A DNA stretch of 64,000 bases from Octopus sinensis (lineage: Eukaryota), in NCBI RefSeq assembly GCF_006345805.1, contig NC_042997.1, positions 50,840,001 to 50,904,000 on the forward strand, given 5' to 3'. The translations under genes and the position numbers were made by a program. The notes below the pieces were generated by a model. It did not search any database and was not told where the DNA came from. It worked only from the letters and a program-made list of their open reading frames with translations. Shown one piece after another: positions 1 to 64,000 of this stretch. How positions within the stretch are numbered: position 1 is the first letter of the stretch; every line of letters starts with the position of its first letter.

Positions 1-172
1 GAAATTTGCGTAGGCGTTATACTGAAAGACATTAGTGACAAGGTTAAGGGGTGGAAGGTGGAGAAGTAGAAGAAGAAGAAGATGACGATGTTGATGATGA
101 TGATGATGAAGAAGAAGAAGAAGAAGGAGAAGAAGAAGAAGGAGAAGGAGAAGATGGTGGTGATGATGGTGG

Positions 173-207
<35 letters not shown>

Positions 208-367
208 ATGATGATGAAGAAGAAGAGGAGAAGAAGAAGAAAAAAACAGAGAAGGGAGAATATGAATGGGTGAAAGTATAGCTGTGATGGGGCTGATTAG
301 TAATGGATTCTATGGAGTGTAATATTTGTGTGTGTATATATTTCTTTTATTCTAAAGTTGAGGTATA

Positions 368-2680
368 TTAATTGTTTGTCGTAGACCCGTTAAGAAGTGG
401 CTTGTATTTTGTAATAAAGAGATTTTCTTTACTTATTCGTTGTCTCGAGGTTGTATCGTCCCTAAATTGGTAGAGGGGGAAAATCCTGAAGTTTGGTGTT
501 TTTTTGTTGGCGCAAGTATCTATGTGTTGGCTAAAAGCTATTTTTCTGTTTTGGGGAATTTTTATCTGGGATCTGTGCAGGGCCATTCGTTTACGCAAAC
601 CATTTTTTGTTTGGCCTATGTACTGCTCTTGACACCCGGAGCAGGTTAGTGAGTATATTAGGTTCTCCGAAGCACATGTGAAGTTGCTTTTCACTGTAAA
701 CCGTTGTCCCTGTTTGAAGGAGAACTCTGATCCCTCAATTAGATAGTCGCATATCCCGCAATTGGGTCTTCCACATTTTTTTACTGTCGGCTTCTGTGTT
801 GAAGAGTGAATTCGGGCTTGTGTTAGGAGACTTTTCATGGATCTAGGCTGTCTTTTGCTTTTTATGATCGTGTGTGTTTGGAGGATTGTGTTCATTCTGT
901 GGTCTTTTTTTAGGAGGGGTATGTTGTGAGGATGGTGTCGAAGGCTTCGTTATTGAGAGGGTTGTGTGTGGAGATGTATGGTAAGGCTTTTGGTTGTAAG
1001 TTTTTCTTTGATTTGGGATGTCTCAGTTCCTTGATGTTAAGTTGAAGGGCACGTTGAATGCACTTGTCAATAAGTGAAGGTGGATAGTTCCTGGTGATAA
1101 GGGTATCTTTTAGTTCTTGTAGTCGTGTGTCTCTGGTGTTTGCGTTAGAGACTATAGTGCATATCCTTTTTGCTAGATTGAAGGGGATATTCATCCTGGT
1201 GTGTCTGGGGTGGCATGAATTGAATGGAAGATATTGCTTAGAGTCTGTAGGCTTATAGTATATGTCTGTTTCTATTATATTATTAGCTTTCTTAATGAGG
1301 ATATCGAGGAAGGGGAGTTGTTGCTGGCTATATTCCATCGTGAATTGGATGTTTACGTCCAGTCCGTTTAAAATTTCCTGGAATTCTATGAGTTTTTCTA
1401 TATTTTTATGCCAAAGGATGAAACAGTCATCTAGATATCTCTTCCAGTTGTTTTCTATGTAGATGGAGAAAGGGCTGCCATATCTTTCTAGAACCTTACG
1501 ATACAGACTGATCTCTAGGTATCCTATGACTAGGTTGGCAAAGGAGGGGGCCATTCGTGTACCCATCGCAGTCCCCGATTTTTGTCGGTAGAAGTTGTCA
1601 TTGAAGGCGAAGAAGTTATTTTCCAGGATGAATTTAACCCCTTCTATCACAAATTCTTTTTTGATGCGGTGTGGTAGTTCGTTGGCGTGATTCTCTAGCC
1701 AGAATTGGATTGCCTCTAGTCCTAGGTTGTGGGGGATATTGGAGTAGAGGTTGACTACATCGAAGGATACCAGTATGGTGTTTTTGTTTATAGTATTCGG
1801 TAGGTGATTGAGCATATCTAAGTCGTCCCTTATATAGCTTTTGACATGTTTGAGGAGTGGTTTTAACAGGGTGTCTAAAAAGTTACTGAGGCGGTGGGTT
1901 TCGCATGCGGGACCTGCTATTATGGGTCTCAATTTGAGGTCATTAGGATTAGGGACTTTAATTATTTGTCTGTAGCTATCTTGCATGCGTTGCTTATTTT
2001 TTCACTTTTGTGGATCTTAGGTATACCGTAGAATTGGCTAGTTTTACTTGTGAAATTGGTCATATAATCATATTCTTTGTCGGTGAGCCCTGCTTTGTAT
2101 GGATTTAATATGGATTTTAGTTCCCTCATTATTTTTTGTTGACTGTAGTTTTGTGCCTTTTCATAGTATGTTGTGTCTTCCAGCATAGAAAGTACCAAAG
2201 TTATGTAAAATGTCGTATCCATTAAGACAACAGCACTCCCTTTATCGGCCTCTTTGATTGTTATTGTTTTATCTTTTTTAATTTGTTCAACTCAGCCCAT
2301 TCTTTTTTGCTGAAGTTTGGTTTGTGTTTTTGTTTGTGCATATGTTGATATGGGTAATTAGATATGTGGTCACAGAAATCATCAAGTGTTTTGTTCTTAC
2401 CTTTCGAGGGGGTGTAGTTACTCCTATTTCTGGCTAACGATTCGTCCTCGTTGTATTTATCGTATAGCTCCTCAGTAAGTCTTAATTTTCTGCAGAATTC
2501 TGCGATGTCTTCTTTCATTTCGTTGTAGTTGGGGTGTTGTGGGGTGGGTGTAAACTTGAGTCCTTTGGAAAGTATGTTTATTTGGTTTGCTGTTAGTTCC
2601 TTGTGAGTTAGATTGATAATTTTTATTACTTTTGGTTCCTCCTGCTTGTTTGGTGCTATCTTGTATCTCTGTGTTTGCAT
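368..2680 (-). pseudogene. Penelope-like RT-GIY-YIG polyprotein, split by three single-base frameshifts
   Basis: Motifs LSKGLKF, IKEADKGSAVV (DKG), LRPII, SFDVVNLYSNIP, GTAMGTRMAPSFANL, RYLDDCF, LPFLD, CGRPNCGIC linker, NLIYSLTC..C..YIGQT, KENLFI. No in-frame stops seen once the frames are joined. Confidence 0.92.
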
Positions 2681-3942
2681 ATTGGGTCTAAAAAATGAAT
2701 GCGGTGGTTGGGACGGTAGCTATTATATAGTTGTTCTTTGTTGATGTGGGGTCTCCTGTTGTGATTTATGGTGTGTGTTCTTGGAGCAGTATTGAGGAGA
2801 GCATCCCGATATCCCATATTCGGGTGTGGTGTTCTAGGGGGCCTTCGTTGGTAGTCATTGTAAGTGGAGTGGGTTTGTTGTGCATGGTTGTTTAACCGGT
2901 TTATGGGGCGGAGATTTCGTTGGTAACTCTTTTGGGTGGGGATAAGGTTGCAGTGTCTATGCTGTGGGTGTTGATTTATCCTTTCTCTGCTTGAAGTGGG
3001 GGTATTCCTGATATTGTAACGCTGGCTGCTTAAAGAGTTAGGGTTAGGCCCTGTATTCTTTTTTTGAAAGTAGTGAAGGTTCCGATTTTTAGACAGGTGT
3101 GTATCGGTGTTTGGGTGTTGTTTTGGTTTTCTTATTTTCTGGAAAGGGTTGTTGGAGGCGTGCTCTGTTTGAAAGACCGCTTCATAGTCTGAGAACCAAA
3201 TGGCGTTTTTCTCCCAGCGTTGGAGAGATTTTAGTTCTTCTTTTTCACAGTCCTCTTTCCATAGTTTGGAGAACTTCTCTTGATCTGGGCCTTGGGTCAT
3301 TTTGCGAATTTCTTCCTTGATATCTTCATCGGTGGATTTTATTTTATCCTCATTCGTTTGGGCCCTCAATTTCAGAAGTTCTATTTCCATTTTCATTTTT
3401 TCCAGTGCCATTCTCTCCCTGAGGTGTCTTTGTGTTTCAGGTTCCTCTGTAATAGCTTTGAACTGGAATTTACGTGGGAGGATTAACGGAGTCCGGTTGA
3501 GCCATTTTTCGTATATATCCGCTTTGTTGTTGTTTTGGATCATCTTCCAAAAGGCGAACTTTCTATCTCTGAGTGATTTGTTCCATTGTGGTATTATGTG
3601 TTGTTTCATTTGGTATGTTGTTAGAGTATTGATCCCATATATTGACGCGTTTGGAGGTCCTTGGTTAGCGTTGTTAGAGAAAAATGTTCTAATTGTTTCG
3701 CATAAGTTTCCAAGGTTTTCGACAATTTCGGAGGTTGTATTTTTCGTATCTGTTTCCTCATTGTTCTCTCGATTGGGTTGATGTGTCGAGTCGAATTTGT
3801 TCAAAAATGTTGACAAATTTGTGTTGATTTTCTTGAGTTCTTTCAGTATTTCTTCATTTATGGAGGCGATTGTGTCTGTTTTTGTCGGCATTTTCTGTAT
3901 CTCGTGTGGGTTAATGATATGTATAAGGGTGGAAAGGAACAC
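2656..3942 (-). CDS. Penelope-like element N-terminal ORF1-like region (coiled-coil-like, basic)
   Basis: 428-aa open frame directly upstream of the RT frame, with a helical heptad-like stretch (ERMALEKMKMEIELLKLRAQTNEDKIK). First ATG gives MPTKTD. Confidence 0.7.
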   Translation of the reverse strand: MFLSTLIHIINPHEIQKMPTKTDTIASINEEILKELKKINTNLSTFLNKFDSTHQPNRENNEETDTKNTTSEIVENLGNLCETIRTFFSNNANQGPPNASIYGINTLTTYQMKQHIIPQWNKSLRDRKFAFWKMIQNNNKADIYEKWLNRTPLILPRKFQFKAITEEPETQRHLRERMALEKMKMEIELLKLRAQTNEDKIKSTDEDIKEEIRKMTQGPDQEKFSKLWKEDCEKEELKSLQRWEKNAIWFSDYEAVFQTEHASNNPFQKIRKPKQHPNTDTHLSKNRNLHYFQKKNTGPNPNSLSSQRYNIRNTPTSSRERINQHPQHRHCNLIPTQKSYQRNLRPINRLNNHAQQTHSTYNDYQRRPPRTPHPNMGYRDALLNTAPRTHTINHNRRPHINKEQLYNSYRPNHRIHFLDPICKHRDTR

Positions 3943-4011
3943 ACGAGTTGATATATATGAAAAAACAAGTCAAAAATAGAAAATGGTAAGATAATTTTAT
4001 AGTGAATTTTT

Positions 4012-4049
4012 CAGTACCGGTTTCGGTCATTTTGAGACCTTTTCAACTG
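4012..4049 (-). ncRNA. Minimal type I hammerhead ribozyme, U3-A8 variant (5' pLTR copy)
   Basis: Minus strand reads CAG UUGAAAA GGUC ucaaaau GACC GAA ACCGGU A CUG: stem I, core, stem II, palindromic stem III, UA cleavage site. Confidence 0.72.
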
Positions 4050-5191
4050 TAACGATTAAATAATTAAATTTAGAAAAATTAGAAGAAAAGTTTTTTTAAA
4101 AGAATATTTCTGTAGTAGTGTTCAGATATAAGTAGCATTCTGCCTTTCTCTGACTCCCTTGTTTGCACTTGTGTGTTCGAGGTCGTTTTGAGTTCTTGGT
4201 AGGATAGGTGAAGAATAAGGAGGCTGATGTGGAGAGGGGGTGGGGAAATCTGGGAATGCCTTAATGGTCGTATTTTGAATGGTCAGTGGCTGACAGTAGT
4301 CGCAGCTCAATTCAGGAATTGTTTCCGTAAACGAATGGCCCTGCACAGATCCCAGATAAAAATTCCCCAAAACAGAAAAATAGCTTTTAGCCAACACATA
4401 GTTACTTGCGCCAACAAAAAAACACCAAACTTCAGGATTTTCCCCCTCTACCAATTTAGGGACGATACAACCTCGAGACAACGAATAAGTAAAGAAAATC
4501 TCTTTATTACAAAATACAAGCCACTTCTTAACGGGTCTACGACAAACAATTAATATACCTCAACTTTAGAATAAAAGAAATATATACACACACAAATATT
4601 ACACTCCATAGAATCCATTACTAATCAGCCCCATCACAGCTATACTTTCACCCATTCATATTCTCCCTTCTCTGTTTTTTTCTTCTTCTTCTCCCTCTTC
4701 TTCTTCATCATCATCATTATCATCATCATCGTCGTCATCATCATCATCACCACCATCATCACCACCATCTTCTCCTTCTCCTTCTCCTTCTTCTTCTTCT
4801 TCTTCTTCTTCATCATCATCATCAACATCGTCATCTTCTTCTTCTTCTACTTCTCCACCTTCCACCCCTTAACCTTGTCACTAATGTCTTTCAGTATAAC
4901 GCCTACGCAAATTCCATAAACAATTCCTGAATTGAACTGCGACTACTGTCAGCCACTGACCATTCAAAATACGACCATTAAGGCATTCCCAGATTTCCCC
5001 ACCCCCTCTCCACATCAGCTCCTTATTCTTCACCTATCCTACCAAGAACTCAAAACGACCTCGAACACGCAAGTGCAAACAAGGGAGTCAGAGAAAGGCA
5101 GAATGCTACTTATATCTGAACACTACTACAGAAATATTCTTTTAAAAAAACTTTTCTTCTAATTTTTCTAAATTTAATTATTTAATCGTTA

Positions 5192-5229
5192 CAGTTGAAA
5201 AGGTCTCAAAATGACCGAAACCGGTACTG
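5192..5229 (+). ncRNA. Minimal type I hammerhead ribozyme, U3-A8 variant (inverted copy)
   Basis: CAG TTGAAAA GGTC TCAAAAT GACC GAA ACCGGT A CTG. A third copy lacking the 5' half of the core begins at 5531. Confidence 0.72.
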
Positions 5230-5336
5230 AAAGATTCACTATAAAATTATCTTAGCATTTTCTATTTTTGACTTGTTTTTTCATATATATCAACTCGTGT
5301 GTTCCTTTCCACCCTTATACATATATATATATATGT

Positions 5337-5382
<46 letters not shown>

Positions 5383-5610
5383 GTGAGCGTGTGTTTCTGT
5401 GTGCCTGTCTGTCTCTGTGTTTATGTTTATATAATTTTAAAACCAGTGTTGTTATCTCTGTCTCATAGCTTAATAGTTCGACAAATTCCGGGTAATGAAT
5501 TTATTACTGAGGCCGATATTATAAATTCACGTCTCAAAATGACCGAAACCGGTACTGAAAGATTCACTATAAAATTATCTTAGCATTTTCTATTTTTGAC
5601 TTGTTTTTTC

Positions 5611-5946
5611 ATATATATATATATATATATACATATATACATATATACATACATATGATATATATACATACATATAATACATATACATACATACGTGTAT
5701 AAGTATATATACATATATACATTCATGTATGTATGTATGTATGTATGTATGTATGTATGTATGTATGCATGCATGTATGTATGTATGTATGTATGTATGT
5801 ATGTATGTATGTATGTATGTATGTATGCATGCATGCATGCATGTATGTATGCATGTATGTATGTATGTATGTATGTATGTATGTATGTATGTATGTATGT
5901 ATGTATGTATGTATGTATGTATGTATGTATGTATGCATGCATGTAT
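5611..5946. repeat. (TA)n/(TATG)n microsatellite block
   Basis: Directly visible simple repeats. Confidence 0.95.
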
Positions 5947-6199
5947 GGGAGACACTTGCTGCCGACCGCTCATCCTGGCGCAGCGCAATCACCACAGGAG
6001 CAGGGACAGCCGAGGAGGGACGGATTCGGTCAGCGGAGCAGAAACGCCAGATGCGGAAAGTAGCACGGCCCTACCCACTTCTGCCCCACCTGTGGGAGGG
6101 GCTTCTTTGCCCGGATTGGCCTCACCAGCCACCTCCGGTCTCATAGCGGCAGTTCCACCAGATGATGTCAGTGGTCACCTTCGAACCCGAAGGACGAAC
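5945..6199 (+). mobile_element. RTE/BovB-like LINE 3' fragment
   Basis: WETLAADRSSWRSAI...KRQMRK followed in another frame by CPTCGRGFFARIGLTSHLRSH (C2H2 finger typical of RTE C-termini), flanked by microsatellites. Confidence 0.8.
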
Positions 6200-6213
6200 A
6201 TATATATATATGC

Positions 6214-6244
<31 letters not shown>

Positions 6245-8268
6245 TGTATGTATACTTCACTTTTTAAATTTAGAGTAAATTTTGACCGGCCACCTACTTG
6301 GTAATAATGTTGTGAAGGAAAGTATCTTGTTTTAATCATCATCCTTTAAATCTTAAGAAGGTCTTGCAGATTTTTATAGTCCCAGATGTCATGATCATTT
6401 GTAACATATGATTTAAGGGTTTGCATTCAAGGATATTCAGCTGCTATGTCTGACAAGTTGGACAAACACGTAATATCGTGGCCGCTCACTCGACCTATTT
6501 GAAAGAGTCGGAAAATATCCCTCAAGTAATACCCTGTCATCTTAAAAAGAGCACATTACACAATACAGTCTGAGACACAGTATCCGTGAAAATAAGAAAG
6601 TAAAGAATTGAAAGACTTAGGATTTGCTTAACCAGAACTTGACTGATGGGCTACACAATAGCAAAACAGAAACAAAGTAAACGAAAGTATAATACAACTC
6701 AATAGGACTAATAATTCTTTCTAATTCTTAGAACTAGGCCAGTAATTTTAAAGGGAGGTAAGATGGCTATACCAACTCTTGTATTAAATTGGTTCTTACT
6801 TGATCCACCCCGAAAGGATAAAAGACGAACTCAATCTCAGCTGTATTTAAACTCAGAATGTAAAGTGCCGGAAGAAATGTTATGAAGAATTTGGAAGGAG
6901 TGATAATGATTCTGCCAGTTCACTTCATTTAACGGCTTCAAATTCTGGAACAGGGCCAGTAGCTTTGAGGAAAAGAAGTCGATTATATCGAACCCCAGTA
7001 CTTCACTGGTACTTATTTTATCAACCCCGAAAGGATGAAAGGCAAAGTCAAGCACAGTGGAATTAAACCTCAGAACGTAAAGATGGACGAAATACCGCTA
7101 TGCATTTTGTCCGCCAGCTGATTCTACCAGCTCACCTCGTTTAGAATAAAACAAATAAGAAATTCTATAAAATGAAAGCAGAGTCAAAAGGTTCTTTAAT
7201 GTTATTGTGCCAATCGTAGCATTCTAAACGAGAAAGAAAAGACGTATTCCATCTGTGATAGGAAACAAGGGCAATCGGAGAAGCTTCTTGAACACTCATC
7301 ACAGACATAAATGTGGAGCATCCATATATTGTTAAAAACAATTTCTTCCCAGTGCTAAAACTCTAACACTACTTTTGTGATGTGATGTTGGAAATGTAAT
7401 AAGGCTCGAGGTATAGGTTATAAACAAAAAGATAGACTTAAGTAAACATGGTGAACCCCTGAACTTTGAAAGTTGAAGTGAGAGTAAATATATATGTATG
7501 TTGAAAAGTGTAGAAGTAATGTCTGAAATAGCAGTAAGTTTTTGGCAGCAGTGATCGCAGTGAAATGAAAGGAAAACCGATTACTCCCCCTTCCTTCTTC
7601 CTCTCTGTCATAAGCAATCATTCATAAATTCCTGCAATGTGGAGGAATTTATTATTGAGATAATAAAAATGTCTAGAAGGTAAATAGAGTGTATGAATCT
7701 TTCCCTAACAGAAAACAGAAAGATATGAGAGAAATTACGAACCTTTCCTAAATGAAAACAGAAAAAACAATAATTTTTTCTGCATCTGGAATGGTTTAAG
7801 GTGAGAAAAACTAAAGTTCATCTTAATTAGTAACAAAAAAGAAAACCAAAGAGGGAGCTTCTACATAGTAACTAGTGACTAGATTTGCTAGAAATAGCAG
7901 CTTAAGTACCCTCAAATCATTACAGATCGTCTTAAATAAGGAACGGACAGCATGAATAATATACTCACTTCTACACATAAGTCTAAAAAAACGAGATAGT
8001 CACGACTAGAATGTCTTTTGGATTGTAAATGCGCTCGATCAGGGTTTGAGGTAGCGCTAAATAATAGGTTCTGACTTAGTCACAGGGCCAACAGTTTTGA
8101 GGGACAGGGGTTAGTAACATCGACTCTAGTACTAGACTTGTATTTTATTTTATCGACCTCGAAAGGATGAAAGGAAAAGTTGACCTCGGCCGGAATGGAA
8201 CTCAGAGCATAAAAAGCCGAACGCTTTAAAGATTCTGCTGAGTAACAGTTTATACATATGTTATTAAG

Positions 8269-8305
<37 letters not shown>

Positions 8306-9041
8306 TATGATAAAAGAAGGGATTATTTCACATGTGTTTTGAGCGTGATGGGAAAGGTTATATAACGTAAAGGTGATGCACAGAAATGAAAAATAATCTC
8401 AGAACAATACAAAAAGGAACCTTATTATTTTGAGGAATGTGGAAACACCTCCTAACCACTATTCTTTCCAAATCTACTCTGACCTGGAGTAGTAGCACCT
8501 GCTAGAGTCTCACCTATGGTTTAATTAGGATATGAGCGCAGGGACGTTGAAATATTTGGGTTGGTGTCCGAGAGTGCAATATGCCTACTGTGAGTGAGGG
8601 AGCCGGGTCTGTTAAATCATCCCTCTAGGAGAAAGATAACTGTATAAAAAATCCGATGCTCTAGTGAGACGGATACAGTGTATTTTGCTTCTGTCTAGGT
8701 TCCTTACTATTGCTACTAATTGCCGTTGTCGCTTTGTGCAAGCCGCACCAGACTTAGAACCCATGCATGGGCATTGCTGACGTTACCTGTCAGCGATGGT
8801 CGTGCTCGTCTAACGAGTAGACAGCCTATATATATATATATATATATATATAATAATAATAAATATTAGGGAATAAATCCAAATTTACAGGGAAAAATCA
8901 GATTTAGGATTGAATCCAATTTTATAGTAAAATATAATATAATATTAATTAGAGACAAAACCACTATTATGCAAATCAAACAAAGAAAGACTTAATCCAA
9001 TACATAAAAAATTTTATATAAATTAAATATAATTAAGATAT

Positions 9042-9087
9042 CCACTACGATCGTTTCTTGTCACTTCTATGGACATTCATCAGGTGG
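9042..9087 (-). ncRNA. Type I hammerhead ribozyme, canonical core
   Basis: Minus strand reads CCAC CUGAUGA AUGUC cauagaagu GACAA GAA ACGAUCGU A GUGG, with one mismatch at the base of stem II. Confidence 0.78.
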
Positions 9088-10680
9088 TTTCAAGACCTAA
9101 AATATAATCAATATTTTTAAGATATAAATTTGAAATGACTAATATATATAAAATATAAAATTATCAATGAAAATATATATAATCAAGAACTAAAATAACC
9201 TCTATAAACAATTGTATATAATGAAACCTAGTATTTAAATTCTCATATTTAAAGATGAAATAGCTAATTTCAAAAAACAAAAAACAAAAAATAAAAAATA
9301 TATATACACACATGATCATGCACATATATCCATGTATGTATATAAACATATCTAAATACTTACACAAACTCACACACACATATATATATCTATACATACA
9401 CATAAACATATAGACAAAGATAAATTTATAATGTAGCTGTATACTTCTACACATTGCTTATTCATACTCCCACACACACACATACAATCACTCATTCATA
9501 AACATATTCTCTCAACATGATACTAACACAGAGGAAATATAACATCCAGTAGCCGCAGATACTCAACCACAAACTTATATAAATATTTCATTCTTAGTAA
9601 AATATTATTAAATACTATATACTATATATATGTAATAAACATATATAAATACGTAAACAAACACACACACATATATATATTCTATATACTATATGCATGT
9701 AATAAACATATATAAATACGTAAACAAACACACACACACACGTAAATATTTATACATACACAAATACATAAAGACAATATTTCTACACATTAATAATGCA
9801 TACTCACACACACACACATACAATCATTCATACATAACCGTATTCACACTGCAATACTCTAACACAGAGGGGAAACAAATCCAGTAGACACAGATACTCA
9901 GCTACATACTTATAGGAATAATCCTTACTTAGTAATATATTATTAAAAAATACTATCATTACTATAAACAAATTTATGAATGGGAATATTATCGTATATA
10001 AAATTATTCTATTATTAAACATAGCCTAAACCATTTTAAATCGAAACCTATCTATTTATCAAAGTTTGTCTAAATTATTTAATAACTAATAACAAAGAAA
10101 ATTACGATAAATAGATCACTACATAAACAGCAAGATTAACATAAGGAGAATATTATTATTCAAAGGCTTACACATATTAAAAATTACAATTTGGAGATCT
10201 TAAAAAAAAGTACGTACCTTCTATGCAATTTTGAACTATGAAGTGAATTTGAATGACAAACGTCTTACAGCGTTTAAGAAATTACGTTATCAACAGAAAT
10301 AGAATAAATTTTTAATAAATTCTTTGCGCGTGATGAACCAACTTTATTTTAAAGATTATGAATGGAATAATATGTTTATCATCGTAAATAGAATGAATTT
10401 ACTAAAATATTCTTTAATAAAACAAACATGATAAACAAACCCAAACAAAACAAATATAATGATCAAAACCACCCATTACCAGATACACAAGAGCAAACCT
10501 ATATAGCAATCCCCCCATCTATACATTCACACATATATACACACACATATTTACACACACCCACACGCATATACATATACACACTCTCACATACATATAC
10601 ATACGTACAATACTCGATATATACACCAATATATTCACACCCACACTCATACAAATAAATAAATACATATACATCCATAA

Positions 10681-10711
<31 letters not shown>

Positions 10712-11812
10712 TCAAATACTCATATATATAAAAACACACACATTCACAAAAAAATAAGTATGAGTGTGTACACGCATACGGGTGCAAACGCGCGCACATG
10801 CAAGCATGCATGTATACATGTGCATGCACAAGCACACGCATGTACATGTGCACGCATGTACATGTGCACGCATGCACACCCGCATCTACACATACACTAG
10901 TACACGCGCACACGTGCACACACGCACATGCTCATGCATATTCACGGACACCCCCCCATACATCTATATATACGTATGTATGGCTACATCACAATCTCAC
11001 CCAGCATAAATAAATCTGCCATGATCACCATTCCCAATCTATAATACAAGGGGATTGGAAACATTCACAATATGTAGGGGACAACCATCCAAATGCACCC
11101 CTATGCATTCAACAACATGTGGCTCCCATTCATCCAATTCAACCCGTATCAGGTTATACCCATATCAGCCATAAATTAATATTATAGTATAATATATGAA
11201 TGTAAATAAACTTATCTAAATACGTACACATCCACATACATATATATATATATCTATGCATACACATATACAAGACACAGATATAATATTCATTAAAAAT
11301 ATAGACACAGATATAATATTCATTAAAAATAACCATGATAATGAAACCCACATAAAAAATTAAATGACTAAAACCAACAATTATTAAATACACAATACAA
11401 ATCTATATAGCAATACCCCCACACTATAAACTATTTCCCACACCCCCACATCCCAACCTAAGACTAATATTCATAACAAACCCATATACTACACAAAACA
11501 TTTATAGTACAACCACACACACGCATACACAATATAATAAAATACCAAACTCACACATGCACATATACATATATACATATATACACATACACATGCACAA
11601 ATACGTATATACACACACACACATCTACATACATATACATATACATACACATATACACATATATACTCACATACTTTCATATACATATATACACACACAT
11701 GTACACACACCTACACCACACACATATACATACTCATACATACTTATACATACATACAATACTCGATATATACAGCAATATATATACACGCCCACACCAT
11801 CCAAATAAATAA

Positions 11813-11854
<42 letters not shown>

Positions 11855-12269
11855 CAACAAATACTCATATATACAAACACACACATTCACATAAATTATA
11901 AATAAATATATATAAATGTCTATATACTACAATACATAATAGAGGTAAATAATAAAATAAAATAAATAAAATAAATAAAATAAATCTAAAATAAATCTAA
12001 AATAAATAAAATTGTAACTTACCAGACTCAATATTCAATAAACAGTTATATTTAATATACATTAATAAGAAATTAATTAATACAATGAAAAACCATCTAT
12101 AATCTAACTATAATTAAAACCTAAACTACATAACTAAAATAAATTATTATAAAAATAAAAAGTACTCTAAACATTTAAAATTTATAATACTAGAACAAAA
12201 CCTATAATAGGGAGCTATTTAATATTAATAAATAATTATTATTTATCATGAAACTTATTATATAAGTAA

Positions 12270-12700
12270 AGTAACCTGTGTCTGCATTTTATTTTGCGCT
12301 CTTCACCTGTATTCAGTAAATTATAATACCTATAAATAAAATTTCCTTAAACTCATTAGCGCACAAATAACAAAAATTCACTCCTATAGTATATGATTTA
12401 GTTTTACAAATTATTTCCCAAGATAAGTTATAATTAATATTTTGTGATTTAAGTCTCCAAATGTACTTGCTAAGTCCAGTGGAGTTGATTAAGTTTTTAT
12501 TTTTAAAAGAATTCAGATGTTGTGCGATTCTTAATTTTATTTTAGAGGAAGTAGACCCTATATAAATCGCTTTTGGGTAATTATTATTCTTAAAATTATT
12601 ATCATGTAATGTAACTATACATTTATACACTACATCATTAATATCGCATTTATTATTTAATTTACATTTAGATTTATCTCTACAAGTACAGTTAATATAT
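12270..12700 (-). pseudogene. GIY-YIG endonuclease of a Penelope-like element (possibly Hydra-type clade)
   Basis: CTCRDKSKCKLNNKC..DVVYKC...IYIGST..KLRIAQH..STGLSKYIW..CYLCANE, with KCRH further on in another frame. Clade assignment is tentative. Confidence 0.8.
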
Positions 12701-13038
12701 GTCTTATCTTTATTATTAGTATTATTAAATAATTTATTTTTGTAAAAATTATTCAGTTTAAATTTGTTAAATGAAGAAATAATGTTACCTACATTATTAG
12801 TGGAATAACCTACTCCAAAATTATTACTAGAAAATAAGGTAAATAAGAATAAAATTTGGTTAATAGTTCCTTACGGTGATCAAGTTAAAACCAACATTAT
12901 TAAAGAGATTTTAGATATTATCGAACTTTTTATTCGAGATAATCGTAAATATAAAAACATTTTCTCTAGTAATAATTTTGGAGTAGGTTATTCCACCACT
13001 AATAATGTAGGTAACATTATTTCTTCATTTAACAAATT

Positions 13039-13492
13039 CTTTTCAATGAAGAATGTTTCCTTGTTTAGTCTAATTAGACTAAACAAGGAAACATTCTTCA
13101 TTGAAAAGTACAAGCCCAGACTTAACCATTCCAACATACTTATACAGAGAAATTCACTCCAAAGAAAAGACAAAAAATTTTAAGCGATTATCTCCCTTAC
13201 ACCGGAAGAAATCACTTATTACCTCCCCTTATTTGGAACTCTTCTCAACATAAACATAACGATAACTCTTCTCAACATAAACATAACGATGTAAGAAATT
13301 TGAAAAGCTGAACGCGAAACCGGTCATTTCTTCTAAACTATGTCATTGTAAGAAGAAAATTGATAACATTCTTCAGACATATTGACTCAAATATATATTT
13401 TTTAACCTTTTAAAACAAGCCTTCTGTAGTTTTTTCACTTTTTACTATTTTCTATATAGTCAACCACGTGCTTTCACAAACCAACTTTCTCA

Positions 13493-13495
<3 letters not shown>
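13039..13495 (+). mobile_element. Third Penelope-like 3' tail with fold-back 5' end
   Basis: Encodes RLNKETFFIEKYKPRLN (cf. RISKENLFITKYKPLLN of element 1), followed by a hammerhead, ending at (TA)n. Confidence 0.75.
13293..13332 (+). ncRNA. Minimal type I hammerhead ribozyme, U3-A8 variant
   Basis: AAGAAAT TTGAAAA GC TGAAC GC GAA ACCGGT C ATTTCTT: 7-bp stem I, 2-bp stem II, palindromic stem III, GUC site. Confidence 0.75.
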
Positions 13496-13524
<29 letters not shown>

Positions 13525-13528
<4 letters not shown>

Positions 13529-14366
13529 TTTAACAATTAAGGATAATCTCTTAATAAGGGATCTTAACAAGAAATTATCGGGTAGCTAGCGTGAAAATCT
13601 CATAAAAGAAAAGAATTCGAAAATAATTTTTTTCTTTTGAACAAATTAATTATATCTATATTGTATAGAGGGCATTATTACACATAAATGCCTCACACTA
13701 AGAGGGACAAAGTCATTACTACCAAAATTATACTAATCATACCCAAATGCAGTTTTTCAAAGCAAGACATTTAAAAAATGAATTTAGTTCTGTATCACCG
13801 TGATTTCACATTCAACTTACGTCTAATGATCGTCAGCAGAACTGATTCTGAACACATCATAAATAAACTACCAACCTCTATACAATATAGATATAATTAA
13901 TTTGTTCAAAAGAAAAAAATTATTTTCGAATTCTTTTCTTTTATGAGGTTTTCACGCTAGCTACCCGATAATTTCTTAAGATCCCTTATTAAGAGATTAT
14001 CCTTAATTGTTAAACTTATTCCGAAATACTTTTCATTACCCGACATGCAGTTCGTAAAAAGCCCGCCATTTACCGGATATATGATTTATAAACATTCCAT
14101 GTGCTTGGCCGGAGTGAGCAGTTGTCTGTTCGTCTTCGCTACGTAAGGTTGGTAGTTTATTTATGATGTGTTCAGAATCAGTTCTGCTGACGATCATTAG
14201 ACGTAAGTTGAATGTGAAATCACGGTGATACAGAACTAAATTCATTTTTTAAATGTCTTGCTTTGAAGAACTGCATTTGGGTATGATTAGTATAATTTTG
14301 GTAGTAATGACTTTGTCCCTCTTAGTGTGAGGCATTTATGTGTAATAATGCCCTCTATACAATATA
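13525..14366. mobile_element. Non-coding hammerhead-containing element (retrozyme-like or non-autonomous PLE): 477-nt unit plus inverted partial copy
   Basis: 13525-13877 is the reverse complement of 14146-14366 plus 13875-14019. Direct repeat CCTCTATACAATATA at 13875 and 14352. Flanked by (TA)n. Confidence 0.75.
14180..14237 (+). ncRNA. Type I hammerhead ribozyme, canonical core (mirror copy on - strand at 13786-13843)
   Basis: AGTTCTG CTGACGA TCATT agacgtaagttg AATGT GAA ATCA cgg TGAT A CAGAACT, with a U-U mismatch at the base of stem II. Confidence 0.8.
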
Positions 14367-14384
14367 TATATATATATATATATT

Positions 14385-15402
14385 ATGCCACCGCATAACT
14401 TGACACTAAAACTGGATGCTTCCATTATGTTGCTTAGGAATCTTGACCCATCTCAACTCTGTAATGGAACTCGCTTAATTGTTACTTCCATGAAGCTCCA
14501 TGTCCTGCAGGTAACAATCATAACAGGTAGTCACAAAGAAATGTCTTTATTCCCAAAATTCCTCTCATACCTACAGATGTTCCATTTGAATAGAAGATGC
14601 TTCGGTTTCCAGTCAAACTAAGTTTTCTTATTTCAATTAACAAATCTCAAAGTCAATCCCTCAATGTAGTTGCACTTGATCTCTCTGCCACAGGCTTCTC
14701 CCACAGCCAACTCTATGTTGTTTCCTCGCGGACTGGTAGCAGCAACAATTTATTCATTTCGAAACCAACTAAAAATTACACAATTAATATTGTTTACCCT
14801 GAGGTGCTTCAACATTGACAGATTTTCAGTTCGAAATTCTATAATCATTACGATTTAGATTTTTTTTTTTTAATAAAACATAGATATTCTGAAATAATTA
14901 TGAGAATATATCTTTATATTTATTGTTTAAGATAAAAACAGTAGTAACAGTAGTAGGCGCAGGAGTGGCTGTGTGGTAAGTAGCTTGCTAACCAACCACA
15001 TGGTTCCGGGTTCAGTCCCACTGCGTGGCACCTTGGGCAAGTGTCTTCTGCTATAGCCCCGGGCCGACCAATGCCTTGTGAGTGGATTTGGTAGACGGAA
15101 ACTGAAAGAAGCCTGTCGTATATATGTATATATATATATATGTGTGTGTGTTTGTGTGTCTGTGTTTGTCCCCCTAGCATTGTTTGACAACTGATGCTGG
15201 TGTGTTTATGTCCCCGTCACTTAGCGGTTCGGCAAAAAGAGGCCGATAGAATAAGTACTGGGCTTACAAAGAATAAGTCCCGGGGTCGAGTTGCTCGACT
15301 AAAGGCGGTGCTCCAGCATGGCCGCAGTCAAATGACTGAAACAAGTAAAAGAGTAAAAGAGTAAAAGAGTAAAACCCGTGCAACACCGGGTCATTCACCT
15401 AG
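14385..15402 (+). mobile_element. Helitron 3' fragment (PIF1-like helicase C-terminus, hairpin and CTAG end), interrupted by a SINE
   Basis: PPHNLTLK..IMLLRNLDP..LCNGTRL, then FPVKLSF..SINKSQSQSL..FSHSQLYV..NIVYPEVL. Terminal ACCCGTGCAACACCGGGT...CTAG|T at 15374-15402. Confidence 0.88.
14956..15372 (+). mobile_element. tRNA-derived SINE family A with (GTAAAAGA)n tail
   Basis: A-box/B-box-like head (TGGCTGTGTGG...GGTTCAGTCCC), GGCACCTTGGGCAAGTG body, tandem tail. Other copies at about 17226-17595(-), 43130-43385(-), 48585-48900(-), 59953-60366(-), 61355-61560(-), 62120-62275(-). Confidence 0.85.
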
Positions 15403-16148
15403 TCTCTGTGTGTGTGTATACAGAGAGAGAGAGAGAAGGAGAAAATACTTATATTCTTATACCTTTACATATATACATGTATTTCAATGAGTTAATTACC
15501 AGCTTTTCAGCACATCTGCCTAAAGTAGTATTTTTTGCTGATGCACTGAAGAGGTAAGAGATACTCAGAGATACTCACTGAAATATTATATATATATATA
15601 TAAAGATATAGAAAATGAGTTCTTCAACTTTAACCTTGAAGAGATTCTTCTCCTTTAATAGTGAATCACCACTAGAGGCAAACCACATGATCGAATATCA
15701 GAAATGTTTTCTGCTTTTCCTCTATTTTAAAGTTATATGGCTCGGACTGCATCTTAGCCTATCCTTCGATGTGGTGATTAGATTTATATCGTATAGGGAA
15801 ATAGGAATTTAATGCAGAACTGACTCATGAACTCCAAACCTATAGGTAGCGTGTTGTGCACAATAGAACATTATTGATTTATAACAACATAGATACATAC
15901 ACGTATGCTCACGCACGTGTATATATATATGTGTATATATATATAAAGAGAGAGAGGGGGTGTATTAAACGGAACAGGAAGAGACATGTGGAATGGGGCG
16001 TCGTTGAAGGGATCACGGGATGTGTGACGAAAGATTTCAGACAAAGGATACAAAACTAAGAACAATAATAAAGCTAAAGTGAAGAACGAGTGTTTATTTG
16101 GAGAAAAAAAAAGGAAATGACCATCTTGAAATATAACTATATATATAT

Positions 16149-16787
16149 TTGAATAATCATGACGCACACTCTTACTCTTTACTTGACTTTTCCTCCCTGC
16201 CTGTCTGTCTTCCTCTCTACTTGTCTCTCTCTTTCTTATTTTTCACCCTTTCTGGTTTCTTTTCCCCTCTCTCTCTCTCCTCCTCCTCCTCCTCTCTCTG
16301 GCCGTTGACCAGAGGGCTACTAAAACTTTCTTTCAGCTTCGTGCTTCAACAAGCATACATCGACTTCCCTGTCTTTCGCAAGCCGATTTTTCTCATGCGT
16401 TCTAACTAATTTTTCCACCGTCTAGGCCTAAAAAAAGCCCTTATTGTTGGTTCCTTGTCCTGTTATTCCTTATTTGTACTGTTTTTTCTACTGTTTTTTC
16501 TTCATTTGTATTGCTTTTGCGTCCTGTTCTTATCACTTGTTTTACCCCTCTGCAAAAGAATTTTACTTAATTCCTTTTGCAGGAAGGACTGCTTCGGCCT
16601 GGCCGTGTTCTGCCCTTACCTTCGAAACACGCATTGAGCCGAACCAGGGGCAGCCGATGAAGGGGAATTTTCCTTGTATTGTTTATCTTGTACTCTGTTT
16701 TTTCGTTGTTAAAAAAAGTCCGTTTCCTTGTTTGATTTCATGTTTTCGTTTCTCGTTATGTTCTACGTTTATTTGTGGTGTCCTGTA

Positions 16788-16790
<3 letters not shown>
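16149..16790 (+). repeat. Unclassified pyrimidine-rich interspersed element inserted in (TA)n (PLE-tail-like)
   Basis: Bounded by TA microsatellites. Architecture similar to 21060-21800 on the opposite strand. Confidence 0.4.
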
Positions 16791-16839
<49 letters not shown>

Positions 16840-16934
16840 TGTATATATATATATGCATGTATATATATGTAGATGTAGATGTACATATATGTATGTATGT
16901 ATGCATATATTTTATTTATTTATTATTGTTATTG

Positions 16935-16967
<33 letters not shown>

Positions 16968-17047
16968 GCATGTATATATACATGTATATGTAAGTATGTA
17001 CATATACACACACATATATATATATACATATACGTGTATATATATAA

Positions 17048-17106
<59 letters not shown>

Positions 17107-17995
17107 AGCTGAAATTTACAGAAAAACAAAAGACGAAGACAGGTGTATAAACAACAAGCAGGTGTATTAGTTTGACGCTCGTGAAGGTGAGAAAGTCCTT
17201 TACATTTGGAGCCTACGCTCTTCAACAGTCATTTGACTGCAACCATGCTGGAGCACCGCCTTTAGTCGAACAAATCGATCCCAGGACTTATTCTTTGTAA
17301 GCCTAGTACTTATTCTATCGGTCTTTTTCCGAACCTCTAAGTTACGGGGACATAAACACACCAATATCGGATGTCAAGCAATAGTGGATGCGTACAAACA
17401 CAGACACACAATTACATACAGATATATCTATGACGGGCTTCTTTCAGTTTCCATCTACCAATATCCACTCACAAGGATTTGATCGGCCCGAGGCTACAGC
17501 AGAAGACACTTGTCCAAGGTACCACACCGTGCGACTGAACCTGGAACCATGTGGTTAGAAAGAAAGCTTCTTACCACACAGCCACTCCGGTGCCTATACA
17601 TATACAGTATATGTGTGTGTGTGTGGAAGCACAATGGCCCAGTGGTTAGGGTAGCGTGGTCGTAGGATCGCTGTTTTGATTCCCAGACCGGGCGTTGTGA
17701 GTGTTTATTGAGCGAAAACACCTAAAGCTCCACGAGGCTCCGGCAGCGGGTGGTGGCGAACTCTGCTGTACTCTTTCATCAAAACTTTCTCTCATTTTTT
17801 CTTCCGGTTTCTCTTGTACCTGTATTTCAAAGGGCCAGCCTTGTCATACTCTGTGTCACGCTGACTCATCCCGAGAACTACGTTAGGGGTACACGTGCCT
17901 GCGGAGTACTCAGCCACTTGCACGTTAATTTCACGAGCAAGCTGTTCCGTTGATCGGATCAACTGGAACCCCCGTCGTCGCAACTGACGGAGCGT

Positions 17996-18029
<34 letters not shown>

Positions 18030-18033
<4 letters not shown>

Positions 18034-18357
18034 TCAGTGGTTAGAGCGTCGAGCTTACGATCGTGAGGTTGTGAGCTCGAATCCCGGACCGGGCTGCGTG
18101 TTGTGTTCTTGAGCAAGACACTTTATTTCACGTTGCTCCAGTTCACTCAGCTGTAGAAATGAGTTGCGACGTCACAGGTGCCAAGCTGTATCGGCCTTTG
18201 CCTTTCCCTTGGACAACATCGGTGGCGTGGAGAGGGGAGGCCGGTATGCATGGGCGACTGCTGGTCTTCCATGAAACAACCTTGCCCAGACTTGTGCCTC
18301 AGAGAGTAACTCTCTAGGTGCAAACCCATGGTCAGTGTCTGACCGAAGGGGGTCACC
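18030..18357 (+). mobile_element. tRNA-derived SINE family B
   Basis: TGGCTCAGTGGTTAGAGC...TCGAATCCC head and TGTGTTCTTGAGCAAGACACTTTA body. Copies or relatives at about 17625-17996, 25420-25705, 32045-32380, 32808-33115, 45667-45965. Confidence 0.85.
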
Positions 18358-18408
18358 TATATATATATATATATATACACATACATACATACATACATAT
18401 TATATGTA

Positions 18409-18457
<49 letters not shown>

Positions 18458-18463
18458 GACTAC

Positions 18464-18506
18464 GCTGCATTGATAAAGGGCAACTACCCTGAAACGCGTC
18501 TGCAGC
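18464..18506 (+). ncRNA. Minimal type I hammerhead ribozyme, U3-A8 variant
   Basis: GCTGCA TTGATAA AGGG caacta CCCT GAA ACGCGT C TGCAGC: perfect stems I and II, palindromic stem III, GUC site. Lies in a roughly 270-bp insert within (TA)n. Confidence 0.82.
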
Positions 18507-18744
18507 TGTCTGACTAGCAGGATGAAGCGGCTGACCTCCCCTGTTCGAAAGTCTATAATGGACGCAGATTGTGTGTCAAATAGCTTGCTTGAGGCGGTGG
18601 CCTCTTGGAGCTAATCATCGACAGCTCTAGTCTTATATTTATAAGATTGCCATATTAGTATGGCGATAACTATTAATTTCCAGTAACGCTGCCGTAATCT
18701 CCTTTAGAGAGACTTAGTAATTTTTATATTTATATATATATATA

Positions 18745-19325
18745 TGTAGTGACCCTATAGCGGTGCGCGCTCGCGCACCGTCCATTTGTATTTCGCGCGT
18801 GTCGGTGCCTTTACCAAGGCACAGAAAGGAAGGGCCCTCTCGCGCATGCGCGAAGCACCGGAAGCACGACCCTGGCCAAGGCAGGGGGATCGTAGAACGT
18901 TTGACCACTAGCAGCAGCAAGCGGCGACTTGGGACCCAGCGATTGAAGGCGGCGGTCACGATATTTTTCTCTCCGGTTGATAGCAGCAGTCGGCCGAATG
19001 CCTTTAACCAAATTGTTGCCGACCACATTCAACTTCCCTGTTCGACGCCATCTTGACCCCTTTCTGGTTTAGCGGCTGGACATTGTAAATATTACACCAG
19101 ATTAACTTTCAGCCTTGCGCGCCCCGAACCAAGGACATCAGATAACACACTTATTGTTATTGTTACCAAGAAAGAGAATAAAGTAGTATATATATATTTT
19201 ACGTCTGCGTCTTGTTGTTTCTGACTGGTAGAATTCTGGATTATTAAAGCAACGGCTAGTGAGTGATTGTTTTCTTGTACCCCGAAAGTACAAGATCAGA
19301 TATTCACACACTCACACTAAGTTCG

Positions 19326-19330
<5 letters not shown>
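18745..19330 (+). mobile_element. Solo LTR (Gypsy-type)
   Basis: TGTAGTGAC...CGTTTCA termini, TATA on both flanks, internal AATAAA. Shares CGCGCATGCGCGAAGCAC and terminal sequence with 28281-28833. Confidence 0.7.
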
Positions 19331-19398
<68 letters not shown>

Positions 19399-20342
19399 AT
19401 AGATATCTGTGTGTATGTGTGTGTATGTGCGTGTGTTTGTGTGTGTCTGTGTCTGTGTCTGTGTATAAACAAACAATAAAGAATTGCAAAGAGACTAGAC
19501 ATACGTAAATTAAGCATTTAGTTAAACGAAAAAATTGACTGTTTCTTTACATATTCAGCGCCTAGGCAACACCAGGTGCTTTGGCAACACCAGGTGCCTT
19601 GGCAAATTCAACACTGGCTAGTTTAAATGAAAGGAACATACGTAAATTAGAGATATTATTTTTTAAACTGTCAAAATCTTGGGTCGTCAAAAGTTCACCT
19701 CAACTCGGCGGAGTTCAAATCTTTCGCTGTACTAAATAAACTGTTGCTATTCTCCCCATTAAAGGTGTTTAGTAAGTAACACTAAATTCACTTAGTTCAT
19801 CTTGATTATTATCCATCTCATCAGACTTAACGGTGCCATAATTCTGTAGTCTTATCGCTGCCAAATTTATAACAAAACAAATACTAAAAAACAAAGCATG
19901 ATTTCTAACAAGCGCCTTTTTTTATGTATATATTATTTTAGTTTGTGACACCTAAATTCGTCTAAATGCGCGTGCGCATAAGCGCGCGTTGGAGGGCGTA
20001 TGTATATGAATGCCAGTGTCTTTGCGTTAGTGCATGTGTCTGTATGCCTGTGCAGGCATCGTGTGTGTGTGTGTGTGTGTGCGTTGAGTGTTGTGTTTTA
20101 TAGGTAACTTGTGTGATCTATGTGCGGATGTGTATTCTAGGATGTTTTTTTGCATTGCTATTACATCTGTAGAGGTTAGGTGGGGGGTATAAAATTTTAA
20201 GAGGTGCCAAAAATATTTCCGTGTTTAGCAGATTCGCCGCGAGTTATCGACCTGGAATGTGGCTGTTAATAGGAAATCAGGAAGATGGACTTAAAACGAA
20301 TTTCAATTTCTTTCGTTTTTTCTTTTGTTTTGTTTTTTTTGT

Positions 20343-20929
20343 TCAACTCTAAACGCTTTGCAACGTTTGTTTTTGAAGGTAGTGGTTTTCTGATTGCAAC
20401 CCTCCATGAAATCCGGCTTTGTGCAACTCCGGGCGAACAGTTTTTGCGGAAACTGGGTTCCCGAGGTGGTCATTAAGCTCTGCAGTAATTTTGGGAGCTC
20501 TACTTTTATGATCCTTTCTAACAATTCCCGTAAGAGTCCGATGGTCCCTATCTGAAAGTTTTGGTTTTCTCTCGGAGTTTTGTTTCGACGAGGAGGTTTT
20601 CCCTCTTTCTCAAAGGCTGTCATAACATTCGAGACAGTATTTCTTGATACACCAAACATTTCGGCTGTTTTCGTTACGCTAGAGCCTGCCATACGAGCTC
20701 CAACAATTGGACCTCTTTGAAAATGCGATACATCTGTCATTTTAATGAATTTTAATTATCTTTTTCTGATGATATCTGAAAAGAAACAGCAATTTCAGCA
20801 AAAAGTATTAAGCAACATTAATAATAAATCAAAAAGTATAAAAATAAACAAGCTTTTGATGGTTTTATAGATATTTCAAAATTGCGATGCTATTACGCGA
20901 GGTGTTTCCATTATTTTCTCCAACACTTG
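20343..20929 (-). mobile_element. Tc1-like transposon, 5' fragment
   Basis: TA-CAAGTGTTGGAGAAAATAATGGAAACACC terminus and paired-like HTH MTDVSHFQRGPIVGARMAGSSVTKTAEMFGVSRNTVS. Frameshifted and truncated. Confidence 0.82.
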
Positions 20930-20930
20930 T

Positions 20931-20995
<65 letters not shown>

Positions 20996-21059
20996 TACAT
21001 GCATACACATTTACACATATATATGTATGTGTGTGTATGTATGTTTGTGTATATATATA

Positions 21060-21800
21060 TATATAAAATACAAAATGGGGCAAGAACGCAAAACATTCAG
21101 ACAAGTGATACAAAAAAGGGACAACAAAACATCGAGATTGACGATACAAAGAAAACAAGGACGGGTCATTCGGAGTTTTCTTTCCTCAGTCGACTTCCAG
21201 ATTATCTTTGCAATTTTGGCTGGTTATACTCGAGATTGTTCCAATCTGGCCAGCCCCAGGGAAAAACTAAGCTAAGAGCATTAGATTCCTTGGAAGAAAG
21301 CAGCGAATGTATACGAAAACAACGACAAAAAAAATGGAGAATGTTACACAAATACAAATAACATGACATAACAACAGGTGTCTTTCGACAAAGACGAATT
21401 AGATTAAGCTGGCGTGTGTGGAAATAAAGCCTTACGGCAGGGATACAAGATTTCGCAGGTGCAGGGAGGAATAAAGATGTTGCACGGACGACGGCCGAGC
21501 CAAGAAAGAAAGATCAGGCTTGGCTGCACACCGGTTACGTGAGGAGAGAAGAGAGAGAGAGGTAGAGGCAGACGGACAGAAAAATTAACGAGGGGAGAGA
21601 AAAAACTGACAGGGACACAGTGCAGGGAAAAGAGGAGGGAAAGTGAGGGATATGTGAGAGAGGGGGAACGGAAGAACGAAGAGTGGAATGAACGAATAGG
21701 CATGAAAAGGCTGATAGAAAGAAAGAATAGAGTCGTACAAGATTTAGATAAATATATACTTACATATAAGAGACCAAAGTGTATAAATATATATACATAT
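21060..21800 (-). repeat. Unclassified interspersed element next to (TA)n (PLE-tail-like)
   Basis: Strand-biased composition and layout similar to 16149-16790. Confidence 0.4.
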
Positions 21801-22029
21801 ACTATAAAGCGACGAACTGGAGGAATCGTTAATCTCCCGGGCAAAATGCTTCGCGGCATTTCGACTATCTTTATGCTCTTAGTTCAAATTCCGCTGAGAA
21901 CATAAAGACGGACAAAATGCCGTTAAGCATTCTGCCCGACACGGTAACCACTCTAAGCATTCTGCCCGGCATAGTAACCACTCTGCCCCTCACTGCTTTG
22001 ACAAAGCAAAATTATCCTTTCAACTACAG

Positions 22030-22850
22030 GCACAAGGCCGAAATTTAAATGAGGGTGCTAGTTGATTACAGCGACCCCAGTACGTCACTGGTACTTATTT
22101 TATCGACCCCGAAAGGATGAAAGACAAAGCCAACCTCAGCAGAATTTGAACTGAGAACGTAAAGACGGACGAAATGCCGCAAAGCATTTTTCCCGGCGCG
22201 GTAACGATTCTGCCAACTCACCGCCTTAACCGCAGTAATAATAATCCTTTCTAAGGCGGCGAGCTAGCAGAAACGTTAGCACGCCTGGCGAAATGCTTAA
22301 CGGTATTTCGTCTGCCGTTACGTTCTGAGTTCAAATTCCGCCGAGGTCGACTTTGCCTTTTATCTTTTCGGGATCGATAAATTAAGTACCAATTACGCAC
22401 TAGGGTCGATGTAATCGACTTAATCCGTTTGTCTGTCCTTGTTTGTCCCCTCTATGTTTAGCCCCTTGTAGGTAATAAAGAAATAAGAAACATTAGCACG
22501 CCGGGCGAAATGCTTAGCGGTATTTCACCTGTCGCCGAGGTCGACTTTGCCTTTCATCCTTTCGGGGTCGATTAAATAAGTACCAGTTACGCGCTGGGGT
22601 CGATATGATCGACTTAATCCGTTTGTCTGTCCTTGTTTGTCCTCTCTGTGTGTAGCCCTTTGTAGGTAGTAAAGAAATAGGTATTTCGTGTGTCTTTACA
22701 TTCTGAGTTCAGATTCTGCCGAGGTCGACTTTGCCTTCCATCATTTCGGGGTCGATAAATTAAGTACCAGTTGGATATTGGGATCGATGTAATCGACTGG
22801 TCCCTTCCCCAAGCATTTCGGGTTTTGTGTCTAATGTAGAAAATAATAAT
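22030..22850. mobile_element. Cluster of SINE family C copies (Meta-domain-like body)
   Basis: Repeated GTCGACTTTGCCTTTCATCCTTTCGGGGTCGATAAA..AAGTACCAG after a tRNA-like head. One minus copy then three plus copies. Others at about 6960-7144(-), 23700-23877(-), 33118-33313, 34362-34575(-), 55080-55295, 56070-56283, 58798-59020. Confidence 0.85.
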
Positions 22851-25800
22851 AAACCTTTAGGCACAAGGCCTGAAATTTGGAGGAGAGGGATAGTCTTCCA
22901 AAATAGAGAAACTATCCAACTAGGATGCTCTGGAATAAGGGATTATGTAGATTGGGAAAATAAAATTAAGCAATCAACATGGCACCATAGTAATAGAAGG
23001 CCAACAATTTTGAGAGCAAGCGGTTTTCCTTGATCGGTATATTATTTTATCGACTCCAGAGGGATGAAAAGCAAAGTTGATCCCGGAAGGATTTGAAATT
23101 AAAGGTCAACTTTGCCTTAGGGAACTAGATGTTATGATATTCTGGCCTGTCAAAAGAGACGTTTTAAAATGTATATGAAAATTTTTAAAAAAACATAGAT
23201 TTGGGTAGGAATGGCTGCATATCGTCTACTCACTTTGATATCTGCCAGCTTAATTTTAACCTAACCAGGAAACTTGATTTCGAAGAGTGAAAATGAGAAG
23301 TTGTGATTGTTATGCATTCCTTAAAATTAATGGTGATGTAGGAGTATGGAATGGCTCTAATCTGAAATCGCAACTGTAATGAGGATCTTGGCTTCTACCC
23401 GCATCTTCTCTTCTTTGTTCATCGGTTTGTCAATCTTTTCTTCGAAGGAACAAGGCCTAAAATTTTGGAGGAGGCGGAGGTAGATGATACATCGATCCCA
23501 ATGCTTTACAGGTACTTATTTTATCGATTTCGAAAGGATGAAAGACAAAGTCAACCCCAGAATTTGAACTTGGACCATTAAGCCCGAAGAAATGCTATTA
23601 CACATTTTATCTGGTGTGCTAACGGTTCTGCCAGGTCAATCATTTCACCAGTATATTGGCTTCAAACTTTTTGGGCCCAAGGTCAGTAATTCTGATTGAG
23701 GGCTAAGTCGATTACATCAACCTAAGAGCACATACGGTTACTTGTTTTATCGACCCAGAAACGATGAAAAGTAAAGTCGGCTTCGGCTGAATTTGAACTC
23801 AGAATGTAAAGACGTACGAAATGCCGCTAAGCATTTTGCACGGGGTGCTAACGATGCTACTAACTCGCCGCCTTACCTCTATCGGCATATTAATAACAAT
23901 TTTTTCCTTAGCCTAGCGTAAAATGTAGATGTTCAGAACAGTATAAACAGCATTTATATCGTTCGTGGTTTTCTCCTAAATAAAAAGTACAATGACCTCA
24001 CTAGCCACAGTTCTCGCAGGTTTTTAATCCCATTTTTATCTCCTTCCTGACACCGTTATACAAATACCAACCAAATATTAAACAATATTCTTTCTCCCAG
24101 CCACAAATAAATATCCCCTGTAAACGTAATGTTCTTAACCTTACCAAAAACTATCAAATAACATTAACGTTCTCCAAAGGCGACGAAATAATTTAACAGT
24201 GTTGGCTCATTGCACTCTTCTCTATCTCTTCAACCGTCTTAAAAGAGATTCGTTTGTACATTTTTTTTCTGTATTTACAAGATATGTCGCGGAGCACTCA
24301 TACGTTATTAACCTCTGAACATCTTGCCGACTGTGAAAAGACGACGAATACGAAACATTATATTTCTCTCAATTTCTCGTAGATTTTCAATTGTGTTGAG
24401 AGACGGTCACAGGTTATGGGCTTTCGTTTTCATTTATAGCCATAATAATCAAATAAAGACGTTATAATGGTACTAAATATGAATATAGATAAGAGGTGGC
24501 CAGTTGCTGTAATTAATGATAGGATAAAATATGGACATTGAATACTGCTAAGCAGTTAAGCTTCGTAGGATTAAGACAAGTTTATTTTAAGACGACAGTG
24601 CAACTGAGAATTGTCAACTGTCTCGACCACACACGCATTTTACAGCACACAGTTCAATACTTATGATTCTATGTCCAGCTGTTGAAGTTGATTTATCCTT
24701 TCATTCCAATCTCATAAGTATGTCAAAATATATCATATTATCAACCCGTTGTTAGAATAAAGATATATGATATTTATAACAAACCAAAGAATATTTCCTC
24801 TAAATATCAATGCCAGCTTCAGGCAATAGATTGGAACTCTTTCAATGATATTTTCGCTTATACTTAGAGATATTTCTTAACATAGGAAATGAAACAAATC
24901 CTTGGGTGTTAAGTATATATCATCCACAAAACAGGTGAATTCATTTGGAAGAGAAATAGGAAAGAAAGAAGTGGCAGATCTAATCAATATACAAAAACAT
25001 TTAAACATTCACGTGCACCACACACACACACACACACACACATACACACACGCGCGCATACATACTTGAACATGTGTATCTATGCATAATTTCAGGTCTT
25101 ATGTTATAGTTTTAATACAATTCACGCAATAACATACATTCTAGTCAAGAGATTGCGCCAATCTTATAAAATAAACACGCAACGAGCCAATGAAGGAGAC
25201 CTTTACATGGTTACTCGACCAGCTCAAAATACCACTGAAGGCTTCCTGAAATCTCTCCCCCATCTCTCTCTCTCTCTCTCTCTCTCTCTTCCTCTCTCTC
25301 ATCCTCTATCTCTCTCTCCCTATTGTCTTAAAAAGAGAAGAATACATTAGATAATGAAATCCTACATAAACTATACCTCAATAAAAAAAAAACAAGGTAC
25401 GCAACGCTACACTTACCGTGAAAGTGCGTGGTTTAGTGGTTAGGGTATTCGGCTCACAGTCGCAGGTCGTGAGTTCGATTCCTGACAGTGCATTGTGTCC
25501 TTAAGCAAGACACTTTTATTCACGTTGCTCCTGTCCACTCAGCTGCCAAAATTGAGGGCCAGCCTTGTCACATTTTGTATGACGCTGAATCTCCGTGAGG
25601 ACTACGTTGTGAGCAGGTGTGTCTGTGTAGTACTCAGCCACTTGCACGTTAATTTCACGAGCAGGCTGTTCTGCAGATCGGATCAAATGGAACCTTCATG
25701 TCGTTTTTAAAATCGCAGATAACTGAGATGGGTTCGTATTTCGATTGATGATCTACTGCATCTAAGAGCGTCTACGTGGTTACTCATCTTGGTTGAAAAA

Positions 25801-25987
25801 GCAACCAAATTTCACTCAAATTATATCTTAATAGCTTTAAGAAAGGAAAGGACATATTGAATGTAGTTCTAGATATACAAAAAATGGAGGGTGATCACGG
25901 CTAGATAATTTTTGATGATGTATCAGCGCAATTGTAAAGTGTTATTGTTGAGGTTTAAAATAATTATAATGCAATATCATTTATTAC

Positions 25988-26184
25988 CCTTCAATAAACT
26001 CCATAATATATTGGGTTTGTGATCCTCTAAAAATTAACACTTCCTTCTCCAAGCCTAGATTCGAAACCGAATCTAAGAATTCTCGGTCGTCCAAATCACC
26101 ACGATCAACAGGCGCGAAAAAGGGTTTTCTTTGTCCTGACAAAAAGTGATTGATCATCTCCCTTTGACCTACGACCTCAGCCAT
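25988..26184 (-). CDS. Candidate first coding exon of an unidentified host gene
   Basis: GACATGG Kozak context, non-repetitive protein-like 65 codons (MAEVVGQREMINHF...YIMEFIE), ending at a plausible donor GG|GTAATA just before the stop. No downstream exon identified. Confidence 0.45.
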
Positions 26185-26545
26185 GTCAGGCGAAGTTCAG
26201 ATGGACAGGAGCTGACCTATTCATGTACAAACTCTGCTGTAGTATGTCTGTCCTTCTAGCTGCCACGATTATTATAAATACGGTGATCAACAAGGGGACA
26301 GACAAGAAGAAAGGCCTTGCAGGCAGGCGAAAAAGGTCTACATGCCGACAGAAGGTTTTCACAGACCGCAGAGACCGAGAGAAATGTTCGAAGTTCCACG
26401 GTAGACTACTGTCTCAGATGAACTACGCACACACACACACACACACAAACATATCCATTTCTGACATATAACTTCCACAGATGTACCCTGTTCCTATTTC
26501 TAGCAACTCGTAGCAATTGTCAACATATGCATGTAGTGAAGAATT

Positions 26546-27530
26546 ATGTGTACCTACGCCAAAATAAGTCCAGCCCCGCAATACTTTGAAGTCAAAGCCG
26601 GAGTATCACGAGGCGACACGCTAGCACCTTATCTCTTCGCCATCGTTCTGGACTATGTAATGTGTAGAGCCTACGAGGGCACGGAAGAAGGAGTGGGATT
26701 CAAACTGCATAGGCAACGAAGTAGACGGCATCAAGCATAACAGTGAATGACTTAGACTATGCTGATGACCTGGCATTACTAACAGAGAGGACAGATCAGA
26801 CAGAGGAGGTGCTGAACAGGTTAGAGCAGGAATCGAGGAAGGTAGGATTGTACTGTAATGCAAACAAAACAGAGCTGCAAATATTCAACCACGAAATGCC
26901 TAAATCAGTGAATGTGAGAGACTGTAAGTCGCTGAAGGTTGTTGAAAATTTCAAATACCTTGGTGCGTGGACACAAAGTACTGAAAAAGATATCTTAGCA
27001 AGGAAAGCTCTTGCCTGGAGCACAAGCCATAAATTGAGAAAGATATAGAGTTCAGAGTTAGCAAGGAAATTGAAAGTGAGGTTGTTTCTGACAACAATGG
27101 ATTCTGTTCTTCTATACGGGGCTGAAATATGGACACTGACTAAAGCATTAAAGAAGCAGTTGGGCGGTTGTTATACGAGGATGTTTAGAATGGCATTCAA
27201 TGTCTCCTGGAAGGGTCATGCAAAAAAGGCTGACTTATACTAGGGACTACCAAAAGTAACATTGAAGATGAAGCATAGAAGGATGAGGCTAGCTGGACAC
27301 TGTATCAGACACACTGATGAAATTGCTAACAAACTAGTGCTCTGGCAACCGACAGAAGGAAGAACCATGAGAGGAAGGAGGAAGACGACTAATATCGACA
27401 ACTTGCTTGGGGATACTGGTACAGAAGGGGTAGAGGAGCTGAGGACCATTATGGAAGATCGAGATGAATAGGGGAAACGTATGGAAACAGTTTTGGAGCG
27501 TCCTATGGGACGACCTAGATGGAGATGAGA
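26546..27530 (+). mobile_element. RTE-clade LINE, degenerate RT and 3' end
   Basis: GVSRGDTLAPYLFAIVLDYVM, DLDYADDLALL, FKYLG, LLYGAEIWTLTK, RRMRLAGHCIRH, with several stops and frameshifts. Confidence 0.92.
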
Positions 27531-28280
27531 TACAATACAGCATTGATTTTGAGATATCTATCAGTGAAACTACATATGGAGAGAATAGTTTAATTGGCAG
27601 TTGAGTAAAGTTTTATTGTTTCAGAAAACAATCTTCAAACTTTCTCCTGTCAAGCAAGCACTGATAACCGATAAAGATTTTTGCCACTCATATCGCCGTT
27701 GGCATCTATTGTAGAGTTACACATAACCAATGGTTATTATCGTCCATATGATACATTATTTGACAGTTTCCATATACCAGAGTGAAGTCGTAAACTGGAC
27801 TAAAGAGAACTGACGGGAAAATTCTTAACTGAGAGAGGCTTATGAAACATTTTATTCTAGATCTACCAACAAATCAGGAAATATGATAGTTTTTTTTTAT
27901 TATTTAATATCGTGTTCAATCCATTAAAGTTGTAAACAACCCTAAGCTGTGGGAGATATATACTTCAAATGCTATTTTACAATTATACTAATTGGAAGGG
28001 ACAGAAACACAAGGCATACCAAGCAGAAACAATGCAAGAAGGGATAACATTAATCAGTGAAACCTGGTGGGAAGATGGTAAGGTTATCTTCATAAGTATT
28101 ATGTGGAGCAGTGATTCTTAATATTTTGTAGCTCAGTACCTCTTTTCAATGAACATTCATTTTATAAACGTTCTATCCTTATGATTTGCAAAAAGAAAAC
28201 AACAGCTCATTTTAACCAAACAAACACTGTCTTTATACCATCGTACCCAATGTGCCGCCTTTTATATATTTGCATGAATT

Positions 28281-28833
28281 TGTAACGGGAACTCGTTGCT
28301 TCTTTACACTTTTGGGGTGCAACTTGGGTGCAACACAATTTCCTTTCTTTTTGTTTCTAGAAACTACCAGTCAGGAACGAAAAGCAAGTTTAGAAATATA
28401 TAATTCTTTATTCTCTTATTCAACAATGAAACACGATGGTATACTGGTATCCATTCTTACAACAATTCAGCAGCAATAGATAGGTTAAATCCCAAGCGTC
28501 TGGGACAGGAGAATAGGTTGATCACACGTATGAAAATATATCCTTTCTCTTCGATCGCTGTGCCTCAAGTCTTAGCGTCCAGAGACAGCGGAGAAAAATT
28601 GGTCTGCAACAATCTCGTATGAAAGGCGTTCTGCTACTGCCTGTCTCTCTGTACCCCTTTGTTAAAGGAACCTCCCTCGCCTATCACTTAATGCCACATC
28701 AGCATTTCCTTCTTCAGTGCTTCGCGCATGCGCGAGAGGGCACTTCCCTTCTGCCTTTCCAGAAGGCTCCAAATCCGCACGCGCACACTGGAGAGGACGT
28801 TGCGCGCGCGCACTGTTGTATAACGTCACTACA
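28281..28833 (-). mobile_element. Solo LTR (Gypsy-type) with 4-bp target duplication
   Basis: Minus strand TGTAGTGAC...CGTTACA, AATT on both sides (28277-28280, 28834-28837), internal AATAAA. Confidence 0.8.
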
Positions 28834-29689
28834 AATTAATGTCTCTATGTCAAATATTTTTTTACAAAAGCAAGGACTTTATTATACCTGGGTTAAATAT
28901 TTTATTTCTAAGAAAAATCATGAGACCTCTACAAACCCATCACAAAACCCTGTTGACACATGCAGCCTTATTCAGTGCCCTTAATGTCTAGAACGTCCCA
29001 CGGAGGAATCTACCACCCAGTTAAGAACCACCGGCAACAAAAGATCAAGTAGAAAATCTTTCTATCCCGATGGTAAAAGTAACCATCGATACATTCGACT
29101 AAAAGTTCTTCAAGGCGATGCTCCAGCCTGGCGGCAGTCTAATGACTGAAACAAGTAAAAGATAAAATATATATCGATAAAATAGGTACCAGTCAAGTGC
29201 TGGTATATGGTTTACTTGTTCTAAAGGTAACCTTTTTCCTGAATAAGAAGTCGATATTAATCTATTTTCTAAACAGAGAAAATTTACTTGCGGTTGTCTA
29301 TTCTAAATTTCAATGGGTTAATTTATGTTAAGAACTGAAAGTCCGGCTTGTTGATTCCTTGGTAGCAATTATTCGATGAGAAAGCGTTGCGTTGGCTCTT
29401 ACACAAGGGCATGTTTTACTTATTAAGCAAGAGATCGTTATGAAAGAGCGTAGAATGCATTTTGTTCTCCTCCTTTTGGCCGCTTAACAATTTACATCTA
29501 CTTAAAAACAATTTCGACACCGCTTCCCAAATAACCTATTTTCCTCTACACTAAAGAAAGTTGTTATATTTATTGTTACCTTCAAAGCCTATCGCCTCCA
29601 CGTCCATCCTTAGCTGCAGCTGATAAAACAAACAAGTCTTTTATCTGTAATACGCTCATTACACACATCCATCCATTCATCCATCCACC

Positions 29690-30197
<508 letters not shown>

Positions 30198-30419
30198 AAA
30201 TACGTATACACTATATTGTTATAGCTTCAATGTTATATCTTAATAATTTTAGTTGTTTATATTTATCCTCAAACCAAAAGTACAATGAAACTACAAGCAA
30301 TAAGATCATAAAAGACTGGTTTAAGCAATTTAAAAAGTAGGTGCTCTCACCTTCCGTTTACATCTCTCTATAGCACTCTCTCTCTCTCTCTCACTCTTTC
30401 TGTCGATATGTGTGCATGC

Positions 30420-30452
<33 letters not shown>

Positions 30453-33319
30453 TTTTAAAGGAGCAGTATCACTGATATTTGTCATTGGAACGATTGGATT
30501 GTGTTAAAGTGAACTTCCAATCAACATCTGGCACAACTTTTGTGAGAAGTCCCAATGCTGAAAGGCTTCACATGGAAGTAAATCCTTAGAGAACATTACA
30601 TTATTTTATGGTTTCACTGAAAAACACCATAGCACACATTTTCATTATTCTTTAATGCGGTTTCAGTAAAAATCAGTATCAATTTTCTTGTAACATTCTT
30701 TTGCATTTTTACTTTTCTTTTTTATCTCTTCTCTTCCTTGACGAAGGACAGCTGTCCGAAACATTGAATTTTTCTCTTTCTTCCTCCCAGCATAATGATA
30801 CACTTTGCACTTTCGTTCGTTGTCCTGCGTCTCTATTTATTCCATTACTTGGCTAAATCAGATTACTGCTAGTTTTTATCAAGGTTCAGATGATTGTACA
30901 CTTGTTTCTTTTTGACTCAAAAATCTAGCTATCACTTTTGAAACTTCACACTGCACCACTGATCATAGACTGATGGCAATATCATCATTACTAATTAAAT
31001 AGCTTAATTATTTTAATTGGCTCTGATTTGTATTATTTAGTAAATTCAACAAAAAGAGCACAGTGAACTTGTCGAGGGGAGTGGAAAAAACGTTCCGGAC
31101 AAAACCTTTCTTCAATGAAAGGCTGACTGGAAAGAAAGTGAAGAGAAAGACAGAAGAGTTTTACATTCATTAAGTTTTACGGGAAAATGGCTGCAAGTGT
31201 CTTACCTGTCCTCGTTATTATATAGCAGTTTAGGCGTATGTGATGACAACAATGAATATCTATGTTAGAAATCATTATTATTACAAGCATATCCCTGATT
31301 TTCCAATGACCTTGATTCCAGCTTCGTGTCAGATTATCTGTTTTGCTGGACTAACATAATTCACAATATAATTCAGAGTAAATTCCTCAGAGTCAGTCGC
31401 TATACAATTAATGATCCAGTATTATACGTCTCACACAATCTTTGCCCTGAAACACGGCAATCCAGTTTTCTCATCGCTTCTACCTTTTATATATATATAT
31501 ATATATATTGATATAGATATATATTTAAACTTTACACCACCACTGACACCTAGACTGTGCTTGAAAGCCAGAACTAGGGATAATTCTAAATAGTACAAAT
31601 TGGGAATTTCCTCAAATCTCTTGAACAGCAGTAATCGCTGACATCTAAATATTCAGATAATTGCAAATGACACACAACATTACCTGTGGCCATCAAATGA
31701 ACTAGCCTAGCAAGCCGCAGGAGACTCGAGTGGTCTGTATTGAATAGAGCGACGGACAATAACTTTCCAGAAAATCAGAGATGTGCCTGATCTACTGTCA
31801 GGAAGAATTAATTGTTATGAAGGTAGAATAACAAAATTGGCAGAGTATCAGACAACATACTTCGCGATAGTTATGGCTCTTTTATGTCCTGACATTAAAT
31901 TCTGCTGAGTTTGACATTGCCGTTCATCTTTATAAGATATGTAAAATATAATTCTACCCGCCAAGGCAAACACTTGAATTCAGGATTTCAAATAAATATC
32001 AGTAAAGTAGTGGGAGAGATTTCATTGACTGTACCCTTCCACAGTGAAGGCGCATGGCTCAATGGTTAGAGCATCGGGTTCATAGTTATGAGGTAGTGAG
32101 TTCGATCTCCGGACCGGGCTCTGTTTTATGTTCTTGAGCAAGACACTTTATTTCACGTTGCTCCATTTCACTCAGCTGTAGAAATGAGTTGTGACATCAC
32201 TGTTGTCAAGCCGTATCGGCCTTTGCCTTTCCCTTGGGTAACATCGGTGGCATGGAGAAGAGAGACTGGTGTGCATGGGCAACTGCTGGTCTTCAATAAA
32301 CAATTGCCTGGACTTGTGCCTCGGAGGGTAACTTTCTAGGCACATTCCTATGGTCATTCATGACCAAAGGGGGTCTCCTCTTCATACTACTCTCTCCAAT
32401 AAATTAGGGGTACGCACAGGTTCACTTACATCTTCCTTCTGTATATTAATGATTTACCTGATATCACACCACACAACACATCTTTCCATGGTCATTAATG
32501 GCCGAAGGGGGTCTTTACTCTTTACTCTTCCACAAAAAATGAACAAACAGAAATAACACAATCATGGCTTTGAGGTTAGACGGTTCACTTCGCAATTATG
32601 TGATTTCAGTCTCGAGTCCACTGTGCAATACTTTGAGCAAGGATTTTTTTTGCCATATACTCAGGTTGACCAATACTTTCTAAGTGGAATTTAAGAGACG
32701 AAAGGTTTATCAAAGACCATCATTCAGGTGTATATGAAAATGTACAGACGTATGTGAGCGCGCATGCGTGTGTGTGTCTTTCACCAGTGCATATCGGTAA
32801 AATAGTGTGAAGGTGCATGGATTTGTGGTTAGGGTACTCGGCTCATGATCGTAAAGGAGCGAGTTCGATACCCGGTAACACGTTGCGTCCTTGAGCATTA
32901 CATTTTATTGCACATTGCTCCAGTCCACTCAGCTGGCAAAAATGGGTAATACCTGTATTTCAAATGGCCAGCCTCGTCACGTTGTGTGTGCGACGCTGAA
33001 TCTTCCTGAGAACTACGTTAACGTTATGGGTGTCTGTGGAGTGCTCAGCTACTTCCACGCTAATTTCACGAGCAGGTTATTCCATTGTTCGGATCAACTG
33101 GAACACTCATCGCCATAATCTGGCAGGAACGTTAGCATGCCTGGCGAAATGCTTAGCGATATTTCTACTGTCTTTACGTTCTGAGTTCAAATTCCGCCAA
33201 GGTCGACTTTGCCTTTCATCATTTCGGGGTCAATAAATTAAGTACCAGTTACGCACTGGGGTCGATGTAATCGACTTAATCCTTTTGTCTTTCCCCTCTA
33301 TGTTTAGCCCTTGTCTAGA

Positions 33320-34142
33320 GTTAGGGGAGCTGAAGAGGAAGAACATCATTTCTTAGGTTGTGTTTCTTTGGAAAATATAAATGCAGTTTGTGAAGACAAT
33401 AAGGCAGAATGGCAAGTAAAAATAGAAGTCACCACCAAAATCTGTAGCACAATTGTTGCATTTAGACTGGATACTGGTGCAGATGTGACAGTAGTACCCC
33501 ATTGTTCTTCAAGAAGTTTAATAAGACCTACAAACAAAAGGTTGTGGACCAGGTCAACACAAAATAAAATTACTTGGACACGTAGATGCCACATTGAGTT
33601 ATGGGAAAGCAACATCACAACGTTGTGCAAGACTTAGCTGAACCATTATTGGGTGGACCAGCAATCAAAGCCCTCAGTCTATTGAGTAAAACCAATATGA
33701 GAAAAAGCGAAGGTCTCCAATACAAAAAATAATTCCCCAGTGTGTTTACAGGCTTAGGGAAATAGAGGCATTCATACAAAATTCACTTGGATGAAACAGC
33801 TCAACCTTTCTCAGTCGCCTACCACTTTCCATGAAGAAGAAACTTCAGCAAGAGTTAAAACGATTGGAAAAAAGGGAAAATTATCCAACCAGTAAAGTCC
33901 CCCAACAGACTGGTGTGCTCCCGTTATAGTGGTCCCCCCAAAAAGATGGAAGAGTCAGATTTTGTGTCGACTGCTCTAAATTAAACGAAAGTGTGAAAAG
34001 GGAAAATTTTCCACTTCCTTCAACTGATCAACTTCTTGCTGATCTTGAAGGAGCCACAGTGTTCATGATACTTCACTGTAATAGTGGTTTCCACCAAATA
34101 GTTCTGCATAAAGACTCACAGGAACTTACCACTTTCATCATA
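33320..34142 (+). mobile_element. Ty3/Gypsy pol fragment (aspartic protease and N-terminal RT), degenerate
   Basis: FRLDTGADVTV; DWCAPVIVVP; DGRVRFCVD; KRENFPLPSTDQLLADLEGATVF..NSGFHQIVL..SQELTTF. Confidence 0.9.
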
Positions 34143-35899
34143 CCCTCTCATTTTTCTATCATTCACCTCCTTACCACTCGTAGCTCGTGTCTCACTATTA
34201 CTATTGCTCATTCTCTCTCCACTCATCTTTTGCGTGATCGCATACCATCCTGTCTATATAACACTTGATGGCAATCCTACCCATGAAACTAGAGAACGCT
34301 AGGGATGACATAGGTTTTGACCGACCTCCTCACCCCTCTCACATTCACTGCACCATTCTTTACTACCCACAAGGGGTTAAACACAGAGAGGACAAACAAG
34401 GACAGACAAATGGATTAAGTCGGTTATATCGACCCCAGTGCGAAACTGGTACTTAATTTATTGACCCCGAAAGAATGAAAGGCAAAGTCGACCTCGGCGG
34501 AATTTGAACTCAGAACGTAATGGTTGACGAAATACTACTAAGCATTTCACCCGACGTGCTAACGATTCTGCCATCACTGCACCATACCACTCTTGTAATG
34601 AAAGAGTAGCACTTGAACTTATTCAGTTACCACCATTAACATTTTCTCTCTCTCATTAGACAATTGTGCAGCTAGCCATCATTTCCCAAGCCGACATCCA
34701 TCTCCCTCTCTTATTACCTATATTTATTAATGTCCATCACTTGATCTCCCTCTCTCGCTCTCTCTCTCTCACACGCACACACACAGAATAGAAATCATGT
34801 ACCTAACATCACTTCCTTTCTCACCCACAGCTCCTCACTGCACTGTCACTCTTCCATAACTCCTTCTCTACCATCCTCTCCGCTCATTATTCCTCCCATT
34901 GGATTCAAGTCCTTCCATTATCTCTCCTTTATTGGTTTAAGTTACCCTGAAAATAAAACGGAGATACCTTAAAGTAGCAACGACTCACCAATGCTGATGC
35001 CACCATAAAATTCACCCAGTACACTCTGTAAAATTGTTGATGAACGAGGGAAGACAACACAGGGTCAAGAGGGCCCTTTTAGGGTGATCGAGGACACAAC
35101 CTCTATAGTGTTGGTGCCATGATAAATGAACTGGGGGTAAGAAGGACAATTAGTCATAGAAACCATACCAAAATAAATGTACAAGCGAGACATGGTTTCC
35201 CAACCAGTATAAAACAGCAGTAACGCCAAATACAAACTGATTCAGTCTGTGAAGACTCGTACAACACATATCAGCAAGGAAAGTAGAAATAAAATGATGA
35301 CAATAATGATGATGAGTTGTTTTAATAAATGTAGGGGAAAACGTTTGCAGCTTAGCACTATGTATTATATTCGTTGCTAATTTTAATCTTAATTTTAGTT
35401 TTAAAAAAGTACATCATCTGTTGTAGCTCCAAGTTAACGAAAGCCTATAGGTGCGCAGGCATAGCTGTTTAGTTAAGAAGTTCGCTTCCCAACCATATGG
35501 TTTCGGGTTCAGTCTCGCTGTGTAACACCTTGGGACAAGTGTCTTTTATGACAGCCCCAGGCTAACCAAAATTTGATGAGATTTGGTAGACAGAAACCAA
35601 ATCTGTGAATGTATGTAACTTTATGCCAATCAGTCAGGTGACTCTTTTTTAGATGCAGTCCAAGACGTCATTGTAGCAAAATCTTCCTCTAATGACACTT
35701 TTAATGTCCTTAAAAACATGTAGAACGTAATGTAATCTTAGATATGCTGTTTGAATATAAGATGGATGGTCATGGCTGAGTCACTTTTGATCATAAATCT
35801 GTTCAGTTATTTGATCATAGATCACCATTGATCACTGATCTGTTCAGGACTAGATCTAAAAAATATAAGATGAAAAAAACCCTGAACTCCAGTCACAAC

Positions 35900-36240
35900 A
35901 TAGCAGAAACACAATATCTGTAACAGACATCTCACTACACATTATTCCAACCAGTATTACTCTACGGATGTGAAAACTGGAACATAACAAAAAATGGAAG
36001 AAAAAACAATGGACAACTTCCAGTTCACATGCATAAGGAGAATACTTGACATCAAGTCTGAAATGAAAAAATTGAGACAACAACGGATCAATGATGAAAT
36101 AGGACACCGAAACTGGAACTGGATCGGACACATCCTCAGAAAAGAACGAGAAAGCGATTGCATGGTAAAGTGGAAGCCTGAGGGGAAAAGAAAAGCAAGG
36201 TGCCCAAAAAAACCACATGGCGAAGATTGTTTTCTTAACA
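35900..36240 (+). mobile_element. RTE-like LINE 3' fragment
   Basis: LLYGCENW, CIRRILDIK, WNWIGHILRK, WKPEGKRKARCP. Confidence 0.8.
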
Positions 36241-36256
36241 TTTCTACAATGAATTG

Positions 36257-36597
36257 TGAAGGCGCATGGCTCAGTGGTTAGAGTGTCGAGCTTATCATGA
36301 GGTTGTGAGTTCGATTCCCAGACCGGGCTGAGTGTTGTGTTCTTGAGCAAGACACTTTATTTCCCGTTGCTTCAGTTCACTCAGCTGTAGAAGTGAGTTG
36401 TGACGTCACTGGTGCCAAGCTGTACCGGCCCCTTTGCCTTTCCCTTGGATAATATCAGTGGTGTGGAGAGGGGAGGATGGTATGCATGGGCGACTGCTGG
36501 TCTTCCATAAACAACCTTGCCTGGACTTGTGCCTTGGAAGGTAACTTTGTAGGTGCAATCCCATGGTCATTTATGGCTGAAGGGGGTCTCCTCTCTC
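36257..36597 (+). mobile_element. Full-length SINE family B copy with 14-bp TSD
   Basis: TCTACAATGAATTG at 36243-36256 and 36598-36611. Confidence 0.9.
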
Positions 36598-36899
36598 TCT
36601 ACAATGAATTGCAGATGGAAATCCATTGGACAAAGTTAGTCTCATTCGATTGACTTGCGACCCAAACATTGTGCATGCTGCCGGAACTGAGTTGTTGCAG
36701 ATAGTTTACAATGTCACAATTTGGAGGTTTGAGGAATATCTACGATCATCCTGGTCATAGAACAGGTGTTGGTGTTACCATCAATCTCAGCTGACCGGCC
36801 AGAGTGAGGTGCATCATAAACAGGAGGATTTCCTGATTGAAATCTTGAAGGTAATGTTGACAAGGAAAGGAGATGAGAAGCTGAAATGAGATCAAGACA

Positions 36900-37120
36900 G
36901 TAGCAGAAAACAGAGCTGGCTGGGGATACAGGTCGTATGATGGCTTTAATTGCCTCATTGCACAGACAGAACTAACTGATTAACTAGACTCATAAAGCAC
37001 AACATGATCAAGCCCTAGTCAAAAGGCATATCTCTATATGTAAAGAACTTTAAAAACCAATGAAAGCAGAAAATGTAGACTCTGTGATCAGTATGAAGAA
37101 ACAACACATCACAGCCACTA
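36900..37120 (+). mobile_element. Possible restriction-like-endonuclease LINE (R4/Dong-like) remnant
   Basis: KCRLCDQYEETTHH zinc-knuckle-like motif; highly degenerate. Confidence 0.4.
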
Positions 37121-37351
37121 TCATGATGTTTCTGCTCCACTAATGAATCTTGTTTGGGTTGTGGTAGCGGAGCTTGCATATCCCTATGATCCAAAGAGCT
37201 GGCAAAAATTCTGTTCCTTGCAGGTCTGAAATCTGGGATTAGACTAAATGAGAATCACCATCAGAAAACTCGTGAAGCAACATGGCAAATGTAAAATTTT
37301 GCCAGAGGAATCAATTAGAAGTAACGATCAATGATACAGATATAATGGGTT

Positions 37352-37770
37352 GTACTGAGTTGGTTAAAAGGTCCGTTCGATTTTTATTGACACTCAACTT
37401 CTGATACACAAATAAGAAGCTAGCTTCGGTTTGTTCCCAGTGCATGCACACTCGTTAAATATTTGACACTTCAATGTAGTTCAACACGAACTTGTGATGA
37501 GACAGGTTGTATTTTGTGTGCTTGGGATCACCTTGAAAATGGAACACCAAAATGAGCATCATGGACGTCATGCTCTTTTTTATAAAAAAAGAAAGGCAAG
37601 AAAGCAGCAGAAACCTGCTGGAAGACATATGGTGTGTAGGGAATGGATGTTGCTATGGAACTTGTGTACCAAAAGTGGTTTTCAAGATTTCGATCAGGAA
37701 ATTCTCTCGTTTGTGATGCACCCTACTCTGGCCGGTCAGCTGAGATTCACAGTGACAACAACACCTGTAA
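37352..37770 (+). mobile_element. mariner-like transposon 5' fragment
   Basis: TIR-like TACTGAGTTGGTTAAAAGGTCCGTTCG and KWFSRFRSGNSLVCDAPYSGRS (mariner second HTH/GRP-like). Inverted partial copy at about 36761-36850. Confidence 0.7.
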
Positions 37771-39920
37771 TATACACCTTTTCCTTTCAACTCATGCTAA
37801 CCTTTACAGATGTTGTTTACCTCACTGTCTTCCATTTTCCATATCTGTTACCCCATACACTCTTGCAAACCCATACCCACTACTATTCACCTCATACCCT
37901 GAGGTTCCACTGAGTCATCTCATCATCACAATTTATCTCTGGAGAAACCACCATTTTATTCTCATTCTCTCCCCTAAATGTGAGTAGCCATGTACCTCCT
38001 CTACAAGAACCAGCCTCTTCTCTCATACATTAAACCCCATCTGACGTAAGGACACACTTCACCCTCCTTGGACAACCTCAGTAGTACCACCGGCACAAAA
38101 AATTAGCAACAAGTACACACTGTGAATTAGTTGGCATTAGAAAGGGCATCTAGCCATAGAAACTGTGCCAAAGCAGACACTGGAGCATAATGCAGTCCTT
38201 GGACCCATTTGGGTCCTTGTCAAACTGTCCAGAATAGAACATAGATGTTAAATGATGATTTTGAGGTGACGATGATATTGTCATTAAACACAGGCTAATA
38301 GGCTCTGCTAAGTCCCCGTACCATCTTACAGGACTATTTTGAGGCATTGAGGATATGTGGAATGAAAATCCAAATAATCTGTTGTAACCAGGCTTCTGGT
38401 GATGATCAAGAATTAGGGCTAAAACTTTCCAGACACCCACAAAATATATAACCAGAGCATGATCTACATAAAGACACACTCAATAGTATTTCAGCCATGA
38501 ACATTCTGTATTTTTCAACAGTAGCATGTAATTTGAGGGAAACTGTGCTGCTATTTCGAGCAGGGTGTGAGACCATGTAGATGCTTCATCCTTAGTGCAA
38601 TTGATAACAAAATTAGAAGAGATGTGGACAAAATATTTTTTATTCCTTCATGTTCAGATTCCAGTTTCCACCTAGGTCAACACTGCCTTTCATCTCCCCA
38701 GGAACACTAATATAATTATAAGCTTAGCACAGTGGTAGATTGAATTAAGATCCCTTCTAAAAAATTGTGGTCTTATGCATAGATCTGGCAGCAGCAGAAT
38801 TATTGAATCACCAAATATTGGGAATTCATACTCCAGGCAATAATAACTGCAAATTCCATTTTATAGTTAGACCTTGAGGTGGTAAAAAAAAAATTATTGG
38901 ATTTTATGGAAGAATATGAAGAGAATACTGCAAATGGGTGGGGACATCTCAATTCACCATTACCCATTCCATAGCTGAGTAAATATACATTAGAAAATCT
39001 ATCAAGGAATTAAAAACCTACTTCTAAATGTAAGATATAATGAAATTTGTAAAAGGTATTTCATAGATGCAGTACAGGTAAAAATGTGGATACTTCAGAC
39101 AAACAAACAGTCAGAATACAAATAAATTGGTATACATCTACAAGGTTTCTTATACTTCTGGTAACTGTTTTTTTTTTTTTTTGATGTGGTCAAAGGAGAA
39201 AGAATGCCATCCATAACCTCCAAGACATGTATGATAAAAAGAAGAAATAACTTGATGACCTCATTGTATTTGTTTAACTTCCATGGTACCACATAAAAAG
39301 CACCCATGCCAGTACCAAGTATAAAGCACCCATGCTAGTGCCACATAAAAAGCACCTAGTACGCTCTGTAAAGTGGTTGGCATTAGGAAGGACAACCCAT
39401 GCTAGCATGGAGAACGGACGTTAAACAATGATGATGATGATGATAATGATGATGATGATTCAGTCATAGAAACCATGCCAAAACAGACAATTGGAGCCTG
39501 GTGCAGATCTCTGGCTGATCAGCTTCTGTCAAACTGTCCAACCCATGCCAGCATGGAAAATAGACGTTAGATGATGATGATGATGATGATGTTGTTCCAT
39601 GCTGGCATAGGTTTAACAGTTCAACAGAATCCAACAAACCTGAGTGTTGAGTTAGTTTCCAGTGTCTGCTTTGACAAAGTTTCTCAGACTGGATGTCCTT
39701 CCAATCACCAATCACATCAGAGAGTGTAACTCAAAAGAGAGAAATGATGCAGACACATGCAGCAGAATGGTCTCTGCTAAATGCACAAAAAAAGCAAATT
39801 CAATGATGAGTATGTTTACTTTAGATATTCTTCAACGAAAGGATACATTGGTTAATGCAGTCCTAGATAAACTATGTCTGAAATAAAAAAAAAAAAAACA
39901 ATGACCACCCTTGATCATAG

Positions 39921-40206
39921 TGAAGGCACATGGCCTAGTGGTTAGAGCAGCAGAATTGTGGTCGAGGGATCGCGGGTTTGAATCTCAGACCGGGCGATGT
40001 GTGTGTTTATGAGCAAAACACCTAAGCTCCATGCAGCTCCGGCAGAAGGTAATGGCGAACTTCTGCTGACTCTTTTGCCACAACTTTCTCTCACTCTTTC
40101 CTCCTGCATCTTGCAGCTCACCTGCGACGGACCGGCATCCCGTCCAGGTTGGGGAACCTATACGCCAAGGAAACCGGCCCTTATGAGCCAGGCATGGCTC
40201 GAGAAG
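39921..40206 (+). mobile_element. tRNA-derived SINE with 8-bp TSD
   Basis: TGGCCTAGTGGTTAGAGC head; GATCATAG at 39913-39920 and 40207-40214. Confidence 0.8.
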
Positions 40207-40322
40207 GATCATAGGACAACATTAACACCTTTGAATACAGATGTGCACAAAGAGGGTTGACTTCAGTTAGGCAGCAAGAACAATTAATACATAACAATAT
40301 TATATAGTAATGTAAAAAAAAG

Positions 40323-40328
40323 TTTATT
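40323..40328 (-). promoter_or_regulatory. Candidate polyadenylation signal of LIG1
   Basis: AATAAA on the minus strand about 60 nt after the stop codon. Confidence 0.55.
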
Positions 40329-40385
40329 TAAAAAAAAACATACAGAAACAACATTCCTAAGTTACGGTTTTCTTTCTTTCTTTGT

Positions 40386-40472
40386 TCAATAGAAATCATC
40401 ATCTGTTGCTTTTGGGTCACTTTTGGCTTGTGTGTTCTTCACTTGCTCCTGGTTCCGATACATGTTAGCCAC
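40386..40472 (-). CDS. LIG1: DNA ligase 1, last coding exon
   Basis: ttctttag|VANMYRNQEQVKNTQAKSDPKATDDDFY*, phase 0. Confidence 0.9.
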   Translation of the reverse strand: MANMYRNQEQVKNTQAKSDPKATDDDFY

Positions 40473-40664
40473 CTAAAGAAAAAACAAACACATAAATCAT
40501 GGCAAACATTAGAAGACATGTGGGACTGAGTCTGATTAGATATAAGGATAGTTACTACGGAGATGTACGTACAATGAATCTATTCTGTCAAGCTCGGAAA
40601 GACAAGGCTAACGAAAGTCTTCTGAGTAGATTTGGTAAAATGGAAACTAAAAGAAGCTTGCCGC

Positions 40665-40702
<38 letters not shown>

Positions 40703-42769
40703 CAATTCTTCTTTGTCTCTTGCTTTTGCCTTCGTCTCTCTCTCTCTTTCCCTCTCTAACACTTTCCTCTGTATTGCTATGTCTCTCTGCCACTTCTTCT
40801 CTCTTTTCCCACTACCATGTGACCTGTGACCATTTTCATCTCTTTCTTCCATTTCCTTTTTTGCCTCACCTTTCACTCAATCAGTCACATTTCTCATCTC
40901 CTTTTCCACTTTCAACATGGTTCAATCAGGTTTTCCATCTGTCTCTTTCTTTTTTCCACTCCTATAGAACAGTTTCCATTTGTCTTTGTGCTATCCTATA
41001 TTTGTCCAGTCCTACAGCCACATGGCCTAATTGTGTTTCCATAATGTATAATTATTCTATTGTTCGTATATCCACATTTTGTTGTGTTTGTTTTCGTCAC
41101 TGTCTCATACATTCATTCACTCTTCCCAATGGCTTGTAGCTGCTTTTGCCACCAAAGTGAGCAATATTATCATTAAAGGCGTGAAATTGTTACGATCTTT
41201 TGGACGATAACTGACACGGAATGAGCAATGACCTATATGTGGATTTTCATTTTGTTGTGCTTCTATTTAAATGTTTTAAATGCGTGTGTGTGTGTGTACA
41301 TGCAAGTGAGTTTAAGAGTCTTCATATGTGTTTGAAACTCCTTGTCTTCACATCACAGCTGTAAACAAATATCAGTGCTACAACAAACAGGATGAGGTCA
41401 AATATCCGTCGAATGTAAATAATGAACATAATTCCTCATCTGTTAAATATAGAACTGACCTAAAAGGAATTTGAACTCAGAATGTAAAGATGGACAAAAA
41501 GCGGCCAAGCATTTTGCCCTGTGTGCTAAGGATTCTGCCAGTTTGCCAAATGAGAATTGCTTCTAATTCTGACACAAGGTCCAATAATTTTGAAGGGAGA
41601 AGTCAGTTGAAAACCTTGACCCTAGTATTTGACTTGAAAGAATAAAAAGCAAGGTCTGAACACAGACTGTAACATGCCACAGCAAAGACCACAAAGTACT
41701 TTGACCAATTCTTTTATTGATTTTTGCCAAACCCAATATAACATTTCCTTAAAAGGTTTCAAATCTTAGGGAAAGAGCAGTCAATTTTTCATCCCTAGTA
41801 CTCTACTTAATGATCCCTGCAAAGGTGAAAGATAAAAACTTACCGTATTGGCAATTGAACTCAGAATGTAAAGAGTTGAAACTAAAATACCACACTGCAT
41901 TCTTGCTGGCACTCTTAACAGTTTTACCAACCCACTGTTCTTATAATAATTAACTCCACCAGCATACCAATGAAAATACATAATGTCGAAAGCAGAAGTC
42001 GAAAATATTTTCAAGGAGAAAATAAATAAATTGTTGTTGTTGTTGTTTTTCAGAATTGAGACAAAAACTAATTATTTGGGTTAGAAATATCCCAGAGAGA
42101 ATCAACTTTATATTTTTAGCATGAGTTGTAAAAAGAGAAGGCTATTTATAGTTACACTTCGAGACCAACAACTCTCCACGCTAGTTAACCAGCATATCTA
42201 GTCCAATATTACCACTTCAACAACACAGCTACCAAACCATAAGAGATAAATGATAACTATATAAATATCTAAGACATGTTTGCTAATATGATCGTTTGTT
42301 TGCTGTTGTTGTTTAGCCACAGGTTAGCCAAAAATACATTCCAGCAATGTCCATCCTATTGTTATTGTTATTACTTTTTTTTTTTTGTTTCTGCATCATA
42401 TGTCTAATTCTATGTTGTTCTATGGAGCTGAAGATATCTTTTTAAAGACGCTGAAAATGTGATTTAACCCTTTCGATGGCAACCTGTCAGAGACTGTTTT
42501 TGATTTGATGATACAAATTTCATGTTTTAAAAGGGATCTACATTGAAACCTTACATTGGAATTCCGCGTCAGTCTATGTTCCAAACACTAGCTTAATAAT
42601 GACAAAGATATTTTACTAAATTTTTCATTATTTCCAAAATTAATTGAAATAGGCCATGTACTTCGACAGAAATATTCCAACAGAAGGGTTTAAAGAAATT
42701 TGGCTACTGTTTCTATTAGGTCATTAGGCTATGGCCATGCTAGGGCACCACCTTGAAAAATTTTTAGAT

Positions 42770-43112
42770 ATCCTATGACTGGCACCCAGCAGTTGCCAGG
42801 GCTGCTGGACTGACTCCTGTGCAGGTGGCAAGTAAAGAAACACCGTTTTGACCCTGTGCTTGAGGAGATCCATTGAGTCAAGGACACCAACATCAAAGTT
42901 CAATGGAAACTGCAGTCGTGATCCCTGTGCCGGTGGCATGTAAAAAGCACCCACTACACTCTCGGAGTGGTTGGCGTTAGGAAGGGCATCCAGCTGTAGA
43001 AACACTGCCAGATCAGATTGAGCCTGGTGCAGCCATCTGGCTTCCCAGATCCCCGGTCGAACTTTCCAACCCATGCTAGCAGGGAAAACGGACGTTAAAC
43101 GATGATGATGAT
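42770..43112 (+). mobile_element. SINE/LINE-tail family D ending GGACGTTAAAC(GAT)n
   Basis: GTGGTTGGCGTTAGGAAGGGCATCCAGC...CCCATGCTAGC...GGACGTTAAACGATGATG. Copies at about 39290-39590, 50283-50512, 50765-50960, 56990-57303, 61620-62010, 62500-62978, 63205-63490(-), often with internal tandem GTGGCACGTAAAAAGCAC units. Confidence 0.85.
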
Positions 43113-44464
43113 GAATGAATTGACCCCAATACTTATTTTTTTAAAACCTAGTACTGATTCTATTGATCTATTTTACCAAACCACTAGGTTATGGGGAACA
43201 TAAACACACCAAAAGCTGTTGGAAAGCGGTGGTGGGGGACGAACATACACACACACACATGATGGGCTTCTTCCAGTTTCAGTCTACCAAATCCACTCAC
43301 GAAGCTTGCCCAAGGTGCCACACAGTGGGACTGAACCCAGAACCATGTGGTTGGGAAGCAACTTCTTACCACAAAGCCATGCCTTTGTCTATGCAGAAGA
43401 TTCCTCATTGGCATGTTTTCTTTTTGCATTTTTCAAAGATCAAGCACTTTAAACAAATAATATTCCAGTCTTGACTAGGCAATCCTTTTAAGGGTATCAA
43501 GCACTACACTATTCTAATGTGTTCTTCTCTTCTTTTAAGATAGCAAGGAATTGTACGTTGAGGGAATTTAGTTGCTATTCACAACAGGACAAGCAACCAT
43601 GTAGAGGCACTGTATGTGCTATGCTCCCTTTTGTTTAAGTCTTCTATTTTACTTCTATTTCCAAAAGAAACTATGTCACTTACAAAGCTAATATTCTTTG
43701 GAAAGATCTGTCCCCCATCATACCCACAGATGAATAGGCTTAATATTAATTTCAGTGTGTAATTATTTAACCAAGTATCCAGTATATATTGTTGCTGTTT
43801 TAGCCCCAGGTGAGTTGTGTGAGAGCAAACCTATGATCAAAGATTTTACAGCTTTGATTAGCCTGTATTCTTGTGCGTCTGAGGGAGAATTAACTATCTT
43901 TTGAAGGCGGTCAAACACCATGTTCGGGATTTCCCACAGCTTGATATCCAGTATATATTGTTGTTTAATGCCAGGTCATCGCTAATTGAACACACTTATG
44001 ATCAAAGACAGACCACCCTTAACTAACAGCATACCTTGGACTATATTATACAATATGACTTATTTTCTTTCTAAGATGGTAAGGTGCGATCTGAAAGAGA
44101 CCGGGTAGAGGTAGAGAGAAAGAGAAAGGTTTAGCTGGCCTACCATATAAAGTCTTCTTTCCATGTTTCAATATCTGGAAAGAATCTGAAGGTACACCTA
44201 AGAACTCTCACAGAAATTCTAGTCCCAATCTTTGACAGCCATGTATTTCTGCAGTTTGTCTGGACTCAATAACTGTATGCATGCAATCTGATACTATATT
44301 TTCTCAGCTATTCTATTTCTATTTTATATAACATCATGTGTGATACATACGATATAGTACAATGATATGCATCACACACATGATACATATGTCCTTTGAT
44401 CTGATAACTAGAAAAATATAGGTTACAATAATTTACAGGCATTACTAGAAACTACAATTAGACT

Positions 44465-44806
44465 TACGGAGATGTACTTGCATAGCAAGTGACCTGATCT
44501 GAGATCGTGTGCTGAAACAAAAACAATTGCAGTGTGGAGGGTGTTTATAAGCCATTTAAAAACACACAAAACCGTTAGATTCACTTCAACGTTTAAATTT
44601 AATTTGTCAAACTATTTTCGTCGCTCTGAAACTATGACCTGTTCACTGACAAATTCCGTGATGCAGCACAGAATTTTGTCAGTGAACAGGTCATAGTTTC
44701 AGAGCGACGAAAATAGTTTGACAAATTAAATATAAATGTTGAAGTGAACCTAACGGTTTTGTGTGTTTTTAAATGGCTTATAAACACCTTCCATGCAGCA
44801 GTTGTT
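44465..44806. mobile_element. Fold-back insertion with a hammerhead-like motif on each arm and a 12-bp TSD
   Basis: 44521-44655 is inverted against about 44672-44807. TACAATTAGACT at 44453-44464 and 44807-44818. Confidence 0.8.
44675..44725 (+). ncRNA. Hammerhead-like motif with G3-C8 core (mirror copy on - strand at 44603-44653)
   Basis: TTTGTCA GTGAACA G GTC atagtttcagagc GAC GAA AATAGT T TGACAAA. Confidence 0.5.
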
Positions 44807-45279
44807 TACAATTAGACTGTGATCTCTAAACAATCTCCAATAATCCTTTAACTCTTAGACTAATCATCAGCTCAAAGACCTTAATTGTTATTACCCACCC
44901 TAGACCAAACTTCACCCAATTCTTTCTCCTCATTGGAATTCTCTCCCTTGTTCATGCTTTTCTTGAAGACATCATCTTACAGATACTGAAACTGAACATC
45001 AACTATCAACCCCAGACATCTTCAAGGCCTTCTCAGGTCCTTCAAGACTAACCCCCTTTAAGACTAAATTATTATTAAAAAGTAAAATTTTTTTTTTTTG
45101 TAAATGCCATAAAATTTTTCATTAGTTAAAAATTCTTGCAGCATGTCAGTATATTGTTAAAAATTACTGAAATGAATTTCTAAACAAAGTCACACAACAG
45201 CAATACTTAAGGACAGAACCTTTCTTTCCATTCTAGAACCTAATAAATTATCTCATAAAATACTTTACACCCCTTTTAA

Positions 45280-45500
45280 CCCTTTCGTTGCTAACCCGGC
45301 TGAAACTGGCTCTGGCTCTGTAATACAAATGTCTTGTTTTCATAAGTTTTAAATTAAAATCTTCCACTAAACCTTAGTCACAATTTATGTTCCTAACACT
45401 AGCTGAATAATAACTAAGTTATTTTAATAGATTCTTTGTTATATTTAAAGTAATTGAAAGAAACACAGAGAATCTCAAAATAAATGCAGTAACGAAAGGG
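45280..45500. mobile_element. piggyBac-like MITE (TTAA target)
   Basis: TTAA|CCCTTTCGTT...AACGAAAGGG|TTAA. Diverged relatives at about 42468-42690 and 45507-46012. Confidence 0.85.
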
Positions 45501-48500
45501 TTAATAGCCTTTTGATACCAACACCCCTGATTCAACGATACAAACCTACTGTTTAAAGTAACCTAAATGACAACCTTCCATCAAAATTTTATGATGATGT
45601 TCCAGATATCATCTTAATGAAGTTATTTTACTAAATTCATCACTATTTCAAAAATTAAGTGACTTAAAGGCAGCATGCCTGGCTCAGTGGTTAGAGCGTC
45701 AGGCTCACAATCATGAGGTAGTGAGTTCGATTCCTGGACCAGGCTGTGTGTTGTGTTCTTGAGCAAGACACTTTATTTCATGCTGTTCCAAATCCCTCAG
45801 GTGCAGAAATGAGTTGCGATGTCACTGGTGCCAAGCTGTATCGGCCCCTATGCCTTTCCCTCGGATAACACTGGTGGCATAGAGAGGGGAGGCAATGGGT
45901 GACAGCTGGTCTTCCATAAACAACCTTGCCTGGACTTGTGCTTTGGAGGGTAACTTTCTAGGTCTTTACATCTTTACTGCTATTTCAACAGAAATATGGT
46001 AAAAAAAGGGTTACAGCTTACACCGAAAATCCATATTAGTCTATGTTCCAAACACTATATAAACTGCTTGGCAGATATAGAATAGTAAAAATTATAAACA
46101 GGGGTGTAAGCTGGGTCAGGTAAGCTATTTAAAACCTAAAAACAGAAACGAGTCCCATCCTTCTCTCAGCATCAATGAATAGAATTTATATTTTGGGAAT
46201 AACCAGACAGAAATGGAATTTCGACCAGGCAAGCAACAAACAATGCAATCATTTCTATAATTATCATATGACAACAGCATAAAACACTTTCAGACTGTAA
46301 ACAATTTCATTGATAAACTGAACAATGTGTATTAATAAACTGCTTAGATGTTAATGTAAGAGATACTTAACCACAATGCAGTAGAATGCCTATCATTACG
46401 TCTTCTCAAATTAGACACTCCTGTAATTTGTTTGGGATTTCTTTTCTATGCTTTTATTTCCACAAACTTATCCATCAGACACTTAACAGTAACAGGTTAC
46501 ACTATTCTATTACCGTCCAAAACAGCTGACGTGTCCCATCTCAGTTCAGTGTTTGCCATGGGAAATAACTCCAGGAATCAAATTATGAATTATGGCTTAA
46601 TCTGACTTTAGCAATACTACTTAAAATCTGATTCTTTTCCATTTTTTTTACATATTTACTAGTGAGCTGATTTTCTTAAAACAATTTGCTGTACCAAAAT
46701 TAACAAACCTGTATATGGTCACTCAACCCGCTGGAAACAACCAAATATTTCTCACATCACACTCTACAAGATGGACAAGGCAAAACAACAGGGTAATCAA
46801 TTCTGAAATACAGTATCTCTGAATGAAATGTAGCAGGGATACAGGTGGAATCATTATCATTTTTTCTTCTTCACAACCATCAGAGCAAGAAGCACTGCTC
46901 ACAAACGCAGGTTCATGAGACGGTTGTGATTTGTCAACAGTTTTGAGTAGAAACTGGAAGAAGAAGTATGCACATGCAATGCGCATGTGCATACTGGATT
47001 CATAAAACAAAAGAGAAGAATAAAAATGCAATAAAATATAAATCTAAGTTGTATGCTGGTCTGCATGCCACGTCTGACACCACTATCATGCAGCTTTGCT
47101 GCAATTTTCTTGTTGTTCCACTTTCCATGCTGCCATGGAATTCAACATGATCCAATGAGATGGAGGACTGCATCATGCTCCAATATCTCAGTTTTGGAAT
47201 GGTTCCTATAACTGGATACCCTTTGCAATGCCAACCACTTTATAGAGTGTACCACATGCTTTTGTGCCAGACCAACACTAGCAAGATTTCATTGTAACTT
47301 GCAAAATGAAAGAGCCCCCTTCAACTGAAAAGGGAACAGAAGAAAGAGAGCATGATAATTTGCAGCAAGGTGATGAGACGATGACCTGATCAAGTTTGGC
47401 CCAAGGTTAAACAACATACAATCAAAAATAATCAGGAAGAAATATTGAATGAAATCAATTGATCAGTCAGGCAAACTGGACCAAACAGAAGGGTGACCAG
47501 GAGTACAACACCTAAACCTCACAATCTCAAATCAGAAAGATACACAGATAGTGCCTCCACTACCATATATAGATCTGCTTTCCATGCTGACATGGGTTGG
47601 ATGGGTTGCCATGGATGGAGTCAGAACATGTTAAGTTAAGGAGTAGATTGGTGGGTTTCTGTTGACTTACATAGATCAGATTTCTACATCTTGCTCATGT
47701 TTCACTTTTGGCTTCATTTCTACATCTGGACGGATACCCTTCCTAACACCAACCACTTTACAGAGTGTACTGGGTGTTCTTCTTGTGGTTCCAGTTCAAT
47801 AAAAACCTATCTTAAACTGAACGCAAAGCAGATGTTTGGGTATGGATAGAAATAGCATCTCTTTGATTGAAATGTTTATGTCCATTGAGCATGACAAATC
47901 AATCAGAATGCAAATTGTTACTGTTGTTGCTCATGCTGTCAGAGCATGTTAATTTGATCTCTGCAAGATAAGATCTACTAACTAGTTTTAAATGTAGGAA
48001 ATTTCTATTTTATTTCTACAGCAGAAGAAAGTTAAATTATAATTTATCATAATATTTGCCCTTTTAAGTAATCTATTTAAAATTCCCAAATCAGCAACTC
48101 ATAAACTGCTTGAATAAACAGCTAATTATAACGTGTGATAGTTTATGCCCCTCTACCTCATTCTAAAAGAAAGTCAATAGATTCAAATTCAAATAAATAC
48201 CAAAATTTGATGGAAGTGTTGCTGGTCTGTGATAGCAAATATTATTTAGAAAAAAGTTCACAGACGTCTTTTATCAGAGAAGGCCTTTTACTTAAAGCAT
48301 CAATGTGGCACAGAAACTCGTCCAACCTTCAAAAGAGTGTTGTAATTTACTTGAAGCATTTTGGTACAGAAATAAAATAACAAATAATAAAGACAGACAT
48401 CTTCTTACAATGTGAAAAGGGATTGTTAAAAAAAGGTTACTTAACCTTCCCTTTTTGCATCGTTAGAAGCTCTTCATCTTCGTTATTTTACTTTATTTCT

Positions 48501-49235
48501 CTAAACTTCACTAATTAGTCAAACTCAGTGTATCATTATTTCGATTAGAAATCATTATTTAAGGCATCATTATAATTATTATCTTTTATCTGTTACTTGT
48601 TTCAGTCTTTGGACTTCGGCCATGCTGGAGCCTGATCTTTAAGGGTTTAGTAAAATAAATCATCCCTAGTACTTCTTTCTTATTTTTAAAGCCTGGTACT
48701 TATTCTATTGGTCTCTTTTCCAAAGCACTAAGTTACAGGAATGTAAACAAACCAATACCAGTTGTGTTGAATGGTAGGACACAAAGACCCTCACATACAT
48801 ACGATGGGTTTCTTTCAGTTTCTGTTGCCTAAATCCACTGACAAGGCTTTGGTCAGCCTAGTGCTGTTTTAGACGACACTTATTCAAGGTGCCATGCAGG
48901 TGTCTGTGGAGTGCTCAACAACATGCATGTTAATTTCATGAGCAAGTTATTCCGTTGATTGGCTCAACTGGAACCCTCATCATTGCAACTTATACAGATA
49001 TACAATCAAGTAGGTCAGTAGGATAAGAGAAAGGAATGAAGAGAAACAGAACATGGTGAGAGAGAGAGAAACAGGTGATGAAGAGAGAGATATAGAGAAA
49101 GAAGAGAGACAAAGAGAGAAAGAAAGAGAAAAAATAGAGAATGGGCATGGGGACGAAAACGAAGACAAGAAAAGGGAACCAAGATGTCACTGAAACATTG
49201 AATCAAAAGGCAAGGAAGAATCTTTCTTGAAATAC

Positions 49236-49328
49236 CTGAGTTGCAGATGTAGCTTCTTCTGGTTTTTTGTCATCTCGGATTCGAAGAAATCGTGGAAACC
49301 GAAGTGAGATACCTTTCTCAGAATCAAC
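49236..49328 (-). CDS. LIG1: DNA ligase 1 exon (motif VI)
   Basis: [35 protein letters not shown] bounded, 93 nt. Confidence 0.97.
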
Positions 49329-50993
49329 CTGAAAATAAAATGAACCAAAAGAATTTTAACTGATGTAATCTGATCCAGTATGTTACTATACAACATGTTC
49401 GTAGATTCAATATATCAACAACATCCCAATAAATTTTAAGGGAAATTGACAAAGTTGAAACATTATGAGTCAAAAGAGTTGTGGTTTCTAAATAAAGTCT
49501 TTAACTCAGAATTGTACTGGGGATGCAATATGAACAATAGCTAAGAAACTTCTCTCTTAAACTGCACAATCTACCTATATGTAAATAGATACAGAAGCCA
49601 AGTACATCCCCTGCAATTGAGTACCAAAGACATAATATATTTGAGGCCATGTTTCAGTCAAGGCCTCAAAAAATTTACAACAGATAGAAAGTAGTTGAGT
49701 GAAACATAGAAAAGTTAGCAGAAAATTATACAAATAATTTGGATGTGATACAAATTGACATGGTAACACAGATGTCTTTTATTTAATGAAGTAACTACTT
49801 CAAAAGAGGTTATTGACTAAGAGAATGCCTTTAAGATTCTACACTCTATTTTGGGCATGTTTTAGTCCTTCCTATTACTGATCACTATATAAAAGGTATT
49901 GAGTGCAGTTTATTGTGACATCAGCACTGGAAAACCTGTCATGTCTCAGGCATGACCAAAGACTACTTTACACTGATTCTCTTCGCCAACCAACTTATAG
50001 AATCTACTGACATCCTTCTCCTTTTTACCCCATGTTGAGTCCATTCATTTGTTCAACAGGAAGGGGCATTATACTGCTCATCTCCCATCATTACTCTTTT
50101 CTCTGAAAGAGTAAATGATGCGAGAATAGCAGTATAATGAAAAATTATTATAAACACAATGCCTGAGACAGACTCATATATAGATATTATGCATTCCATT
50201 CTCCGGCATCATTTAAAAGACAAGGAGGATCCAATCATAGACAAACCAGCAGGGGACATATAATTTGGATATTCCAGTTGCCTTACTGGCACGCGAAAAG
50301 ACATTCGAGTGAGGTCGTTGCCAGTACTGCCTGAGTGGCCCCTGTGCCAGTGGCACGTAAAAGCACCCCTACACTCTCAGAGTGGTTGGCATTAGGAAGG
50401 GCATCCAGCTGTAGAAACTCTGCCAGATCAAGATTGGAGCCTGGTGCAGCCTCAGTCAAATCATTCAACCCATGCTAGCATGGAAAGTGGACGTTAAACG
50501 ATGATGATGATGAAATGGGGTAATTCATTAAATGTGCCAACTTTACTTTAGTGTCAGCAGTTAGGTCAAAACTAATACAGAATCAATTAAGAGATTTCCA
50601 CTTGCTCTATGTAGCTTCAAAGCTCTGCAACAAAATTTGCTGCTAGTTCCATCTCCCTGTCTAGCATTAGTGGAATATCTATCCCTATCTCCTCCTCAAG
50701 TACATGGAAAAAATATTTGGAAAGAATCTACAGAAACAGTGAATGTTATGAAATTTTAATAAAAAAGGTGCCACATAAAAGGGATTGGTGATGGTGCCAT
50801 GTAAAAAGCTGGCATTAGGAAAGGCTTCCAGCTGTAGAAAGCATGCCAAAACAGACTATGGAACCTGGTGCAGCCCCCGACGCCTTGCCAGCTCCTGTCA
50901 AACCGTCCAACACCTGCCAGCAGGGAAAACGGACTTATATGCTTATGATGATGATGATGTAAAATCAATTAAAAGCAAAAATGGATACAATAC

Positions 50994-51191
50994 CTGACCA
51001 GAAGCTGCTTTGTGGACAGGAGAAATCGACAAATCAGCAGCTTTTACTTCCCACACTTGGACTGATTCAAACCAATGATCAGGTTGCATGCTAGAATCAT
51101 ATCTGTAATAGGGCTTTGCTGTTTCTATCAGATGATCTTTAAAGAAATTTGTATGCTTCTCCAGGTCTTCATCTTTGAAACCAGTACCCAA
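50994..51191 (-). CDS. LIG1: DNA ligase 1 exon (OB-fold)
   Basis: [10 protein letters not shown]...[30 protein letters not shown], 198 nt, AG/GT bounded. Confidence 0.97.
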
Positions 51192-51489
51192 CTATTAAAA
51201 AAAGAATATGAAACATTTATTTTGCTTTCGAAACTTCATCAAGAGTAATCTCCCTTAGCATTCGAAACGTCACTCTTAACCACGATAAGAATATGAAATT
51301 TAGTGTATTCTAATTTTGAAATTAAATATTTTGTTAAATATAAAACAAGATTAACAACAGAGTAGAAAGAAAGCGGAATCTATTTCGCCTGTGAGAAAAA
51401 AGAAAAAAAAATTTTTAACAAAACACAATTTATAAATTAGTTTCTGGTTAGTAATTAATTACTAACTACCTAATCCTGCTCTTACATAT

Positions 51490-52945
51490 TACGAGAGTGG
51501 GCTGAAAGGTTCACAGGTTAAATATGAAAGAGTGGTGCTAGAGCAATGAAATCTTGCTTGAATTAACTTCAACCTTTCTTATTAATAATTGCAATGTTTC
51601 TTTCCGTGTAAACTAACTATTTAACCCTTTCGTTACTGTATTTATTTTGAGATGCTCTGTGTTTCTTTCAATTACTTTAAATATAACAAAGAATTTAGTA
51701 AAATAACTTAGTTATCATTCAGCTAGTGTTAGGAACATAAATTGTTGACTAAAGTTTGGTGCAAGATTTTAATTCCAAACTTATGAATACAAGACATTTG
51801 TACTACAGAGCCAGAGCCGGTTTCAGCCAGGTTGGTAACGAAGGGGTTAAAGAAGACTTCAAATATAACTAGTAGCAACTTCTCTTGAAAACGGTCAAAA
51901 CTTGGCATTGTGGTGTTATCAAGTATCAGCAGAAAAAGGGTTTAGCCGCTAAGGATATTCATGTTGACATGCTGGTTACATTAGGGGATGACGCACCAAA
52001 TTTATCAACAGTACAAAAGCGGGCAGCTGCTGCTAGTAAAAGATGGGTAAGTCTTGAAGATGACCGGAGGTCTGGATGTCCTGCAACTGCCACCACCAAG
52101 GAAAACATTGATTGCATTCACCACATGGTGAGGGATGTTAGGCACTTGACTATAGATCAAATAGCATATTATTAGCATATTTCGTGAGAGTGTTCAGAAT
52201 AATGTGCACAACGAACAGGTTTTTGCTCAGTAGGTGACACATCATCTGACACCTGGTCAAAAGCACACATCACATGAAAATCTGACATTGTTAGAGACAG
52301 ATACTCTGGGGGTTTCCTTGAAAGTTTCCTAACACAGAATGAGTGTTTGGGTTCATCACACTGAGTCAGAGGCAAAGAGACAATCCATGCAGTGAAAACA
52401 CTGCTCCAAAAAGGAGCCATAGTTCTTTCATCTGCAGGGAAAGTGATGGCCTCAGTTTTTGGCAAGGATGCAAAAGGTATTGTGCTTCTTGAAAAGGGTC
52501 ACACAGTCAATGGGAAGTAATATGCCAACTTGCTGAGGCAGTTATGAAAGGCTATCAAGGTGAAATGCCCAGGAAAACCAACGAAAGGGATCTTGTTTCA
52601 TCATGACAATGCTCCAGCACAAGTCCTTAGTTTCAAAGGCTGCTCTGCTTGACTGTGGCTTTGAACTAGTTGATCACCGTCCCTATTAACCTGATTTAGC
52701 CCCATCTGTTCCCCAACATGAAAAAGCAGTTGGCTGGGAACCAGTATCACAGTGATGATGTCGTCATATCTGCTGTTGATTGTTTTTGAGCAACAGGATG
52801 AAAACTTCTTCACAAATGGAGTCAAAGCACTGCAACACCAACTGAACAAATGTGTGGACCGCAAGGGAGACATGAAAAATAAGCCTCATTTAGGTCACAT
52901 TCCATGAGAGTATCTTAAGCCTATGAACTTTCCAGTCAACCCTTT
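51490..52945 (+). mobile_element. Degenerate full-length mariner transposon in a LIG1 intron
   Basis: Imperfect TIRs (GAGTGGGCTGAAAGGTTCACAGG / CCTATGAACTTTCCAGTCAACC); SLEDDRRSGCP, SAGKVMASVF, LFHHDNAPA, PDLAP-like motifs with many stops. Confidence 0.88.
51625..51846. mobile_element. piggyBac-like MITE nested in the mariner
   Basis: TTAA|CCCTTTCGTTAC...GTAACGAAGGGG|TTAA; reverse orientation of 45280-45500. Confidence 0.88.
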
Positions 52946-53774
52946 TTTTTTTTTCTCTCCTTGTTTCAGCTCAGAGCTGCGGCCATGCTGATGCACCACC
53001 ATTATCTCTTTTTGACCCCAGTGCGAAAATGGTACTTTATTTATCGGCCCCAAAAGGATGAAAGGCAAAGTCGACCATGGCGGAATTTGAACTCAGAACC
53101 TAACGACAGACGAAATACCACTAAGCATCTTGCTCAGCATGTTAACGTTTCTGCCAGATATTTTTGCATGATTTTTACAGATGGTTGCCTTTCTTCTCCC
53201 CAATTGCATTACAGTGTGGACTGGGTATATTTTATAGTGCAACCCAGCACTAGAGAGGTTGTCTGTAAACATTAAAGAGTCTATTCCACTTAGTTTTTGT
53301 TCGGAGTTACTGCCCCCTTTGCTAGAGCTGAGGGTCCATGCTTGCTCTGTTCTTTCATCCTTATCTATTGGCATGATCTTTTAATCATGGCTGGATGACT
53401 TACAACTACACAGTTTATAACATCAGAATACAAACCAATGAGAGAATCTCTACATCAGTTATGGGCAAACTGTGACCCATGGGTCTTTCTGAATGGCACA
53501 CCTAGCAACAAATTGTTTTTAATACTGCCAATGAGTCATATCTCATGCGACTCACATCTCAAAAAAGTTGCCTATATCAGCACTACATCATCGCTCAACC
53601 AGCTAAAAATAGCAGCCAAATCTCCCTTAAACAATACTCTACTGTCTGAAGGGGATATATTAGAAAATGAGATCCTGAGTCCCCCTTCACATAGGAAAAA
53701 ATAAACAACATTATGTAAATGACCTCAGATTCAATGTTCATTGAACATTTCAACAGATAAAGTCACAATCTAAC

Positions 53775-53927
53775 CTTGCAAACAGTTTGAAATTCTTCAT
53801 TTTCATCATCATAACAGGCTAATAAGAAGCCACCATAGCGTCCGGTTCGTTTTCCAGTGCCCAAATAGCCTCCAATGGCCACTAAATCTAAAGTATCACC
53901 AACACCATCAAGGTAGTCTTTCTTTAG
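53775..53927 (-). CDS. LIG1: DNA ligase 1 exon
   Basis: [40 protein letters not shown]...QTVCK, 153 nt. Confidence 0.97.
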
Positions 53928-55339
53928 CTGTAAGGAAGAGAAAATAACCAGTGCAATCAGTTTTTCTGACATAAAGAGACAATCTTATAATAGATTGGGG
54001 AGAATTACAATTTCTCTCTGCAGCAAGTTGTTTTTTTTATTTTAGTTTTTTTAATTATATCTGTCATCACTACATAGAAGGCTGCAGGGTATATCAGACG
54101 AAACGTTGTGTTAACAACAAACAGGATGAGGACAAATATCCGTCGAATGTAAATAATGTACATAATTCCTCATCTCTTCAATATAGAACTATATAAAATT
54201 TACAATTGGATAAGGTGTGTGTGCGTGCATGCATGAATGAATGAATGAATGAATGAATGAATGAATGAATTGCATAAGAAGATTTTAATGTAAATGATAT
54301 AAAACATAAGTATCAACTTGAGCTGAGACGAAAAATAAAAGAGTAGCAGGCCCACAAGCGGAACTCAAACTTTGAACTTGTTCCAAATAGCACAATCTCT
54401 GTATTCAGTACTATTCCCCTCATTTCTATACACTAAAGTTCCACACATACACACACACACAAATCTTTTCCTAGATCAAACCATTCCAAGTATACATTAA
54501 AGATATGTTGCCCATAGTTTTGTTACTCAAGATACACCATATGTCAGGACCAGTATTATCTAAAGGTAGGGCACCATAGGTGCTGCAGCAGTAATGCCTT
54601 CAAAGCACAAGGGACCACTAAACAGTTTAATTATATACTGATGGAGTTGTCACAGAAGTGATACTCAAGCTGAACTAGCACTCAAGCTGGATTGTACTCA
54701 AACTGGGCTTCACTCAAGCTGGATCATCACTTGAAATAGAGTGTCATACAAATTGGGCCAGGCTATCACTCAACTTCTCAGCTGCTATATCAACCTTAAA
54801 AAAACTCCCCTACTGTCTTCAAAACTGAGAATCACAAGATTTAAGTCCTAAAGCTTGATATAATACACTGCAATGAAGTCCAAAATGAATAAAACTTGAA
54901 TACTTAGTGCTGAATTTTAACCCAAGACACATCAGCTGTAGCATATCTGTATATCTAGGCACTGAAAACGTGGAGTGCTAAGATTTAGATCAGTAAACTT
55001 TGGGACAGAGTTTTACACAAGGAGAGATAATCTACAATAGCAAAATCAATTTTATCGGGAATATATATAGAGAGAGATAAAGCAGTGAATTGTCAGAATT
55101 GTTAGCGTGCTGGGTAAAATACTTAGTGGCATTTCGTCTGTCTTTATATTCTGAGTTCAAATTCCACTGAGACTGACTTTGCTTTGCACCCTTTCAGGGC
55201 TGATAAAATGAGTACCAGTTGAATACTGGTGTTGGTGTAACTGACTAGCTCCTCCCCACAAATTGCTGGTCTTGTACCAAAATTTGAAACCAATATTTAA
55301 AAAGAGACAAAGAAAGATACATAAAATATAAAGTTATAC

Positions 55340-55422
55340 CTTCAACCAGTTGTGTGATCTTTTGGCAATTTCATACGTGGCATCAACGTCAAGAGTTTTG
55401 ACAATTAGGCCTTCACAGTTAC
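55340..55422 (-). CDS. LIG1: DNA ligase 1 exon (motifs IV-V)
   Basis: (G)[27 protein letters not shown], 83 nt, phase 1 to phase 0. Confidence 0.97.
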
Positions 55423-56455
55423 CTGTAACAATACAAATATGTATACATAAATACATATCATTGTCAGAGAAAGATTCAGGACAATAACAACCGAGTGGTT
55501 AACACAAAAGATGTTTCTTATGTTCGAATTAATTAATTTGCATTTTTGAGTTGTGTTTCTTGTTAGACTTGACCAGAATCAATTGTTAAGGCTAATGACC
55601 TTTCTCTTCTCTAAAGGTGTAATTTTACATATACTTTTCAAAGCACACTACATCAAGTTTGTTAGCTTGTTCTAAACCATTACAAAATAAGTCATGTGTT
55701 CAAACTCTATCATGGACACAATGTTCCATCCAAATGAAAGGTAGTATAACTTTGTTTGCCTCATGTAACCTACTGATCTAAATGGAAAGAAGTGTGTTGG
55801 CTGAGTCATCATGATTTCCAAATTCCAGAGATCAAATCTTGACATAGATAATCATCATCATCATCATCATTTAACATCCGATTTCCATGTTAGCATGGGT
55901 TGGACGATCTGACAGGAGCTGACCAGTCAGGGAGTTGTCCAGACTCCAGTTGTCTGTTGAGGTATGATTTCTATGGCTGTATGTCCTTCCTAACACCAAT
56001 CACTTTACAGAGTGGTTGGCATTAGGAAGGGCGTCCAGCCGTAATTACAATGTAATTCTAGAATCATTCTAAGGTGGCAAACTGGCAGAATTGTTACCAT
56101 GATAGACAAAATGCTTAGCAGCATTTCTTCTGTTTTTACATTCTGAGTTCAAATCTCACTGAGGTCAACTTTGTCTTTTATTTTTTGGGGGTTGATAAAG
56201 TAAGTACTAGTTAAGTACTCAGCTCAATGTAATTAACTACTCCCTCCCCACAAAATTTCAGGCCTTGTGCCTATAGTAGAAAGAATTCTAGACATTCTTA
56301 GGTACACCAGTACTCAAGTCTCATTACCTGCAGTATTGCACACGCTTCACTAACTACTGTAATTGCCAAAATCTACACTAATATAGGAGAAAAAAAATAT
56401 TAAAAAAAAAAAAAAAAATTATGTTCAAAAATACATAGAAGTTGATTTCAGTTAC

Positions 56456-56672
56456 CTTTTATTGATTCTTCTAAAAATTCTCCAATAACTTCAGGGTTTG
56501 ATGCTGTAAGAGATTTGGCAAAAACCAATTCTCCTTCTACTTCAAAAAAATTGTCCCAGAGCAACTGCCGTCTCTTGCGGAAAGGTTCTCGAACTAGTGA
56601 CTCACCGTTGAGGTAAAGCAAATCAAATGCATGGATACACACCTGAACTTTGATATCATCAGTGGAAGCATC
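56456..56672 (-). CDS. LIG1: DNA ligase 1 exon (motif IIIa)
   Basis: [35 protein letters not shown]...FLEESIK(G), 217 nt. Confidence 0.97.
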
Positions 56673-58359
56673 CTGTTACCAAAGAAAGTAGAGAGAAAAA
56701 ATCAGTTGAAGACAGCTTTGAATAACAAATGAAAACAGACTTCGACTTCAAATTAATCATAATGTTAACAATGTTTTTTTTTCACACTGACATAAACCTG
56801 TATATCTATATGACAATAGGAGCAGGCATGGCTGTGTGGTTCACAAGCCTAGTTCCCAACAATGTGGTCTTCAAGAAGCTGAACCTTTAGGGTGAGATGA
56901 CAAAGGACCAAGATATCTGGCGCCTGGCTGTACTCAACAGCAGAAGTGTCAAGACCAATCCTTCTGTTGGGTGAAGCACACATGGCGGTGCTACGTAAAA
57001 GCACACATGTGGTACCAAATGAAATGCCCATGCAGTGACACATAAGAGCACCTGTGCAGTGCCCATGCAGCACCATGTAAAAGCACCTGTGTGGTGCCAT
57101 GTAAAAACACCTGTGCAGTGCCACGTAAAAGCATCCAGCACACTCTGTAAAGTGGTTTGCATTAGGAAGGGCATCCAGCAGTAGAAACCATGCCAAATCA
57201 GACTAGAGTCTGGTGCAGCCCCATCAGCTTGTCAGCTCTGGTCATACCATCCAACCACCCATGCCAGCATGGACAATGGACATTAAATGATGATGATGAT
57301 GATGCATGGCACTGTGGGCAAGTGTCTTCTACTACAGCCTCAAGCCAACTAAAGTCTTGTGAGAGAATTTGGCAGACAGAGCATTATTGTCATACAAGCA
57401 AAGTTTTTCATTTCCAGTCTTCAGTGAAAAACATGTCTAGCTAAGGAAAATATTGCCTTACATGGAAACAAGAGGTAGGGCATCTGGCCATAGAAAAATC
57501 TGCCTCAGCAAATTCCATCTGGACTAAGCAAGCATGTAAAAGTAGACATTCAATGATGATGAAGATCCTAGTGAATTATTGATAATTATTTCAATGACTC
57601 TGAAGAAACAAAATGCTAAGTTGACCTCAGAAAATACAGAAGTGAAACTAAATACCATAAAGTATTCAGTCAACTGTTCTATCAATATTTAGTCATCACC
57701 ATCATAATCAGCATTCATAGGTGCAGTTGTGCAATACCCCACCTTTTTATGTCATCTTATAAGTGATATTTAATACTTTCAAATCTGATCTATCTCCATC
57801 AGAAATGTTAGTTATATTTTTATCATAGTTCCTCCCTACTACAATTGCACAATGATACCAGCCTAGCATGCATCATCATAGTGGCATCATTGTTTCAACT
57901 ATATACACTGACTAACATTCTTCATGCCTTCTCACTTTTCCCAATTGATGAGATACTCAACTTGTTCCTCACGTAAGATTTACACAACCAACAGGCCGTG
58001 TCTGAATCTTCTACAACCACTTCTAATACACTACTGCCTTTTCACATTGTTCATTAACAACTTAGATTTCAGTTCTAATTGCAGAATTATTTAATGGCCA
58101 GTGCCAAGTTGTCTCTGAAGAATTCTTAGCTGGACTTGAAACTATGCAAAATCACTATTCTGATTTTTTTTTTTTCTTTTTGTCATTATGAACATCAGCC
58201 AGCATCACTGGAAAGCTAGCTCTTGTATACAGATTTCCTATTATGGTTAAAGATGTTATTCCTATCCTCATAACTGCACATTGATGTTACAGTTGGATGC
58301 ATTTCTCATTGCTAACTACTCGACCATGATATGAGAATAACAGTCTGAAATAACCAGTG

Positions 58360-58596
58360 TATGCATGCCCAGTCTAGAAGCAGAATTTATAGGTGATCAG
58401 TCTAGAAGTAGATTATGTGTACCCAATCTAGAAGCAGAGTATATGTACCTCATCTCGAAACAAAGTGTATGTACTCACTTTAGAGGCAGAGTTTATCTAT
58501 GCCCAGTCTAGAAACAGAGAATATGTGGCTTATCTAGAATCAGGGTATATATGTGCCCAATGTAGAAACACAGTATATAATTGCCCAGTCTAGAAG
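58360..58596 (+). repeat. Degenerate minisatellite, unit about 30 bp, about 8 copies
   Basis: Recurring TGCCCAGTCTAGAAGCAGAGTATATG-like units. Confidence 0.75.
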
Positions 58597-59768
58597 AGCC
58601 ACCACAGTTCAACTAATAAGGAAGGTACTGATAAACATATCTAATGAACATTAGTGACAGACCTACAACCAACCTTGTACTGCCAGCACATATTTCATCC
58701 CAACACACAACAGGAATACTGGTTAAGTGAGAGAATTCCCAATAGTAAAGAACTTTCATCTGCAGACCACATACTACCTGTTTGGTAGAATGGATGACAA
58801 GGCGGCGAGCTGGCACGCCAGGTGAAATGCTTAGTGCATTTTGTCTGCCGCTACGTTCTGAGTTCAAATTCCGCTGAAGTCAACTTTGCCTTTCATCCTT
58901 TCGGGGTCGATAAATAAAGTACCAATTACGCACTGGGGTCAATGTAATCGACTTAATCTCTTTGTCTGTCCTTGTTTGTCCCCTCTATGTTTAGCCCCTT
59001 GTGGGCAATAAAGAAATAAGAATGGATGATAATGCTGAAACTATTACTAACATCAGAGAAAGGAAAAAAAATGGAATTGGTAGATAACTGTTGAAAGACA
59101 TGCAGAACATGTGCTTGCACATGAGTTGAAGAACAGTGCCAAGTTTAACGGCCCCTGGATATTCCAGATAGGCATCAAATTGGACAACAGTGCTTTCCAA
59201 GTTAGCATGGCTCTTTACTTGGCCTTGAAAATGTGCCAAATAATAATGTGTAAAGGTGACCATTAGGCTGCTCCAAACTGATATCATATGCTGTTGCAAC
59301 ATTTATGTGACAAGAGCTACCTAGCAAAACAATGAAAGAAACAAAAGAAACAAATGAGCCCTAGTATCTACAAGCATATCAGCAATCTTGGATCTCACAG
59401 GACTGGCATCTAACTATGTGAGATCCAAACTATGGTGAATACTTGAATGGAATTATCTGCCTCCCATAACCCACAGATCACTTGTTGACCTGGGATGCTA
59501 CCTATCACCAACACTTTCACAGAGAACAACATTGTTCACTCCTTGAGTACAATGAAAGCCCATGTTGACAGACAGCAGAATGTATGAATGCTAAACACAT
59601 GTCCCTTTAAACTTGTGACAATAGAAACACTGGACTCCACCAGCAAATTGAGAGTTTCCATCAATGCCATTGGCTGATGACAAACAAAGTGCTCTACTTC
59701 AGGATTGTAGAAATGAATTGGTCCAGCAGTCATTGACAGAGACGTTTTGTGTTTCAGTGGACAGCTGC

Positions 59769-59926
59769 ACTGTTGATGGCCACACCCTTACCATTTGTAC
59801 AGACCTGGACTGTTGATGGCCACACCCTTACCATTTGTACAGACCTGGACTGTTGATGGCCACACCCTTACCATTTGTACAGACCTGGACTGTTGATGGC
59901 CACACCCTTACCATTTGTACAGACCT
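59769..59926 (+). repeat. Perfect 40-bp tandem repeat, about 4 copies
   Basis: ACTGTTGATGGCCACACCCTTACCATTTGTACAGACCTGG head to tail, no spacers. Confidence 0.95.
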
Positions 59927-60172
59927 AAATTAAAAGAAAAGGAAGGAAAATATTACTCTTTACTCTTTTACTTGTTTCAGTCATTTGACTGTGGCCATGC
60001 TAGAGCACCGCCTATAGTTCAGCAAATCGACCTCAGAACTTATTCTTTGGAAGCCTAGTACTTATTCTAGCGGTCTCTTTTGCCGAACCACTAAGTGGCG
60101 GGGACGTAAACACACCAACATCGGTTTTCAAGCAATGTTGGGGGGGGGACAAACACAGACATATACACACAC

Positions 60173-60204
<32 letters not shown>

Positions 60205-60497
60205 GACAGGCTTCTTTAAGTTTCCGTCTACCAAATCCACTCACAAAGCTTTGGTTGGCCCGAGGCTATAGTAGAAGACACTTGCCCAAGGTGCCATGCA
60301 GTGGGACTGAACCCGGAACCATGTGGTTTGTAAGTAAGCTACTTACCACACAGCCACTCCTACGCCTATTGTATATTCTAGACCAACTCTCTTGCACTCA
60401 GTTCAACACTTAGCTTCATATTGCACATTTAGAAGGTCACACTATTCTTTTTTCCTTTCACTTATAGCAGTGCCCCTACTTTAATTACTTGCAAAAC

Positions 60498-60925
60498 AGA
60501 TCTTTTCGGTTTGAACGGCAGTTTTTAACATAATTTCTAGTTAACTAAAAAATTTTAAACTTCGTATACTGGTAGAATGTGTTTATAAAACATCTTTTTC
60601 TCTTGGTTTTATTGAGAAAATTCTATAGTTTGTAAGATATTTGTTATTTTTTTGTTCTTCAATTTCTGCAATTTCAACCAATCAGTGACATCTATTGAGT
60701 TAAAAAGCATTCTGTGCCGTATGAATATGTCCCTCGTTTAAGAAACAGATTGGGTTTATTTACATTTGTGAAGAAAAAAAAGATACCCTTCCCCACCCCT
60801 AACCCTAACTAACCCTAACCCTAAAACAGATTGAAATGCAATAGATCGATACTAGGGTCATAATTAAGGGTGACAATTTCATATGACACCGGTAGAAAAA
60901 ACTGCCGTTCAAACGGAAAAGATCC
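60498..60925. mobile_element. MITE with about 29-bp TIRs and 8-bp TSD
   Basis: GATCTTTTCGGTTTGAACGGCAGTTTTT / AAAAACTGCCGTTCAAACGGAAAAGATC; TGCAAAAC at 60490-60497 and 60926-60933. Confidence 0.88.
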
Positions 60926-60971
60926 TGCAAAACTCACGACACTAGCTCAGAAAGAAAGGTGTTTTACTTGC

Positions 60972-61178
60972 CTTCTTCTTACGTGTACTCAGGACTTGAA
61001 ATGGTAAGATGCATTGGTTTTCTTTATCCCAAGCAACAGCTTCTGAATCAAGAACAAAAGATTTGACATCTTTGCCAACAGACTTTGATATTCTCTGAAT
61101 GACATCTGGATATTTGGTAGTATTGTCTTCTGAATTGCGGCTGTAGATCTCTACTTTACCATCTTCCTTCATGTGAAT
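60972..61178 (-). CDS. LIG1: DNA ligase 1 exon (motif III), GC donor
   Basis: [25 protein letters not shown]...[11 protein letters not shown]...[13 protein letters not shown], 207 nt, ending AAG|GCAAGT. Confidence 0.93.
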
Positions 61179-61560
61179 CTGCCAGCAAACAAAGAAATTA
61201 TCACTGAAATAAATTCTGCATCCTAAGTCTGTAAGATTCTTTGAAACAGACAAACATGCATGCATGTGTGTTTTGAGAGGATTTAACATAAAACTGTATC
61301 TCACGGATGGAGTAGGAATCACTGTAGAGTGGGTTATACCATTAGCATACCAGGTTACTCTTTTACTTGTTTCAGTCATTTGACTGTGGCCATGCTGGAG
61401 CACTGCCTTTAGTCGAGCAAATCGACCCCAGGACTTATTATCTGGATGCCTAGTACATATTCTATCAGTCTCTTTTGCTGAACCGCTCGGTTATGGGGAC
61501 ATAAACACACCACCATCGGTTGTCAAGCGATGTTGGGGGGCACAAACAAACACACACATA

Positions 61561-61604
<44 letters not shown>

Positions 61605-62009
61605 CACACATCAGAATCAAAATCGATCAATGGAAATCGATCAATGGAAATTGCAGATGTGTTACCAGTGCCGGTGGCATGTAAGAGAACCTTCCGTTTC
61701 GCGACCGTTGCCAGCACCGCCCCGTTTCGTGTCCGTTGCCAGCCTCGCCTGGCCCTTGTGCCGGTGGCACATAAAAAGCACCATCCATTCGTGGCCGTTT
61801 GCCAGCTCTGTCTGGCACCTGTGTGGGTGGCACGTAAAAAGCACCCACTACACTCACGGAGTGGTTGGCGTTAGGAAGGGCATCCAGCCGTAGAAACACT
61901 GCCAGATTTGACTGGGCCTGATGAAGCCTTCTGGCTTCACAGACCCCAGTTGAACTGTCCAACCCATGCTAGCATGGAAAACGGATGCTAAACGATGATG
62001 ATGATGATG

Positions 62010-62041
<32 letters not shown>

Positions 62042-63877
62042 CATCATCATCATCATCATCGTTTAGCGTCCGTTTTCCATGCTAGCATGGGTATATATAT
62101 ATATACACACACATATATATACGATGGGCTTCTTTCAGTTTCTGTCTACTAAATCCACTCACAAGGCTTTGGTCGGCCCGAGGCTATAGCAGAAGACACT
62201 TGCCCAAGGTGCCACACAGTGGGACTGAACCCGGAACCATGTGGTTCATAAGCAAGCTATTTACCATATAGCCATTACTACATTATAATGTCTCAAACAA
62301 TAATGCTATAATGCTTTCAAATCTATTCTCCAAATGTAAACAATATTTATTTCTGATTGTCTAAAAATGTAAGCAATTCCAGTGGATGAAATGAGTCTCC
62401 TTTTGTGTGTAATACAGCATAATATTTAACCAACCCTTAAGCATTTAAACCAGCCACATCTAGTCCAAATATTCTATCTATTTTATGTTCATATTAACTT
62501 CGATGACTGGCATCCATGCTAGTGGAGCGCTAAGAGCACCATCCAAGCGTGATCATTGCCAGAGTGGCTAACTGGCTTCCGTGCCAGTGGTACGTAAAAA
62601 AGCACCATTCGAGCGTGATTGTTACCAGCGTCGCCTTACTGGCACTTGTGTTGGTGGCATGTGAAGAAAACATTCAAGCAAGGTCATTGCCAGTGCTGCT
62701 GGACTGGCTCCTGCGCAGGTGGCACATAAAAAGCACCATTTGAGTGTGGCCGTTGCCAGTACCGCCTGACTGGCCCTCGTGCCAGTGGCACGCAAAAGCA
62801 CCTACTACACTCTCAGAGTGGTTGGCATTAGGAAGGGTATCCAGCTGTAGAAACTCTGCCAGATCAAGACTGGGGCCTGGTGCAGCTATCTGGTTCGCCA
62901 GACCCCAGTCAAATTGTCCAACCCATGCTAGCATAGAAAGCGGACGCTAAATGATGATGATGATGATGATGACGATGATTAACCAGATTTGGCCTCCCAC
63001 ACCTACTCTACAAATGTTGTTCTAAAACTAAATAATCCCATCATCGTAATCTTGAGGCTTTGAGATAATGCATGATTAATTCAAAACAATGTGAATGAAT
63101 AAGCATTGCATTTGGCAGAGGAATCAGAATGCGAAAAGGTGAAACAATACAGTCATATGTTCAATCCTTTAACATTCAGATTATTCTGTTAAATGCAGTG
63201 CTTATTCATCATCATCATCATCATCGTTTAACGTCCACTTTCCATGCTAGCATGGGTTGGACGATTTGACTGCACCAAGCTACAATCTTGATCTGGCAGA
63301 GTTTCTACAGTTGGATGCCCTTCCTAATGCCAACCACTCTGAGAGTGTAGTGGGTGCTTTTACATGCCACCAGCACAAGGGCCAGTCAGGTAGTACAGGC
63401 AACAGCCACGCTCAAATGGTGCTTTTTATGTGCCAGCGGCACTGGCAACGACCTCGCTCGAATGTTTTTTATATGTGCCACCAGCACAGAATTAATGAGG
63501 TATTGTCTTGTAGCTTCAGAATTTCAATGATATGGTTGTATACATCTTTAGGATGACATTGTAGGTTAGGTGTGAGAGGGTAGATCTGGTCACTATGAAC
63601 AGGTAGAATATCTGAACCTGATTTAGCTGGTTCAAATGCAAAAGGTTTAAGGAGCAGAATATTTAACAAAGGAAAAGAGTGGAATTAAGACATTTCAAAA
63701 ACCATAATGTCGTAAAGCATTACAATTATTGGTCTAGCATTTTAATATCTTGGCTATTTAGCCTCATCATGGTATCAAAAATAAAAAATAATTTTTTAAA
63801 ATTTAATAGTAAGAAAAAGTAGCAAATGAAGACACAACAATTATAATATGAACAGTAAAATCACTAAAAAAAATTAC

Positions 63878-63993
63878 CTGAGCTCTTTCTCCATCATATT
63901 TATATTCACAGGTAAATTCAGCCTCATCAAATTTTGCCAACACATCGCTGATACCTTTTGTGGGGTTCGCTAACATAGGCTTTAGAGGGATTC
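63878..63993 (-). CDS. LIG1: DNA ligase 1 exon containing the adenylated lysine (motif I)
   Basis: (G)[38 protein letters not shown], 116 nt. The gene continues beyond the window. Confidence 0.97.
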
Positions 63994-64000
63994 CTGAAAA

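What the first reader, a model, noticed from the sequence alone, without database searches (positions are those of the whole stretch)
4012..18506. Three retroelement families carry hammerheads with a non-canonical U3-A8 catalytic core
Seen: motifs at 4012-4049(-)/5192-5229(+), 13293-13332 and 18464-18506 have correct type I hammerhead geometry (stem I, 7-nt core, stem II, GAA, palindromic stem III, UH). Their cores read UUGAAAA, UUGAAAA and UUGAUAA rather than CUGANGA, and their stems I and II differ from each other. Established: C3 and G8 form a tertiary Watson-Crick pair, and U3-A8 is a known but uncommon natural compensated variant. Inference: the double change in three families points to selection for cleavage, and CUGANGA-based searches would miss this class in cephalopod Penelope-like elements.
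Basis: partly seen in the sequence, partly recalled or inferred. Interest (0 to 1): 0.8.

Follow-up and report, generated by a model that had tools for sequence, protein, structure and literature searches.

The report
Jumping-gene ribozymes with swapped core pairs
Mobile elements in this animal genome carry many thousands of copies of a small RNA fold that likely cuts itself, and different families use all four possible versions of one key base pair in its active site; the version flagged here is already published, but two others were not found in the papers that could be searched.

Summary
The four motifs are minimal type I hammerheads with a U3-A8 core and a palindromic helix III. Two families lie in Penelope pseudo-LTRs. 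The third is a non-coding ~360-bp tandem unit, retrozyme-like. U3-A8 in Penelope elements is published, with the same core strings (PMC4209133), so the flagged point is not new.

The genome-wide picture is more unusual. Pattern counts: U3-A8 12,509; A3-U8 1,647, in several Penelope families; canonical C3-G8 about 4,300 with other helix III forms. C-G and U-A interchange within single lineages. That supports selection on the pair.

Against: a recent Penelope subfamily carries a U3·G8 wobble, some repeats have lost the fold, and cleavage is untested. Natural A3-U8 or G3-C8 families were not found in the papers searched, but a key catalogue (Lünse 2017) was unreadable. An unchecked scan note mentions G3-C8 in a phage.

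The parts
368..3969 (-). Penelope-like element, family A: one reading frame broken by frameshifts into pieces (2656-3969, 2261-2719, 1962-2291, 910-2001 RT, 368-949 GIY-YIG endonuclease)
   Evidence: ORFs; Pfam RVT_1 E=6e-9 and GIY-YIG E=6e-5; a 748-aa open stretch in another copy (L062)
3917..4324 (-). Upstream pseudo-LTR part of family A; a third copy of the same hammerhead lies on the same strand about 280 bases before the window start, 4.3 kb downstream of this one
   Evidence: neighbour stretch L143
4012..4049 (-). Hammerhead A, U3-A8, helix III A-CCGG-U, A17; predicted cut between 4015 and 4014, about 125 nt before the first AUG of the long frame
4317..5324 (+). Inverted, 5'-truncated copy of family A (end of the endonuclease frame, 3' UTR, hammerhead)
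   Evidence: inverted repeats I1 and I2 at 99%; tblastn and blastn
5192..5229 (+). Hammerhead A, U3-A8; predicted cut after 5226
5531..5618 (+). Partial duplicate of the family A end, lacking the 5' core
13072..13526 (+). 5'-truncated pseudo-LTR of Penelope family B; homologues lie about 170 nt downstream of an endonuclease frame in L003, L041, L042, L066
13293..13332 (+). Hammerhead B, U3-A8, 7-bp stem I, 2-bp stem II, C17; predicted cut after 13325
18457..18748 (+). Solo, diverged copy (82-86% to relatives) of family C, a non-coding unit that is tandem at about 360 bp elsewhere (retrozyme-like)
18464..18506 (+). Hammerhead C, U3-A8, helix III A-CGCG-U, C17; predicted cut after 18500
44459..44674 (-).
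44666..44810 (+). Family K, short inverted copy, with a G3-C8 hammerhead at 44675-44725 (7-bp stem I, GUGAACA, U17; palindrome mutated to AUAG in this copy)

Best explanation
These are minimal type I hammerhead motifs carried by Penelope-like retrotransposons and short non-coding elements, and they likely cut their own RNA as dimers, with selection likely keeping a base pair, of any Watson-Crick type, between core positions 3 and 8. Shown: the fold geometry, the element context, the copy numbers, and families with C-G, U-A, A-U and G-C at 3-8. From established hammerhead chemistry: the 3-8 pair places the 2'-OH of nucleotide 8 as general acid and G12 acts as general base, so the base at 8 can change if 3 changes with it. 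Inferred: helix III is too short in one copy, so two copies pair through the palindrome (A-CCGG-U, A-CGCG-U, A-CUAG-U, A-CUGCAG-U, A-AUAU-U), probably helped by the element's protein. Cutting 3' of position 17 would release a unit-length RNA (4.3 kb for family A, about 360 nt for family C, which may circularise). Inferred: C-G and U-A interchange through a U·G wobble that is tolerated.
For: Geometry beyond chance (family K 0 of 20,000 shuffles). In 22 hand-picked representatives the invariant columns are exactly U4 G5 A6 A9 G12 A13 A14 A15.1 U16.1, while stem I changes freely but stays paired (92% of cells paired; 3-8 UA 11, CG 5, AU 4, GC 2; rows were chosen by core type, so this is illustration and not a test). 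Unbiased sample with any 3/8 and a CSSG helix III: the repeated families with intact stems are U-A or A-U. Counts with that descriptor: U-A 12,509, A-U 1,647, C-G 244, S3-W8 1,585, W3-S8 965. In one search, 57 of 100 listed unpaired hits are one repeat that has no stem I in that register. Both positions change together inside lineages: L028 and L029 against L026, and at least 2 changes forced by well-supported branches among 37 retrozyme-like copies. In family K, 94 of 100 listed copies are G3-C8, and subfamily-level variants fall in 6 of 9 loop-2 columns but 0 of 27 core, stem II and helix III columns (34 loci). A C3G/G8C double mutant partly rescues a Penelope hammerhead (PMC11167929).
Against: No cleavage data. 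A recently active B subfamily has U3·G8 (14 of 100 listed; L041 and L042 on very short branches), and one inverted insertion has C3·A8 in both copies (L043), so a Watson-Crick pair is not needed for every round of copying. High-copy repeats with a broken fold exist (family E, L090/L091, L039/L079). Ribozyme-dead Penelope RNA still inserts in vitro, and no RNA ends were seen at the cut site in that system. Published activity of such minimal motifs is low even as dimers. Family A has U3 with A17, and the predicted monomer fold pairs them, which could trap an inactive form; family K likewise pairs G3 with U17 and its dimer helix is weak, -0.2 kcal/mol. Copy counts come from few families and are not independent. 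Part of the invariance in K is due to the patterns that selected the loci.
Confidence: 0.75

Rival explanations
1. The motifs descend from active hammerheads but are now mostly passengers: the fold is kept as a protein-binding or RNA-packaging signal, or by recent copying alone, and cutting does not matter for spread.
For: Ribozyme-dead mutants insert normally in vitro and Naiad-type elements spread with no hammerhead. U·G, C·A and fold-broken families have amplified here. Runs guessed to be RNA show A>G clusters over the family A core.
Against: A tertiary 3-8 pair, which forms in the catalytically active fold, is kept through four states; G-C needs two transversions from C-G. The helix III palindrome changes sequence but stays palindromic across related lineages.
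Confidence: 0.17
2. Mutation bias towards A and T, not selection on the pair, turned C3 and G8 into U and A in AT-rich elements, and the pairing is a by-product.
For: The Penelope families with U-A or A-U are 19-27% GC around the motif; C>U and G>A are the commonest changes.
Against: In the retrozyme-like lineage U-A and C-G sister groups have the same GC content (0.55 and 0.55; 0.43 and 0.44). A-A and U-U families with intact stems were not seen in the listings. G3-C8 cannot come from AT bias.
Confidence: 0.06
3. The G3-C8 family K is not a ribozyme but a chance hairpin around the palindrome AAAAUAUUUU in a short repeat.
For: No protein-coding partner was found in the 34 or so K loci examined; the cut-site triplet is UUU; the dimer helix is weak.
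Against: Full geometry, 0 of 20,000 shuffles; extra nucleotide after A9 and G10.1-C11.1 as in published Penelope motifs; 21 of 21 inverted pairs show one long and one short 3' end, the Penelope tail signature.
Confidence: 0.1

Closest known systems
Minimal hammerheads of metazoan Penelope-like elements (Cervera and De la Peña 2014, PMC4209133; read: parts 1-2 of 4 of the text and parts 1-2 of 3 of the supplement)
   Same: Type I, in pseudo-LTRs, short palindromic helix III, predicted dimers. U3-A8 reported in S. mansoni (about 1,300 hits); the supplement lists cores UUGAUAA and UUGAAAA, identical to those here.
   Different: Of the 56 representatives in their Fig. S3, 53 are C3-G8, 2 U3-A8, 1 U3·G8, none A3-U8 or G3-C8, and no cephalopod is included; their descriptors fixed the core. 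Here swapped pairs outnumber canonical ones in copy counts.
Non-LTR retrozymes of animals (PMC7229834, passages; bioRxiv 10.64898/2026.07.22.740005, part 1 of 5)
   Same: Family C and its relatives are non-coding 348-360-bp tandem units with one type I hammerhead per unit; mussel units are 350-390 bp.
   Different: U3-A8 in three of the sub-lineages here; circular RNA not shown; the window copy is a solo, diverged unit.
PAc Poseidon element hammerhead of Anolis (Frangieh et al. 2024, PMC11167929, passages)
   Same: Penelope hammerhead near the start of the reading frame; two discrete 3' ends (tail); engineered C3G/G8C partly active.
   Different: G3-C8 is engineered there and natural in family K; K has no reading frame.
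Natural core variants (Perreault et al. 2011, PMC3088659, passages)
   Same: U3-A8 covariation reported in several natural hammerheads.
   Different: The passages read name only U3-A8 as natural covariation at 3-8.
Short-stem-III Penelope-associated hammerheads (Lünse, Weinberg, Breaker, RNA Biol 14:1499; not held, seen only as a citation in PMC6765202; content recalled)
   Same: Very large catalogue of dimer-cleaving variants of this architecture.
   Different: Could not check whether it lists A3-U8 or G3-C8 families; this is the main doubt on novelty.

Membership tests
Type I hammerhead ribozyme | Core N3-UGA-N7-N8-A9, GAAA and UH in the right order | tested here: met
Type I hammerhead ribozyme | Watson-Crick pair between 3 and 8 | tested here: met
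   U-A in A, B, C; G-C in K; A-U in D, D2; exception U·G subfamily
Type I hammerhead ribozyme | Helices I and II with covariation | tested here: met
   helix II is only 2 bp in B and D, helix I only 3 contiguous bp in A
Type I hammerhead ribozyme | Self-cleavage 3' of position 17 | not testable with these tools
   only assembled contigs were available
Type I hammerhead ribozyme | Match to an Rfam hammerhead model | tested here: inconclusive
   no hammerhead hit among the 150 of 172 rows shown for the window or for C and K, but the canonical C3-G8 relative L033 is missed too
Type I hammerhead ribozyme | Loop I-loop II tertiary contacts of full-length hammerheads | not tested
   not modelled; minimal Penelope motifs are described as lacking them
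Penelope-like element (endonuclease-positive) | [quoted passage not shown] | tested here: met
   A; B, D, D2, F and the CATG family by tblastn
Penelope-like element (endonuclease-positive) | Pseudo-LTRs and an inverted 5'-truncated copy, hammerhead in the pseudo-LTR | tested here: met
Penelope-like element (endonuclease-positive) | RT or endonuclease in families C and K | tested here: not met
   no Penelope protein hit adjoining C or K motifs; they are non-autonomous at most
Non-LTR retrozyme (family C) | Non-coding 150-450-bp tandem units with one type I hammerhead each | tested here: met
   spacings 348-360 bp
Non-LTR retrozyme (family C) | Accumulates as circular RNA | not testable with these tools
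   no raw RNA reads; no reads were laid on family C
Non-LTR retrozyme (family K) | Head-to-tail tandem arrays | tested here: not met
   2 junction matches genome-wide against 8,049 copies
Non-autonomous Penelope-mobilised element (family K) | Inverted pairs with a tail on one end only | tested here: met
   21 of 21 inverted pairs long plus short; 3' ends cluster near +120 and +180 from the core

The most novel reading that the evidence does not exclude
One animal genome holds thousands of natural, active hammerheads of all four Watson-Crick types at core pair 3-8, including unreported A3-U8 Penelope families and an 8,000-copy G3-C8 short element moved by Penelope machinery; most of its hammerheads are invisible to standard descriptors, and lineages switch pair type through wobble intermediates.
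Probability: 0.45. Interest if true: 0.65.

Novelty: new variant of a known kind. Interest (0 to 1): 0.48.

Why it matters
The 3-8 pair was first shown by structure and engineered swaps. A genome whose mobile elements use all four pairs is a natural version of that experiment and the best sequence argument available that Penelope hammerheads are kept in their catalytic fold, which is an open question because cutting seems dispensable in vitro. It also means that ribozyme surveys that fix C3-G8, or allow only U3-A8, undercount: by these rough descriptors about 22,000 swapped-pair matches stand against about 4,300 canonical ones. The U3-A8 point alone is ordinary.

Tried and rejected
Rfam scans gave no hammerhead hit, even on a canonical relative, so they carry no weight. 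No RNA holder was on record for the family A stretch; all runs were contigs, so ends, strand and level could not be read. The idea that family K is a circular retrozyme opened at a terminal hairpin was rejected: 2 junction matches only. Six loci with spaced K copies held no Penelope frame; no autonomous partner was found. The idea that canonical cores are nearly absent, suggested (244 against 276 control), fell with a wider helix III. Family E (C3·U8), the L039/L079/L080 satellite (A3·G8) and L090/L091 (U3·U8) were examined as counter-examples; none forms stems I and II in that register, so they are counted as degenerate and are reported against the reading. The RT/endonuclease tree (24 of 39 motif-linked rows kept; 15 dropped for under 100 aligned residues or more than 900 nt to the motif; quick method only) is too weak to order events. 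In the retrozyme tree L078, a single C3·A8 copy with a broken stem II, and L069/L070 were left out. A-A, U-U, C-C and G-G classes with a CSSG helix III were not counted directly. Papers not held: Lünse 2017, Przybilski and Hammann 2007, Nelson and Uhlenbeck 2008 and two further ids. Searches that found no report of natural A3-U8 or G3-C8 families or of cephalopod Penelope hammerheads.

Full report
Observation. Forty shuffles of the window gave 3 hits with a palindrome of 4 nt or more, none with a Watson-Crick 3-8 pair. The two A motifs are one element and its inverted copy. A relaxed scan added two copies of a fourth family at 44675-44725(+) and 44603-44653(-) with core GUGAACA, that is G3-C8, and two hits without palindrome or pair that I regard as chance.

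What carries the motifs. Family A is a Penelope-like element on the minus strand at 368-3969, with RT and GIY-YIG domains, an inverted truncated copy at 4317-5324 and the same hammerhead again 4.3 kb downstream, just before the window start. Family B is a truncated pseudo-LTR; its homologues lie about 170 nt behind a Penelope endonuclease frame, and its RT is 56-65% identical to that of A. Family C has no protein; its relatives are tandem units of 348-360 bp, like animal retrozymes (PMC7229834, passages). Family K is a non-coding element of about 215 nt. It is not tandem (2 junction matches), but 21 of 21 inverted pairs have one long and one short 3' end, the tail signature described for Penelope elements. 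No coding partner was found.

Genome-wide counts (G000, 2.72 Gb; pattern matches, not de-duplicated; control is the pattern read backwards). With a CSSG helix III: U-A 12,509 (control 209), A-U 1,647 (413), C-G 244 (276), C/G3 with A/U8 1,585 (524), A/U3 with C/G8 965 (1,067). With other helix III forms, canonical C3-G8 gives 4,268 (629), and further U-A families appear with CTAG, CTGCAG and CATG palindromes. An anchor pattern that leaves 3, 7 and 8 free finds 8,049 K copies (control 7); 94 of the 100 listed are G3-C8 and 6 carry one change. The descriptors differ, so the ratio of about 22,000 swapped to about 4,300 canonical is rough. A3-U8 motifs lie 190-360 nt behind Penelope endonuclease frames in L013, L014, L015, L036, L038 and L071.

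Is the pair under selection? For: both positions change together within lineages. One A-related family has C-G in L028 and L029 and U-A in L026 and in the partner copy of L028. Among 37 retrozyme-like copies, well-supported branches force at least 2 changes between C-G and U-A (loci were picked by core pattern, and L078, L069, L070 were left out). Helix III changes sequence but stays palindromic. In 22 chosen representatives only the catalytic nucleotides are invariant, and stem I stays paired (the aligner set the two K rows one column off in helix III and stem I). In 34 K loci, shared variants sit in 6 of 9 loop-2 columns, 0 of 27 core, stem II and helix III columns, and 2 of 14 stem I columns, one keeping a wobble pair; 0 of 20,000 shuffles give the geometry (part of the invariance follows from the patterns that chose the loci). 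Sister groups with C-G and U-A have equal GC content, which speaks against AT drift alone.

Against: a B subfamily with U3·G8 makes up 14 of 100 listed hits and has near-identical copies with long open stretches (L041, L042). L043 has C3·A8 in both copies of one insertion. One repeat with C3·U8 makes up 57 of 100 listed hits and has no stem I in that register; two other repeats also lost the fold. Predicted monomer folds pair position 3 with 17 in A and K, and the K dimer helix is weak. The protein tree is too weak to say whether A and B gained U3-A8 separately.

Mechanism. By established chemistry the 2'-OH of nucleotide 8 is the general acid and G12 the base (PMC6155905, passages; PMC8495972, passage); the 3-8 pair positions nucleotide 8 (PMC3884650, passages), so its base can vary if position 3 follows. 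That any Watson-Crick pair can support cleavage in some backgrounds is recalled from Przybilski and Hammann 2007, which I could not read; U3-A8 activity in vitro is cited in PMC3088659 and partial rescue by C3G/G8C in a Penelope hammerhead is shown in PMC11167929. I infer dimer cleavage through the palindrome, likely protein-assisted, releasing unit-length RNA. Cleavage itself is not shown here, published rates for such motifs are low, and ribozyme-dead RNA still inserts in vitro.

Known or new. U3-A8 in Penelope elements is published: about 1,300 hits in S. mansoni, with the same two core strings (PMC4209133). Of 56 representatives in that supplement, none is A3-U8 or G3-C8. Nine literature searches showed no report of natural A3-U8 or G3-C8 families or of these motifs in cephalopod Penelope elements; a squid genome paper lists 235 Rfam hammerhead hits without detail (PMC6962438, passages). 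The library lacks most subscription papers, and the largest catalogue of this motif class (Lünse 2017) was not held; bioRxiv supplements were not seen. One unchecked scan note reports U3-A8 and G3-C8 swaps in a phage array, part of which later fell; no note covers this genome or family K.

Reads. Only contigs were available, none on record as RNA. No variant at position 3 or 8 of family A reached 5% in four runs from three organism labels, apart from loose ends in run X2 that read the core As as Gs. K is present in runs of two organism labels.

Verdict. Observation confirmed; interpretation partly supported. The flagged U3-A8 point is known. The wider result, all four Watson-Crick pairs in high-copy natural families of one genome, is a new variant of a known kind with untested activity. 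Interest 0.48.

Noticed in passing
window 5150-5250, run X2: Contigs of a run guessed to be RNA show clustered A>G and T>C changes over the family A pseudo-LTR, including loose ends that read the four core As as Gs; these were near absent from the large run X17. This looks like A-to-I hyper-editing of RNA from inverted copies, which would destroy the ribozyme. No matched DNA, so alleles are not excluded.
   Followed up: partly
L041, L042 (G000:C1:83.02 Mb and 197.68 Mb): Recently copied Penelope subfamily with a U3·G8 wobble core, nested in family B; a possible intermediate or reversion.
   Followed up: partly
L021-L024: Dispersed repeat (family E, several hundred copies) with hammerhead-like core words, C3·U8 and no stem I; origin unexplained.
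   Followed up: partly
L019, L056, L071: Penelope families whose stem II lacks the usual G10.1-C11.1 closing pair (U·U instead), in both U3-A8 and A3-U8 forms.
   Followed up: no
L098 (G000:C1:72.54-72.56 Mb): Tandem array of about 4-kb units, each with a canonical-core motif and family K copies.
   Followed up: no
window 12313-12870(-): Remnant of another GIY-YIG-like frame next to the family B copy, with a perfect 70-bp palindrome at 13039-13108.
   Followed up: no
window 60942-61490(-): Open stretch containing what looks like a DNA ligase I exon (recalled motif; not tested).
   Followed up: no
window 20303-20755(-), 26725-27048(+), 33930-34268(+): Fragments that look like a Tc1/mariner transposase, a LINE RT and an LTR-element RT (recalled likeness; not tested).
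   Followed up: no

Follow-up and report, generated by a model that had tools for sequence, protein, structure and literature searches.

A young, non-coding hammerhead repeat of Octopus sinensis is inserted in (TA)n microsatellites, mostly as two divergent arms, one of which stops at the first and the other at the second of two fixed sites. We followed this repeat through the genome from a single locus in a window of 64,000 nucleotides (contig NC_042997.1, positions 50,840,001 to 50,904,000 of the forward strand), to which all coordinates below refer unless another locus is named. With a probability of about 0.7, the locus is a short two-armed copy of the tandem repeat that was inserted by the reverse transcriptase (RT) and endonuclease of a Hydra-clade Penelope-like element (PLE), which primed both (TA)n ends on one RNA. 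As to the enzyme that mobilises animal retrozymes, the papers of 2020 go no further than to name PLEs as likely candidates, on the basis of shared hammerheads and co-occurrence (PMC7229834, PMC7761336), and a preprint by Li et al. (10.64898/2026.07.22.740005) adds pLTR homology and co-occurrence to this proposal. Here the PLE footprint lies on the retrozyme itself, at hundreds of sites. The class of element is already known; the value of the present data is in the quantified one-of-each footprint and in the evidence for two primers on one RNA.

The locus and its retrozyme family

The insertion consists of a left arm of 354 nt on the minus strand (13524-13877; monomer positions 397-481, then 1-270) and a right arm of 492 nt, or 1.02 monomers, on the plus strand (13875-14366; positions 123-481, then 1-137), monomer positions being counted from the predicted cleavage site. 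The two 5'-truncated arms meet head to head in a 3-nt microhomology, CCT (13875-13877). A BLAST self-comparison of the region pairs 13651-13877 with 14146-14372 (inverted, 227 nt, 99%) and 13524-13671 with 13875-14019 (inverted, 97%). It reproduces the segment order of the sequence-only reading, namely Z (13875-14019), X (14020-14145) and Y (14146-14366) on the plus strand and Y-Z on the minus strand, from 13877 to 13524. The left arm ends in the long terminus E1 (minus strand, ..AAACTTAT), whose last 3 nt are common to the target, and the right arm in the short terminus E2 (plus strand, ..CCCTCTATACAATATA). The microsatellite is present on both sides, as had been proposed: at 13495-13526, following the 3' end of a PLE-like fragment, and at 14363-14383, followed by a Pif1-helicase (Helitron-type) fragment. 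A target-site duplication is not readable at these insertions, since both ends lie within (TA)n.

The length of 477 nt at this locus is 492 nt minus a 15-nt stretch with which Y ends and Z begins, and the right arm is 4 nt short of the family monomer of 480-481 nt. The earlier claim that the junctions Z-X, X-Y and Y-Z close a 477-nt circle did not hold up: they are no evidence of a circle, and the permutation needs none, because Y-Z is the ordinary head-to-tail junction of any tandem array. Within segment Z, monomer positions 138-270 form a tail of ~133 nt between the two inferred priming sites, closed by a conserved stem-loop just before E1. The first ~55 nt of segment X are predicted to pair with monomer positions ~20-90 in both sister families. 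A conserved hairpin common to three related families (14329-14355, plus strand) lies directly 5' of E2, so that both termini are preceded by conserved stem-loops. The longest ATG-initiated open reading frame of the circularised monomer encodes 33 aa in sense and 69 aa in antisense orientation, in agreement with the earlier statement that there is no meaningful ORF, and we found neither an RT nor a GIY-YIG ORF, the hallmark of autonomous PLEs, in the window element or the monomer.

A genome search with the unit gave at least 205 matches in the 40 scored of 1106 candidates, too many to be due to chance. Arrays occur on many chromosomes with a unit spacing of 479-481 nt, some with 13 or more units, and 184 near-full units are 94.5-100% identical. 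The retrozyme family is real, young, and present in several hundred copies. The BLAST check suggested earlier thus found monomer-length head-to-tail arrays at dispersed loci, which support the description as a non-LTR retrozyme, or a non-autonomous PLE, made of non-coding tandem units with a type I hammerhead. Segment X was not seen inside a coding PLE at any locus examined, so that the condition named earlier as refuting this reading, X as part of a longer coding PLE with no monomer-length repeats, did not arise at these loci. A sister family of 459 nt (L123-L150, L228, L231-L233) is ~80% identical and has a more canonical hammerhead; its tail query returned 1479 first-look candidates. A search with a loose-end pattern turned up an older third family, ~75% identical. 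Both have a two-end layout like that of the 481-nt family. Assembled contigs of four public runs from four studies all contained the monomer and the Y-Z joint, a result that indicates presence only, the RNA status of the runs being guessed.

The hammerhead of the right arm (14180-14237, plus strand; predicted cleavage 14230/14231) has a stem I of 7 bp, CUGACGA, a stem II of 4 bp behind a U.U at 10.1/11.1 with a predicted GUAA tetraloop, GAAA, and a stem III of 4 bp (AUCA/UGAU) with the loop CGG, and is predicted to cleave after UA. A second complete type I hammerhead, absent from the first list of features, lies in the left arm (13843-13786, minus strand; predicted cleavage between 13793 and 13792). 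Rfam detected no hammerhead at E ≤ 1 in either arm, giving only a weak match to HH9 at 5181-5245. The call is based on motif, folding and covariation. Across families, both partners differ in 7 of the 15 hammerhead pairs, as against no more than 1 in slid controls, in a small alignment of 6 distinct rows that includes decayed copies, and the core of the common variants varies at N7 only. This covariation suggests that the ribozyme has been maintained. The pair at 10.1/11.1 is U.U in the 481-nt family and A-U in its sister, in place of the usual G10.1-C11.1, and the U.U may make the predicted cleavage weak. In the examined loci, which partly overlap, 333 type I motifs were counted.

That stem III can close within one monomer, unlike in the minimal PLE motifs nearby, proved correct in its first half: the hammerhead-competent fold is 1.2 kcal/mol above the minimum free energy (MFE), both alone and in a long context. 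In two shorter contexts, in which a hairpin upstream offers a competing structure, the gap widens to 3.7-5.7 kcal/mol. The contrast with the PLE motifs is smaller than claimed, because AUCAC-G-GUGAU is also an odd palindrome and cofolds as a dimer. The circular monomer, with 33% GC, has a predicted MFE of -123.8 kcal/mol (z=-6.2 on 60 shuffles). RNAalifold found covariation in only 3 of 80 pairs with one partial sequence in the input, and we place no weight on this result. With one hammerhead per arm, in opposite orientations, the window locus cannot release the 477-nt monomer by self-excision, and under the two-unit activity criterion given in the Li et al. preprint it would not count as active. 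It is a passive two-armed copy of the retrozyme family.

By the features that sequence can test, the element is a non-LTR retrozyme and would work like one, with the G10.1-C11.1 pair as the exception. Like the metazoan retrozymes described in PMC7229834 and PMC7761336, it consists of non-coding, low-GC tandem units with one type I hammerhead each, has a strongly self-paired predicted fold, and forms dispersed arrays in a genome with co-occurring PLEs. A GC content below 45-50%, the absence of coding capacity and a self-paired RNA, all typical of retrozymes, are found in the 481-nt family, the last as a predicted fold. Its unit is longer than the characterised circular RNAs of 170-400 nt and within the range of 51-972 bp given in the preprint. 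Homology to pLTRs, reported there for 24 of 57 Xenopus families, was not found here in about 90 PLE-bearing loci. Retrozyme repeats are described in PMC7761336 as showing no motif that indicates the mobilising element. Two-armed inverted insertions with two fixed termini, as seen here, were not found described in the accessible portions of these two papers and the preprint.

Two fixed ends and a probable link to Penelope-like elements

The main feature of the family, overlooked in the sequence-only reading, is that, of two fixed end sites, one arm of an insertion uses the first and the other arm the second. An arm stops at monomer position ~270 (E1) or ~137 (E2, a few up to 143) and then passes into (TA)n; 203 of 209 arm ends abut an AT-rich microsatellite. 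Pattern counts for the exact termini across the genome gave at least 215 E1+TA and at least 281 E2+TA, compared with 0 for reversed control patterns. Most insertions are two-armed and divergent, with E1 at one end and E2 at the other. The 173 ends listed, from C1 through part of C5, include 40 divergent neighbour pairs no more than 10 kb apart, every one of them E1+E2, and the one convergent E1/E1 pair looks like a separate insertion. When 39 loci were picked by sequence alone, 26 proved two-armed and all 26 were E1+E2. Twenty fresh loci picked by E1 comprised 15 with an E2 partner, 4 single arms and 1 that was cut off, so that all 15 resolved two-armed loci had one of each. The 119 mapped loci included 93 two-armed ones, 90 of them E1+E2; 34 of these 93 had been picked as E1+E2 pairs and are not independent evidence. 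Two of the three exceptions also turned out to be E1+E2 when the sequence was extended or followed beyond a 1.7-kb insert. L175:3884-4589 is the sole locus that resembles a true fold-back palindrome, and its inverted part has no (TA)n terminus. None of the two-armed loci examined was E1/E1 or E2/E2.

PLEs are known to leave a truncated, inverted copy whose tail is often confined to one end (PMC8557442, PMC3846280). The strict one-of-each pairing is new here; the PLE papers, as far as their accessible text goes, call the tail optional or often one-sided. Hydra-clade PLEs insert in (TA)n (PMC8557442). The GIY-YIG fragment beside the locus belongs to an RT-endonuclease family with the motifs R..WK, DKT and CxCX5C and no CCHH; checked in one ORF and assigned by motifs, with no tree, this family appears to match the definition of Hydra-clade PLEs. 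It has two termini of its own (1075 and 662 pattern matches). On C1, 16 of 16 adjacent divergent pairs of these ends were one-of-each and 5 other neighbour pairs were on the same strand; there was one T1/T1 divergent arrangement, 5 kb apart and with a T2 end between. Two further Hydra-like families have one-of-each ends by eye. The pairing rule of the retrozyme thus equals that of the local Hydra-like elements. Their tails of ~70-85 nt in the local families examined, compared with 133 nt in the retrozyme, count against shared machinery.

The comparison with Hydra-clade PLEs as described by Craig et al. 2021 (PMC8557442) and in PMC3846280 and PMC11167929 extends to the inverted 5'-truncated copy, the tail at one end, the (TA)n target, the hammerhead upstream of two termini, the microhomology joins and the capture of host sequence. 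The retrozyme differs in having no ORF, a tail of ~133 nt rather than 30-40, whole-monomer arrays and a full stem III. The non-autonomous MRC1 of Chlamys is likewise a PLE passenger with multicopy head-to-tail insertions; the non-autonomous Chlamys elements have a 3' end that resembles their autonomous partner, and most Chlamys elements are described as lacking canonical hammerheads (PMC8557442). No autonomous PLE homologous to the monomer was found in about 90 PLE-bearing loci, an incomplete sampling of families in which the best E values were 0.01-0.08. Searches in the neighbouring GIY-YIG family and in P0001-related families gave no homologous autonomous element, and neither did two loose-end patterns, one of which returned nothing and the other the third retrozyme family. 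Since none of the about 90 loci aligns with the monomer, it is the integration signature that assigns the partner, and the element is best described as a retrozyme bearing the signature of PLE integration.

In vitro, RT starts at both ends of a PLE tail, the two strands are each cut and extended, and the protein is predicted to form a dimer (PMC11167929). In the same work Frangieh et al. report RT start sites without a difference between strands, which counts against the strand-specific starts at E1 and E2 that we propose. The formation of PLE inverted copies with a one-sided tail is called unresolved in PMC8557442, and a short, young, high-copy passenger makes it countable. Several intact Hydra-type ORFs, with open frames of 717-947 aa, exist in this genome; with the 481-nt RNA, its two proposed start sites and the (TA)n target, they make up the components for a test.

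A probable single RNA with two primers

Our model starts from the arrays of the family, which are observed, and would run as follows. An array would be transcribed as a structured multimer, of which the hammerhead would cut only a part, releasing monomers that are possibly ligated into circles. A PLE protein, probably a dimer, would bind the E2-E1 domain of one unit and cut both strands of the (TA)n target at which the insertions are found. One cDNA would start at E1 and the other at E2 by UAU/AUAUA pairing, giving the two fixed termini ~133 nt apart and the one-of-each pairing observed in the retrozyme and, in matching form, in the local Hydra-like PLE family. Both RTs would proceed in the 5' direction, past the hammerhead site, and stop by stalling or on reaching the end of the RNA, and the two cDNA ends would be joined by the microhomology that is seen at the inner junctions. 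A monomer bottleneck, in its simplest form rolling-circle RT on a circle, would restore long uniform arrays. In a stronger version, PLE integration as such would be obligately asymmetric and two-ended, with a dimer that holds one RNA at two fixed sites and uses a different one of them to prime each end of a double-strand break, and the retrozyme would hijack the Hydra enzyme by structural mimicry without pLTR homology, alternating between multimeric and circular templates. We hold this version only tentatively, at slightly less than even odds; asymmetric two-site priming, if true, would account for the inversion of PLE copies as well as for their one-sided tails.

Several observations point to a single RNA template. 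The 5' ends of both arms lie within 12 nt of each other in register at 22 of 88 clean loci, compared with 3.0 expected by permutation (20,000 rounds, maximum 11), and long arms co-occur (odds ratio 15-33, p<1e-4). At two loci, L183 and L194, one unit-specific substitution is found in the same unit of both arms when units are counted from the 3' (priming) ends. Because the arms often stop at the same template base and because these two variants are in register, both DNA ends were likely primed on one RNA. Mirrored in-register variants as a class (2 firm and 2 doubtful, versus 113+7, that is 120, unmirrored) are suggestive of one template; single variants are mostly error-like, 44 of 176 being transitions. 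The inner junctions show 0-14 nt of microhomology (44 in one case) or short insertions (24 of 90). One sister-family insertion, L061:1225-1545 (C3 near 30406750), contains a captured 219-nt piece of a VWA-domain exon, flanked by an E2 arm of 32 nt and an E1 arm of 88 nt. The piece is 97% identical to a tandem-exon gene on C23 and is in sense orientation within the E2 arm, as would be expected of an RT template switch on an RNA template; it spans no splice junction.

LINE-1 twin priming is a related process, in which two target 3' ends prime one RNA and leave an inverted 5' part with a microhomology join. In LINE-1 the position of the second primer varies and there is no overlap between the arms, whereas here both sites are fixed and internal and the arms overlap over hundreds of bases. 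Main texts in the openly accessible literature yielded no cephalopod retrozyme and no twin-priming account of PLEs, and the main text of a 2026 Octopus repeat paper makes no mention of ribozymes.

The earlier suggestion of a circular or multimeric RNA template finds support, for a multimer rather than a monomer circle, at L183 and L194. Internal cleavage-site junctions are exact in 277 of 296 cases and none has a jump scar. About 93% of passes cross the cleavage site, and the template was therefore mostly uncut or re-ligated. There is no sharp stop at the site, only a two-fold rise: 17 arms in roughly 240 passes stop at positions 1-20, about twice the mean, and a comparable peak lies at 41-80. 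In arrays of at least 3 units, 82 variants are fixed, 24 partly shared and 163 single, and the units of one insertion form a uniform set that includes both arms; 7 private variants, at 4 loci, are present in every unit of the two arms, and some variants are common to adjacent units. The number of 5' ends coinciding one round apart (5 of 40 versus 2.7 expected) is not a significant excess; a circle might produce such an excess. A monomer bottleneck is needed, because copying of linear multimers only shortens arrays and cannot sweep a new variant through them. We consider it rather likely that rolling-circle RT on a circle, the simplest such bottleneck, is a step of the cycle; DNA-level expansion may be another route.

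The most serious alternative, possible and distinctly the less probable of the two, is that no circle ever forms and the same two-ended priming takes place on uncut linear multimers, arrays being restored by DNA expansion or by repeated monomer jumps. The heterogeneous multimer templates of L183 and L194, the crossing of the cleavage site in about 93% of passes and the variants shared by adjacent units all fit this scheme, as do the dispensability of Poseidon hammerhead cleavage in vitro (PMC11167929) and the 8 of 9 Xenopus dimers reported as uncleaved in the Li et al. preprint. It does not sit well with private variants fixed across both inverted arms, the 163 singletons against 24 partly shared variants, junctions free of jump scars, stem covariation that suggests a maintained ribozyme and the 17 stops at positions 1-20, about double the mean, immediately 3' of the cleavage site. 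Circular RNAs have, moreover, been shown for retrozymes of coral, mussel and axolotl (PMC7229834).

Self-priming, in which one cDNA folds back and copies itself and the second terminus is a site of endonuclease resolution, is unlikely in our view. It has been proposed for PLEs (PMC3846280), the tail being ascribed to endonuclease resolution (PMC8557442); a quarter of the loci are near-perfect palindromes at the junction, and L175 and L194 are both compatible with it. A fold-back copy must, however, nest one arm inside the other, and for this reason 13 of 88 clean loci (19 at a looser cut), the window locus included, break the scheme by arm lengths that are impossible for it. The register of the L183 variant fits neither a fold-back nor a monomer circle, and it is only this one of the two in-register loci that excludes fold-back. 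In vitro, too, both tail ends are RT starts (PMC11167929).

Priming of both ends on one RNA also accounts for the data better than the spread of a satellite DNA by recombination, carrying a hammerhead by chance and inverted secondarily: although arrays reach 13 or more units and the hammerhead repeats of newt and schistosome were first described as satellites (to judge from the titles of the references), this very improbable view is largely refuted by the scatter of the (TA)n sites, 3' ends that are fixed where 5' truncation varies, the one-of-each rule for ends, joins at microhomologies and the captured coding piece. That the inverted structure is a long-read chimera or an assembly artefact is scarcely credible, for all the homopolymer indels in the assembled units, since an artefact would not leave a different fixed terminus on each arm 40 times out of 40, and the one-of-each rule recurs in the sister family and the PLE family.

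Neighbouring and related sequences

The PLE fragments and the Helitron piece adjacent to the insertion were considered as parts of the element and rejected, having no similarity to it; they are neighbours only. The GIY-YIG fragment at 12313-13110 is Hydra-like, scrambled and partly inverted. The region 13039-13494 is apparently the 3' part of a different PLE, with a GIY-YIG-like C-terminus by eye, and ends at the same (TA)n as the retrozyme. It contains a decayed hammerhead-like motif near 13307; a similar decayed motif at 5181-5245 is the source of the weak HH9 match. The stretch 8850-9100 is a Hydra pLTR that includes its long terminus and a minimal hammerhead on the minus strand, the core of which is at 9083. 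Directly to the right of the insertion, 14382-14818 is a broken, Helitron-like Pif1 helicase fragment (PF21530, E 6e-14). An abundant SINE-like repeat at 14954-15338, with an inverted copy at 17226-17596, presumably resembles the octopus tRNA-derived SINEs.

Elsewhere in the genome, loci L252-L301 and the pattern matches on C1 include several Hydra-like PLE families, whose open frames range from 717 to 947 aa and in some contain Asn-rich inserts; two fixed termini, one per arm, lie ~70-85 nt apart. In the hammerhead of the family with a 727-aa frame, loop II is of the GNRA type and stem III is an odd palindrome as in the retrozyme. A PLE ORF of this genome is 64% identical over 106 aa to a protein of Octopus bimaculoides; Pfam and PDB did not recognise the ORF. 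This single match fits the label "cephalopod" given earlier to the element. L195:2030-3730 is a 1.7-kb element inside a retrozyme array, with a target duplication of ~18 bp. Its ORF1-like frame is broken, and a zinc-knuckle-like motif was recognised by eye, with no Pfam match. Two other small non-coding elements in (TA)n, L248 near 1900-2560 and L035:210-1088, are possibly PLE passengers as well: one has inverted ends and a hammerhead-like core, and the other is a 350-bp partial tandem with a spacing of 529 inside a 1.6-kb duplication.
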